DNA of 62,747 nt. Origin: Proteromonas lacertae. Taxonomy: Eukaryota. Numbering within the stretch: position 1 is the first letter of the stretch; every line of letters begins with the position of its first letter. Under the pieces are notes generated by a model. It saw only the letters and a program-made list of their open reading frames with translations, was not told the DNA's origin and made no database searches. The DNA is taken from positions 1 through 62,747 of the forward strand of contig NGBS01000907.1 in assembly GCA_002245135.1 (NCBI GenBank), read 5' to 3'. A program made the translations under genes and the position numbers. This document shows positions 1-62,747 of this stretch, piece after piece.

Positions 1-123
1 ATAATTTGATTTTTATATTATATTAATGTATGTCTATATGTGTCTTTCATTGTTTAAAGAATGTAATTACCCATAAAAGTAACAACATATTAAAATAAAA
101 ATAAGCCTCAGTAAAATTTAAAA

Positions 124-1248
124 ATGATAAAAACATCATCTGAAGCTAGAGATGCTAATTACTGGATTAAAATAGGTCAAATTGGTCAAGGAACCTATGG
201 TAAAGTGTATTTAGCACATAGTAAAGACTCCAAAGAGTTAGTTGCTTTAAAGAAAGTATTTTAGAATAATATATATATTTAGATCCAATTACATCACCAA
301 CATGAAGGTTTCCCAATAACTGCAATTCGTGAAATCAAAATCTTGAAGAGTATAAAACATCCAAATGTAGTAGAGTTGAAAGAAATCGCAACATGTGCTT
401 CCGAAATGAAGGTGAGAGAGATGATGTATATTTGGTATTTGAATACTGTGATACTGATTTATCTGGTTTAATGGACTTAAGTCGAGAGAAGATAATTCCT
501 TGGTTTGATGAAGAGACAATCAAATGTTACAGTTATCAGTTATTGATAGGTTTAAAGTTTCTTCATGAAAAGAAAATAATGCATCGAGATTTAAAATGTT
601 CGAATATTCTAATAAACAAAAACAATGAATTAAAACTAGCTGATTTTGGTTTAAGTCGTAGTTTATCATCAATGGAAAGAGAATATACGAATAAAGTAAT
701 AACATTATGGTATAGACCTCCTGAATTATTATTGGGAAGTACAAAATATAATAACAGTGTTGATATGTGGAGTGTAGGATGTATAATCGGTGAATTATTA
801 GTAGGAAAAGCAATATTCAATAAAACGAAAGAAAATGAACAATTAGAAATGAATATTAGATATTTGTGGAAGTAATGATATTCCAATGGAATTAAAATCA
901 ATGAAAAACAGTAATTTATTAAAGAATATGAATTTAAATAAAGAAAGAAGTTTAAAAGAACATTTAGAGATGATAGGAAAAGAGAAACAAGGTGAAGATT
1001 ATAAATTAAGTGAAGATGGATTTGATTTAATAAATAAGCTGTTAGTATTAGATGGAAATAATCGGTTAAGTGCGAGTGAATGTTTAAGACATAAATGGTT
1101 TGAAAAAGTATTAAAAGCAAGTGATTTAAAAGAGTTAGAAATACCAAGTAGTGGAGGCCATGAGTTAGAAACAAAACAATTTCGTCGAAAGAGAAATGAA
1201 TCTAATTCAATTCCTAAATCAATGAATGTAAATAAGAATATAAAATAA
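124..1248 (+). CDS. PITAIRE-type cyclin-dependent kinase (CDK12/13/CDKC/Ctk1-like), copy 1; two single-base indels relative to copy 2
   Basis: GQGTYGKV, VALKK, a short intron at ~257-282, EGFPITAIRE, HRDLKCSN, DFG and TLWYRPPE. Frame breaks at ~404 (one A missing) and ~852 (one A extra) versus the intact copy. Confidence 0.88.
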
Positions 1249-1287
1249 TTTAAAATGTTATTAATTATTATTTTCATTTTATATATT

Positions 1288-3409
1288 TTATTGGTAATGA
1301 GAAACTGATAATAATTCAAGTGAAGTGTTTTGGTATAATAATTCAGCATATGGATATAATGGAGAAGGTAAATCTTTAACAAGTAAAACAGGAGATGAAT
1401 TATTATGACTTATCCACCATTCTCTTTTATTCATATCAACAATCACTTCATAAATTGAACCATCTCCATGATTATTGAAATTTGGATTTTTATTAACAAC
1501 TCTTCCAATATGACAATAATAAGTAATATCTTGACTTTTACCATAAAATGCAACATAATTACATGTTGTTGCTTCATTATAAATATCATTACCAGAATAT
1601 GTATTATCAGTTGATAATCCTAACATCATATGATCATAATAACTTCTATTTCGATGAAATTGATATTTGATATGATAAATTCCATTTTCCATTTTCAAAT
1701 TCAAATAACAATGATTCCAATCATAGAATATATTTGTTATTAATTTTCCATTATTTGATATTGATATTCCATCACTTTTGTTTATTTCTGTCAATTTTAC
1801 ATCAACAAATTCTAATGATATTTTGAATTTCTTTTCACTTTGATTATTCTTACATATTATTTCATATCCTTTCTTTTCTATTACTTTATTCATTTTTCCA
1901 TGAATTATTCCATTTTCTTTATCTATCATTAAACCATCAGGTAAGGAAGGATTGATTGAAAATTCACATTTTGATCCATCAAATGAAGGAATTATTAATA
2001 TTTCTTCATCTGATATAAATAAATATTCTGATTGAGGATATGAAAATGATGTGATTTCTTTTGTTTTTAATTCACTCAATAATTCTTTATCTTTCATTAT
2101 TTTTATCATTTCTTCTTCTTCTTCGAAACTCAGTTTATTCTCTTTTATATATTCTATTAATAATTCTTTAGATTTGGAATTTAGATAATTATCTTCATTC
2201 AATATTCTAAAAAGAATTTCTTTTCCACATATTTCTTCCATTATTGAAATACTCTTTTTAATCTCAATGAATAAACATAAACACTTCATTGTTCGATTTC
2301 TTTTATTCTCATTATATTCTATACATAATCTGTCCAATAGATTTCTCTTTTCTATATTTGAGATATATTCTATTTAAATATATTTTTAGTATTTATACTT
2401 TCCATTTTCACATTCTTATATTTCATTATCATCAATACTATTTCGGTCATTTTTATATTATTCATTTCTAATATACACATTATTTCATCATTCAATTCTT
2501 CTTCTTTCATCTTATCCAATATTCTTCTTTCTTCTTCATTAAATACTTCTTCTTTATTATCTTCATTGTATTTGTTGATTATTACATTTTGAATTCTCTC
2601 ATCTTTTATTAAATATAATTCTATATGATTTTTACATTCATTCTCTTTAATTCTATTTTCATTTCTTTCAACATTTCTTTATTCTCTTTTTCTATCTCTT
2701 TCTCTTTTATCTTTTCACAATCGATATCTTCTTCTATCAATTGTTTAAAATCTGCTTTAATCTCTTTATTATCATACTTATTCTTTTGGAATTTATACCA
2801 TTCTAATAAGCGATTTAATAACCAACTCTCACTTCGAATTATCACATCTTTCATATTTAATATCTCACTCAAATTATTCATTTCTAATCTCAACAAATAT
2901 TCATTCTTATATAAATATTTATATCCTCGCTTTTCTATTTCCATATTTTCAAGTCTTCTATCTCTCTCAAACATCCACCAAATACATTACAAATATGAAT
3001 TAATTTCATTAATACTTCATCATCTATATTATTATTCACAAATTCATAACAATCATTTATTATCTCTTTTTCACTATAACATAAACAAAACATCAACACT
3101 TCACACACACTCTCTTTACAGATTATCAGTTCACCACCACTGTAGTATTTCTCCATCTCATAATATCCAATTTCTTCGATTTCTTCATATAACTCCAAAA
3201 CTCCAACAAACTCACGATCTAATAACAGTTTCTTTACAGTCTCATTTCCATTCACTAAAATTGATTTGATTGACATTATTCGACTATCTCTAATCTTCAC
3301 TTCTATTTCACCAAAACCACTTTCAACCAATTTTCGACATAATCTATCATAAAAATAAATACAAAATATACCCCTCTTCTCTTATGCTTTCATTCACTTT
3401 TTTTATCAT
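1288..3409 (-). CDS. BTB-BACK / putative Ig (He_PIG-like) / SPRY(B30.2) protein, copy 1; frameshifted at ~2945 and ~2640
   Basis: Near-identical to 13427-15553. ORF pieces 2935-3330, 2621-2974 and 1288-2337 join once single-base indels are corrected and two short introns removed. Confidence 0.8.
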
Positions 3410-4064
3410 CTTTATGTAAATATAAAACAAAAATAACGAAATTTGATTTTTATCAAAATTTTGAATAACCCAAAAATTAAAAAGATGAAAAACATTCTAT
3501 ATATCAATATTGAAGATTATATTGGTGTATAAATTCCTTCATTATGTTATATTAAATTGTAAAATGTGAAGTATACAATGAAATGTGATTACTTTGTTAA
3601 AGTAAGCGATTTTACAACTATTAATGTTTTTATAGAAGATTAATAAATACATTATCTGTGAGATTATATATTAAATATGTGATTATCCAGAAACATGACA
3701 GATAAAAGAAATGAGTGAAGAGAGTGATAATGATAATGATATAGTTAATATTATATTCTTTCCAACTGTTATTTGTGTGTGAATATTTTTATCCACCAAA
3801 TAGAAGAATGTAAGTTTTACCATCATATTAATTATAATTACATGTAATTGGTTGATCAAAATCTCTTTTTTTCACAATGAATATTATCAATAATAGACAT
3901 TTTATGTATTAATAATACCAATTATTACTTTCATCCTCAAATAAGAAAAACTTATGTTAATTTTGATTTTTGCTGTATGAAAATTTCTAATGTAAAAGAA
4001 ATATACTCAAATAAAGCAAATAGAATTAATGAAATAATAATAATAACAATTATTAATAATATAT

Positions 4065-5009
4065 TTAAAATTGAATATTCCAGCTTGATCTAAGCATAGC
4101 TTCAAAATCATCATCATCATATATTAATCCACCAATATCTAAAAAGTAATCCATAAACACATCAGGAGTTATTCTATCTTCATTTAAATCCCAAGAATAG
4201 AGAAAATGCTTCCAACCGTCTTCTTCTCCCAATTTACCAGCAGCTACTGGTGGATATGTGTTTATATTAAAATTAGAAGTGATATCATCGATTGTAATAT
4301 AACCTTGTTTGTTTTTATCTAATTTTTGAAATAAACTACTTATTAATTTCTTTCGACAATATTTTATTACTCCTCTTACTCCTTTAAAGAAGTCTTCATA
4401 CTGTACAAAACTGTCTCCTGCTATATCAAAACACTTCATTATCACTTTTGCATCTAAGTCTGGAATACAATAGCCTTCTTTTCGTAATGTTCTAACTAAT
4501 TCGTCATTTAATAATTTACCATCATTATATACATCAGTTGCTTTGAATATTTGACGTAAGGTCCTAATTCCGAGAATACCATCAAGACGATAGACTGAAT
4601 CACGGAAACGTTGGATTGAATAACGATATTCTGCAGATCCTTGTGGATTTGGAGTTAAACTGTAGAGATAATTGCTGAAATCTTTATATGGGAATTGACT
4701 AAGAATGAATATAAAATAATTATATAATACCAAGACCATCTATATCATATCTTTGAAATAAACCTTTTACTGCTCTTTGAACACCTACAAAGTTCATTTC
4801 TATCATAGCTGCATTAAATTCTTCAAATGTTAAATAACCACTTCTTCTACCATCAAATCTTAAGAATTTTAAATGTAATTTATATGCTTGAGTTTCTTCA
4901 TTAACAAATCCAGTCATTACCTCAATATTGTTTCTAATTCTTTGTTCCAAATCATCAATTTGCTTCTCATAATGTCACGATTATTTATTCTAGTTGTAGT
5001 TGTATTCAT
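4065..5009 (-). CDS. EF-hand calcium-binding protein (calcyphosin-like)
   Basis: EF-hand loops DVYNDGKL, DIAGDSFV, DKNKQGYI and a calcyphosin-like end (DDDFEAMLRSSW). Intron near 4699-4730. The start and one junction need a 1-nt correction. Confidence 0.75.
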
Positions 5010-5234
5010 TTCGATAAATTCAAACTGCCGTTTCTTTCCGTTTCTCTTCAAACCTCAAACCTCAGTACTTATTAAATTCAATTTTTATGTGAATTATGTT
5101 GATTGAATAAGAATAAAAAAGTAAAATACATAATTTATAAGCAATGTAGTTTTGATAATCAACATAAAAATCTTTCATTCTAATTTTGATGAAACGAATA
5201 TAATTTTGAAATATAGATTTTTTTCATTTTTTTC

Positions 5235-6702
5235 ATGGCATTATTTCAGAAGAAGAGTTTTGTAGATGAATTTGGCGAAGAAGATGAAGCACCTTTGTAT
5301 TTCAAATTTTATTATATCGATAGAATAGAACCTGAAGAAGAGATACCAAGAGTGAGTGGTTCAACAATGTTTTTAGAACCACCAACTGTATTTAATTGTG
5401 TTTATTGTGTAGGGCTCAATATTGTCAACAGTATTTACTTTAACTTGCACTATTGTTGGTGGAGGCGTTTTATCACTACCATACGCATTTTATTCAGCTG
5501 GACTAGGAATGGGACTTATTTTGTTAGTATTTGTAGGATTTGTATCAGGATATACATGTATATTAATCGTAAAAGCAGGAAAAACAGCACAGAAACATAC
5601 ATTTGGTACATTAGCAGAAGTAGCTTTAGGTAAGTATGCAAGACCCTTAGTATGCTTCTTGTTAATATTCTTATTATTCTTTTCACATATTGGATATATG
5701 GTTTTATTAGGAGATTTAGTCACTCCAGTTGTTCAAGAATTATTACCAGACATTCCCCATTTTTTCACAAGCCGAGCCTTTATTATGTTTGTGTGTTTAG
5801 TATTGATATTTCCATGTGCATTTTCAAACAATTAACAGTTTTACAATACAGTTCTTTATTAGGAATTTTGTTTATTTTTGTAATTGCAGCTACTATTATT
5901 TATCGATGTTTTTATCCTTATGAAGGTAATAATTATACACCAATCAATTGGAATAATGTTGAATGGGTAAGAGGAGGAAGTGGACCATTTTTAACATTGA
6001 GTTTGATGGGAGTTTCATTTTTGTGTCATTTCAGTATATTACCTGCTTATAATGATTTGAAGAATAATTCAACTGTAAAAATAGGAATAGTATATATATA
6101 TATATATATATTAATATTTTATAAATTTAATATAATTTTTTAATTATGTTTATAGTCCATCGGTTGTACAATGGGAATGTCAGGTATATTGTATATATTA
6201 GTTGCAACATTTGGCTATTTATCATTTTATGATAAAATTAAAGGAGATGTGTTATTAAATTACAATACAAAGGATATTGTGATTGGAATTGGAAGGTTTG
6301 GCTTGGCTCTTTGCTTGTTGTTTGGATTACCACTTTTGACTGTTCCAATGAGAATGTATGTAAGAGAATTCCTTAAATTGAAAAAAGAACAAGATAATGT
6401 GAAATTTAGAGTATTGACTTCTTTGATTGTTTATATATTCTGTTATGGCGTTTCAATATTAGTTCCTGGTATATTGATAGTGTGGAGTTTCTTTGGATCT
6501 ACAATCGGAGTAATTTTTAATTACATTTTACCTGGAATTCTATATTGGAGAGTATCAAAATATCCTTGGTATGAAATGCATACACTGTTTGCTTGTATAT
6601 ATAGTAATTTTGATATATTTCATTTTAGTATCGATATCTATATTTGGATGCATAATGATTCCAGTTGGATTATGGGGAGCTGTAGAAAATCTTTATTCTT
6701 AA
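5235..6702 (+). CDS. Amino-acid transporter, AAAP/SLC38-like
   Basis: TIVGGGVLSLPYAF, FLCHFSIL and FGYLSF..IKGDVLLNY motifs with many TM segments. Several short introns; one apparent frameshift at ~5830. Confidence 0.9.
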
Positions 6703-6800
6703 TTATATTCTGTTTTTTTTGAATTTGTTTCTATCAAGCCAAACTTGTTACTTTATTTTTCTTGTTTCATCTGTTTATGAAATCAATTTAAAATCGTAAT

Positions 6801-9800
6801 ATGTCCAAAAAACGTTACATAGTAGATCAAATTGAACTACATACTCCAAAATCTGATATCCTGTATTTTTTCTCATTTTTATTCATTCTAGTGTTGCATT
6901 GCCTGTACAATGGTATAAAACATGGGAATATTCTGATATAAATAAATACGTATATTCCTTTTGCCTATAGTCCTAGCCAATCAATTATAGTAGTATGAAA
7001 GACAGCAATGGCAATGTTGATTTCTCAGTATACTCACATTGCTATATTAAATTATAGCCAAGTAAGTGCCTATTTGTAAGTGATTCAATATATAAACAAA
7101 TTGAGCAAATAATAGGTAAACAAGCAGAGGTAATATATGTTTACCACAATAGAATTGATAATTGTTATGTAAGGTTAGTTAGATTTCATGTATAATAATA
7201 ATATTATTTAATGAAATAGTATTACTTTAGAAAGAATGGTATAACATATCGTAATTGTGCATCTAAGAGAGATATATACATACCAGAAGATTGTGATATT
7301 AAGAAGTGGATTAATAATCATTATAAAATTGATGATTTTTTCAAAATATATATACGAAATAATAAAGCTGATGCTTGGTTAAATATTATTTCCCATTATT
7401 ATCCAACTATAAAAAATGATAATGATAAAGATTTATTGTTAGATTATACAACGCACAATGAAAAATCGAAAAATTTAAACTTTGTGGAATAAGTAGAAAA
7501 GAGTCAAATCTGATGAATAACAATCAATATTTTGATGTTTGTGATAAGACAGGTCATTGGTATGAAGCTAAAATATTGGAGATAACTAATGAATCAATAA
7601 CTGTACAGTTTTGTCATGATTGTTATTACTATCCAGAATTAATGTATAGTTATTTATTGTTTATTATATATATATATATACTAGTCCAAGAAATGAGATT
7701 GATAATAGATTTAGACCTTTATATTATTTCACAGAATATTTTCGAGCTGCTTTAGTAGGTGATTATCGATTATATAGAAACGATTTCAAATGGATTCCTA
7801 TCGTAATAACTGCAATAAGTGGTGAAACAGTTAGAGCAAAAATGTTAAATACTGATGATGAAATACAATTTAATATTTATTCTGAAGATTATGGAGTTCA
7901 TGGTATTCATGATAGATTGATAGAATTTGAATATTATAACAATGCTTCAACGGAATCAAAAGGAAAATATTATTATCCGCTAATGGAAAAACCGAAGAAT
8001 GATATAATTGTCCAAAATGAAATACTCACAGAAAACCACAGATCAATTGCTACAGCCAATGAAGAAAAGATTAATAAAATACGAAGTGAAAAAGAATGGA
8101 AGATAGAGTTTATACAAACACATCCAATAGAAATTCACTAGATAGAATGATAAGTCCACCACCTTTAAACAGATTAAATAGTAATAGCAAATATAATAAT
8201 AATTATCAATCTTCAACTACAACAAATAAATCATCTACTACTTCTATTGATCTTCGCTCTTCTTCACCAACTAATAAACGTTCTTCTATGAATAGTAATA
8301 TGAATATTTTAGCTAATAATAATAATTATCATTATAGTGGTAATAGTTTTATAGATTATGATAGATCTAGTAGTTTAACTAATAACGATAAGTTTTCTTT
8401 TGATAATCTTTTAGATGATGATAACAATGATGATTATGATAGTGGTAAAGAATATATATATAGTGATAGTAGAAAAAGAACAATTGATAAAAATGGAAGA
8501 AAAACTTCTACAAGTTTAGATGATTTCAATTTGTTAGAGAATAATGTGAGTAGTTATAGCACATCTTCATTATCTTCTCCGCTTTCACATACAAAGACAT
8601 CAAGCCCTAGTTCGAGATTATTGAATAGAAAAGGATTGTGTGGTTTGTTTAATATTGGAAATACTTGTTATATGAATTCTATACTTCAATGTTTGAATAA
8701 TTGTACTGAATTAACGAATTATATGAAAAATGATAAATATATTGAATCGTTAAAGGTAACAAAACCAAAAGGAAAAATAACTGAATCTTATGCTTCTGTA
8801 ATTAAAGACTTATGGAATAAAAATATTAGTGATTATGTAAATCCATCAATTCTAAAGAATGCAATAAGCCTCAGTGCAACACAATTTATAGGCTGTAGTC
8901 AAAATGATTCTCATGAATTTTTAAGTTACTTATTAGACGGAATGAATGAAGAATTAGCTATAAAACCAAATGGATCTGTTATAACGGATATATTTCAAGG
9001 AAAATATATCTCCAAAATACAATGTGAATGTGGAAACTGTTCAACAACTGAAGAATTATTTACATCCTTAACTTTAGCAATTCCAAGTGTAGAGATGAAT
9101 AGATGTTTACCGAAATATTCAGAAGATTTAGTGAATTATAAGAAGCAATCTTTTAGAGTATTGTTTTATGAAGATCCATTGATTACTCCTATTAAATTGT
9201 ATGTAACTCCAGTGGAATTAACTATTAGATCAATGAAAATAGCATTAATTGAAGTAATGAATTTGAATGAAAGTAGTATATTACATGTAGCTATAACGTA
9301 TATATATATATTATTTTAACATATAAATATAAATAGTGATAATGATGGTAAAATCACTTCAGCTGAAGAAATGTTGAATGAATTGAAACTAGATTCTGTT
9401 AAAACCTATTATGTATTTAATGACAATACTCCTGATGGTTATGTTACACAATCCACTTATAGATCACATATTTATACTAAAACAAAAATGCATATGTTAT
9501 TCAACAACTTATTTTTCATTAATTTTGTTGTTTATAATAACAGTAATAAAACTAAAAGTGGAAAGTTATTAGTCCCAAGGTATTTCTATGTAAATGCTAC
9601 TTCTTTACCAAATGTATAATATATATATATTATTTTAATAGACAAAACCTTTGGTTGAAAAATTCCTTTATGATGATTTGTCAATTGATAAAAAAATGAT
9701 TAGTCGAATTGATTGTGATAGAACTACATAAAACACAAATATACAATGTATATGTTGATAGTAAATTCAAAGTTGAAGATTCCATCTTTACGCAGTTAAG

Positions 9801-10447
9801 AACAGATAAATCAACAGTAAATGATAAAAATTGTAATGAAAATATGGAAAACAATCTAATAAATCAAAGTGAAACATCTTTTGATAGTAATAGTTATACA
9901 ATTACACTGGAAAACTGCTTAAATTTGTTTCTAAGTAAAGAATTATTGGTGGATAAAGATAAATATGATTGTAGTAAGTGTATGAAACTATCAAATGCTT
10001 CAAAACAATATGCATTTGTATATGTTCCAAATATACTGATTATACATATATCATTTTATATATATATATTTTATATATATTATTTTCTTTAATTTTGATG
10101 TGTCTGTAATTTGCTCGTTTTTCAGAGACAAAGGGTAAGAATGAGGAGAATATATCCTATCCAAATATTTTGGATTTATCTCCTTATATGAAAGATAAAA
10201 GTGATGAAAATAACACTTATAATCTTATTGGTGTTGTTGTATATATTTTTTAGTGTTATTATTTTTATTTTAATAGTGTCATACAGGTACTTTATCACTT
10301 GGTCATTATATTGCTTATGGTTTTAATCATGAAACTAACAAATGGTACAAATATAATGATACGTATATAAATGAAGTGGATGAAAATGAGTGTCATTCTC
10401 CAAATGCATATATATTATTTTATGAAAGAATTAAATCAATTATGTAG
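6801..10447 (+). CDS. Ubiquitin-specific protease (USP/C19 family), multi-exon
   Basis: Cys box GLFNIGNTCYMNSILQCL, QNDSHEFL, His box HTGTLSLGHYIAY, WYKYND, AYILFYER; stop TAG at 10445-10447. The N-terminal exon structure is approximate. Confidence 0.9.
10048..10109 (+). other. Putative U12-type (minor spliceosome) intron, AT-AA termini, in the USP gene
   Basis: Starts ATATCATTT, has branch-like TTCTTTAAT, ends ...GTAA. Removal joins PNILIIH to FARFSETKGK...YPNILDL in frame (USP LIIHLKRF motif). No GT donor preserves this motif. Confidence 0.7.
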
Positions 10448-10517
10448 TCACATTATTTTTTGAAATTTGTTGTATTATTCTAATGAAAAACACTTGACAT
10501 TAAATTATTCTTATAAA

Positions 10518-10803
10518 TTAAAAATCTAACAACAATTGAGGTAGTATTCTTTGAATATGTTCTGGCTTTACCTCATTTTCACCTGATTCTTTAGCTACAA
10601 TAATTGCTCTTGATAAAGCTTCTATAAAAATATAATTTAATTTAGTTACCTTCTAAAAATGCTTGAATATACACTGCAGAAAGATCATTCGCTGTTGTTG
10701 ATACTTTCATTCTTCCATTAAGACATTTTGCTAGCATAGCTTGAACTGTATTCTTTTAATATATCAATAAACAAAATACCCTCTTTATAGTGAGTGAATC
10801 CAT
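10518..10803 (-). CDS. CENPX: Centromere protein X / MHF2 histone-fold protein
   Basis: Three exons give MDSLTIKR/NTVQAMLAK...YIQAFLE/EALSRA...EHIQRILPQLLLDF*. The C-terminal LPQLLLDF is characteristic of CENP-X. Missing from the ORF track. Confidence 0.88.
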
Positions 10804-11064
10804 TTCACAAAAAAATCAAAACGAATATAATTTTTGAAACTCATTTTTTACTTTCATATTTTAAATTGTTGGTTTTATTTTCTGAAGTGATAAATACCAA
10901 GAACAACATTCCATATATCATTATAATTCCCACATAACTATTATAATTAATGAGTTCTTGATGTTGCTGTAAAAAGGACTTGGCTTGAATCTTGTTTTTA
11001 AGGCTTGAGTGTTTTTTCATTTTTATATTGTAAGTAAGCCATCCATTATTTATTCAAATAGAAT

Positions 11065-12743
11065 ATGAGTTTTTCAGCTAGATCAAATGGCTCACCATTT
11101 CCAGCGCAAGGAGATCCATTTGAAAACATTTTATCTTATTCTGAAGCTTATATAGGATTAAAAAAAGTATTCTACTTTCATTTACATCACTATAGATTTC
11201 AAGACTAGTTTACATGGCAGATAGAGACAATGAGTATTCTAGACATGCTTTTCTAGAAGCACTTAACTACAGCAACAACAAGCACATTCCAGCTTATATT
11301 GCAGATGTATAGAAATAATTGATAACGATTATAGCTTAAACAAATCAATGCAAAACATCAATTTCACTTTGATGACATGTTAAAAGACACTGTAAAGCCA
11401 CATAACGACGAAATCATTGAAACAACTGGTGCTTCATTACAAGGTGAAACTGGTAAGGTATTTATTATCAGGATTATTTGAAATTCATAGCTTGATTTAG
11501 AAAACAGAGCAGAATATTTCGCAAACAAACACGAATACAACAAAGCAGTCGCAGCATTAGTCCAATCCAGACAATACGGCAACACAGATAAAGATCGAGG
11601 ATTAACTCAATTAAAGATCTGTAGTTTAGTCTCTATCTTCGGTGATGGTAAGAGTTTATTAAATCACAGTCAATATAATAAAGGACTAGTTGAATTAAAG
11701 AATCAAAGTTTAGAAATTTATCATGGGTTGAATGTATGTTATGCTTTAAGTAAAATCATTACACCCTGCAAGTTAGAAGAATATAAACGAAATTTAAAAG
11801 ATGCATCAAGGATATTAAAAGATGTAATATTATCAAGAAGATATAAAGAAGAAGTTATGCCGTTTAATCATGTGATTATATATTTTGTAATATCTTCAAT
11901 TTGTGGTTCAAGTAGAGAAGAATTGTTGAGTGAAATAGTGAATAATCCGTCAGTAATGAAGATTATTAGAGAATCTTATCCAAATTTGAAAGTATTATTG
12001 AATTCCATTGCTCAATGTGATTATAAGACCTATAGATTATCTTGGATTAAAATGAATGTATATATTTATTTTATAAATTTTTATCTTTTATTGTAATAGA
12101 GATTCATTGAAAATGATTACATTCTAAGATTTACTAATGTAACAATTGTTGGTTTATTCAAGAAAGCATCATTAGAACAATACTTCAAACCATATAAAAT
12201 CATTAAGCTATCATCAATGGCAGAAGAATTTGGTGATAATTTAGGCAATCTTCAAAAAGAAATGAGTAATTTGATAATCACAGGAATTATTGATGGTAAA
12301 ATTGATGAAGAGAATCAATGTTTATATTTGAAGAAAGGTGTTAATACAAATCAGATAATTATGCAGTCTTATAATACTGTTAATAATTCAATCTATGATC
12401 AAAAAGCAAATGTATATATTTATTTACTTATTTTATTTATTTATAGATATTTAGAATCAAATTATATGAAAGACAACTAGAATTACAACGTGATGAGAAT
12501 ATAAAAGCAAGAAAAGAAATAAAAAAGAAGAGAGAAGAAGAAAACAGACGTCCTTACAATAGAATCAATCCACAGATGTATGGAAGAGGAGGTATGGGAG
12601 GATATGGACCTGAATATGATGATGATTATGACTATGAAGATGACTATCCTCATCACCATGATTATACATCTGGCTATAGAGCATCTAGTTCTCATGATCA
12701 TTTAGATCCAAGGAGATCTGAGCATTTCGATAGAAGACCATAA
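11065..12743 (+). CDS. CSN1: PCI-domain protein, COP9 signalosome subunit 1-like
   Basis: N-terminal Y.G.KKI.RL.YMAD motif, PCI winged helix (QYFKPY...MAEEFG...LIITGIIDGKID) and a low-complexity tail; several short introns. Confidence 0.7.
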
Positions 12744-13426
12744 GTGATTGAAATTGATTTATTATATTATTTTCATTCTTATTATTATTATTTTTTGGTG
12801 TATAAATAGGAATTAAAAATAGGAATTGGTTGATTAAAATGAAGCAAGAATAATACATGTAATTCTACACAAACTAAAATTAGTTTTTCTTATTTGAGGA
12901 TGAAAGTAATAATTGGTATTATTAATACATAAAATGTCTATTATTGATAATATTCATTGTGAAAAAAGAGATTTTGATCAACCAACTACATGTAATTATA
13001 ATTAATATGATGGTAAAACTTACATTCTTCTATTTGGTGATAAAAATATTCACACACAAATAACAACTGTTGGAAAGAATATAATATTAACTATATCATT
13101 ATCATTATCACTCTCTTCACTCATTTCTTTAATCTGTCATGTTTCTAGATAATCACATATTTAATATATATAATCTCACAGATAATATATTTATTAATCT
13201 TCTATAAAAACATTAATAGTTGTAAAATCGCTTACTTTAACAAAGTAATCACATTTCATTATATACTTCACATTTTACAATTTTATAGAGCATAATGAAG
13301 GAATTTATACACCAATATAATCTTCAATATTGATATATAGAATGTTTTTCACATTTTAAGTTTTAGGTTATTCAAAATTTTGATAAAAATCAAATTTCGT
13401 TATTTTTGTTATATATTTACATAAAG

Positions 13427-15553
13427 ATGATAATAAAAGTGAATAAAAGCATAAGAGAAGAAGGGTATATTTTATATTTATTTTTATGATAGATTATGTC
13501 GAAAATTGGTTGAAAGTGGTTTTGGTGAAATAGAAGTGAAGATTAGAGATAATCGAATAATGTCAATCAAGTCAATTTTAGTGAATGGAAATGAAACTGT
13601 AAAGAAACTGTTATTAGATCGTGAGTTTGTAGGAGTTTTAGAGTTATATGAAGAAATCGAAGAAATTGGCTATTATGAGATGGAGAAATACTACAGTGGT
13701 GGTGAATTGATAATCTGTAAAGAGAGTGTATGTGAAGTGTTGATGTTTTGTTTATGTTATTGTGAAAAAGAGATAATAAATGATTGTTATGAATTTGTGA
13801 AGAATAATATAGATGATGAAGTATTAATGAAATTAATTCATATCTGTAATGTATTTGGTGGATGTTTGAGAGAGATAGAAGACTTGAAAAATATGGAAAT
13901 AGAAAAGCGAGGATATAAATATTTATATAAGAATGAATATTTGCTGAGATTAGAAATGAATAATTTGAGTGAGATATTAAATATGAAAGATGTGATAATT
14001 CGAAGTGAGAGTTGGTTATTAAATCGATTGTTAGAATGGTATAAATTCCAAAAGAATGAGAAATATGATAATAAAGAGATAGAAGATGATTTTAAGCAAT
14101 TGATAGAAGAAGATATCGATTGTGAAAAGATAAAAGAGAAAGAGATAGAAAAAGAGAATAAAGAAATGTTGAAAGAAATGAAAATAGAATTAAAGAAAAA
14201 TGAATGTAAAAATCATATAGAAATATATTTAATAAAAGATGAGAGAATTCAAAATGTAATAATCAACAATTACAATGAAGATAAAGATGAAGAAGTATTT
14301 AATGAAGAAAAAAGAAGAATATTGGATAAGATAAAAGAAGAAGAATTGAATGATGAAATAATGTGTATATTAGAAATGAATAATATAAAAATGATGGAAA
14401 TAGTATTGATGATAATGAAATATAAAAAAGTGAAAATGGAAAGTATAAATACTAAAAATATATTTAAATAGAATATATCTCAAATACAGAAAAGAGAAAT
14501 CTATTGGAAAGATTATATATAGAATACAATGATAATAAAAGAAATCGAACAATGAAATGTTTATGTTTGTTTGTTGATGATAAAAAGAATATATCAATAA
14601 TGGAAGAAGTATGTGGAAAAGAGATTCTTTTTAGAATATTGAATGAAGATAATTATTTAAATTCCAAATTTAAAGAATTATTAATTGAATATATAAAAGA
14701 GAATAAACTGAGTTTCGAAGAAGAAGAAGAAATGATAAAAATAATGAAAGATAAAGAATTATTGAGTGAATTAAAAACAAAAGAAATCACATCATTTTCA
14801 TATCCTCAATCAGAATATTTATTTATATCAGATGAAGAAATATTAATAATTCCTTCATTTGATGGATCAAAATGTGAATTTTCAATCAATCCTTCCTTAC
14901 CTGATGGTTTAATGATAGATAAAGAGAGTGGAATAATTCATGGAAAAATGAATAAAGTAATAGAAAAGAGAGAATATGGAATAAGTTGTAAGAATATTGT
15001 AAATGAAAAGAAATTCAAAATATCATTAGAATTTATTGGTGTAAAATTCACAGAATTAAACAAAAGTGATGGAATATCAATATCAAATAATGGAAAATTA
15101 ATAACAAATATATTCTATGATTGGAATCATTGTTATTTGAATTTGAAAATGGAAAATGGAATTTATCATATCAAATATCAATTTCATCAAAATGGAAGTT
15201 ATTATGATCATATGATGTTAGGATTATCAACTGATAATACATATTCTGGTAATGATATTCATTATCAATCAACAACATGTAATTATTATGCATTTTATGG
15301 TAAAAGTCAAGATATTACTTATTATTGTCATATTGGAAGAGTTGTTAATAAAAATCCAAATTTCAATAATCATGGAGATGGTTCAATTTATGAAGTGATT
15401 GTTGATATGAATAAAAGAGAATTTTGGATAAGTCATAATGATTCATCTCCTGTTTTACTTGTTGAAGATTTACCTTCTCCATTATATCCATATGCTGAAT
15501 TATTATACCAAAACACTTCACTTGAATTATTATCAGTTTCTCATTACCAATAA
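13427..15553 (+). CDS. BTB-BACK / putative Ig (He_PIG-like) / SPRY(B30.2) protein, intact copy
   Basis: ATG 13427. Introns 13465-13492 and 14443-14471 (GT-AG) give one frame. BTB-like N-terminus, BACK-like LLRLEMNNLSEIL...ESWLLNRLLEW, Ig-like FSINPSLPDGLMID..SGIIHG, SPRY-like GDGSIYEVIVDM...LYPYAEL. Confidence 0.82.
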
Positions 15554-15592
15554 AATATATAAAATGAAAATAATAATTAATAACATTTTAAA

Positions 15593-16716
15593 TTATTTTA
15601 TATTCTTATTTACATTCATTGATTTAGGAATTGAATTAGATTCATTTCTCTTTCGACGAAATTGTTTTGTTTCTAACTCATGGCCTCCACTACTTGGTAT
15701 TTCTAACTCTTTTAAATCACTTGCTTTTAATACTTTTTCAAACCATTTATGTCTTAAACATTCACTCGCACTTAACCGATTATTTCCATCTAATACTAAC
15801 AGCTTATTTATTAAATCAAATCCATCTTCACTTAATTTATAATCTTCACCTTGTTTCTCTTTTCCTATCATCTCTAAATGTTCTTTTAAACTTCTTTCTT
15901 TATTTAAATTCATATTCTTTAATAAATTACTGTTTTTCATTGATTTTAATTCCATTGGAATATCATTACTTCCACAAATATCTAATATCATTTCTAATTG
16001 TTCATTTTCTTTCGTTTTATTGAATATTGCTTTTCCTACTAATAATTCACCGATTATACATCCTACACTCCACATATCAACACTGTTATTATATTTTGTA
16101 CTTCCCAATAATAATTCAGGAGGTCTATACCATAATGTTATTACTTTATTCGTATATTCTCTTTCCATTGATGATAAACTACGACTTAAACCAAAATCAG
16201 CTAGTTTTAATTCATTGTTTTTGTTTATTAGAATATTCGAACATTTTAAATCTCGATGCATTATTTTCTTTTCATGAAGAAACTTTAAACCTATCAATAA
16301 CTGATAACTGTAACATTTGATTGTCTCTTCATCAAACCAAGGAATTATCTTCTCTCGACTTAAGTCCATTAAACCAGATAAATCAGTATCACAGTATTCA
16401 AATACCAAATATACATCATCTCTCTCACCTTCATTTTCGGAAGCACATGTTGCGATTTCTTTCAACTCTACTACATTTGGATGTTTTATACTCTTCAAGA
16501 TTTTGATTTCACGAATTGCAGTTATTGGGAAACCTTCATGTTGGTGATGTAATTGGATCTAAATATATATATTATTCTAAATACTTTCTTTAAAGCAACT
16601 AACTCTTTGGAGTCTTTACTATGTGCTAAATACACTTTACCATAGGTTCCTTGACCAATTTGACCTATTTTAATCCAGTAATTAGCATCTCTAGCTTCAG
16701 ATGATGTTTTTATCAT
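15593..16716 (-). CDS. PITAIRE-type cyclin-dependent kinase (CDK12/13/CDKC/Ctk1-like), intact copy
   Basis: A 26-nt intron (16559-16584) joins VALKK to IQLHHQHEGFPITAIRE. Complete kinase motifs. Confidence 0.93.
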
Positions 16717-16833
16717 TTTTAAATTTTACTGAGGCTTATTTTTATTTTAATATGTTGTTACTTTTATGGGTAATTACATTCTTTAAACAATGAAAGACAC
16801 ATATAGACATACATTAATATAATAAAAATCAAA

Positions 16834-18573
16834 TTATAAAGTTGATCTGTCCATTTCTATTGTCAAAGATTGTTCTTCAAAATCACCAGCATAAACTGGT
16901 TTCATTCTTACTATCAATATTCCATTCTCATTAATTCTCATTGTTACATCATCTTTTACTTTACCAGCTGGTTTAAGCTTTAGAATAGATAATGTATAAT
17001 CACCAATTTTCTTATTCTTTGAAGCAACTGGATTTTCTCCTTGATAAAATTTAGTATAAATGTGTTCTTGATCATCTTTTATTGTTTGATATCTATTAGT
17101 ATTTTCTGATGGAATTTTACTTCCTTTTTCTAGAATAATGGAATAAACATCTCCAACTATGTCTTTACCTATTGAATGAGTAAGAATCTCTTTTATAAGA
17201 ATTTTTCTTCCTGCACTTGGTTTGATTGGTTCTTTATATCCATTTGTTATTAATACTTTTCTTCCACTACTTCTATTTGGAACTAATACTTTTCTACCAC
17301 TTTTTTCTACTTTATTTGAATCAATATACTTAAACATTCTATCATCAACATTTAATATTTCATTGGTTTGATTATCTATTAGTTTCATTCTTCCATCTTT
17401 GCCTTTTTCTTCTCGAACTCCATTCAAAATATCTTCAGCTAAGATGGCTGCACCATAAGCTACAGCTTCATCAGGATTTATATCTTTATTCAATTCTTTA
17501 TTATTGAAGAATTTGGATAATAATTCTTGAACTTTGGGAATTCTACTACTTCCTCCAACTAACACTACATTATCAATATCATTTTTACTCAATCCACTTT
17601 CATTTAATACTTTTTCCACTATTTTTATTGTCTTTTCATAGATTTCTTTATTTAATTGATTAAAATCTTCTCTACTTAATTCACTATCAATATCATTATC
17701 TTCTAATATATCAGTCTCTATATCTACACTATTTGATTCACTTAACTGAATTTTAGCTTCATTACAAGCTTTTCTTAATCGATATATATCTTTGTCATTT
17801 AGTTTTATATTCTCATCTTTGGATTTTAACTTGCTTATATAGTAATTCATTAAATTTGAGTTTATATCTTCACCTCCTAAATGATCATCTCCACCTGTTG
17901 CTTTTACTGTGATTCTTTTATTTTTCACTTCGATTATACTAACATCAAATGTTCCACCTCCAAAATCATAGATTAAGATTTTTCGATCTTTATTATCTTT
18001 GAAGAATTGACTTCCATAAGCAATAGCAGCGGCTGTTGGTTCATTTATTATTTGTAATACATTCAATCCAGCTAATTCACCAGCTTCAATTGTTGCTCTT
18101 CTTTGTTCATTATCAAAATAAGCAGGAACTGTTATTACTGTATGAATTGTTTTGACTTTTTCATCTGTTTTATTTCTTAACCATTTTCCTAAATAACTCA
18201 ATACATGACTTGATATTTCTTGAGGTTTAGCTTTATATTCTTCGCCTTTATATTCTACTTTTATTAAACATCCACTATCACTCTTATCTTCTTCTACTTT
18301 AAATCCCCAATGTTTCATATCATCTTGAACTCCTTTCTCTGAGAATTTATGACCTATTATTCTTTTAGCATCATATACAGTATTGCCCATATATTTACCA
18401 GCTCTATTCTTAGCTGTATTACCAATAAGAATTTTATCACCTTCAAAACAAACATATGAAGGAGTTGTGGTTTTACCTTCTTCATTTGGTATTAATTCAA
18501 CATGTTCGTTTTTTGAAATAGCAACAGAAGAGAATGTAGTTCCTAAATCGATTCCACAAGTGAGTAATGGCAT
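16834..18573 (-). CDS. HSP70: Atypical Hsp70: intact ATPase domain, expanded linker, substrate-binding domain without lid or EEVD
   Basis: GIDLGTT, TTPSYV, TVPAYF, INEPTAAAIAYG, DFGGGTFDVS, VGGSSRIPK, NPDEAVAYGAA. Intronless; likely ATG at 18573. Confidence 0.93.
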   Translation of the reverse strand: MPLLTCGIDLGTTFSSVAISKNEHVELIPNEEGKTTTPSYVCFEGDKILIGNTAKNRAGKYMGNTVYDAKRIIGHKFSEKGVQDDMKHWGFKVEEDKSDSGCLIKVEYKGEEYKAKPQEISSHVLSYLGKWLRNKTDEKVKTIHTVITVPAYFDNEQRRATIEAGELAGLNVLQIINEPTAAAIAYGSQFFKDNKDRKILIYDFGGGTFDVSIIEVKNKRITVKATGGDDHLGGEDINSNLMNYYISKLKSKDENIKLNDKDIYRLRKACNEAKIQLSESNSVDIETDILEDNDIDSELSREDFNQLNKEIYEKTIKIVEKVLNESGLSKNDIDNVVLVGGSSRIPKVQELLSKFFNNKELNKDINPDEAVAYGAAILAEDILNGVREEKGKDGRMKLIDNQTNEILNVDDRMFKYIDSNKVEKSGRKVLVPNRSSGRKVLITNGYKEPIKPSAGRKILIKEILTHSIGKDIVGDVYSIILEKGSKIPSENTNRYQTIKDDQEHIYTKFYQGENPVASKNKKIGDYTLSILKLKPAGKVKDDVTMRINENGILIVRMKPVYAGDFEEQSLTIEMDRSTL

Positions 18574-18724
18574 TTTTAAAAATGTGGTGGTGTAAATATT
18601 AGCCAAAAGTTTACCAAAATAGACTGTAATAATTTTTAATATGTTATACACTAAGAAAAAAGATTGTTAAACTGCAGGAATAACATACAAACAATAACAC
18701 ATTAAAATAATAACTTAATCAAAA

Positions 18725-21377
18725 TCATAACAGTAAAGACATATCATTAGCTGTTATATAAGAATGGCTTACACCAGCAGGAACTACTTTCTGAGATAAT
18801 AATGAATTTAAATGAGATTGAAGTCTTTTCAATTGTTTTTTACCTTGTTTATTCTCCATTTCATCAATTTCTACTTCTTTATTTATTATTATTCCTGCAT
18901 CTTCAGCTTTTCTCTCAAGCCAAGTCGTTGATAAAGAAGTCTTTACCAACTGATTATTCAGATTAAATATTTGTTCAGCTACAGTTACTCTTTGCTTCAA
19001 TACATTCATATATCTCTGATCTATTGGATATAATGGCAATGATGATTTATGAAATAAAGCCGTTTCAATTCCTTTAATTCGATCTAATTCCATTGGAGCT
19101 ATCATACAGATAACTAATCCATTTTGACCTCCTCTTCCTGTTCTACCTGAACGATGTATAAATGTCTCGATATTAGAGGACATATGAAAATGTATCACTA
19201 ATTCTACGTCAGGTATATCAATACCTCTAGCCGCTACATCTGTTGCAATTAATATAACATTTTTACAGTCTCCTTCACATTTGCTTTGTTTGAATCTTTC
19301 TAAATTCTTTAATCTCTGTCTTTGTTGTTTCTTGGCGTGTAAGGAGTAACAAGTGTATTTTAATAAGGTTAATAATGATTCTAATCTTTTTACACACTTT
19401 ATAGTATTAACGAAAATCAAGCATTTTTTAGATGGATTTTTGAAGAGAATGTAATACAATAATTCATCTTTTTCTCTTTCATCTAAGGTTATTAAACGAT
19501 ATATATCAATATTTTTAGGTAAAATAAATGATTTGGCTTGTCTTGTTATACTACTTGATTCAATTTCATCTTCTTCTTCATCTTCACCATCTTTATCACT
19601 TTTTGATTTTGATTTGGTTGCATTATTGTTAACAGTTTTTGTTTGATTAGAAAGATCAATTATCTTTGGTTTACCTTGCAAATTCAAATCTTTTATGAAT
19701 TTTGTCAAATCATAAGTCGAGCTTTCTCTATTTAGATTTGTTTCACTTTCTAATGTTAAAGTTGCGCTGAATAACAATGTAAGTCTTTTATCTTTAGTGG
19801 TTCTACTTTCTTCAGCATCAGATATTGATGATATAATAATTGGAATTGAAGAATAACTTGTTGGAGATATCTATTAATAATTTAAAATAAATAATAATTT
19901 ATTTATACTAATTTATCTGCTTCATCAAATACTAAATATCTTATATTATTCAATTGAATTAGTTTTGGAGTTTTTGTAATTATTTCTACTAATCTACCAA
20001 CTGTAGCAATCACAATATTTGGTTTATAGGATAATAATCTCTTTTGTTTTTCCTCAGCTATTCCTCCATATATGGAAATGATTTTCACTTTATTTCTATC
20101 TGAGATTATTGCTTTCATATTAATTTCAACTTGTTTACATAATTCTCTAGTTGGGCAGATTACTAAACCATATAAATCATCTTTGAAATTATCTTTATCA
20201 TTCAAAATTGTATTGAGTATTGGCAAAGTATATGCTATAGTTTTACCACTTCCTGTTTCAGCTGCTGCTAATACATTACGACGATCACGAATGATGGATT
20301 CGAGGCAGAAATGCTGGATTTTGGTTGGAGTATTGAAGTCTTTTCTATAATAATAATAATAATAATAATAAATATATGAATTGATATTAAAAAAAAGTAT
20401 AAATAAAAGAAAATATACTTTGTTAATTGTGATATTAAAAATGGATTTAAATCATAATCATTCCAACTTGTTCCACTATACAATTCAATAGATGAATCAG
20501 TTGTTGATATTCCTTTAACATTATTGATTTCATTTAATCTATTCTCATGAACTTTCATTTCTTTGATTTTTTGTTTTTTATTATTCTTTTTTCGATTTTC
20601 ATCTGATTGTTTTAAGGCGTTTTTATGACTTTTACTGTGTAAATGAATTGTTAATTCGTTTTGAGATGAATAGGATAATTTACATAAGTTACAATTATAT
20701 TGAGTAATTACACCATCAGTTATTTTGTCTGTTATTTTATTTTCATTTTCTTCTATTTCCATCTCTTCTTGTTTTTGTTTTTCTTCATTTTGTAATTTTC
20801 TTTTTTCTATAAATTATATAACGAAATAAATATATAATTAATACTATTTTTCTTTTCTCTCTTTTTTTGATTCTTCTTTTGATTCTTTGTCAATTTCTTT
20901 TCATTTCCTTTTTCAATATTTTCTTCTTCAATTTCATTATCATTTTCTTGTTCTATTTCCATTTCTTCATCTGAATCTAACATCATCATATCATCATTAT
21001 CATCGTCAGAATGTTTTCTCTTTTTCTTTTTACCTTCTTCGTCTTCTACCACTCTTTTTGCATCTTCTAGTGGATCTGATTTTTCAACATGGAATTCATC
21101 CCCTATAACATTTAATATAATGGTAATTGAGTATACCTGGTATAACTTCCAAAGAAACAAAACCATCTTTGTATAGATCGTTTATATTTCCATCAAATAG
21201 TATGACACTATTTCCATCATCATCTACGTATGTTTCTTCAGATATATTTCTAATAAATAAAGAGATGAAAATCTAAAAATACGGTGCTTCCCCTTCAAAA
21301 TCGTCAGCGTTAACCTTCTTCTTAATATGTTTCTTCTACAATATATAATTCAAAAAATATACTTTTCCTTTACCCAT
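18725..21377 (-). CDS. DDX24: DEAD-box RNA helicase DDX24/Mak5-like with an N-terminal C2H2 zinc finger
   Basis: AAETGSGKT, PTREL, DEAD, FSATL, QRQRLKNLERF, TDVAARGIDIP, HRSGRTGR; CNLC...HLHSKSH finger; several introns. Confidence 0.88.
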
Positions 21378-21436
21378 AATTCGCAGAAATGAAAAAAGTT
21401 TGACAAACTTATTTGTCAAGCCTTCAATTTATAAAA

Positions 21437-21987
21437 ATGAATATTTTGTGTAGATTAGGTAGAGTTGCAGGAAGAACTGTGTTTTATCAAAGACCCATAA
21501 TAACATCTTTTCGTAATTTTGGTGATACAGTCTCTTCTTCAGCTAGTCATGAAGATTTTCGTCCTAAAAAGAAAATTAATGATGCAGATATGGATGAAGT
21601 GCTAAAATTCTTAAAGAAAGTATTTAAATCCAAAATTATTATATTAAATAGCTTGTGAAAGAAAATAAAGTGATGTTGTTTATGAAAGGCACACCATCAT
21701 TGCCACAATGTGGATTTAGTTATAAAGTATCAGAAATGTTGAAAGATATAGGTGTTGATTTTGCTTCAGCAAATATCTTAACAAGTCCGAAAGTGGCAGT
21801 AGCTTTAAAGAAATTTAGTGATTGGCCAACTTTTCCTCAACTTTATATAAATGGTGAATTTGTTGGAGGATGTGATATTGTTTCAGAATTATATGAAAAA
21901 GGTGAATTAAAGAAAATGTTGATTGATGCTGGAGTGAAAGTAGATAATCCCAATGAAAACAACAAGAATGAAACATCGTCAAAGTAA
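21437..21987 (+). CDS. GRX5: Monothiol (CGFS) glutaredoxin with a mitochondrial-type presequence
   Basis: FMKGTP..PQCGFS, WPTFPQLYINGEFVGGCD; Arg-rich N-terminus; intron 21620-21651. Confidence 0.93.
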
Positions 21988-22028
21988 TATTTATTTTAAA
22001 TAATAATAATTATTATAAGTTTTTGAGT

Positions 22029-22363
22029 TTATTGAAAATCATCTTCCTCTTTTAGAGGTTGTAAAGATTTTGGCTGTTTTGGTGCAGTTATAACTACATT
22101 ATTATTTTGTTTAATATTTGGTCGAATTATTCTACTACATGGTTGCCATGCAATTCCAGCTGAAAATCCTGTGCATAATGCTGTGAAACCTATTCTAAAA
22201 GATTTCTTTCCTAAACATATTGCAATTAAAAGAATATTATACTCCATAACAATAGACTAACACAAATACCAATTCCAAATCCACCTAGTATGTTCTTACC
22301 CATTTTTTTAGATGCAGCCTTCCATTTTTCTTCAAATACAAAATTGTGACTTCTATCCGACAT
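22029..22363 (-). CDS. MIC10: MICOS subunit Mic10-like
   Basis: EEKW...GGFGIGICVSLLL, then an intron, then ...TGFSAGIAW..C: two TM segments with glycine motifs typical of Mic10. Confidence 0.7.
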
Positions 22364-22518
22364 TTCTATAAATCAAAAAATCAAAAATAAAGAAATGAAA
22401 AAGCTTGACTTATCAAGTTTTTATTATTTTTGTATTATCATAGTGAGAAAATATTATGAAAAACACAAACAAAATAATAAAATAAAATCATAAAAGCAAA
22501 AATATTACCAGACATTTT

Positions 22519-23892
22519 TTATACAGAAGGATCAATATCGCTATCTGAACTATCTGAACTTACAGCAGCATTAACAGCTAATTTCTCAGCACTATTTGAT
22601 TGTTTTCTAGCTCTACCACCTCTCTTAGCAATTACAATTCTATCACTATCAGAAGAATCACTATCACTATCATTTTTCTTCTTATTTGGAACAGATTTCG
22701 ATTTTGGCTTTACTGGTTTACTATCTGAATCAGAATCTGAGTCGGAACTATCAGATCCTTTTTTCTTCTTTGGTAATGAATGTATTTTACTTTTAGATTT
22801 GGGAGGAGGAGGAATTGGTTTCTTACTCTTTTTTTTCTTCTTATCACTGTCAGAATCATCATCACTATCACTGTCTTTATCACTATCATCATCATCTTCA
22901 TCATCATCACTACTGCTAACTTTCTTTTTTGAAAATTTTGAAGATTTCTTGGGTGGTGGTTTAGATTTTCCTTTTCCTTTACTTTTACTTTTCTTCTTCT
23001 TTTTATCATCATCTGAATCACTATCTTCGTCACTGTCCTTCTCACTATCATTCTCATCTTCATCTTCAGAGCTTGAAGCAGTAACAGGCTTCTTACCTTT
23101 CTTTACTGGTTTATTATTATTTTTTTTCTTCTTTTTACCACTATCAGAATCAGAATCAGAATCATCATCATCACTGTCAGATTTCTTCTTATCTTCTTTT
23201 TCAACTACTACCTTCTCAGGAGCTTTACTTGGATTTCCTCTAAATGTTAATATTATTGGTCTACCACTCAATGCAATCATCGCTTTCACTTCTTCAAATG
23301 ATTTGTTCAATGTTGGTTCACCATCTACACTAGAGATAACATCATTCATATAAACTAATCCCGATTCTTCAGCCATGCCTGGTAGTTTATCTTTACCTCT
23401 AGTAAACGCCATTATGCTTACTTTATAGTCATCTTTTTCATTTGGTTGAATTCTTAAACCAAGATCATCGTCAAATAGTAGAGATACTTCTCTCACTCCT
23501 TTCTTAAAATATCCTAAAAAACTTAATACATTTTGATCTTTCTCCATTCTAGGGATTTTGATTAATTCCTTCATGTATTGTTTGAGTAATTTTTTCCTTT
23601 TATCTAAGAAATCTGGACTTGTATGATCGGTAAACCATGTAATTTCTTTGGGTGGAACTGCTGGAAGCATATTTTTGACATGATCATCTTTATACTCTTT
23701 CTCTAAACCGGTATGTAAATCTCTGAATTCTTGAAAATGGTGATATATTTGGTAATTGGTTGATACATCTCCTTCTTTGATTACTGTCTCTACAAGATAA
23801 AATCCAACTGTTTTGTGATTGTAAGTGGCACATACAACTGGAGATGTGACATTTATCTTTGATATTTTCAATGAAGATTTTGATTTCCCCAT
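22519..23892 (-). CDS. PX + PDZ domain protein with an S/D/K low-complexity tail
   Basis: PX-like HHFQEFRDLH...LPAVPPK...KRKKLL..YM..L; PDZ-like GMAEESGLV..NDVISSVDGE; long SDSD and poly-K tail. Confidence 0.8.
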   Translation of the reverse strand: MGKSKSSLKISKINVTSPVVCATYNHKTVGFYLVETVIKEGDVSTNYQIYHHFQEFRDLHTGLEKEYKDDHVKNMLPAVPPKEITWFTDHTSPDFLDKRKKLLKQYMKELIKIPRMEKDQNVLSFLGYFKKGVREVSLLFDDDLGLRIQPNEKDDYKVSIMAFTRGKDKLPGMAEESGLVYMNDVISSVDGEPTLNKSFEEVKAMIALSGRPIILTFRGNPSKAPEKVVVEKEDKKKSDSDDDDSDSDSDSGKKKKKNNNKPVKKGKKPVTASSSEDEDENDSEKDSDEDSDSDDDKKKKKSKSKGKGKSKPPPKKSSKFSKKKVSSSDDDEDDDDSDKDSDSDDDSDSDKKKKKSKKPIPPPPKSKSKIHSLPKKKKGSDSSDSDSDSDSKPVKPKSKSVPNKKKNDSDSDSSDSDRIVIAKRGGRARKQSNSAEKLAVNAAVSSDSSDSDIDPSV

Positions 23893-24456
23893 ATCTATGA
23901 AAATAGAGAATATATATAAAATAGGGTAAAAATAAAAATTAATAGTTTTAAAAGCAGTAAAAAAAACTGAGTAATTATAAAAAGCAATTTATATAAATAT
24001 AGATAAGGGCTGACTCATACATTTTCGAAGATCAGTATTACAGAAAATACAAAAAATACAAAAAGCACTAAAAATACATACGTATTATTAATAAAAAATA
24101 CAGTGTATTAATTCAATCGTCATTTTTCATCAGTTAGTATTATTCAAACTTGATGTAATGATGTTTTTGAGGGATGCAGTCTAAATTTTATTTTACATGT
24201 ATGATTGAACTGCTCATTTAGTGAATATAATAAATAAAGTCGTTTTTGATAAGAACAAAAACATTTATAAAAGTTTTTGATGATATTAATACGAAGTTAA
24301 AATAATATATTTCATGCATAAATCTATCCTTTCATCAAATATGAGTGTCATGTGGAACATGAATTTCAAAAATGAATTTTTAGGCTAGCCAATCAAATCA
24401 CTCATATTTTTGTTTTTTGATCCTGATTTTAAAAGCTCAAATTGTTCACATAAATA

Positions 24457-25110
24457 ATGATAAGACCTATACCTGTATCTCCATTCAAACAAGTTGATAT
24501 TCCCATTTCAAATACGCCAAACACTAACTCTGGTCTATTCGAAACATCCAAACTACCTTTTTCACCAATACAATATTCTGAAATAAACAATCCAAGAAAA
24601 AAAAGAGCAGTACTACCTAAAAACGAGAATATGGCACCACTAGATAACAAATCAACATCAATTCCACCTATTTCACAAGAGTTATTAAATTTTTATTTAC
24701 CAATATATCAATTACAGTTGCTTCTTCAGCAGAATTTGTTGAAACAATCACTCATATCACAAAATTTGTCAAATCAAGTCACACAACAACCAATATATCC
24801 ATCCTACCAACCAGGACAACAGATTCAGAAGAATAAAAAAACAATATCTCCTAAAGCAATAAATCCCTTACCACAGAAAAGAAAATTACACATAACACCT
24901 TTAGATATTTTAGTGGAAGTAGCTACAACACATCCTGACTTTGCTGATGGATTCAAGAAGGAGGACAACGTGTTTTGTTCAACATGTTGCCATTACAGAC
25001 CTTCTTACTGTTTCAGAGAAATAAAGAAAGCCAATTGTAAGAATATGTGTATAGATTGTCACAATTCCAGGCAAAGATGTTACTATCGTGCTATTAAATC
25101 AAAGAATTAG
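24457..25110 (+). CDS. Hypothetical P/Q-rich protein with a C-terminal Cys cluster (possible zinc finger)
   Basis: 217-aa intronless ORF; CSTC...CIDC; Q/P-rich middle. Confidence 0.6.
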   Translation: MIRPIPVSPFKQVDIPISNTPNTNSGLFETSKLPFSPIQYSEINNPRKKRAVLPKNENMAPLDNKSTSIPPISQELLNFYLPIYQLQLLLQQNLLKQSLISQNLSNQVTQQPIYPSYQPGQQIQKNKKTISPKAINPLPQKRKLHITPLDILVEVATTHPDFADGFKKEDNVFCSTCCHYRPSYCFREIKKANCKNMCIDCHNSRQRCYYRAIKSKN

Positions 25111-25322
25111 TTAAATATGATATTTTAGTTCATATTTGTTTATAAACAATAGTTAACAGTTATACATAGTACTATATAAATAAATAAATATATATATTTA
25201 CCATATGTGGTTTATTTGTGTTTGGTTTATGAAATAATTAAAATGAAATTTTCTTTTGCAAAATAGAATTTAAAACAAGCTTAAAACGAACTTGCGTTTC
25301 TTTTTTTTATTTTTAGTTTATT

Positions 25323-26176
25323 ATGTCAGACGGCACGCAAGAGGATTCAAAACATCCTAAAATGACAAAGAAGGTATGATATATATTTTACAATATATTA
25401 GGAGGAGATTATAAAGAAAAATGATGAATATTTGGAGTTACATCCAGAAGTAAGAATAATAATGAGAGATTTCCTTGATTCAGTACTTCATGACAAACCT
25501 GATAGAATGTACTCATATTGCAAAACCTTTTTCAAAGATTATTTACAACCAAAAAGAGGTATTGTAATTTGTGGTCCATCTGGTGTTGGAAAAGGTACTA
25601 TTATAAAGCAATTATTTAAAGAGATGCCAAGTTGTTTAGGATTTTCAGTAAGTCACACTACTCGTGATCCAAGACCTGGTGAAGTGAATGGTAAAGATTA
25701 TAACTTTGTAACTAGAGATGAATTCCAGAAATTAATAGAGGAAGATAAATTTATTGAACATACAGAATATAATGGCAATTGTTATGGTACAAGCATAATG
25801 AGCTATGAGAATGTTGCAGAATCAGGTAAAATATGTGTAATAGAAATTGAGATTGAAGGAGCTAAGAATTTGAAACAATCCGATAAATTTAAAATCCCTC
25901 CATACTTCGTATTCATTTCTCCACCAACTGATGAAGAGTTAGAAAAGAGACTTCGCGGTAGAGGAACAGAAGAAGAGGATGTTATTCAAGGAAGGTTAGA
26001 AAGAGCAAAAGAAGAAATAAAATATGGTGAAACTCACGGTAACTTTGATTATGTATTTATATTTATAAAATAATATAATTCGTATATAGAATTTGATTAA
26101 TGTTGATATTGATTCAAGTGTTGAGAGATTAAAGAAACAGATATATGAATGGTTCCCTGAAACAATGAGAAGATAA
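25323..26176 (+). CDS. GUK1: Guanylate kinase with an N-terminal RIIa/Dpy-30-like docking helix pair
   Basis: GPSGVGKGT, SHTTRDPRPGE, YGTS, LEKRLRGRGTE; introns 25374-25401 and ~26053-26089. Confidence 0.92.
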
Positions 26177-26269
26177 ATACTTTATACTTTGTCTATTATT
26201 AAATTTATTTCATAATTAAAATGTATTTTTTCAAAATAAATATTAATAGAAACGAATATATTTTTATAA

Positions 26270-27220
26270 ATGTCTTTATTCACGAAAGACAATGTCAACA
26301 TATATTTTAATACCGTTATTAGTATTGTAGATAATAAAAATAAGGATAAATTAGAAGAAACAATCAATATTTTGAATAGCATTTATAAATCAATATTTCA
26401 AGAAGAAATGAAAGTTGATTCTGATTTACATGATGTAAATATGAAAGTAATAATTGCTCAGAATATTTTTATATAGAATCCTATTGAACTTGTAACATTT
26501 GATATAGATGGAACGATTTGGGATACTAATATTGTATTATTACACGCAAAACATGAAATGTACAATTACTTGATAAAATTATATCCAAAAATACAAAATT
26601 GTTATTCAACTTCAGAAATCTTTGAAAGAGGGATGCTAGAATATAGAAAAACTGACTTACAGAAGTTGATGCATTTTTACACACTAAGAAAAGAGTTTTT
26701 GAAATATGTGTTGAAAGAAACTGGATATGATAGTATAATCACTGAAGAAGTGATAAATGATATAATGAATGTATATTTAACAGCAAGACATGAGATAGAA
26801 CAATATTATCCGATGGTGTTTGAAACTATATCAGTTCTTCATAATATGAACATTAAAACTGGAGTTATAACAAATGGAACAACTGATATAAGTAGAATTC
26901 CTGAATTAAATAAAGTGATGATGTTTGATGTAAAAGGTCAAGAAGTAAATTCGTGTAAGCCTGATGTTAAGATGTTTGAATTAGCAATGAAGAAAGCTGA
27001 TGTGAATAATCCTAAACTATGTATTCATATTGGTGATTGTTATGAAGAAGATATAGTTGGTGCTATGAATAGTGGATTTCACAGTGTTTGGATCTCAAAT
27101 TTTGATTTAACTCCTTCATTAGATGATGGTACTGTTGATATACCTTCTTTTATGTATGTTTTACCTTCAATATTGTATATTATGATTAATTCTTTGTTGT
27201 ATTATTTTTTGTTTCAGTGA
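26270..27220 (+). CDS. HAD-superfamily hydrolase (HAD-IA)
   Basis: FDIDGT after an intron at ~26447-26476, ITNG, KP, HIGD...DIVGA. The 3' end is uncertain. Confidence 0.85.
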
Positions 27221-27293
27221 AAATACAAAATACATCTCAATACATAATTAATACACAATAATACATTTTTGATTTTCATTTTTATTTTTTACC

Positions 27294-27941
27294 ATGCAAG
27301 CTAAGAGTTTAGATGATTATATTGCTTCACAAAAGTCAAGCAGACCAAATAGAGGTAGAGGAGGCAAAGCTCCAGTATTTTCTCAAAGAAAAAGAAGTCC
27401 TTACGAAAAGAGAGTATTATGTGTTTATTCTATTTATTTTATTTTAGTCTTTTAACTCCAATAAATATGATAATAGAAGGGAAGTAGCATTTAATGTAAA
27501 GAGAGATATTGCACCAACTGCTTCTAGAAGAAATCTATCTATTATGAGTAGTATATATTTCATTTTATTATTTATCTATTTAGATACTTCACCAATTAAA
27601 CCACCAATCTCAATTTGTATGGTCATTTATCAACTAATATGAAAATAGCATCAGTAAGAAAAGATATATCATCTACATTATTAGTAAGAAATATCGAAGG
27701 TGGAATTAATGAAGAAGATTTAAACGAATTATTTGGAGCTGTTGGAGATATAAAGACTTTAACATTATTTTATAATAGAGAAGGCAGAAGTGAAGTATTG
27801 TAATTATCATTATTTATGATATAGGGAACAGCATTAGTTGAATATATGAATAGTAAAGATGCTACTAAAGCTATAGATGAATATGACAATAGAGAATTGG
27901 ATGGTCAAATTTTGAGTGTTGTTGCTGTTTCAGATTTGTAA
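27294..27941 (+). CDS. RRM protein, ALY/REF (THOC4)-like
   Basis: N-terminal KSLDDYI and RGRGG; RRM LLVRNIE...LNELFGAVG...YNREGRSE/GTALVEY...AIDEYDNRELDG. Confidence 0.72.
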
Positions 27942-28127
27942 GTAATCCAACTTTTTTAAAATGAAATAAAAATATAGATAATAAAATAATAAATATAGTC
28001 ATGAATGAAAAGCAAATATTATTATTGTAGTAATTATGATTTTATAATGTTGTATGTTGAATTTGAAAGAATAAAAATCAAGCTTTTAGGTTTGAAGGGT
28101 GATTTGATTTATTATTTTTTCATTTTA

Positions 28128-28750
28128 ATGACTTATAGAGAAACAAAATATAATTTTTATAGTTTCTATGTACCACCCTATACCAAAGCCTGCGATGTGA
28201 AGAGATGCAATTGCCCTGCATCTAGTTCTTGTGGAATTAATTGTGAGAATAGGAAGAATAGAAGAGAATGTGTAATAGGATATTGTATATTCTTGTGTTG
28301 ATACATAATAGGCAGTGAAAAATGTACTAACAACAAAATACAAAGAGGTGTTTACCCAAGGACAGAATCCAGACAAGTATGTTATTTACCATATCTAGTG
28401 AGCATATAGACTAATTCTAGAGGAAGAGGTTTATGTTTATACAAAGATGTTAAAGCAGGAGATTTTATTTGTGAATATGTAGGTGAAATAATAGACGATT
28501 TCGAATTAGAAGTAAGAATATTAAACACTCGAGCAGACGATTTTTACCATCAGCAATTGAAGAATGGATGTTGGATAGATGCAAGAAATATAGGTAATGT
28601 ATCAAGATATATAAATCACAGTTGCAGTCCAAATTGTGAGTTTCAAACTTGGTCTGTTGGTAACGAATGCAGATTAGTGGTAGTTGCATTGAAGGATATG
28701 AAAGAAGGAGTTGAAATTACTGTTGATTATAATTGGCTTCCAATTGGAAA

Positions 28751-28789
<39 letters not shown>

Positions 28790-31700
28790 TTGTGTTCAGA
28801 AATGTAATTGTAATTCTGATAATTGTCGTAAGTATATAATATCTCCAAAATATCTACCAAATATTGATAAATATTATATTTGGAATTCACATGAAGATAA
28901 TCAAAGAAATTTTGTATATTATTATTATTATTATTTATATATTAAATAGATACCTAATGAAAATTCAGTAACAATTCACAATATATCATATGATTCTACT
29001 CCTGAAGAGTTATTTCAACATTTACCAAACACTCAAGATATATCGTGTTATAAAGTATTGAAAGTTGATAATAAATATATGGCAGTAGTAATATATAAGA
29101 ATAGAAACGTATATATTATTATTTATATTTATATAGTCTGCTGATTCAGCTATTACTCAATTGAACTATAAAAAGATTCGTAATCGAAATGTCAAAGTTC
29201 AAATCTCCAATTTTATTGATTATGCCGATTTATACTATGGTTTACATCAAAAGAGAATGGAAAAAGTAGCTCAATATAAACGTAACAATCGATTAGCGAG
29301 ATTTATAGATCCAACAAGATCAATTGAACCATTGGAATGCTTAGAGGCTTATAATTGGAAGAAAATGAATATTGACAAGATATTGGAGATGATGAAGAAA
29401 ACACCATTATTAGTAGAAAGAGAAAAAGGAAAAGGAAAAGAGGAGAAAGAAGTAACTGCAGTGAAAGAAGAAGATGATAATAAAGAAAAAGATAAACCAA
29501 AGATTGAAGAAATAAAGAAAGAAGATGATGAAAAAGAAATAATCAAAGAGAATAATGAAGAAAAGAAAGAAAAAGAAGAGCTTGCAAAAAAAGATAATGA
29601 TAAAAAAGTAGAAATAAAGAAAGAAATAGAAACAGTAAAAGTAAAAGAAGAAGAAGAAGAAGAAGAAGTAAAAAAGAAGAAAGAATTAATAAATGTCATA
29701 AGAATAACAGAAAAATATAAGTCCAAACTACCAGTCATTCCAACATTACCATTTCAATATGAGAAATTAGATACAACGCTATTAAGTACATTAAAAATCA
29801 ATTATGATGTAAATAACAAGAATATTAATGAAAGTTTAGATAAATCATTGAAAATGAGAACTGATTCAGATGGTGCAAAAGATATGTTTTATAAAGTATT
29901 GTTGAATAATAAAAGTGATATGAATAAATATATTGTTACACTGTGTCATGTATAAATATATATAATTCTATTTTATCTTTTGCCTTTTTTACTATTTTTA
30001 TATATTTCTTTTTTTTCTTTTCCCATTATTTTTACTTTATTATCTTTTATACATAGTATTGTGAATCAATTGCAAGTAGTAATGCTTCAGGTAAAGCCAA
30101 TATTCTCAAGGTTCTACATCTCATCATGTGTGATACAAAATACGAAAATATCAAACCAATGTTTGAGAAATATCTACCAACTATAATGAACTATTTATCA
30201 TTTGGTACAGCAGAGTTATGTTCTGCACTTTCAAATACTATTTCAAGATGGAATAATAAAGGAATTATTGATAATAAAATGGTGAAAGATCTGAATGAAG
30301 CAATTGCAACACTTGAAAAGTACAGAATAAAGGATGATGTAGTTGGAGTGACATTAAACTATCCAGAAATGACTGTGGAAAATATATATCCATTCACTTG
30401 GACAATATATTCAATATATCCAGATACAAGTATATATATATTTTATATGATTATGCTTTATTTATATTTATTTATATTATAGTAATTATAACATTTCAAT
30501 TATTAACATCACTTCTACTAAAGGTTCCATTCAATAGAAAAACTATTGTAACTGCTCATATTCTATTATCTATTTATTCACCATATATTGAGATATCTTA
30601 TATTCCATATATTACCATTGCAATTGCGTTATTAGCAGCTAAATTGACAGATTGTCCAAAGTCTTTAAGAACTGTATATAAATATAAATATATATATATT
30701 ATAATATTTTTTTTAAATAGTTAACTCAAATTTTCAATGATTTAGACAATACTCCATCACTCTTCAAGATCTTTATTGATGAATTCAAAATCAATTATGA
30801 AAAGGCAAAATCTACATTAACACTTCCAAATGGCAATAATAATAATCATAACAATAGAACAACAACAACACCAGTTCATCCTGTATTTCAAAAGATAATA
30901 GAATATGAATTAGAACTGTTAAAAATGTTCGATTTTGATATTAATATAACTTACCCACATCAATTTTTACAGAATCTTTCCAGTAAGTGGAAAATTACAG
31001 ATTCTGACAGAATAAAATCAATGATTAAAGAAACTACTAGAATATTAGATTTTATAATGTATTTACCTGTTAGTGTATTGATTGACCATGAAGTATTATG
31101 TAAATGTGCAATGAATATTGTATCTGAAAGAAAAGGAATAGAAATACCATTTAATGATATTGATAAGTTCTTAATTAGATGTATTAAAGAATTGGCTAAT
31201 AGTCCTGATAAACTGATTAATTTGGCAAATGAAAAGAAATATACTGATTTATATCTTTTTTTAATTATTTTTGTTAAGAATATTCTTTAATTTTTGATTT
31301 CTTTTTTTTACAAAAGAAGAAGCTGAGAAATTACCAGAATATTCTCCACTCAAATCACACAAAGAGATAATTGACTTATATAAATTAGAAACAAAAGCAA
31401 TCAAGGAGAATTATGATAGAATGATTAAAGAATCGTATATATATATTAATCATTATCATATTAAATAGTATAAATCAATCAATGTTGAATAACAATAATT
31501 ACACAATTGCAACACGTTATACACCTCCAACAATCCCTTACAGAGAATCTCGTTATAATAATTCATTCGTTTCATCATATCAAAATAGATATTCAACTCC
31601 ACCACAAACATCCAATAGATTTCCAAATAATAAAACCCCCAGAATTTCCCATCCCCTTAATGAAATGCAAAGAAGTAATAGTAACAATAACAATAATAAC

Positions 31701-32117
31701 AATAGTAGTAGTAGCAGTTATTATAATAAAAGTAGAAATTATCAAAGTTACAACAATTCCAATTCCAATACTTCAACATCATCATCATCTTCATTAACCA
31801 ATACTCCTTCTAAACGACATCGATATGATTCAGATGGAAATGATAGTTATTATCACCATAGTAGAGATAATAAGAGATCTTTATCTTCACATAGACATGG
31901 TGGTTATCATAATGGTAATGATAATAGTGATAATGAAAGTTATCATAGTAGAAATAATCATCATCATTATGAGAGAGATTATAGAAATAGCGGAAGTAGA
32001 GATTCTTATAAACGAAGTAGAAGTCCAAATTATGATAGAAATAATAATAATAGTAGGAGTAATGATGAAACTCCATTTAAAAGATCGAAAAGTGAGAAAG
32101 AAGATGGTGAGATTTAA
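28128..32117 (+). CDS. Multidomain protein: AWS-SET-postSET (Set2/ASH1-like) + RRM + CID-like + cyclin K/T/L-like box + R/S-rich tail
   Basis: GDFICEYVGE, RYINHSCSPNC, EITVDY, CNCNSDNCRK; an RRM; LAAKLTDCPKSLR and ELELLKMFDFDINITYPH cyclin motifs. Manual splicing keeps one frame from ATG 28128 to TAA 32117. Confidence 0.75.
31251..31311 (+). other. Putative U12-type (minor spliceosome) intron, AT-AC termini
   Basis: 5' ATATCTTTT, branch-like TTCTTTAAT at 31283-31291, 3' ...TTTAC. Removal gives GAT TT|A AAA GAA GAA GCT, in frame with the downstream exons. Confidence 0.85.
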
Positions 32118-32401
32118 TAATTAAAAAAAAAAAAATACTAATTCTAATTCACGAAAATAATACTTTTTGAGAATGTTTTAATATTCTCTTTCTATATTAT
32201 AATAATTTTCTTAAATAAAAAGTATTATATATTAATTCTGTATGTTGATTAAGTAAATTAATAGATATAAGTAGTTAGATATTTATAATATGTTTGTATG
32301 AGTTTGGGAACAAAAACAAATATATACAATATATATTCTAAAATCATTACACATTCAGTAGAATTTAAATAATTTTAAATCTTTCATTCTACAATATACA
32401 T

Positions 32402-32819
32402 TCATATTAAATATACAATTAAATCAGATTCTTTAATGCCCAACACCTTCATTGCTTTTCTTCTCACAACCATTCCTTCTGTAACACCTAAGATTTTCAA
32501 AGCTTTCTGTGATTTTGCATATTTCTTTTTAAAAAGTTGAGTTGAATTTCGATCATAATCATCTATACAATAGTTATTAATAAAAGGCTATACGTGTGAT
32601 GAAATATTTATATTGATCATATGTGATTCCAATTACGTTTAATGCCTTAGTTAAATTAAATGCTTCAGATGTTATCCCTAAAACATCAAAAGCCTAAGAA
32701 CATATTTCACAAAAAAATACTTTTCGAGATTCTAAGGTCCTCTTCCTTTTGTTAACAAACTTTTCTATTACGTAAATATAACTAGGATGTCTAGATGCTA
32801 GTATGTGTTCTGAATTCAT
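32402..32819 (-). CDS. Small hypothetical protein, three exons
   Basis: MNSEHIL...ESRK/AFDVLGIT.../...ALKILGVT...AMKVLGIK... with two GT-AG introns and a repeated A..(V/I)LG(I/V) motif. Confidence 0.55.
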
Positions 32820-32870
32820 ATGTAACGATGAAGAAAAGTTTGTGAAAAGTTTGATTCTCTTTTTTTGAAA

Positions 32871-34498
32871 ATGGAATCTCAACAACCAGTGGAATTATTT
32901 TGCTTTCGTATATTCTGTAAATTAGTAACACCAATAATTGTCAATAAGAAATATATAGCAGTATAAATAATTACTTCAATACACTTTGATCATATAGAAA
33001 TTACATTTGGCATTTAAATTATTGAATTTTCAATGTATATTACTATCTTCAATTGGAAATGATGAAGAAGAGAATATAATATTCAAAAAAGGCAAATCTT
33101 GCTTGTTTTCTTACATAAGACAGAATTTAATAGTATATTGTATCTGCCTTATCAATTTATAAATAGGAAGATATGACTCAAATACCATTATACATTTTAT
33201 TACTCTCAATTAACGAAAAGAAAGAGTGTGTGGTGCTAGGAAGTGTATCAATTGATATAAGTCATTTATTAGTTCAAATTAATGAAAATCACAACAAATA
33301 TATCCATCTAACACCTTATATCTATGATTTAGTTGGAAATAAAATCACCACATTAGATTTTTTTATCAGTTTAAATTGTTTTGGAAATATAATCAATCCA
33401 CATCTAATAAATGAAGAATCTGCTGCTATTGAAAGAGAAAAACTTAAATCATTTGTAAATATAAAAGAATCTTCACTTAAAGAACAATCACAAAATAATG
33501 AAGAAAATGAAAATTCTCTATCATCATCACCTCCATTACATCCAATAATAAACGAAGATGAAAATGATATTTATGGAATAGATGTAAACCCAGAGAATAA
33601 ACCACCTTATACACCTGATCACTTAATAATCAAAGATATTAGCAATAATTTAAACATCAATGAAATACCACAATATAAAATACAATCAACTATTGGCCAA
33701 TCTGAATTATTAGTTCCTCCATCGAATAAAAGAAAGAATGAATTTAAACCAGCTGATATTAGTAATAATAATGAAGATAATTCCTTGTTTGTAGGAAAAT
33801 GTTATTATTTCAGACATGAAGATGAAGAAGAAAAGAAGGAGAATTTGAAGAATAAAAACAAAACAAATAAACCAATAAAAACACAACCTAATATAATTAA
33901 ACAACAGCAAACAGAGAAACTAAAGCCAGAGATGCGTATGAATATAATAAATAATAGTCATAAATTATCAACTCAAGTATTTTCAACACATACCAAACAT
34001 GAAGGAATAAAAGATCCTGTAAATGAATATCCAGATATTGATTTAGACACTGAATTTATGAATTCTAATTATAATACGCCAGTACAACAAAGAGTGGTTA
34101 AAGAAAGCTTTAGAAACAAGAGGAGTGATAGAGATTCAAAAAGAAAGCCATTATATCAACCTAAGACTTATTATAAAGAACCAGATTTAAGAACTCCACC
34201 AGATAAAACACATTTAATATCTGAAAAGAGAAATAAAAATATTATTCAGTCAAATGATCCAAGATTGAGAGATGATAGTAGCAGTTCATTTGGCTCATTA
34301 GAAGCTACAGAGATTAGAAGGTTACAACCACAAAAACCTGTCATAACAAGTAGATTAGTTACAACCACAGATGCTACTCAAACAACACCTCCTAACACAG
34401 AAAAAACAATTAAGCCATATATTCAACCAAAAGATCCAACAAAATCTAGAAAAGAACAACTTTTGTCTGTTTGGAATAGTGGGATGAAGAGAAAATAA
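32871..34498 (+). CDS. MAP10/KIAA1383-like N-terminal C2-type domain protein
   Basis: Spliced N-terminus LAFKLLNFQ...FKKGKSCLF...IPLYILL resembles MAP10; disordered C-terminus. Confidence 0.6.
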
Positions 34499-34645
34499 TT
34501 TATATTCTGTAGAATTTAAAAGCACATTTGTTTCTTCGTGTATTGGGTTATATAATGCTCTATTGATCCCATCTAACTGTGTGAGAGATAAATTAAAAAA
34601 ATTTCGGTTATTCCAAAATTACATTCTTTTATTCTGTTATATGTC

Positions 34646-37600
34646 ATGCTAATAGCAAAATTATTTTTTATTTATTTTATTGTGTCTTGTATATTAGTAC
34701 CCAAAGTTTTAACCATTAATATTCCAATTTTGGTGCTAACGCTAAACAAATTAAGTGATGTTACAGTTATTAATGATGTTTTTGCATATAACTCTTCGTC
34801 ATTATTCAATTATAATATAATTACTAGTTCATTCAACAGTTCGTGTATAATAAGTGATGATGTACTTCAGAGTGATCTTCAGACAGTTATAGTGTATGAC
34901 AGAAATAGATGCATGGACAAGTTTATCAAAGATTACAGTCATTTGACCTTTGTATACCCTCACAGCTATATACCGAAAGAAAAAGGTACTTGTCCAAAGA
35001 ATTTGTTGACTGGAGTGTCAGTATATGAAAAAGCATATTTTTCTATGATGAATATTGATGGTGACTTTGTCGTTGTTGAGTATATAGACAAATACGAATC
35101 AGAAGTATTTTATAAGACATATCTTCATTATAAACCATACCAATTCAAGTCTTTACGTTATAGAGGTACTTATTTCTTTGACCAGTATAGTTCAGCAGAT
35201 GAATTAGTTAAAGTGATAGTCAGAGATATACTTAAGATAAATGTGATTTATCTATTTATAGATCAAGAAGATACAATCAAATTTGTGGATCTAGCAAAGT
35301 CAAAACTGTCATTTACAAAATTAATTTCAATTGGTATAGGAATTAAGAATGCACCAGTAAATGTGAAGAATTTTTACTTCCTCAGCAATAAAAAAACAGT
35401 CATTGAAAGTGAAACCGATAGCTTGCTAAAAGCACAGTTAATTAAGTGGAAAAGTATAGTGGAAGATTCATTCAGTTATAATTCACAGTTAATACTGTCC
35501 AAAATGGCAGGTGCAGTAATAGGCAATGTTACAGAGAATGATGATGATGAAAATGATGATGATAGATATGAAATAACCAACATGTTCACAACACGTTGTA
35601 CCATATATTTATTAAGAAAAATAAGTGATGATAAAATAGAAGTAATTCACACTTACTTGCCAAATGCTCCTGAGTTATTCACTATTGCCTATTCACCTCC
35701 TGCTAATTTGAGTAATTTACATATTGATAAAGATAATACTGATAATCTTATTGGTAATATAATAATTGAACAAGATAAAGATAATGATTATGAAGTAGAT
35801 GATAATTACTTTGATATATATGAAACTGATTTAACAATATGCAATTCATATTATCAAGAAGGAGCTACAATTGTTATTGCGTTATATGTTTTTGAAGAAG
35901 TATTTAAAAATGATACATCGATATTTAATGCAATTAGTTATTATAATTCAATAGTATATATATTGTTTATTTATTATATATATATAGACAACTGATAATG
36001 ATTTCATTGAATTATTTACTTACACATTCACTACTTACGAGAATCTACTAACAGTGATAAAATCCAATTTTATTCGTACAATCTTCATTGGAGCAAGTGA
36101 TATAGAATGGGATGATTTATTACCTCAAGCATCGAAGAGAAATCAGTTTATTTATTCACTTTTACCACATATGTCACATATCTGTTTAGAAGATGAAAAT
36201 GTTTTGTATTTATATCCAAATATAGAGATTCAAATACATGCATTGACAGAATATATACATGTATTACCTAATAGATATGGAAATGTTATTTATTTCCTTG
36301 TTGAAAAGTATTTATATATATAATAATAATAATATTTATTTATTTATTTATTTAATTAGTGATATTAATACAATCAAATCAATTATTAATGAATCATATC
36401 TTGACAGATTTTATACCTTTATATATCAAGAAGTTATCACATGTTCAGATATCAGGATGATATTAAATATAATATCTAAAAGAAAAGAAGATGAGGAAGA
36501 TTATTCTATATTCATTTATTTATCACAAGAATGTAGAAAATTCTTCTTTGAGGAATATAGACAAGTAAGAAATGGGAAGAAGTTTAAGAAAAATCCATCA
36601 GTGTTATTGCCATTTGGAATATACTTCAAAGAACAAATTGAATATTATCAAATTGATGTATTTATATATTTATATTTAATTATTATTATTTAATAGTATA
36701 ATGAAACAGCTATTATTGGTCCATTTATTGATTTTAATATTAAGGATATTTATAATGAACTATTTCCACTGTATAATAAAACTGTAAATAAGAATAAAAA
36801 TGATTTTTTGGCATCTTTAGCTGTTTATTATTGGAGGAATGCTGCTATGAAGTGTAATTCAAATTTATATTCTATCTATAAACAGTATTTATAATAAATT
36901 GTGTTAATTATCACTTAATAGATGCTTTTCTTCGATTGAAGTGAATGAATATATTCTTACAATTTACCATACACAAGTCGTACATCGTTTATCAATAGAT
37001 TTTGTATATTTAATTTATTTATAAAATTTATAGCCGTTTTCATCTTATTATGCAACGACTCTATTTCCAGTAATTCCAAAATGGAATAGAACATTGACAG
37101 ACAAATGTGAAGTGTCTTATCCAGAGCCAAAAACAATGTGTTATATATTTCAACTATTTGGAAGTGAAGTACCTGATGTAATTGTATATAAATTCTTTAA
37201 TTCAATAAATTATGGGTACATACCAAATTATGAGTATTTACCAATGCTTAATACATATGGATATAATTGTGAATGGAGTAATATCACATGTTACATTGAA
37301 TCGGTAAATGACTGTATTAATGTCAGAAATGGTGATTATTTAGTAGGTGCAATAACAGATGAAGGAATACAATCATTATACGAAAAAATCCCCAAAATAT
37401 ACAATTTAAAGATATATACAACCTATCCATTATCAATTCATTTTTGTTACAATAATTTGATTAATATTGGATTGACATTAGATCAGATCGTGACTGGATT
37501 AATTAGAATGGTTAATAATAATGATGATAAGTTATGTATAGTTGGTATAAACGATTTATTTACAAATAATTTGATTTTAATGATTGAAGAATTACCTATA

Positions 37601-37995
37601 CAATTTGTAGTTAGAAATATACCAATTATTATAATAGATGATAATATCAGTGAAAGTAATCTTCAAAATGCAGTAAATAGAATCGTAAATGAATGTTCTG
37701 ATTCTAATGTAAAGATATTTTCCACTATAATTGATCCTTTAATGGATAAAGTTTTATTTACTAGTGTAAAACTAGATAGTAGCATAATTCACTTAAGAAC
37801 TATAATACCAATTGTAAGAAACGAATCAAAATCAGCAGTTGGCGTACAAAATTACAATTATTATGTATTTCCACTTTACAGTATTTTGAATAATAATTTA
37901 GCAGGTGTTATGATGGATGCTGTAGAATACTCAGATCCAAAAATTTTCGAAATAGTACCTAGAAATATTGTAATGGATATCTTTACACAATTGTA

Positions 37996-38033
<38 letters not shown>

Positions 38034-41000
38034 TATAGAACTTTATTCTTCAATCTAATTACTGATTCAGAATTAGATGAGATATATTATCACTTAAAAC
38101 CAAATAATTACTTGTCTAATAGTTTATTTGTTTGCAGTTATAAAACTAATGATAGTAATAATGAAAAATATACTGCTGATGGTTTATATTTAACAGCAAT
38201 GGGAATTAATGGATTTGCATCTGTTCCAGTTGTATATTATATACTTTTTTTTTATAACTATTATTCTTTATAGAAAACCTCAGAAATTACTGTTTGTAAC
38301 GTTGAACAATATCCAAAATCATCATCAAAGACATTCAATGTTGGTTATATCTATTACAGTTTAGAAAATAAAGAATATGCATCTTATTATGGTTTATATG
38401 CAGCATTAATGGAGTTTAATTCACACTATAACACTTCGTTACCTTTCATTACATTGAAAATGTTAGACTTAAGTGTAACTGAAGATATTGATTCATTTTT
38501 CACTGAATATGAGCCTATTGCCTTATTTGGTTGCACAGATGAAGGATGTTTGAATAATATGCTAAAATATATAAGAAAATATAATATTCCATTGTTTTAT
38601 CCACATAGTACAGTTGGAATGATATGTGAAAAGCAATTGTTCTTTGGTGGAACAGTTTTTCAACAAGAAATTAATGAATTATCATTACAATTAATGACAG
38701 AAATCCAAGAAAGAAATATAATTATAATATATGATAAGAATTCATCCTATGAAAAATATGGTTTAGATTATTTATATAAAGTCATAGAAATGGATAATTT
38801 AGAGTTATTAGATGTTATTAGTTTAATAGGAAATGAAACTGAAGAAGAATTAATGTCATATATTGAAAGAATCTTAAATCATAATATCAATCAAATGTTA
38901 TTCTATGATATGTGTGGAACATCATCTACTCATATTAAATTTTTACAATTGTATTATAAATATGTGTTAGTTAATAATGTTACACCTAAACATCCATTTT
39001 ATACAATATTAAGTTTATCAAAATCTTATGTTTCATTGTATTTAGATAAAGAGATGTTTCCATTTTTAACACTTTATTCTCCCTATTCTGATGATATATA
39101 TAATGAAAATATTTTAATATTTATAAGATATATGAGATTGTTAACTGGTAGTACTGATTATAATACTCAATCTGCTTCAATTACATATTCATTCGCCAAT
39201 ATGATATTTCAATCATTATTTAATCGCACAATAATACAAGTAAATGATAAAAACAATTACCAAATACCGAAGAATTGGTATTATCGATTAGTTGATAAGA
39301 ATTACCTTTCACCACATGGAGTTATTAAAATAAATAAAAATCATTACATCACTCAAAATATTAGATTATTAGTTTATAATGAAGAATTATGTAAATTTAT
39401 CACAATTTTTAATCGGATTACACCAATTAAACCAGATCCATTTCCATATTATATTACAGGAAAGATAATAGAATGTAATGCTAATATTTTACAACAACAA
39501 AATAATGGTAATAATATTAAACAGAAAGATCCATTAATTGTTGGATTTATTCATCCAATATCTGGTTTATATAGTAAGCATTTATATTATGTTCATTATA
39601 TATTCAAAAATACATTTGATAGAATCAATGAAGATGGTGGAATATTAGGAAGGACTTTAGTTTTATATTATGGAGATACAACTGATGATATGAATAAAAT
39701 GAATAGCACTGTGGTGAAGTTAATAGAAAAGTACAAAATTAGTGTTTTATTTGGTGGTTATCCTTCAATAGAAGGTAGAATGATTATTGAAAGTACTTGT
39801 GAAAAATATGATATTTATTTTTGGTATTTTTATAATGTAATTGGCACAGAATGTACTTCAAATACTGTCTATCTTGGTTCTTCATTTTTTTACAATTTAA
39901 AGACAGTATTATATTATTTAAAAGCTAGAAAGATTAATAGATTGATCATTTTCAATAATGATATAAATGTAGAATATTTTTTGAATAAAAATATGTTAGA
40001 TTATCTTATCAATCAATACAATATCCAGATAACTATTAAAACATTATCCACTTCATCGTTATTCATTTCTTTAATAATAAATATGTCAAAAGAAGAAAAA
40101 GAATCAGCTATCTTATTTCATCTGCCATTAACATCTGAAACAATTGAACCACCAGAAGTGTATTACAGAGCAATATCAATGTATAGTAAATTAGTGAAAT
40201 TTCCAATTGTTTTTTCATTGGATATCACAAGATTGAATTTGACACAAATTGATATTAAAAATCATTATATTGTTGAACCTTATCATCCAAAATATGGTTT
40301 ACCAATAAATGACACATTTGATTTGACATTAATGCAATATATTAATCCTTCAATTTATACATCCATCGCATATGCTTCATTATATTATTATAAAAATGTT
40401 ATAACATCAACAAATTCATTTGATCCACATGTTATATATCATTCATTATCAGCTGGTAAAATGGAAACATTAGAAGGATATACATCAATCTCATTATCAC
40501 ATCATATGTATAGACATTTAAGAATAGCTGAAGTATATTGGAATGAGAAAGTTATAAAAATGAGAATTGTATATGAAACAAAGACTTTAGTCGATTCATT
40601 TATCAGTGATTATTATAATGATGATAGTAAATATGGTAAGACATGTAATTGGGAGAGAATATATTATGATAATAATAACATCAATCAAGTATATATTTAT
40701 GGAGATAATGTAGTTGTTGATTATTATTATATTATCTATATTATTGATGATGTAAAGGATGATGAAACATTTCAACAAATATTGGAAAGTCATTTGGTGA
40801 ATAAAGCGTATAGTGGACATGAATTGGTTAATAAGAGAATGGTCTATTCAATTTTTATTAAATATAAAGAGAATAATGATGAAATTATTAACAAAATAAC
40901 TGAATATGCCAAAAATGAACATACTTTAGTTTTTTATGGTTGTATTACGAAACAATGCTTAAATGAAGTATCGCCAATACTAAATCAATATAATCAATAC

Positions 41001-44000
41001 ATTATAACGTATTATAACAAAGGTAACTTGTGTCATCCAAATATAATCAATCTCTCTCCAACTCCCAACCAATATGTGACAAATATTGTGCCATATTTTA
41101 TGGGTAGAGATTTTTGTTATTTTATATTCATACAGTCAGAAAAGGAAGGTGAAATTGAAAGAATTAAAGAATTTGAGGCATTGATCAAATTGATTGGTTG
41201 TTTTTCAAAAATTGTCCAATCATCTTCCATTATATCAAATACTTTAGCAATTGATAATGCAATTGAGAAAAACAATAGAAATCTGATAATATCATTTAAT
41301 TATTATCCTATATTAATAAATTATAGACAATATGATAATGTATCAGTTTTATTCATCGATTTACATTACAATCAAAGTGTTGTAGAAGATACCTCATTTT
41401 TCTATTATTATACCTTCTATTTTGCGTTAATAGATAGTACTCTTGATCCATTCCCTAATGTATTCTCGTTTGTGTTAAATTCAACAGCAACTCATATTAA
41501 TTATGTTAGTTATTTATCAATAACAGCAATTTATGATATTATAGAGAATAATCCAACAATAACAAAATCAAATGATATAATTGACTTGTATTTAAGGAAA
41601 GAAATATTAATCAATTCAAATACATATAGATTTAATAAATTCAACAATTTAGAAACAGCAATGACGTTGCTCAAACCAATATATCCACTGTCTACTAGTC
41701 CATTATATGAAATATCTAAAGTATTTCAAGTAGATATATCAAAACCTTCATCATTTTCATTATATCAAGAAGAATATAGAAATATAAAATGCAATTTCTC
41801 ATCTCCAGCAACAAACTATCAAACTAACATTCCTACTAAATTATATGGTATATTATACTCAACAACAGGAATATATGAAATGTTAGAAAGGCAGGTAATT
41901 GTTGGATTATTTATTTCACTACAAAATGCTATTAAGAATGATGATATTAATAGTGATTACCGATCTGTGTTTGAAGTATATAATACAAAATCAAGTAATG
42001 TTGAAGTAATTAATGGCATATTACATTTCAGTAAGAATGAAGATTTAGTTGCATTGTTTGGAGGAAATACATTAACTACATTTGATCTAATTAGTAAATA
42101 TATATCAATAGTAAAAATACCATTTTTCACTCTTTTGACACAAACTAAAGATACTCCAATTAATAAATATATATTCTATTCAAGATCTGCAAAACAGATG
42201 TACGATCCAATATTTATATATATGAATTCTCATTTTCCTAATCGTATATGTTTATTATTAGGTTATTCTGATGAATTATCATTTGATATTTATAATAGTT
42301 TAAGAAATAATTGTGGTGAAAGTGATATAGTTTTATATAATAGTAAATTGATGAATCCTATGGATGAATGTGTTTGAACAATTAAAGAAATATGATTCTG
42401 CTTCACTGTTTATTAGCTTTAAAGGATTAGATTTGATTAGTTATGTAAAAAAAGCATTTGAGAATGGTTATTTTACATCAAATTATAATCATATATTTTG
42501 GAATTTGAATTTAAACAGTTATCAATTCTTGACTGAAAAAAGAATTTCATATTATTCTCCAGTTTCATTTGATGTTATTGATGGAATGGATGTTTATTAT
42601 AATGGTAATAGTAAGATAACTATGGATGAAGAAACATCATCTTTTGATCAAATATTCTGGCAAAGATTAGGTTTTGATTATTATGTAATGGACAGTTCAT
42701 TTTTAGAATATGCTCAAATGTCATTATGCGTTAAGAATATAGATAAAAATAATAGAGGAGATATTACTCAGATGTGGAAGAAATCAATTGTTACATCTTC
42801 AATTACTGTAAGTTATACAACTTCAAATGTTATGTCACATCCTTATGCTTTACTTTTTACTGATAATCATTTTTCCTTTCCAGCTGTATCAACAGTATTA
42901 AAATTAGAACAAACTCAAGATTCTATCAATAATTATGGATTTAATGAAACGGATGGTTTATATTACACGTTGGATTATAATTCTCCTTCTTTATGGAAAG
43001 TAAATGATGTTTTTATGATTGGCATTATTGTTGAAAGAGGTTATAAAACTTCTAATAAAATTGATTATAATTATTTCTACGGATTTATTGCTGGTGTTGA
43101 TTATATTAACTTTAATGGAGGAATTCAAAGTCATTATGTTAAAATATATTTTGAAACAGTTGAATCGTTTTTAAATTCAAATTTATCGAAATTGAAAATC
43201 AATACTTTCTTTGTAATGACAAATAATGAACATTTCTCTGATATAAAAGGTAAAATTAAAGATTATAATCGTAAAGTAGAAACATCAAATAAAAAGTATT
43301 TGTTTTATATTCCCAAAAACAGTATTGTAGATGGTAATAATTGTAATTTGGAAATTGCGTTTACAGGTCCATCATCCTCTCAACTTGTTTTTTTTATCAG
43401 TGATATTCTTATGCAAAAATATATTTATCATATATCTATAATGTATAATACCCAAAATGAATATTCTAAATCTGTTGCTAGTGAATATGTTAAATCATTA
43501 ACTCCAAGATATGTATTGGATAGTCTAATTGAGTTTAATAGTGAAGATGTTGATTCAATCGGTGATTTAAATAAGTATTTTAGTAATAAAGAAGATTATT
43601 TATCAGCAATTTTAGTAATATTTGGTCAAGTATCATATATTTCAGAATTAGTGATAGAAAAAATATTCACTCAAATTGATAAAAGCAAATATTTTGTTAT
43701 ACAAGATATATATCGGATATTCTATACCAGATTATGCATTACAATATTTAGATTCAACATATCAGATTTCTACATTCTTTCCTGAATATAAAGGATATAA
43801 TGATGAAAGAGTGAGAAATTCAGTTAGAAATTTTGTTAAAGAAATAAAGGAATCATTTGGAAATGATATATATGTGGATGAACCCGTATATTTAAGTTAT
43901 TTGGCAACTAAAGTTTGGGCTAATTTGATACAATCTTCTTATCAAGATAATCAGAATGCTAGTAGTAATTATACTCAAATAATGAATGAAGGAGAAGGTT

Positions 44001-46654
44001 TATTTGATAGATTAAATGAAATACAAATCTTAAGTACAACAGGATTGTTTAAAATGAGAAAAAATCATCAATTGTCACATCTTTTGTTTTTAGGTAAATT
44101 TTATAGTGAAAAGAGTAAATATGAGATAGTGTTTTCATCAACTAACGGTTATTCAACCTATCTTAATAGTTTATATGACAATCCATCTTATATCTGTGAT
44201 TTATCATATGATAGAATAAAGAATAATTTGAATGTTACCTATTCTGTTACAGTTTATAATATTATTATTATATTAGAATATAATATAGATGAAAATATAA
44301 GAGAAATGTTTTATGATTATTATAAAAGTATTGTTTTGACATTAAGATCAATAACAGATGAATATAGTAACAAAGAAAAATATCGAATATTTACCATCTA
44401 TTTTGAGAATATAGAAGACTTGAATAATAAGATTGACAGTGGTATATTATATGGATTTAGTAATAGTAGTAAAAATATAAGTAGTTCATATAATGATATT
44501 CTAGCTGCAATTATGATAAGCGATTTGGTTAATTATCTATCAGTTGAAAAGAAGATTGAATATTTGGAGTTATTGTTCTATATTGGATTATGTTATGAAG
44601 ATGTAAAAAGTCAAGCTAATGTAATTCCCATATCTTTATCTCAAAATCAGATAATGAATATTATTCAATCTTTTATTGAGTATCAAAACATTAAGAATAT
44701 ATTGTTGTTGATAAATAATAACACAGTTTCATTGGATGATATGATTAAAAGAATAGAAAGTATTACAAGTAAGAACGGTGTAACTGTTCATCAAATTATG
44801 TTAGCCAATAGTTGTGAAGAATTGATAAACAAATTAAATGAGTTTTTTATGATAGAGAGATTGTTGTATAATCAGCAACTTGGTGTAATAAATCATTTTA
44901 GATATTATTGTTATAAAGAAATTATTGACTTTTTCAGTAGTGGTTCAATTCCAACTTCAAATATAAAAATATTACATACAGAAATATCAGATTCATTAAT
45001 AAGAAAAAATTCATTAAAATCAGTTGGAAATTACTTCATTTTTCATTCTAATGAAGATTTTAAAACTCACTCTATCAGTGATTTATTCCAACCAAATAGT
45101 TATATACCATTAAATGACTATACAGTTATTGGTTATACATTTGTGAATATGTTTGTAGAAGCTGTTAAAAAAGCTTATAAATATAAAGGAAATGAAATAA
45201 TAGATCCAACAATAGTTAGATATGGATTATATGATGTTGAATTTACGAATGAAATTAGCACTTACAAAATCACTTCATCCAATAGATTTGAATTAGAAAT
45301 GAAAATATGTGAATATTCATCACATTTAACATTTATGCCAATAATTAGTGAATATTTAAAAAGTGAATCAACTGTAAATTATGGTAAAATGCTTAAAAGA
45401 GAAAGTCCATTATTATCGCTAACCATCTCAACTTGTATCATTATTGCAATAGGTGAAATATTGAATATACTGTTTTTATGTTTAATCTATAAAAATCGTA
45501 AATCTACAGTAATTATTCAATCTAGTTTATTCTTTTCAATGTCATTGAATTTTGTTGGTTTTATTAATCATTGTGTTGCAATATTGTATATATTACCAGC
45601 TGATATTAGTGAATTATTCTGTGCTGTTAGAGTAATAATATTCATCTTTGCATTAGATGAATGTTTATATATATTCTTTATAAAAACGTGGAGAATTCAT
45701 GTAGTTGTTAATAATCGAACTTTAAGTAAAACTTCGAACAAAGCAAAGATGATGAAATTCTATTTATTAATAGTGTTACTATTACATATCTTAAGTATAA
45801 TTATCTGGGAAATAATTAGTCCAACTAAATTAGAGAAAGTTGAAGCAGATAATTCTGATTTGTTAATAACAAGTTATTATCCAATATGTGTTCATGATGA
45901 TAACTTTACGTATATATATATAATTATCTTTTATTATATGAATAGAATAGTTCAAACATCAGTAATAATATTCTTTATGTTGTGTTTAGGTTATCTTGCC
46001 TTTAGAACTCGTGATGTAGATGAAGCATTTAGTGATTCAAATGCAATAATAGTTGGTTTAATAATCATTACAATCGCTTTAGTAATCTTAATTCCAGTAT
46101 CTGAGATGTTAGAAATGAAAAATGAATCTGTATTTACTGCCTTTATTCTGAGTTTTACAACAACAGCTGTAACATTTTTAATAACAGGATATCGAATATT
46201 TGAAGCTCATTATGATAGAATAAAGAATGAAGAAAAAAGAGGATTAATCGATTTATTATCAATTGGAACAAATAGAATCTCTCCAACCTCTTCCATTGTT
46301 TTACCAAATAATATTCATAATAATAATAATAATCGACTACTACAAACACCACTACCACCATCTCAACAACAACAACAGCAACATACAATTGGTCAAGATC
46401 AATCTCTGAATTTAGTTGAAAGAATAAATATCAGTAATAACACTACTCCGACACAAGATTTAAGTGAAAATAGACTATTTGATAGTAGTAATAACAATTT
46501 AAAGAATAATAATAGTGAATATTTAGAAAGTGGTAGAAGCCCATTTGAAAGTAATACAACATTAGAATGTAGTTATGTAAGTCGAGGTGTAAGTGGAGTA
46601 AGTGGTTTAACTCATGAAGAATGTGATAGTAGTTTAAATTTAAATAAGAAATAA
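34646..46654 (+). CDS. Giant class-C (GABA-B-like, 7tm_3) GPCR with tandem type-I periplasmic-binding-protein (UrtA/AmiC-like) repeats
   Basis: Signal peptide. Repeats such as IVGFIHPISG...INEDGGILGRTL...VLFGG and YGILYSTTG...VALFGG. C-terminal 7TM with KNRKSTVIIQSS, IKTWRI, LAFRTRDVDEAFSDS. Short introns plus apparent frameshifts at ~42370 and ~43710. Confidence 0.78.
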
Positions 46655-46687
46655 TAATAATGTAAATATATTTAATTGTTAATTGTA

Positions 46688-47263
46688 TTATTTTATTATT
46701 GGTTTAATAGAAATCGTTCTTTTCCTTTTGAACAATATATGCTCCATTGTTTTAACATTTCTGTATTCTTTGGATAGATCTTTCTTTTCCTCTTCTGAAA
46801 TTCCATTTACATTGATTATTCCAATTGTTGAAAATGTTTCTAAGAATGACTTTAATTCTGATTTATCTATATTCTCTTTTACTGTTATTGATAGTTTATT
46901 CAACTTATCAAATACATCTTTGATTTCTATCATTTATCTCATTTCATTTTCATCAAGTACATTTCCTGATAAATCTATCTTTTCCAATTGTAGATTATCT
47001 CTTAATCTTTCTATTAACATTTTCATCAAATAGTATATTCCATCTGAATCTACATTATTATTACTTATATGAATTACTTAAACGAATATATCATTTCCAC
47101 ATAAAACAAGATGTTTAATACTTGGAATCGAAGATAAATGGTTGAACATCATTTCTACACTTTCATATGTAAGTTTATTATCTAGTGTTTTTATTTCTCT
47201 TAATTCATTAAAGCCATCCACTAACTCTGTGTGTAAATCGATAATTGGTTTTATATGCGGCAT
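46688..47263 (-). pseudogene. Degenerate RNI-like leucine-rich-repeat gene
   Basis: IKHLVLCGN and LEKIDLSGN repeats. In-frame TAA near 46934, and no clean splice restores the frame. Confidence 0.45.
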
Positions 47264-47387
47264 AAAATTAATTTTTGAGTGTTATAAAACAGATATGAAG
47301 AAAATAAATCATCAATATTCACTTATAAAAGTGTAATAGAAATAGAAAGTAATGAAAAAAATAATTATTGATTAACAACATCAAAAA

Positions 47388-48197
47388 TTAATCAATATTA
47401 GTATTATTTGGATATTTTTCTATTATTCTTCTTTTATAATCTCTATTATTTGATATTCCATTTCCATCAATAATTCCTAATGCATTTAATTCTTTACATT
47501 TATGAAGATTATCCATCAATATTTTCCCGCCATAATCACTAATGTTGTTATTGCTTAAATCCAATAATTTTAATTTTGGTATTTCATTCATATTATCAAA
47601 TAAATATTCAATTCCTTCATCACCTATTTCATTAACTATTCATTATAATTTATAATATCAATACATCCTAGGTATAATCCTACTAAATTTGGATAGAATT
47701 TTAAACATTTTGAGAATGAATTTAATCCAACTGAAGTTAATTCATTATCTAAAACTATAACCAATATATTTTATACAATCTAAATGTAAATATGTTATAT
47801 TATTCATTGTATTAAGTCGTGAATATAAATATTTCATTCCTTCATCTTTAATAAAAACTAATTATTTATTATTAAATATTAAATATACATCCACTAAAAT
47901 GCATTCCAATTCCATTTTCTTTTTTATATTTATCAATTCTATAATCTATTCTTTTTTCTATTTTCATATTATTTATATTATTTATACTCATTTCTTCATC
48001 AATCTTTACTTCTTCTTCATCAAATGGAATTACTGGAATTTCTGGTTTATTTAATTCTATTTCATTACATCATAATAATCATATTACATACTATTCAATT
48101 CATAGATCATTTCATTCAATTTCAATCTATCTTTCTTTTCATTTTGAAGTATTCTTCTTAAAACAGAGTTTAATTTTTCTCCATTTTCACATTTCAT
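47388..48197 (-). CDS. RNI-like LRR protein, multi-exon; possibly 5'-truncated by the adjacent element
   Basis: LKLLDLSNNNISDYGGKIL and similar repeats separated by short introns. The first exon abuts the element's GC-rich left-end motifs. Confidence 0.65.
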
Positions 48198-48217
48198 AAT
48201 AATAGTAAATAAAGGTT

Positions 48218-48302
48218 CTGGCACACCGAGCCGTATGACTCGGGCTCCTGGCACACCAAACCAAACTTTTTAAAAATACGTGACCTATGTCATATTAGGT
48301 CA
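48218..48302. repeat. Candidate terminal motifs of the element
   Basis: CTGGCACACC twice (48218, 48248) around CCGAG/CTCGG; TGACCTA/TAGGTCA inverted pair at 48281-48302. A GC-rich island in AT-rich DNA. Confidence 0.6.
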
Positions 48303-48343
48303 TAATTTATTTTTGCATTTTCTAGAATATTCTAATTTCATAT

Positions 48344-48652
48344 ATGGATAATCTAATTAAAGAAGAAGCAGAAAATGGTTTTGATTCTTTATATGAAATG
48401 TGTAATGTATATCTCAATAAGAAAGATGATGGGAGCAATGACTATCAAACATCAATTAAAATAGCATGTGAGATTATATTAAAATTAAAAGAATTAAATG
48501 AAGAATATCATTTAGGATTAGATGATATGGTATTACATCAAATAGGAAGATTAGAAGGGAAAAAAATAGCAAGTCAATATTTACAAAAAGAATTAGAAAA
48601 ACAATTAAATGAAATAATACCAAGTTTAAACAATATGTTAAAAATCAAATAA
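48344..48652 (+). CDS. Element-encoded hypothetical protein (102 aa)
   Basis: ATG-started intronless ORF, convergent with the next ORF; no recognised motif. Confidence 0.55.
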   Translation: MDNLIKEEAENGFDSLYEMCNVYLNKKDDGSNDYQTSIKIACEIILKLKELNEEYHLGLDDMVLHQIGRLEGKKIASQYLQKELEKQLNEIIPSLNNMLKIK

Positions 48653-48660
48653 ATAATTAA

Positions 48661-49134
48661 TTAGTCTTTATCATCTTCCAATCTGTTTTTAAAAATATTA
48701 TATATAGAATTTAATTCTGAATTTGTATCGATTAAATAGAGATAATGATTTTTTATATATCTAAAATTTTTAATAGTATTTGCATTCAAATTGAAATCTT
48801 CTTCAGAAATATATGCAAAATCTTCTACATAAAATGTATCTAGTTTATTAATTAATTTTTCTAAGTCTTCTATAATATCCAGTCTATAAGATGTTAATTC
48901 AGATTTGTTAAATGTGGTTGCTATTTTACTTCTGTTATATTTCAATTCGATATTTTGTATGAAAGTTACAAAAGACTTTATTTTATCTCTTAGATCTGTT
49001 TTATCTTTACTACTAAAATTTTCACTTAGATTTAATTTATAGACCCTTCTACTTATATCATTTAAACTACTAATATAATTTTTAAGTACATCAAAGAATA
49101 CATAGAATTCATATACTCTAGCAAAATTACTCAT
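48661..49134 (-). CDS. Element-encoded hypothetical protein (157 aa)
   Basis: ATG-started intronless ORF, long for this base composition; no recognised motif. Confidence 0.6.
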   Translation of the reverse strand: MSNFARVYEFYVFFDVLKNYISSLNDISRRVYKLNLSENFSSKDKTDLRDKIKSFVTFIQNIELKYNRSKIATTFNKSELTSYRLDIIEDLEKLINKLDTFYVEDFAYISEEDFNLNANTIKNFRYIKNHYLYLIDTNSELNSIYNIFKNRLEDDKD

Positions 49135-49379
49135 ATTTTTTTTTGTATTAATTAATTAATTAATTAGATATACTACTAATAGAAATTGTTCTTCTAATTC
49201 AAATCTGATCCAAAGAATATAATATAATTCAAGTAAAAGAAAGAAATATAAAACAATAATATAAAATAATAAATATAAGTCGTAAAAGAATTGATATATA
49301 ACTTTTAGAAATTTCTAAAAGAATAAAATAATAAATAAATAATAATAAAAATATAAAAAATTAATTTTTAATTTTCTAG

Positions 49380-52300
49380 ATGAACCCTTTCATCCCTCCT
49401 TATTATTATTATTCAAACTTTAATTATTATAGTCCACCACCATTTGGAGCACCTTATATTCCTCCTCCACAAAATTATGGATTTAATCCCATGCCCATGC
49501 CATATCCAGGTATGGCACTTCCTAATATGTATGAACCACCTCCACCTATTCAAAATATTCCAGTAGTTAGAAATTATATTCCACCAAGAAATCTAGTTAC
49601 AAATACAAATCCTGGTTTCAATTATTATCCTGGAAATATAGGAGTAGATTCAACACCTCAAATTAATATTCCTGAACCAGGATTTGTAACACCACCTCCC
49701 AAGAGAAGATTAGATTTCGAAAACATAAGTCCTCCAAAAATACAAAGAAAAGGAGGTATGCAGGTTCCAATGCCTAATCCTAATCCAAATCAACCTGTTG
49801 TTGTTGTTAATCAACCTCCACCAAATGCACAACAGCGTAATAGAGTAGCAGATTTAAATTTATCTTATCAAGAAGAAAGAGATTTAAGAGAAGCAAGTGA
49901 TATATTAGAAAATCATCCTACAAAATTATTAAAATTACCATATGAAAAGAGATTATATTATATGGACTTAATTCAGAGAAGTACAGATAATTATAGTAGA
50001 ACATATCAAATTAACTTTTTAAATGATGTAAATGGTAAGGATCCAGATGCTGTTGTTGAAATTATAACTGATCCTAGTAGCCCATTAATTACTAAAATAA
50101 GAGAATATTTAGAAGATGTTAAATATATAAAAGTAACATTAAGTTTTAGAAGTGGTTATATAGGAGCAGACGATCCAGATTATAATAATCCAAATGGTAA
50201 TAAAATTACAAATTGGGTATTCTTAGAATGTAGACCTGTAGTTATTACAGAATCAGAAATGAATGTTGCACATAAAATATTAAAAGATAGAATAAGAACA
50301 GAAATGGGACCTTTATGGCATACTGAAAAATCAAGTTTAAAATTTAGACATGTTGGTGAAGTTGAAGTTCAATTAGTCAAAGCAACTGCTATGGCAGGTA
50401 GTGGTAAAAATAAAGAACTTCCAGATTGGATTAGAAATAGAAAATGTGTTATATCAATAGATAATAATAAAGAAAATGATCAATTATGTTTTCTATATGC
50501 TATAGCAGCAGCATTTTTTCATGGTAATAATAATAATAAGAATTTAAATAGAGTAGAACAATATAAAGAATATATTAGAGTTAACTACAATTATAGTATG
50601 TTATATTTCCCAGTAGATCCTATTAAACATAAAAAACAAATTCATGAATTTGAAACAATAAATCATATAACATTAAATATATTCAAAATAACAGATAAAG
50701 AAGTAGTTCCAATATATGTAACACATATAGATAAGTTCAATAATTATCCACATGTAAATTTATTATATAATGATAAACATTATTCTACTATTACAAAATT
50801 AAATGTAATATTAATACCTAAAGGAAAGAAGTGTAAAAATGGTTATCCTAGATGTAATTATAGTTTTGCTTTATTATCAACAGATGAAAAAAGAATACAA
50901 CATGAAAAATATAATTGTCAACAACATAAAGGTATTATAAGAAATTTCCCTGAGAAAAATATTCAATTAGAATTTAAGAACTTTAAATATATGCAACTAA
51001 TACCTATAGTAATATATTGGGATACTGAAGTTTATCAGGAGAAAGTAACAGATCCAATTTTAAATGAGAAAGGTATATTATCAAAGCATATATTATCCAG
51101 TTGGTGTTTATATGTTGTATCAAAATATCCTAATATATATCCTAATAAAATTGAGTATGATTTTAAAACACCTAAAGATAATGAAACAGATTTAGAGGAT
51201 AGATTAATAGCTAAATTTATGGAAATACAAAAAGAAATATTAGATTTATATGAAGAAAAATTAAAAAATCCAGAAAAAATGATAGGATATAATAGAGAAG
51301 ATCCTAAAAATAAATTGAATTATTGCATATACTGTAAAGAACCATTTGATTATAGGAATAAGAATAAGAAACCTGTTTTACACCACGACCACTTTAGTGG
51401 ACAATATATAGGTAGAATATGTAATAATTGCAACTTCCATGTATGTTTAAATAATATGCCAATCCCTTGTATTGCTCATAATTCCAAAAATTATGACAAT
51501 AATTTCATTATTAGAGGATTGTCCAGATGGGATAATAAGTTAAGAGATGAATTTTGTAAAGAAAATAATATTGATCCTAATGTAAATTATGCTTCAGATA
51601 CTGAATCTGATAGTGATACTGAAGAAGAAGAAGATAATACTAATTCTATTCCTGTTCCACATCAAGATAGTGATACATTTACTCCATTACCTCCTTATAC
51701 TAATGGCTTTATAACAGCAAATAAAATAAAAGATTATGTAAAAAATTTAAGAAAAGAAAAACAAGAAGAAAAAGAAGATAATAATAATAATTTCAGTATG
51801 AGTCCATTACATGATTCTTTAAGTGATATGGAAACTCAAGAAGCTGAAAGTGAAGTAATCCAAATTAATAATGAAGAAGTTAATGCATTGTTAGAATTAG
51901 AAGAAATGTTAAGAAGGGATAGTCCTAGAAATGCGGAAGATGTTATAGATGAAATAGATGAACAATCTGCTTATAGAATTATTAAATGTAAAGATGGTAA
52001 AATAAGAAAATATAAAAACAAAAAACAATATAAATCACAATTATCAGTATTACCCAAAACAGATAATAAATTTTTATTAATAAAGTTCAACAAATTATAC
52101 TTTATGGACTCTTATCAATTCTTACCAAGTTCTTTAGATTCTTTAACAAAGTCATTATATACTCAAGCAAAAAGAGATAATGGAAATTATCAAAAATATT
52201 TTAGCTATGTATATGAAGATATTTATAAAAAATATTCTGCTCCTGGTAAATTGGATCATGATATGAATATTGATGCTTTTATCCATAAATGGTGTTTATC

Positions 52301-54287
52301 TAAAGGATATTTTCCATATGAATATGTGGACTCATTATCTAAATATTTCAATACTTTTGAACTACCTCCTAAAGAAGCATTCTATTCAAAGCTAAAAGAT
52401 GATAATACAGTAACAGATGTTGAATATGCTAGTTGTCAGGCTTTATGGAAAGTTATTAGATGTGATAACTTAATGGATTACAATTTATTTTATCTCAGAT
52501 TAGATGTTCTTACATTAACATGTGTATTTGAACATTTTAGAGATGTTATATGGAATAATTTTACTTTGGATCCATTATGGCATTGTAGTTCACCTGGTTT
52601 ATCTTGGAGTATATTCCTTAAAAATTGTGATGTAAAAATTGATTTAATAAGTGACTCTGATATTTATGACTTTATACATTCTGGATTAATAGGTGGGATT
52701 TCTATGGTTGGTAGTATGAGATATGCAGAGTCTTGGAATCATTATCAACCTCAATGGCAAGAGAAAAATAAAAAGGAAGTACAGGATCCAGATAATCAAA
52801 CATATATTATGTATATGGATTATAATTCTTTATATCCAAGTACTATGGCTAGTATGAAGTTACCATATAGTGATTTTGAATGGATTGAACCAACTACTGA
52901 AAATGTTAAGAAAATATTATCATTACATTACTATGAAGAACAAAGAGAAAAATATTACAATACAGAATGGATTAATAAAAATATGTATGGATATATTCTG
53001 GAAGTAGATATTTCTCCTCCTAGTAATAGTGATGAAAGAAAAAAATTTGCTGAATATCCTTTGTTACCTGAAAGAAAAATAGTTGACTATGATAATTTAT
53101 CTGAAATACAAAAGAAATGGGCAGAGTCTTTAGGATTAGTTTCAGAAGTTAAAAATAATATTGATAAAACATATAAAGTCAAAAAGTTAAAGTCAAATGT
53201 TCCTAAAATAGTATGTGATTTAACAACAAAATACAACTATGTTGTTCACTATCAATATTTAAAATTTGCATGTGAAATGGGTTATGTTATACATCATATT
53301 CATAGAATTATCAGATTTAAAGAGTCTAATTATGCACATAACTTTGTAATGATGAATCATAACTTAAGAAGACAAGCTAAGTTGGAAGGAAGGGATGCCG
53401 ATGCTGATACTTTTAAGCTTATTTTAAATAGCGCTTATGGAAAGACATGTGAAAATACTGAGAATAGGTGTACTTCCAAATTAGTTAATAATGAAGAAGA
53501 CTTTTTACAGTGTACTTCTAATCCATTTTATAGAAGTTTTATTGCTATAGATAATAGTAACTTACGTATATGCAAATTTCAAAAATATAAATGCACTATT
53601 GATAAACCATCTTATATAGGTATGAGTATATTATGTGAATCTAAAAGGTTAATGGCTCAGTTCTGGTATGGACATTTATATAGGAAATATGGGAGTAGTT
53701 TAAGATTATTGATGAGTGATACTGATAGTTTCATATTTATGGTTAAAACTAGAGATTTCTATATGGATATTATGAACGATCCACATTTTGAAAAGAAAGT
53801 TGATACTGGTAATCTTAATAAACAATACTTAATAACTAGAGGTATACACTATTCAAATGTTAATCAAAGTTCAGAACTTAACTTATTAAAAATAGAAGAA
53901 AATAAGAATGGTTTATACTCTATTACTAGATTTGCAGGATTAAAACCTAAAATGTATGCCTATGAAAAAGTAAGAGTAGATGACGATATACATTCTGTTA
54001 CACATGATAGTAGAGCTAAAGGAGTTACAACTGGATATAGAATTAAAACTTGTGATTTTGACTTTTATAGAAAAATATTAACAGATGCTGAAGATGAAAA
54101 GTCTTACAGAGTTGATAAAATCAAACAATATAGTTTCAGAAGTGTTAACCAAACTTTATATACTATGGAACAAAATAAGTTGGCTTTCAGCATATTTGAT
54201 TCTAAAAGGTATTATTTAGATGTTTATCATAGTATTCCTTTTAATGATTATTATCCACCTATTATTAATAACACTACTAATGTTTGA
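49380..54287 (+). CDS. polB: Protein-primed family B DNA polymerase (Polinton type) with vOTU-like and endonuclease VII-like modules
   Basis: ExoI YWDTE, ExoII HNSKNYD, ExoIII YLRLDV, motif A DYNSLYP, motif B KLILNSAYGK, motif C SDTDS, KPKMY, RAKGV. Also DQLCFLYAI...KHY and CIYC...HHDHFSG...CNNCN. Confidence 0.96.
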   Translation: MNPFIPPYYYYSNFNYYSPPPFGAPYIPPPQNYGFNPMPMPYPGMALPNMYEPPPPIQNIPVVRNYIPPRNLVTNTNPGFNYYPGNIGVDSTPQINIPEPGFVTPPPKRRLDFENISPPKIQRKGGMQVPMPNPNPNQPVVVVNQPPPNAQQRNRVADLNLSYQEERDLREASDILENHPTKLLKLPYEKRLYYMDLIQRSTDNYSRTYQINFLNDVNGKDPDAVVEIITDPSSPLITKIREYLEDVKYIKVTLSFRSGYIGADDPDYNNPNGNKITNWVFLECRPVVITESEMNVAHKILKDRIRTEMGPLWHTEKSSLKFRHVGEVEVQLVKATAMAGSGKNKELPDWIRNRKCVISIDNNKENDQLCFLYAIAAAFFHGNNNNKNLNRVEQYKEYIRVNYNYSMLYFPVDPIKHKKQIHEFETINHITLNIFKITDKEVVPIYVTHIDKFNNYPHVNLLYNDKHYSTITKLNVILIPKGKKCKNGYPRCNYSFALLSTDEKRIQHEKYNCQQHKGIIRNFPEKNIQLEFKNFKYMQLIPIVIYWDTEVYQEKVTDPILNEKGILSKHILSSWCLYVVSKYPNIYPNKIEYDFKTPKDNETDLEDRLIAKFMEIQKEILDLYEEKLKNPEKMIGYNREDPKNKLNYCIYCKEPFDYRNKNKKPVLHHDHFSGQYIGRICNNCNFHVCLNNMPIPCIAHNSKNYDNNFIIRGLSRWDNKLRDEFCKENNIDPNVNYASDTESDSDTEEEEDNTNSIPVPHQDSDTFTPLPPYTNGFITANKIKDYVKNLRKEKQEEKEDNNNNFSMSPLHDSLSDMETQEAESEVIQINNEEVNALLELEEMLRRDSPRNAEDVIDEIDEQSAYRIIKCKDGKIRKYKNKKQYKSQLSVLPKTDNKFLLIKFNKLYFMDSYQFLPSSLDSLTKSLYTQAKRDNGNYQKYFSYVYEDIYKKYSAPGKLDHDMNIDAFIHKWCLSKGYFPYEYVDSLSKYFNTFELPPKEAFYSKLKDDNTVTDVEYASCQALWKVIRCDNLMDYNLFYLRLDVLTLTCVFEHFRDVIWNNFTLDPLWHCSSPGLSWSIFLKNCDVKIDLISDSDIYDFIHSGLIGGISMVGSMRYAESWNHYQPQWQEKNKKEVQDPDNQTYIMYMDYNSLYPSTMASMKLPYSDFEWIEPTTENVKKILSLHYYEEQREKYYNTEWINKNMYGYILEVDISPPSNSDERKKFAEYPLLPERKIVDYDNLSEIQKKWAESLGLVSEVKNNIDKTYKVKKLKSNVPKIVCDLTTKYNYVVHYQYLKFACEMGYVIHHIHRIIRFKESNYAHNFVMMNHNLRRQAKLEGRDADADTFKLILNSAYGKTCENTENRCTSKLVNNEEDFLQCTSNPFYRSFIAIDNSNLRICKFQKYKCTIDKPSYIGMSILCESKRLMAQFWYGHLYRKYGSSLRLLMSDTDSFIFMVKTRDFYMDIMNDPHFEKKVDTGNLNKQYLITRGIHYSNVNQSSELNLLKIEENKNGLYSITRFAGLKPKMYAYEKVRVDDDIHSVTHDSRAKGVTTGYRIKTCDFDFYRKILTDAEDEKSYRVDKIKQYSFRSVNQTLYTMEQNKLAFSIFDSKRYYLDVYHSIPFNDYYPPIINNTTNV

Positions 54288-54357
54288 AACTTTTATATTA
54301 TTATTATTATATTATTATTATTTCTTTTGTTTTCTTATATTATAAAAATAAAAAATA

Positions 54358-55725
54358 ATGTATTTCGGATGGGATCCTGCTAAAGCATTTTTTAATACTA
54401 TGAATGATGTAGGTAACTTAATGGATAAAAATATACAACATTTACCTAAACAACCTAAATATCCTGAATCTTTGCAATATTATATGAATTATGGTAGAGA
54501 TGGTATACCTAGAGAACCTCCTACTACTGACTATAAATTATATCCTAATCCTGAATATTCTCAATATCAAAATCGTTTACAACAACTATATAATAAATAT
54601 CATTATCTAAGCGATAGAGATTTTATTAAAATGGTAATGAATCCTGCAGATAATAATGAAGTACCACCACCTATAGATGCTATAAAAGAATTTTTAGCTA
54701 GACAACCTGGTCATCAAATAGTAGACTTTCAGTATAAAAAGGATAATCCTTTCGTTAGTATTAAAAAGCCTGGTTGGTTCCAGATGGATATAGTTTATTT
54801 TTTACCTGAAACACATCATCTGTATTTTATTGAAACTAACTCTAGAAAAGTATGGGTAGTACCTTTGAAAAGAGAAGATGGAAATACTTGTTTAAATGCT
54901 TTCTTTTCTTGGTATTATAAAGAAGATCAAGAAGCTTTTTTAAATCCAAACTATCAACCTAATATAGTAGCTAAAAGAAGAGTTATTAGTATATTAAGTG
55001 ATCAAGATGATAGTTTTAATAAAATAAAAGAATTTTGTGATACAGAAGGTATAAATACTTATCAAAAAAATCCTTCAGAACATAGAATAATGAGTGTATT
55101 AGATAGAAGTGTATCTATGGTTAAAAAATTATTATATAAACATCTTGTTGAAATAGACTTTCCTGATCCCTTTCGTTATAGAAATCAAACTCATGCTAAA
55201 AGCTTTCCACCTAGTGCATATATGAATCAGTGGCTTACTAACTTTAATCATGAAGTATATAAAGTAGTACAAGACTATAATAATAAACCTCATCCTGCAT
55301 TAAAAGGATATACTCCTAATGAAGTATATCATTCTGAATTACTACAGAAAAGAGTATTAGTTGAAAGCATAAATAAAAATGTAGATAATGAATTTAAATT
55401 AGAAGATAAACAACGATTTAAAGTAGGTGACTATGTTAGATTTAAAGAAAGAAGAAGACAATTAGATAAAATAACTACTTGGAGTGATGATGTTTATATG
55501 ATTATAAATAAGTTTAGATTTTCTTATCAAATAGGTGATACTAATGGTAACTTTGTACCTAATGTTAGTAATCAGAGGTTTAAGCATTATGAATTAGAAT
55601 TAGTAGAAAGAGCGCAAGATAGAAATGCTTATTTTAGAGCGTATCAAGCAAACAGAAGATTTTATAATCAACATTTTAGAAAAACATTAAAAAGACCAGG
55701 ACTCAAAAGAAAGGGAATAGTATAA
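54358..55725 (+). CDS. Retroviral-like (rve) integrase 1, Polinton type
   Basis: FQMDIV, ILSD, LDRSVSMVK, YNNKPHPALKGYTPNEV; C-terminal FKVGDYVR...WSDDVY SH3-like domain. Confidence 0.9.
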   Translation: MYFGWDPAKAFFNTMNDVGNLMDKNIQHLPKQPKYPESLQYYMNYGRDGIPREPPTTDYKLYPNPEYSQYQNRLQQLYNKYHYLSDRDFIKMVMNPADNNEVPPPIDAIKEFLARQPGHQIVDFQYKKDNPFVSIKKPGWFQMDIVYFLPETHHLYFIETNSRKVWVVPLKREDGNTCLNAFFSWYYKEDQEAFLNPNYQPNIVAKRRVISILSDQDDSFNKIKEFCDTEGINTYQKNPSEHRIMSVLDRSVSMVKKLLYKHLVEIDFPDPFRYRNQTHAKSFPPSAYMNQWLTNFNHEVYKVVQDYNNKPHPALKGYTPNEVYHSELLQKRVLVESINKNVDNEFKLEDKQRFKVGDYVRFKERRRQLDKITTWSDDVYMIINKFRFSYQIGDTNGNFVPNVSNQRFKHYELELVERAQDRNAYFRAYQANRRFYNQHFRKTLKRPGLKRKGIV

Positions 55726-55762
55726 TATATATATATATTCCATTAATTAATTAATTAATTAT

Positions 55763-56362
55763 TTAAAGTTCTGATATTTCAATAAGTGCTCTGCTATTTA
55801 CAGGCACTTTTGATAAATTATTTCCTTCTTCTGGAGGAGGAGGAGGAGGTTCTTCTTGTTTAATTTTGGGTTTTGGAGTTTCTTTTTTTTCTTTAATAAT
55901 ATGTTCTTTTGAAACTCTTCTTCTTTTGTTATATTTTCTATCTTCTTCATAATCACTATCATGATCACTATTATCACTACTACTACTACTATCACTACTA
56001 GAACTATCATTTTCTATATCAACATCTTCATACAATAAGTTTTCTATTTTATCTGAATTCACATATGAGGGAATTTCTGGATATTTGAATGTAGACCACC
56101 TATATATATTAATTTCTGTTTTCTTTAGAAAATACCACTTTTCATTATTTGATTTAGCATCTTCTGAAAATTTTTGAAAATCACCTGTAAATTGAATATG
56201 TAATGTGTTGAATTTGGCAAATATTTTTATATTACTATTAACATATTTTATTTCATCACAATTAGTTACAGCTATTGTTACTATATTATTTTCTAAAAAT
56301 TGATTCTGAAATTCTATATTATTATGTAAATTCATTATATAAGTTGTTGGTAAATATTTCAT
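55763..56362 (-). CDS. Element-encoded hypothetical protein with an acidic/basic tail
   Basis: 199-aa ORF with SD-rich, KRRR and poly-P segments. The frame stays open ~40 codons upstream of the ATG. Confidence 0.65.
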   Translation of the reverse strand: MKYLPTTYIMNLHNNIEFQNQFLENNIVTIAVTNCDEIKYVNSNIKIFAKFNTLHIQFTGDFQKFSEDAKSNNEKWYFLKKTEINIYRWSTFKYPEIPSYVNSDKIENLLYEDVDIENDSSSSDSSSSSDNSDHDSDYEEDRKYNKRRRVSKEHIIKEKKETPKPKIKQEEPPPPPPEEGNNLSKVPVNSRALIEISEL

Positions 56363-56455
56363 ATAATCATATAAATCAAATTGAAAATCATTAATTAATA
56401 CATTGTTATTTGAATTAAATTTTATCTGGATTTTAGAAATAATAATGAATAATAA

Positions 56456-56742
56456 AGGGAAATAGCACAGTGTGCCATTTCCCTATATGTGTTTTTGATT
56501 CAAAAAAATAGCCGTTTCAATGTGTGCTATTTCCCTATATTGTTTTTTCATCATTAGAAACGTTTTTAATGCATAATAAATATATCAATCGATTTCTCTA
56601 TTTATGCTGGGCTCATATATGCCCTTAGTTTGACTTTCTGATCATAATCGAAATTTAATTTTCTTAAAAAAATTCAAAAAACAATGATAGATAGGATGGC
56701 CACCATACTGTGTGATATGACACCATATAGTGACCATCCTAT
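56456..56742. repeat. Non-coding cluster of palindromes and short repeats
   Basis: AGGGAAATAGCACA-G-TGTGCCATTTCCCT (56456-56484), a third copy TGTGCTATTTCCCT (56523-56536), GGGCTCATATATGCCC (56609-56624), and ATAGGATGG...CCATCCTAT (56691-56742) enclosing CACCATA twice. Confidence 0.8.
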
Positions 56743-56915
56743 ATCAAATAAAACAAAATATAAAGTTCAAGCCAAATCACTTTTGAAACGCATCTATTTT
56801 TCTATTATTGATATTTCTTATAAGACTTGTTATAATGCTAATTAATTATGTAAATTATGAAAACAACACTCCCACACAAACACAATATATCATTTGAACC
56901 AATTAGGACCAGAGA

Positions 56916-57714
56916 TTAATAATCATTTTGGTACTCTGGCTCCTCATCATCATCTACTATAAATTGTGACAAGTTATTATCATCCTCATCTTCCTCTGTA
57001 CTGGTGTCTTCTTCCTTTCTGTTTGAATTTCTTTTCTGATTGGTCTTCTTTCTTTTGAATCTTGGAGTTTTAGATGTACTGCACTTTCTTTTTGTGGATA
57101 CCACCTTTAACAACTTGTTGTTGTTGTCATCATCATCATTATAATCATCATCATCATCATCCAGATTATCAAACAACGATGCTATAGAGACTTTACTACT
57201 TACTATACTTTCAGCAGTACTTCTGTAAACTATATCTCCTTTCGAATTCTTGTTTTCTTCTTTTTCGCATTTTGCTAAATCGTTGTCACCGAAATGTATG
57301 ATATACATACAAGTCAGTTCCACCATGTCCTCCATTGCATGGTCAAGCATACGATCATACTATTAATTCAAAATTGAAATATATATTAAATGGATATACG
57401 ATGCTTTTGTCCAGATCCTCTTTATACATGATATTACATAGCAGGACAGACATCAACACTCTAGACATTTTTAATCTTTCATGACGATCACTAATCTTTT
57501 CAATTTCTGTGAATCTTTTGTACCATGTACTGAAACGCCTTATACTGAAGTTACCATTCCAGCTATAGACATATAATAATATATTATACCTATAACGTTG
57601 CAAATCTTTCTCATGTTCTACAATCGTCTTAAAATTCTCACATAAAATTTTATATATGCTCGGATTTGGATCATTAATGAAGCTGTTTTTGTATAGTATC
57701 TTCCAGTTGCTCAT
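56916..57714 (-). CDS. Element-encoded hypothetical protein with one spliceosomal intron (57360-57399)
   Basis: ATG 57714 (MSNWK). Removing the 40-nt GTATAT...TAATAG joins KSI to YDRMLDH in frame. Acidic tail with RFKRKK. Confidence 0.7.
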
Positions 57715-57878
57715 AATAAGTGAATTGAAAGGAAAATAACGTTGAACGATGAACAAATGTTATATGTATATATATATTTTTTAAATGTTGTTATAAAGAC
57801 ATATAACTCTATTAATTTAGATAATAATCATAATGAAATGAATTTCATTATTACTTTTGTTTTTTGTTTTTGGACCAT

Positions 57879-59165
57879 ATGTTTAGCACTAATAGTTACG
57901 ATCCACATTTATACAGCTCATATAGCAACCAGAACCCATATCCTGTCAAACCGTTACCTACAAATGGTAACTTATCACTTGCAACATATATTAACCATGG
58001 AGCACCGAATATTACACATCCAACAAGAGAGGCTTCGTATGAAGACCAAATGTCAAACCAAATTGCCCAATATCGATCACGCTTAGATGAACTATATAAA
58101 AAATATTATTACCTTAATGAAAATGAATTTATCAAAATGACACAACATTTGTCTAGTATAAATGATATAGCTCCACCACCAGATGTAGTACGTGAATACT
58201 TAAGGAGACAACCTGGAAAACAAATTGTTGATTTCAAATATAAAAAAAATAATCCATTCGCAACTATCAAAAAGCCAGGGTACTTCCAAATGGATATAGT
58301 GTTTTTCTTACCTGATATGGAACATTTGTATTTTATCGAAATGAATTCAAGAAAAGTATGGGCAATATTTATGCCTAATAAATATGGTGATATTACATTG
58401 GATGCATTTCAGAAGTGGTATTATGAAACAGATGCCTATGGAAACAAAACACATAAAAATGTGGTAAGTATCCTATCAGATGCTGATGCTAGTTTTTCAA
58501 ATATCAAGAAGTTATGTGATGCTGAAGGAATTTCATATTTTCAAAAAGATGGTTCAGAGCATAAAATAGAGTCATTATTGGATAGATCAGTGAGTGTGAT
58601 AAAAAGACTATTGTACAAACACTTGGTGGATCTGGGATATGATGCACCTACATATATGGCAGATATTGATCACAATGATAAGCATATTATACCAGATATG
58701 AATTATAAATTGAAACTCGATAGTATAATACAGGAAGTGATAGATGACTATAACAACAAGCCATTACCAGGAATTAAAGGATATACCCCAAATGAGGTAT
58801 TCCATAGTCCAGAATTACAAAAACAAATATTACAAAAATCAATTAACTACAACTTAAAGAATTATGAAAAATTGGATCATACTGGTCAAAATTTCGAAGT
58901 AGGTGATTTGGTGAGATTCAAAGAGAGAAGACGTAAAATGGATAAGAACATATACTGGTCAGACAATGTATATAAGATAATCAAGAAAAATCGATATTCA
59001 TACAATTTAGGTGATATCAATGGGAATGACATTCAAGGTTTTTCATTAATTCGATTCAAACACTATGAGTTGCAGTTAGTGAGAAAAGATGATGCACCAA
59101 CCACATGGTTTAGAAAAATACTGGAGAGACCCAAGAGAAAGAAGGGAGACAAATCAATATTGTAA
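57879..59165 (+). CDS. Retroviral-like (rve) integrase 2, paralog of integrase 1
   Basis: FQMDIV, ILSD, LDRSVSVIK, YNNKP..GIKGYTPNEV, FEVGDLVR...WSDNVY. First ATG at 57879. Confidence 0.9.
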   Translation: MFSTNSYDPHLYSSYSNQNPYPVKPLPTNGNLSLATYINHGAPNITHPTREASYEDQMSNQIAQYRSRLDELYKKYYYLNENEFIKMTQHLSSINDIAPPPDVVREYLRRQPGKQIVDFKYKKNNPFATIKKPGYFQMDIVFFLPDMEHLYFIEMNSRKVWAIFMPNKYGDITLDAFQKWYYETDAYGNKTHKNVVSILSDADASFSNIKKLCDAEGISYFQKDGSEHKIESLLDRSVSVIKRLLYKHLVDLGYDAPTYMADIDHNDKHIIPDMNYKLKLDSIIQEVIDDYNNKPLPGIKGYTPNEVFHSPELQKQILQKSINYNLKNYEKLDHTGQNFEVGDLVRFKERRRKMDKNIYWSDNVYKIIKKNRYSYNLGDINGNDIQGFSLIRFKHYELQLVRKDDAPTTWFRKILERPKRKKGDKSIL

Positions 59166-59216
59166 CGAATAAATTTTTACTATGTTATATATTGTATATG
59201 TTGTTTTATTATTATT

Positions 59217-59416
59217 GGGCATTGGATAGACTAGCTACGATGAGGGCTGCGTTTCTAATTTATAATTATTTATTTATTTATTTATTAAATTAATTTCACA
59301 AGGAATTTATGGAAGTTTAATAATAATTACTACTTGGATGTGTGTTGTTTAATATTGCGCCATTGAAATTCGGCTTGAATCATCCTGGCACGGTATATCT
59401 AAATGCCCTTTTTTTT
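59217..59416 (+). ncRNA. Candidate Pol III structured RNA 1 (~192 nt, end-paired long stem)
   Basis: 59217-59249 pairs with 59371-59408 (about 30 bp, 6 G-U). T8 follows immediately. No T4 run inside despite AT-richness. Degenerate B-box GGCTTGAATCA. Confidence 0.6.
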
Positions 59417-59423
59417 ATTTAAT

Positions 59424-59519
59424 TGGGATCTGATAGACTGTGCAAGGAAAAAAGAGTCATGCAGCTGGCATTAGTGGTTCGATTCCTAGCACAGACTATT
59501 AGTAATCCCATTTTTTTTT
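59424..59519 (+). ncRNA. Candidate Pol III structured RNA 2 (~87 nt hairpin)
   Basis: 59424-59449 pairs with 59483-59510 (24 bp). Perfect B-box GGTTCGATTCC at 59476-59486, A-box-like TGGCATTAGTGG, T9 at 59511-59519. No cloverleaf. Confidence 0.7.
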
Positions 59520-59581
59520 AATTTCTTTTTTTTTAAATATTTTATTATACATATACATATAGTATATTCTATTTTTTATAT

Positions 59582-59989
59582 ATGCTTACACTACCACCAC
59601 AGATTGAATATAAATTACCAGAACTTGAATCCAAGGTAACAAAGAAATATCATTTAAGTGGTCCAGACATATACTTGGATTTGTATAGCCTACAATTCCT
59701 TATATTTTTTTATTATCGAAAACCTATATATCAATGGTATTTTGAGTTAACACACAAAATGATTAACATGATCATGAGTCAACGTTTGATATTAGTGTTT
59801 GTAGGTCCTTGTGACTTAGGAGATAGAGATTATCCGAAAGTTACATATACACCAACAATGAAAAAAGTAATCATTAGAATGCCACAAAGATGTTTTAATG
59901 GTAAGATGCCAATATTCTTCAAATGTACTCATATGGATAGAGAGATGATAGAATATATTGAAACTCATACAATATTTCACCACACATAA
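59582..59989 (+). CDS. Element-encoded hypothetical protein (135 aa)
   Basis: ATG-started intronless ORF; no recognised motif. Confidence 0.6.
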   Translation: MLTLPPQIEYKLPELESKVTKKYHLSGPDIYLDLYSLQFLIFFYYRKPIYQWYFELTHKMINMIMSQRLILVFVGPCDLGDRDYPKVTYTPTMKKVIIRMPQRCFNGKMPIFFKCTHMDREMIEYIETHTIFHHT

Positions 59990-60034
59990 AAAATAATAAT
60001 TAAGTAATAATTTTATATTATATATATATATATA

Positions 60035-62673
60035 TTATATTAATCCAAATTGTTTTTTCATTAACCTAATTTTTGCTTCACCCACTATTGTATTATAGTC
60101 AGTAGCCTTTTTGAAACTACACTGATCTCTTAAAATATTTTTCAAAAAATTAATAGCAAAAAAACCACAGTTGGCAGTATTTGAATTTTGATTCTGTACT
60201 CCATTGATTTTAAGTTCATACTTTTCATTATGATACTTCTTTAATTTTTTCAAATTTTTTTAAATTCTTCCAAGTGTTGAGGATCTTCACCAAATGAATC
60301 ATAGTACAGGAATTGCTTTTTGATATTGTCAACTACTAAGGCCACCCAATGACCTATAGAATCAGGGCTAGCTTGTGTGGTGAGTGTATTGATTATGATT
60401 CCCCATTGATTCTTCTTTTTGGGTATAGGAAGTACAAGCTCGTCCCAGCAGAACACTCCCATGAACTTTCCATGAAAATTATTGAACTCATTTTTCACAA
60501 TTAACTCTATATCAAAATTCGATAAGGCATCTGAAGTGATACTGTTATACAAAACTTTCCTACGTGAAATTAATTTCTTTACTTTTTTATTATTTCCATT
60601 ACCTATTCCAAAGTAACTCATAGCTTCACTGAGTTGTTTTGCTTGATCTAAATTACTCACTGCTCTACCAAAATTAGTGAGTGAACTTGGAATTGTTTGT
60701 TGTGAACGTTTCACGTAGTTATCCATTTTGATTGCATTCTTGTGTTGATATGGTGTTGGTTTTAACCAATTCAATAAACCACCTGCATCTAGCAAACCAA
60801 AACAAGCAGTCAATGCACTGAATACTGTTCCTATACCTGCAACAGTTTGTAATGTACCTGTTGGATCAGCTGCAACAGCAGTTTTTGCCATTGATGGCAT
60901 AGCTTTTGATAATTCACTAATACCTTTAACTGCTGCTGCAGCAGTTGTTGCATCACCTCCATTTGCAGCTGCAGCTACAGTTGCTGCTGTTTTTAATGTA
61001 TCACCTACATTTTTTGCATCTATATTTCCAATATTAGAAAATTTGTAGAAGAATGGAACTAATTGAAATAAGTATCGAACATATGGATGAGTATTGAACA
61101 TAAATGAAACACCAAAGTTATACAACAAGTCTACAGGTAACCATGATTTTTGAATTGCTTCAGGTAACATTGACTTAACTTTTTCTGAATTACCATAATA
61201 CAAGTCAGTGATAGCAGGTAATCTACCACCTGACAGCATACGAATTATTTCATAGTAGTCGAAAATGAAGTACCACATTACATACAAGAACCCTGATGTT
61301 GGTAGTTTAGATTTTTTCCATAACCAATAAGCTAAACATGTCATTACTATTGCACGAACATACTTCATTGCATGATCTACTTCAAACATTTGAGGAGTAA
61401 CTCCACCTACCAAATATGACTTCATTGTATAGTATATTTGTGGAAATATCCTAAATACATTCTCTACACACAGGAACAAATTACCAGCAAAACCCATAAA
61501 ATCAGATTCACGTAATGAATCAAGTGCTTTTTGAAACTGTGAATTTTCAAATTGTGCCCATGAATTACAAGCAGTTTTCACTAAACCAATAGCTATTTCA
61601 TATTTTTGTTTATTATCTGCATTCACCCACTCTTGAGGAAGTGAGTGACCTAACTTCTCTCTGTTATAATCAAAGTTAATGAAATCTCTACTATTTTGTG
61701 ATGCTATTTCATTCAGTTCTCTATATTTATCTTCATTAATCCATGTATGCGGTTCTTTATCTATATCTATAGCACTATTCACCAGTTCTTGATTTTTTGG
61801 ATCTAATGCCCATCTATAAAATTTTGATCTTTCTAATATCTCTTGATCATCCATATATCTTTGTGCCTTTTGATTATTCAATGCAATATATTCTTTTACT
61901 TTTTCAGCTCGATTCGGATCAAAATTATATGGATCTGAATATTGATTGATCTTACTTACTCCATCAACTAATTCATTTTGCAAATACTCCTGCTGTAATA
62001 ATAGTTTGTTATAATATTCTATTGCATCTTTATCATTACCTGTTAATTTATCCCAAGTTGAGGTCAACCAATCTTGTCTATAATTTTTATAGGCTGCTAA
62101 TTGAGGATTCTTTTCTATAATCTCTTGCAATGATTTATAATTTTGTAATTTAGGAAATTTTTGTAACAAAGGATCTGTAACTCTATTCATTCCATTATCA
62201 TATGCCTGAACATCTGCTTCTGTAACATATTCAGGCCAATTCAAAAGATAGCTTCTTGGATTAGATGTATCTAATTCTGCTAATGGGAATGTTCCTCTTA
62301 AATGTCCTTTTTTATGTTCACGATCTAGCATATCATAAAAATTAATATGATAATTGTTAGGCAACATTGAAGCATAATTATTAGTTAATGCATATTGAAC
62401 TTCTTTTCGAGCTTGTCTATTCAAACCTGGACTAAATAATTTATCATAATTCCAATTATAATCATATCCTACAGTTTCTTTTGGTATATATGGTTGAATA
62501 TATTCTGGTATTTGACTTGGCTGTAATTGTGATGTTCCATTATAAGCAGCACTAGCAGCATCATACATTTGTTGTCTTGGATTAGTAATAATGACATGCT
62601 CATTAGGACCAACACTTTGACCCACTCTTAATGGTATAATACCACTATTACCACCTAATTTCTTAGTAGCCAA
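60035..62673 (-). CDS. Large protein with hydrophobic and Ala-rich segments fused to a C-terminal adenain/Ulp1-like (clan CE) cysteine protease; 1-nt frameshift at ~60255
   Basis: FMGVFCWDEL, IINT, GHWVAL, YYDSFG in the 807-aa ORF; QNQNSNTANCGFFAINFL in the 72-aa ORF. One extra A in an A7 run fuses them. Start uncertain (first ATG 62568). Confidence 0.85.
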
Positions 62674-62747
62674 GAGATGCCTCCGTGGGATACTCTCTAA
62701 TTTTAGTTTATTTCTTCTGTGATGTGTTTCTTATGTTTGAAATGAAC

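Follow-up and report, generated by a model that had tools for sequence, protein, structure and literature searches.

What do two adjacent hairpin-forming units encode, if anything, in the gap behind an integrase-like gene of a mobile element? The window (the whole stretch of 62,747 nucleotides that was analysed) is eukaryotic DNA of about 25% GC, with host genes up to ~48200; a Polinton-type element with pPolB, two integrase-like genes and a protease spans the remainder, from there to the window end. The visible element amounts to 14.5 kb at 25–30% GC, its right end lying beyond the window, and the host part to 48.2 kb. The features considered here are as follows.

48204..48262, plus strand: probable left end of the element, with an AG start and a repeated GC-rich motif
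49380..54287, plus strand: protein-primed-type DNA polymerase B (pPolB) of the element (PF03175, E 1.6e-17)
54358-55725: first integrase-like gene, a paralogue of the 57879-59165 gene
56450-56544: hairpin H4, with a GGG start, a CCC end and T6 next on the plus strand
56676..56746, minus strand: H3, a third hairpin with T6 (z -6.78; rank 2 of 141 T6+ runs)
57879..59165, plus strand: second integrase-like gene, with 52 nt between its end and unit 1
59217..59416, plus strand: unit 1, a 192-nt panhandle plus T8, with a 35-pair terminal stem and an A/U-rich interior of ~110 nt
59425..59519, plus strand: unit 2, an 86-nt panhandle plus T9, with a terminal stem of 23–24 pairs (95 nt in total)
59582..59989, plus strand: 135-aa ORF, 63 nt downstream of unit 2, which may not be a real gene
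60250..62568, minus strand: 772-aa ORF with a cysteine-protease domain at its end (PF02902)

The AG start and repeated motif at the left end fit the end pattern of Polintons. The two integrase-like genes have diverged to 47% identity, and units 1 and 2 follow the second only. This second gene gave no direct Pfam match; its assignment came via relatives found by profile search, five of the nine scanned matching rve (one above the curated cut-off), which suggests a retroviral-type integrase. Family searches with the 135-aa ORF were without match. PF02902 in the 772-aa ORF lies just under the cut-off of 20.7 (19.7 bits, E 8e-4), and the reading frame is interrupted at an A-run near the end, the rest of the domain being in another frame; this is either an assembly error or a real break. 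A protein family search of the visible 14.5 kb gave no element-coded RNA polymerase. Close protein relatives comprise six integrase-like proteins at 43–56%, pPolB at up to 69%, and, for a host protein, up to 93%; the nearest ones come solely from run assemblies. The Polinton-like context proposed in a preliminary description of this DNA is therefore borne out by the genes around the units. The host part, for its own account, contains a 4-kb inverted duplication (1-3963 and 12871-16837) whose copies are 97% identical and cover host genes, a kinase among them, and a gene cluster at 33173-46654 that combines periplasmic-binding-protein domains with a family C GPCR; the latter is similar to diatom-dominated clusters, which is a lead only.

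We then determined the ends and folds of the units. Unit 1 has GGG at 59217-19, CCC at 59406-08 and T8 at 59409-16; after a spacer of 8 nt, unit 2 has GGG at 59425-27 and CCC at 59507-09, followed by an A and T9 at 59511-19. Two adjacent units that start with GGG and end in CCC(A) plus T8 or T9 were thus found at 59217..59519 exactly as first described. In minimum free energy (MFE) folds, the terminal stem of unit 2 has 23–24 pairs with one G-U, in agreement with the earlier figure of about 24 bp; that of unit 1 has 35 pairs, rather than about 30, and the several G-U pairs noted in it number seven rather than six. The arms of the units have 44–56% GC as against 25–30% for the element, and the interior of unit 1 has 16%. 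Among 200 dinucleotide shuffles of each unit, none folded as well as the real sequence (z -3.43 on the plus and -2.49 on the minus strand for unit 1, -4.81 and -4.79 for unit 2). Because the values for unit 2 are nearly equal on both strands, folding energy alone fixes no strand for it. When duplexes ending at T6+ runs were ranked over all 141 such runs on both strands, unit 2 came first (-32.3 kcal/mol), H3 second and unit 1 third (-27.1 kcal/mol), with a median of -9.9; the best duplex among the 95 runs of the host part, at -21.0 kcal/mol, is clearly weaker than those of the units. In a sliding 100-nt fold, the segment over unit 2 ranks fourth of 2506.

The arms of the two units resemble one another, most plainly in two blocks.

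59225..59232 (unit 1) and 59432-59439 (unit 2), plus strand: shared 5'-arm block GATAGACT, a sequence match
59383..59393 (unit 1) and 59484-59494 (unit 2), plus strand: shared 3'-arm block, with TCCTRGCAC at 59383 and 59484

The anchored arm similarity between the units was reached by none of 20000 shuffles, for the 5' as for the 3' arm, and, when the terminal GGG or CCC was left out, by 22 and 14 of 20000 (~0.001). On this sequence comparison units 1 and 2 are paralogues, as had been proposed from the same two blocks. With the stem register aligned manually on the folds, and for two sequences only, 26 positions can be compared: 14 are identical pairs, three show changes on both sides, two are changes to or from G-U, one is a pair gained or lost whole, and six are paired in one unit only. 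Repair between DNA arms could produce some of this covariation. We also counted G-U against A-C on the T-run strand, using a Watson–Crick-only register that is blind to strand. The worst-case count over units 1 and 2 and H3 was 7:0 (p 0.008), and over units 1 and 2 alone, G-U 4 and A-C 0. Such retention of G-U is harder to account for by DNA than by RNA, and the earlier preference for RNA-type stems over a DNA cruciform is supported, in that G-U is tolerated and changes are compensated. Only the terminal stem is kept between the units while the interior varies, which may mean, as a weaker inference, that function resides in this stem.

Signals for RNA polymerase III (Pol III) were sought with general A-box and B-box consensus motifs.

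59476..59486, plus strand: strict B-box, located at +52 in unit 2, a tRNA-like position
59232..59242, plus strand: candidate A-box-like site at +16 of unit 1, with one mismatch to the consensus

Neither strand of the window carries a second strict B-box, and the claim of a perfect B-box some 52 nt into unit 2 holds; a strict box arose in 3 of 100000 shuffles of unit 2 and a relaxed form in 14 of 100000. The tRNA T-stem pairs that flank a B-box are not kept, and the best A-box-like sites of unit 2 have two mismatches to the consensus. In unit 1 the best B-box-like site has three mismatches, a chance-level match (1208 of 2000 shuffles). The proposed Pol III layout therefore stands for unit 2, with its B-box and T9, and is unsupported for the promoter of unit 1. 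Unit 1 could make use of the B-box in unit 2; the yeast U6 gene is an example of a gene with its B-box downstream. Unit 1 contains ten TTT and, as first observed, no T4; T4 was likewise missing from 0.4% of shuffles that keep dinucleotides, 3.5% of those that keep only single nucleotides, and 10 of 244 segments of matched composition. An (ATTT)n run inside unit 1 could give such avoidance alone, and the frame break in the A-run of the protease ORF suggests that homopolymer lengths may be imprecise, which weakens the count. Unit 2 carries A6 (T6 on the minus strand), and its plus strand is without internal T4. At two places, 56891-56911 (minus strand) and 59465-59486 (plus strand), an A-box-like 12–13-mer runs into a B-box-like site via a shared GG.

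The gap at 56362-56916 holds further hairpins. No other 100-nt fold in the window is as stable as that of H3, which is pre-miRNA-sized and followed by T6 and T7; it has three G-U and no A-C, lacks an internal B-box and shows no recognisable relationship to units 1 and 2. It lies 170 nt past a stop codon, and a B-box-like site stands 155 nt upstream of it, with three T4 runs and no T5 between. It is possible that H3 is a member of the same system as units 1 and 2. At the same time, H3 has the hairpin-plus-T layout without a B-box, so this layout need not mean Pol III. In H4 a single 15-nt arm is present three times, twice directly and once inverted, which allows alternative hairpins. A small hairpin at 56609-56624 (minus strand) has its first six bases identical to those of unit 1.

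None of these structures was recognised by searches for known families. ARAGORN found no tRNA gene in the units, as had been expected, and their fold is rod-like, without a cloverleaf. The Rfam check recommended earlier gave no family at gathering score for the units in the window and, in a local search, none below E 0.099; VA RNA and vault families were absent among the nine matches at E up to 10, and neither H3 nor H4 reached gathering score. There is no further copy of the units in the 62.7-kb window. Homologous DNA was sought in viral contigs, metagenomes and prokaryote genomes through the integrase-like protein with its 8-sequence alignment and through pPolB with its 4-sequence alignment, and gave no confirmed locus; phage records gave no match to the element. 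The pattern of 5' block plus B-box had 55 viral matches, none near element genes, 41 of them with an ARAGORN tRNA; the 3' block pattern had 17 viral and 110 metagenome matches, none with a B-box and none with BLAST similarity. One look-alike from the pattern matches (L136) was rejected as an unrelated gene region with an internal T4. A seed search with 21–25-nt 3'-arm products gave no target common to both units within the window. As a candidate signal for mRNA ends, the downstream motif of human-derived Blastocystis was set aside; it is not enriched in AT-rich relatives, according to the accessible part of PMC12129017.

We conclude that the feature is real and that the units are probably RNA genes. 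The explanation that we favour, with a probability of about 0.5, is that the element encodes them as panhandle RNAs made by Pol III, with VA RNAs as their analogue. That unit 2 yields a discrete Pol III RNA appears likely; for unit 1 the same expectation is only slightly better than even.

The units and H3 could instead belong to the mRNAs of the element, as structures of the 3' end, of termination or of a UTR such as those known from cytoplasmic virus-like elements of yeast; units 1 and 2 would then go with the integrase-like gene and H3 with a 144-aa ORF. Both hairpin clusters do follow a stop codon on the strand of the coding sequence, with co-directional genes on either side, and an internal B-box is lacking in H3; moreover, the accessible part of PMC6211774 describes pGKL mRNAs that end at a stem-loop plus U-tract. 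The pGKL loops, however, have little stability (median -7.5 kcal/mol, at 26 nt past the stop), and the polymerase that they serve is encoded by the element itself (same portion of PMC6211774); the visible 14.5 kb gave no such polymerase. This explanation also has to accommodate a unit 1 that closes over a 110-nt interior, it leaves the tandem pair and the perfect B-box unexplained, and the pPolB, first integrase-like and 135-aa genes are without such a hairpin within 80 nt past their stops. We consider it improbable, and to the same degree we doubt that the units are passengers, that is, a host Pol III RNA gene, a SINE or a Tourist-like MITE captured or inserted and then duplicated locally. 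Tourist MITEs have GGG/CCC ends and an A/T-rich interior, both of which the units resemble, and ATT on both flanks of unit 2 would suit a MITE-type 3-bp duplication, in DNA that is AT-rich; the 5' block, furthermore, occurs in tRNA D-arms and anticodon arms, as the 41 tRNA-associated matches show. The flanks of unit 1, however, differ (ATT and TTT), the tails on the sense strand are T8 and T9 rather than A-rich, unlike those of a tRNA-derived SINE, and the excess of G-U is unexpected for the terminal repeats of a DNA element. The absence of a tRNA, an Rfam family and a further copy in the window also speaks against a passenger.

The motif shared with the element end bears on another explanation, in which the units are cis-acting DNA elements: inverted repeats with a TRGCACA protein-binding motif (a promoter or origin relic), together with an isolated TFIIIC B-box that serves as a chromatin boundary. 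TRGCAC occurs at 48219, 48249, 56463, 56477, 56529, 59386 and 59487, that is, in the left end, H4 and both units, and sits 95–125 nt before three small ORF starts. Its extension TRGCACA[CG], defined after the fact and with copies in only three independent clusters, is found six times in the 14.5-kb element, always in non-coding DNA, whereas the 48.2 kb of host DNA has a single copy. Its presence in the left end, H4 and unit 2 keeps a DNA site in contention, but the folding of the units as DNA is weak and nearly strand-neutral (-14 to -17 kcal/mol), and the G-U excess, the two-sided changes, the T-runs at the stem base and the T4 avoidance are left unexplained; we judge this a little less probable again than the two preceding explanations. 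That the units are chance structure in a GC-richer intergenic patch is very unlikely. The features were, it is true, picked after inspection, and the (ATTT)n run may cause the avoidance of T4; nevertheless, chance would have to account for the folding, the paralogy and the B-box, for which the shuffle counts were 0/200 per unit, 0/20000 and 3/100000.

If the units are indeed panhandle RNAs of the element, host Pol III would produce two oligo-U-ended transcripts of ~195 nt and ~90 nt. TFIIIC would bind the B-box of unit 2, and Pol III would start at each GGG and stop in each T-run; for unit 1, it might depend on a TATA-like stretch farther upstream, on the unit's own A-box-like site or on the B-box of unit 2. 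The conserved 24-bp terminal stems are predicted to be mimics of dsRNA that occupy or feed the host small-RNA machinery, and might, on a weaker footing, titrate, or be cut by, a Dicer-type enzyme or titrate an export factor. This guess follows from adenovirus, whose terminal stem binds Dicer and Exportin-5 (accessible parts of PMC2777419 and PMC7589676), and a role as decoy or Dicer substrate is, by this analogy, conceivable rather than likely. It is more speculative still that Polinton-type viruses of protists make Pol III panhandle RNAs, here two paralogues and H3, that counter host RNA silencing. PKR is an animal protein, so the PKR half of the VA analogy is unlikely if the host is a protist. 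Were the units real RNA genes, Polintons, usually described by their proteins alone, would carry RNA genes missed by family searches; they would also give a testable lead on the origin of adenovirus VA RNAs, and a lead on what such RNAs target where the host lacks the interferon system of animals.

Among the literature matches listed (titles and abstract starts, with most subscription journals outside the scope), a VA-like or Pol III panhandle RNA of Polintons is undescribed, and no paper in the literature searched joins Polinton, VA RNA and polymerase III. In the accessible portions of the sources concerned, PolB-plus-integrase viruses of protists carry tRNA genes in some cases, with VA RNA unmentioned (PMC8502044), a survey of PLV genomes reports tRNAs and other Rfam classes and no VA-like RNA (PMC12220804), and a paper on viral Pol III RNAs leaves Polintons unmentioned (PMC4378190). 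PLVs and virophages are thus comparable in that Polinton-like elements hold non-coding RNA genes; those were found by Rfam and ARAGORN, whereas our units match neither (accessible part of PMC12220804).

The Pol III pre-miRNAs of BLV and the tRNA–pre-miRNA chimeras of a murine gammaherpesvirus are, like unit 2 and H3, pre-miRNA-sized, and are short Pol III hairpins of an integrated element; the units differ in having no tRNA moiety and, in unit 1, a 110-nt interior (available text of PMC4378190). EBER1 and EBER2 of EBV are likewise a pair of structured viral RNAs with oligo-U ends, but fold into many stem-loops rather than a simple panhandle, and the units lack an Rfam match; the pairing of EBER2 with terminal-repeat transcripts is loosely echoed by the motif common to the units and the element end (same part of PMC4378190). 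The units lie inside a mobile element and were without a match to the vault family of Rfam at E up to 10, in which they are unlike vault RNAs. Vault RNAs combine a panhandle, a B-box near the 3' end, a variable interior and tandem paralogues, and all of these recur here, the B-box in unit 2.

The closest comparison is with adenovirus VA RNA I and II, whose A and B boxes lie inside the gene, the A box within the terminal stem. They terminate in oligo-U, and Dicer and Exportin-5 bind their terminal stem (accessible parts of PMC7589676 and PMC2777419); they also carry complementary GGGU and ACCC tetranucleotides (PMC7589676, same portion). In so far as these sources describe them, the likeness comprises two RNA units, a linear dsDNA virus-type genome, a terminal stem of paired ends, a G start, an intragenic B-box (in unit 2 only) and an oligo-U terminator after the terminal stem, present here as T8 and T9. 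Unlike the VA RNAs, units 1 and 2 lack both GGGU and ACCC, have no apical stem and central domain and no Rfam match, are AT-rich, place the B-box in the 3' arm of one unit only and belong to a host that is probably not an animal. The units are probably a new variation on the viral Pol III RNAs, with a function known by inference only; by analogy they may work like VA RNA, but they are no member of that family.
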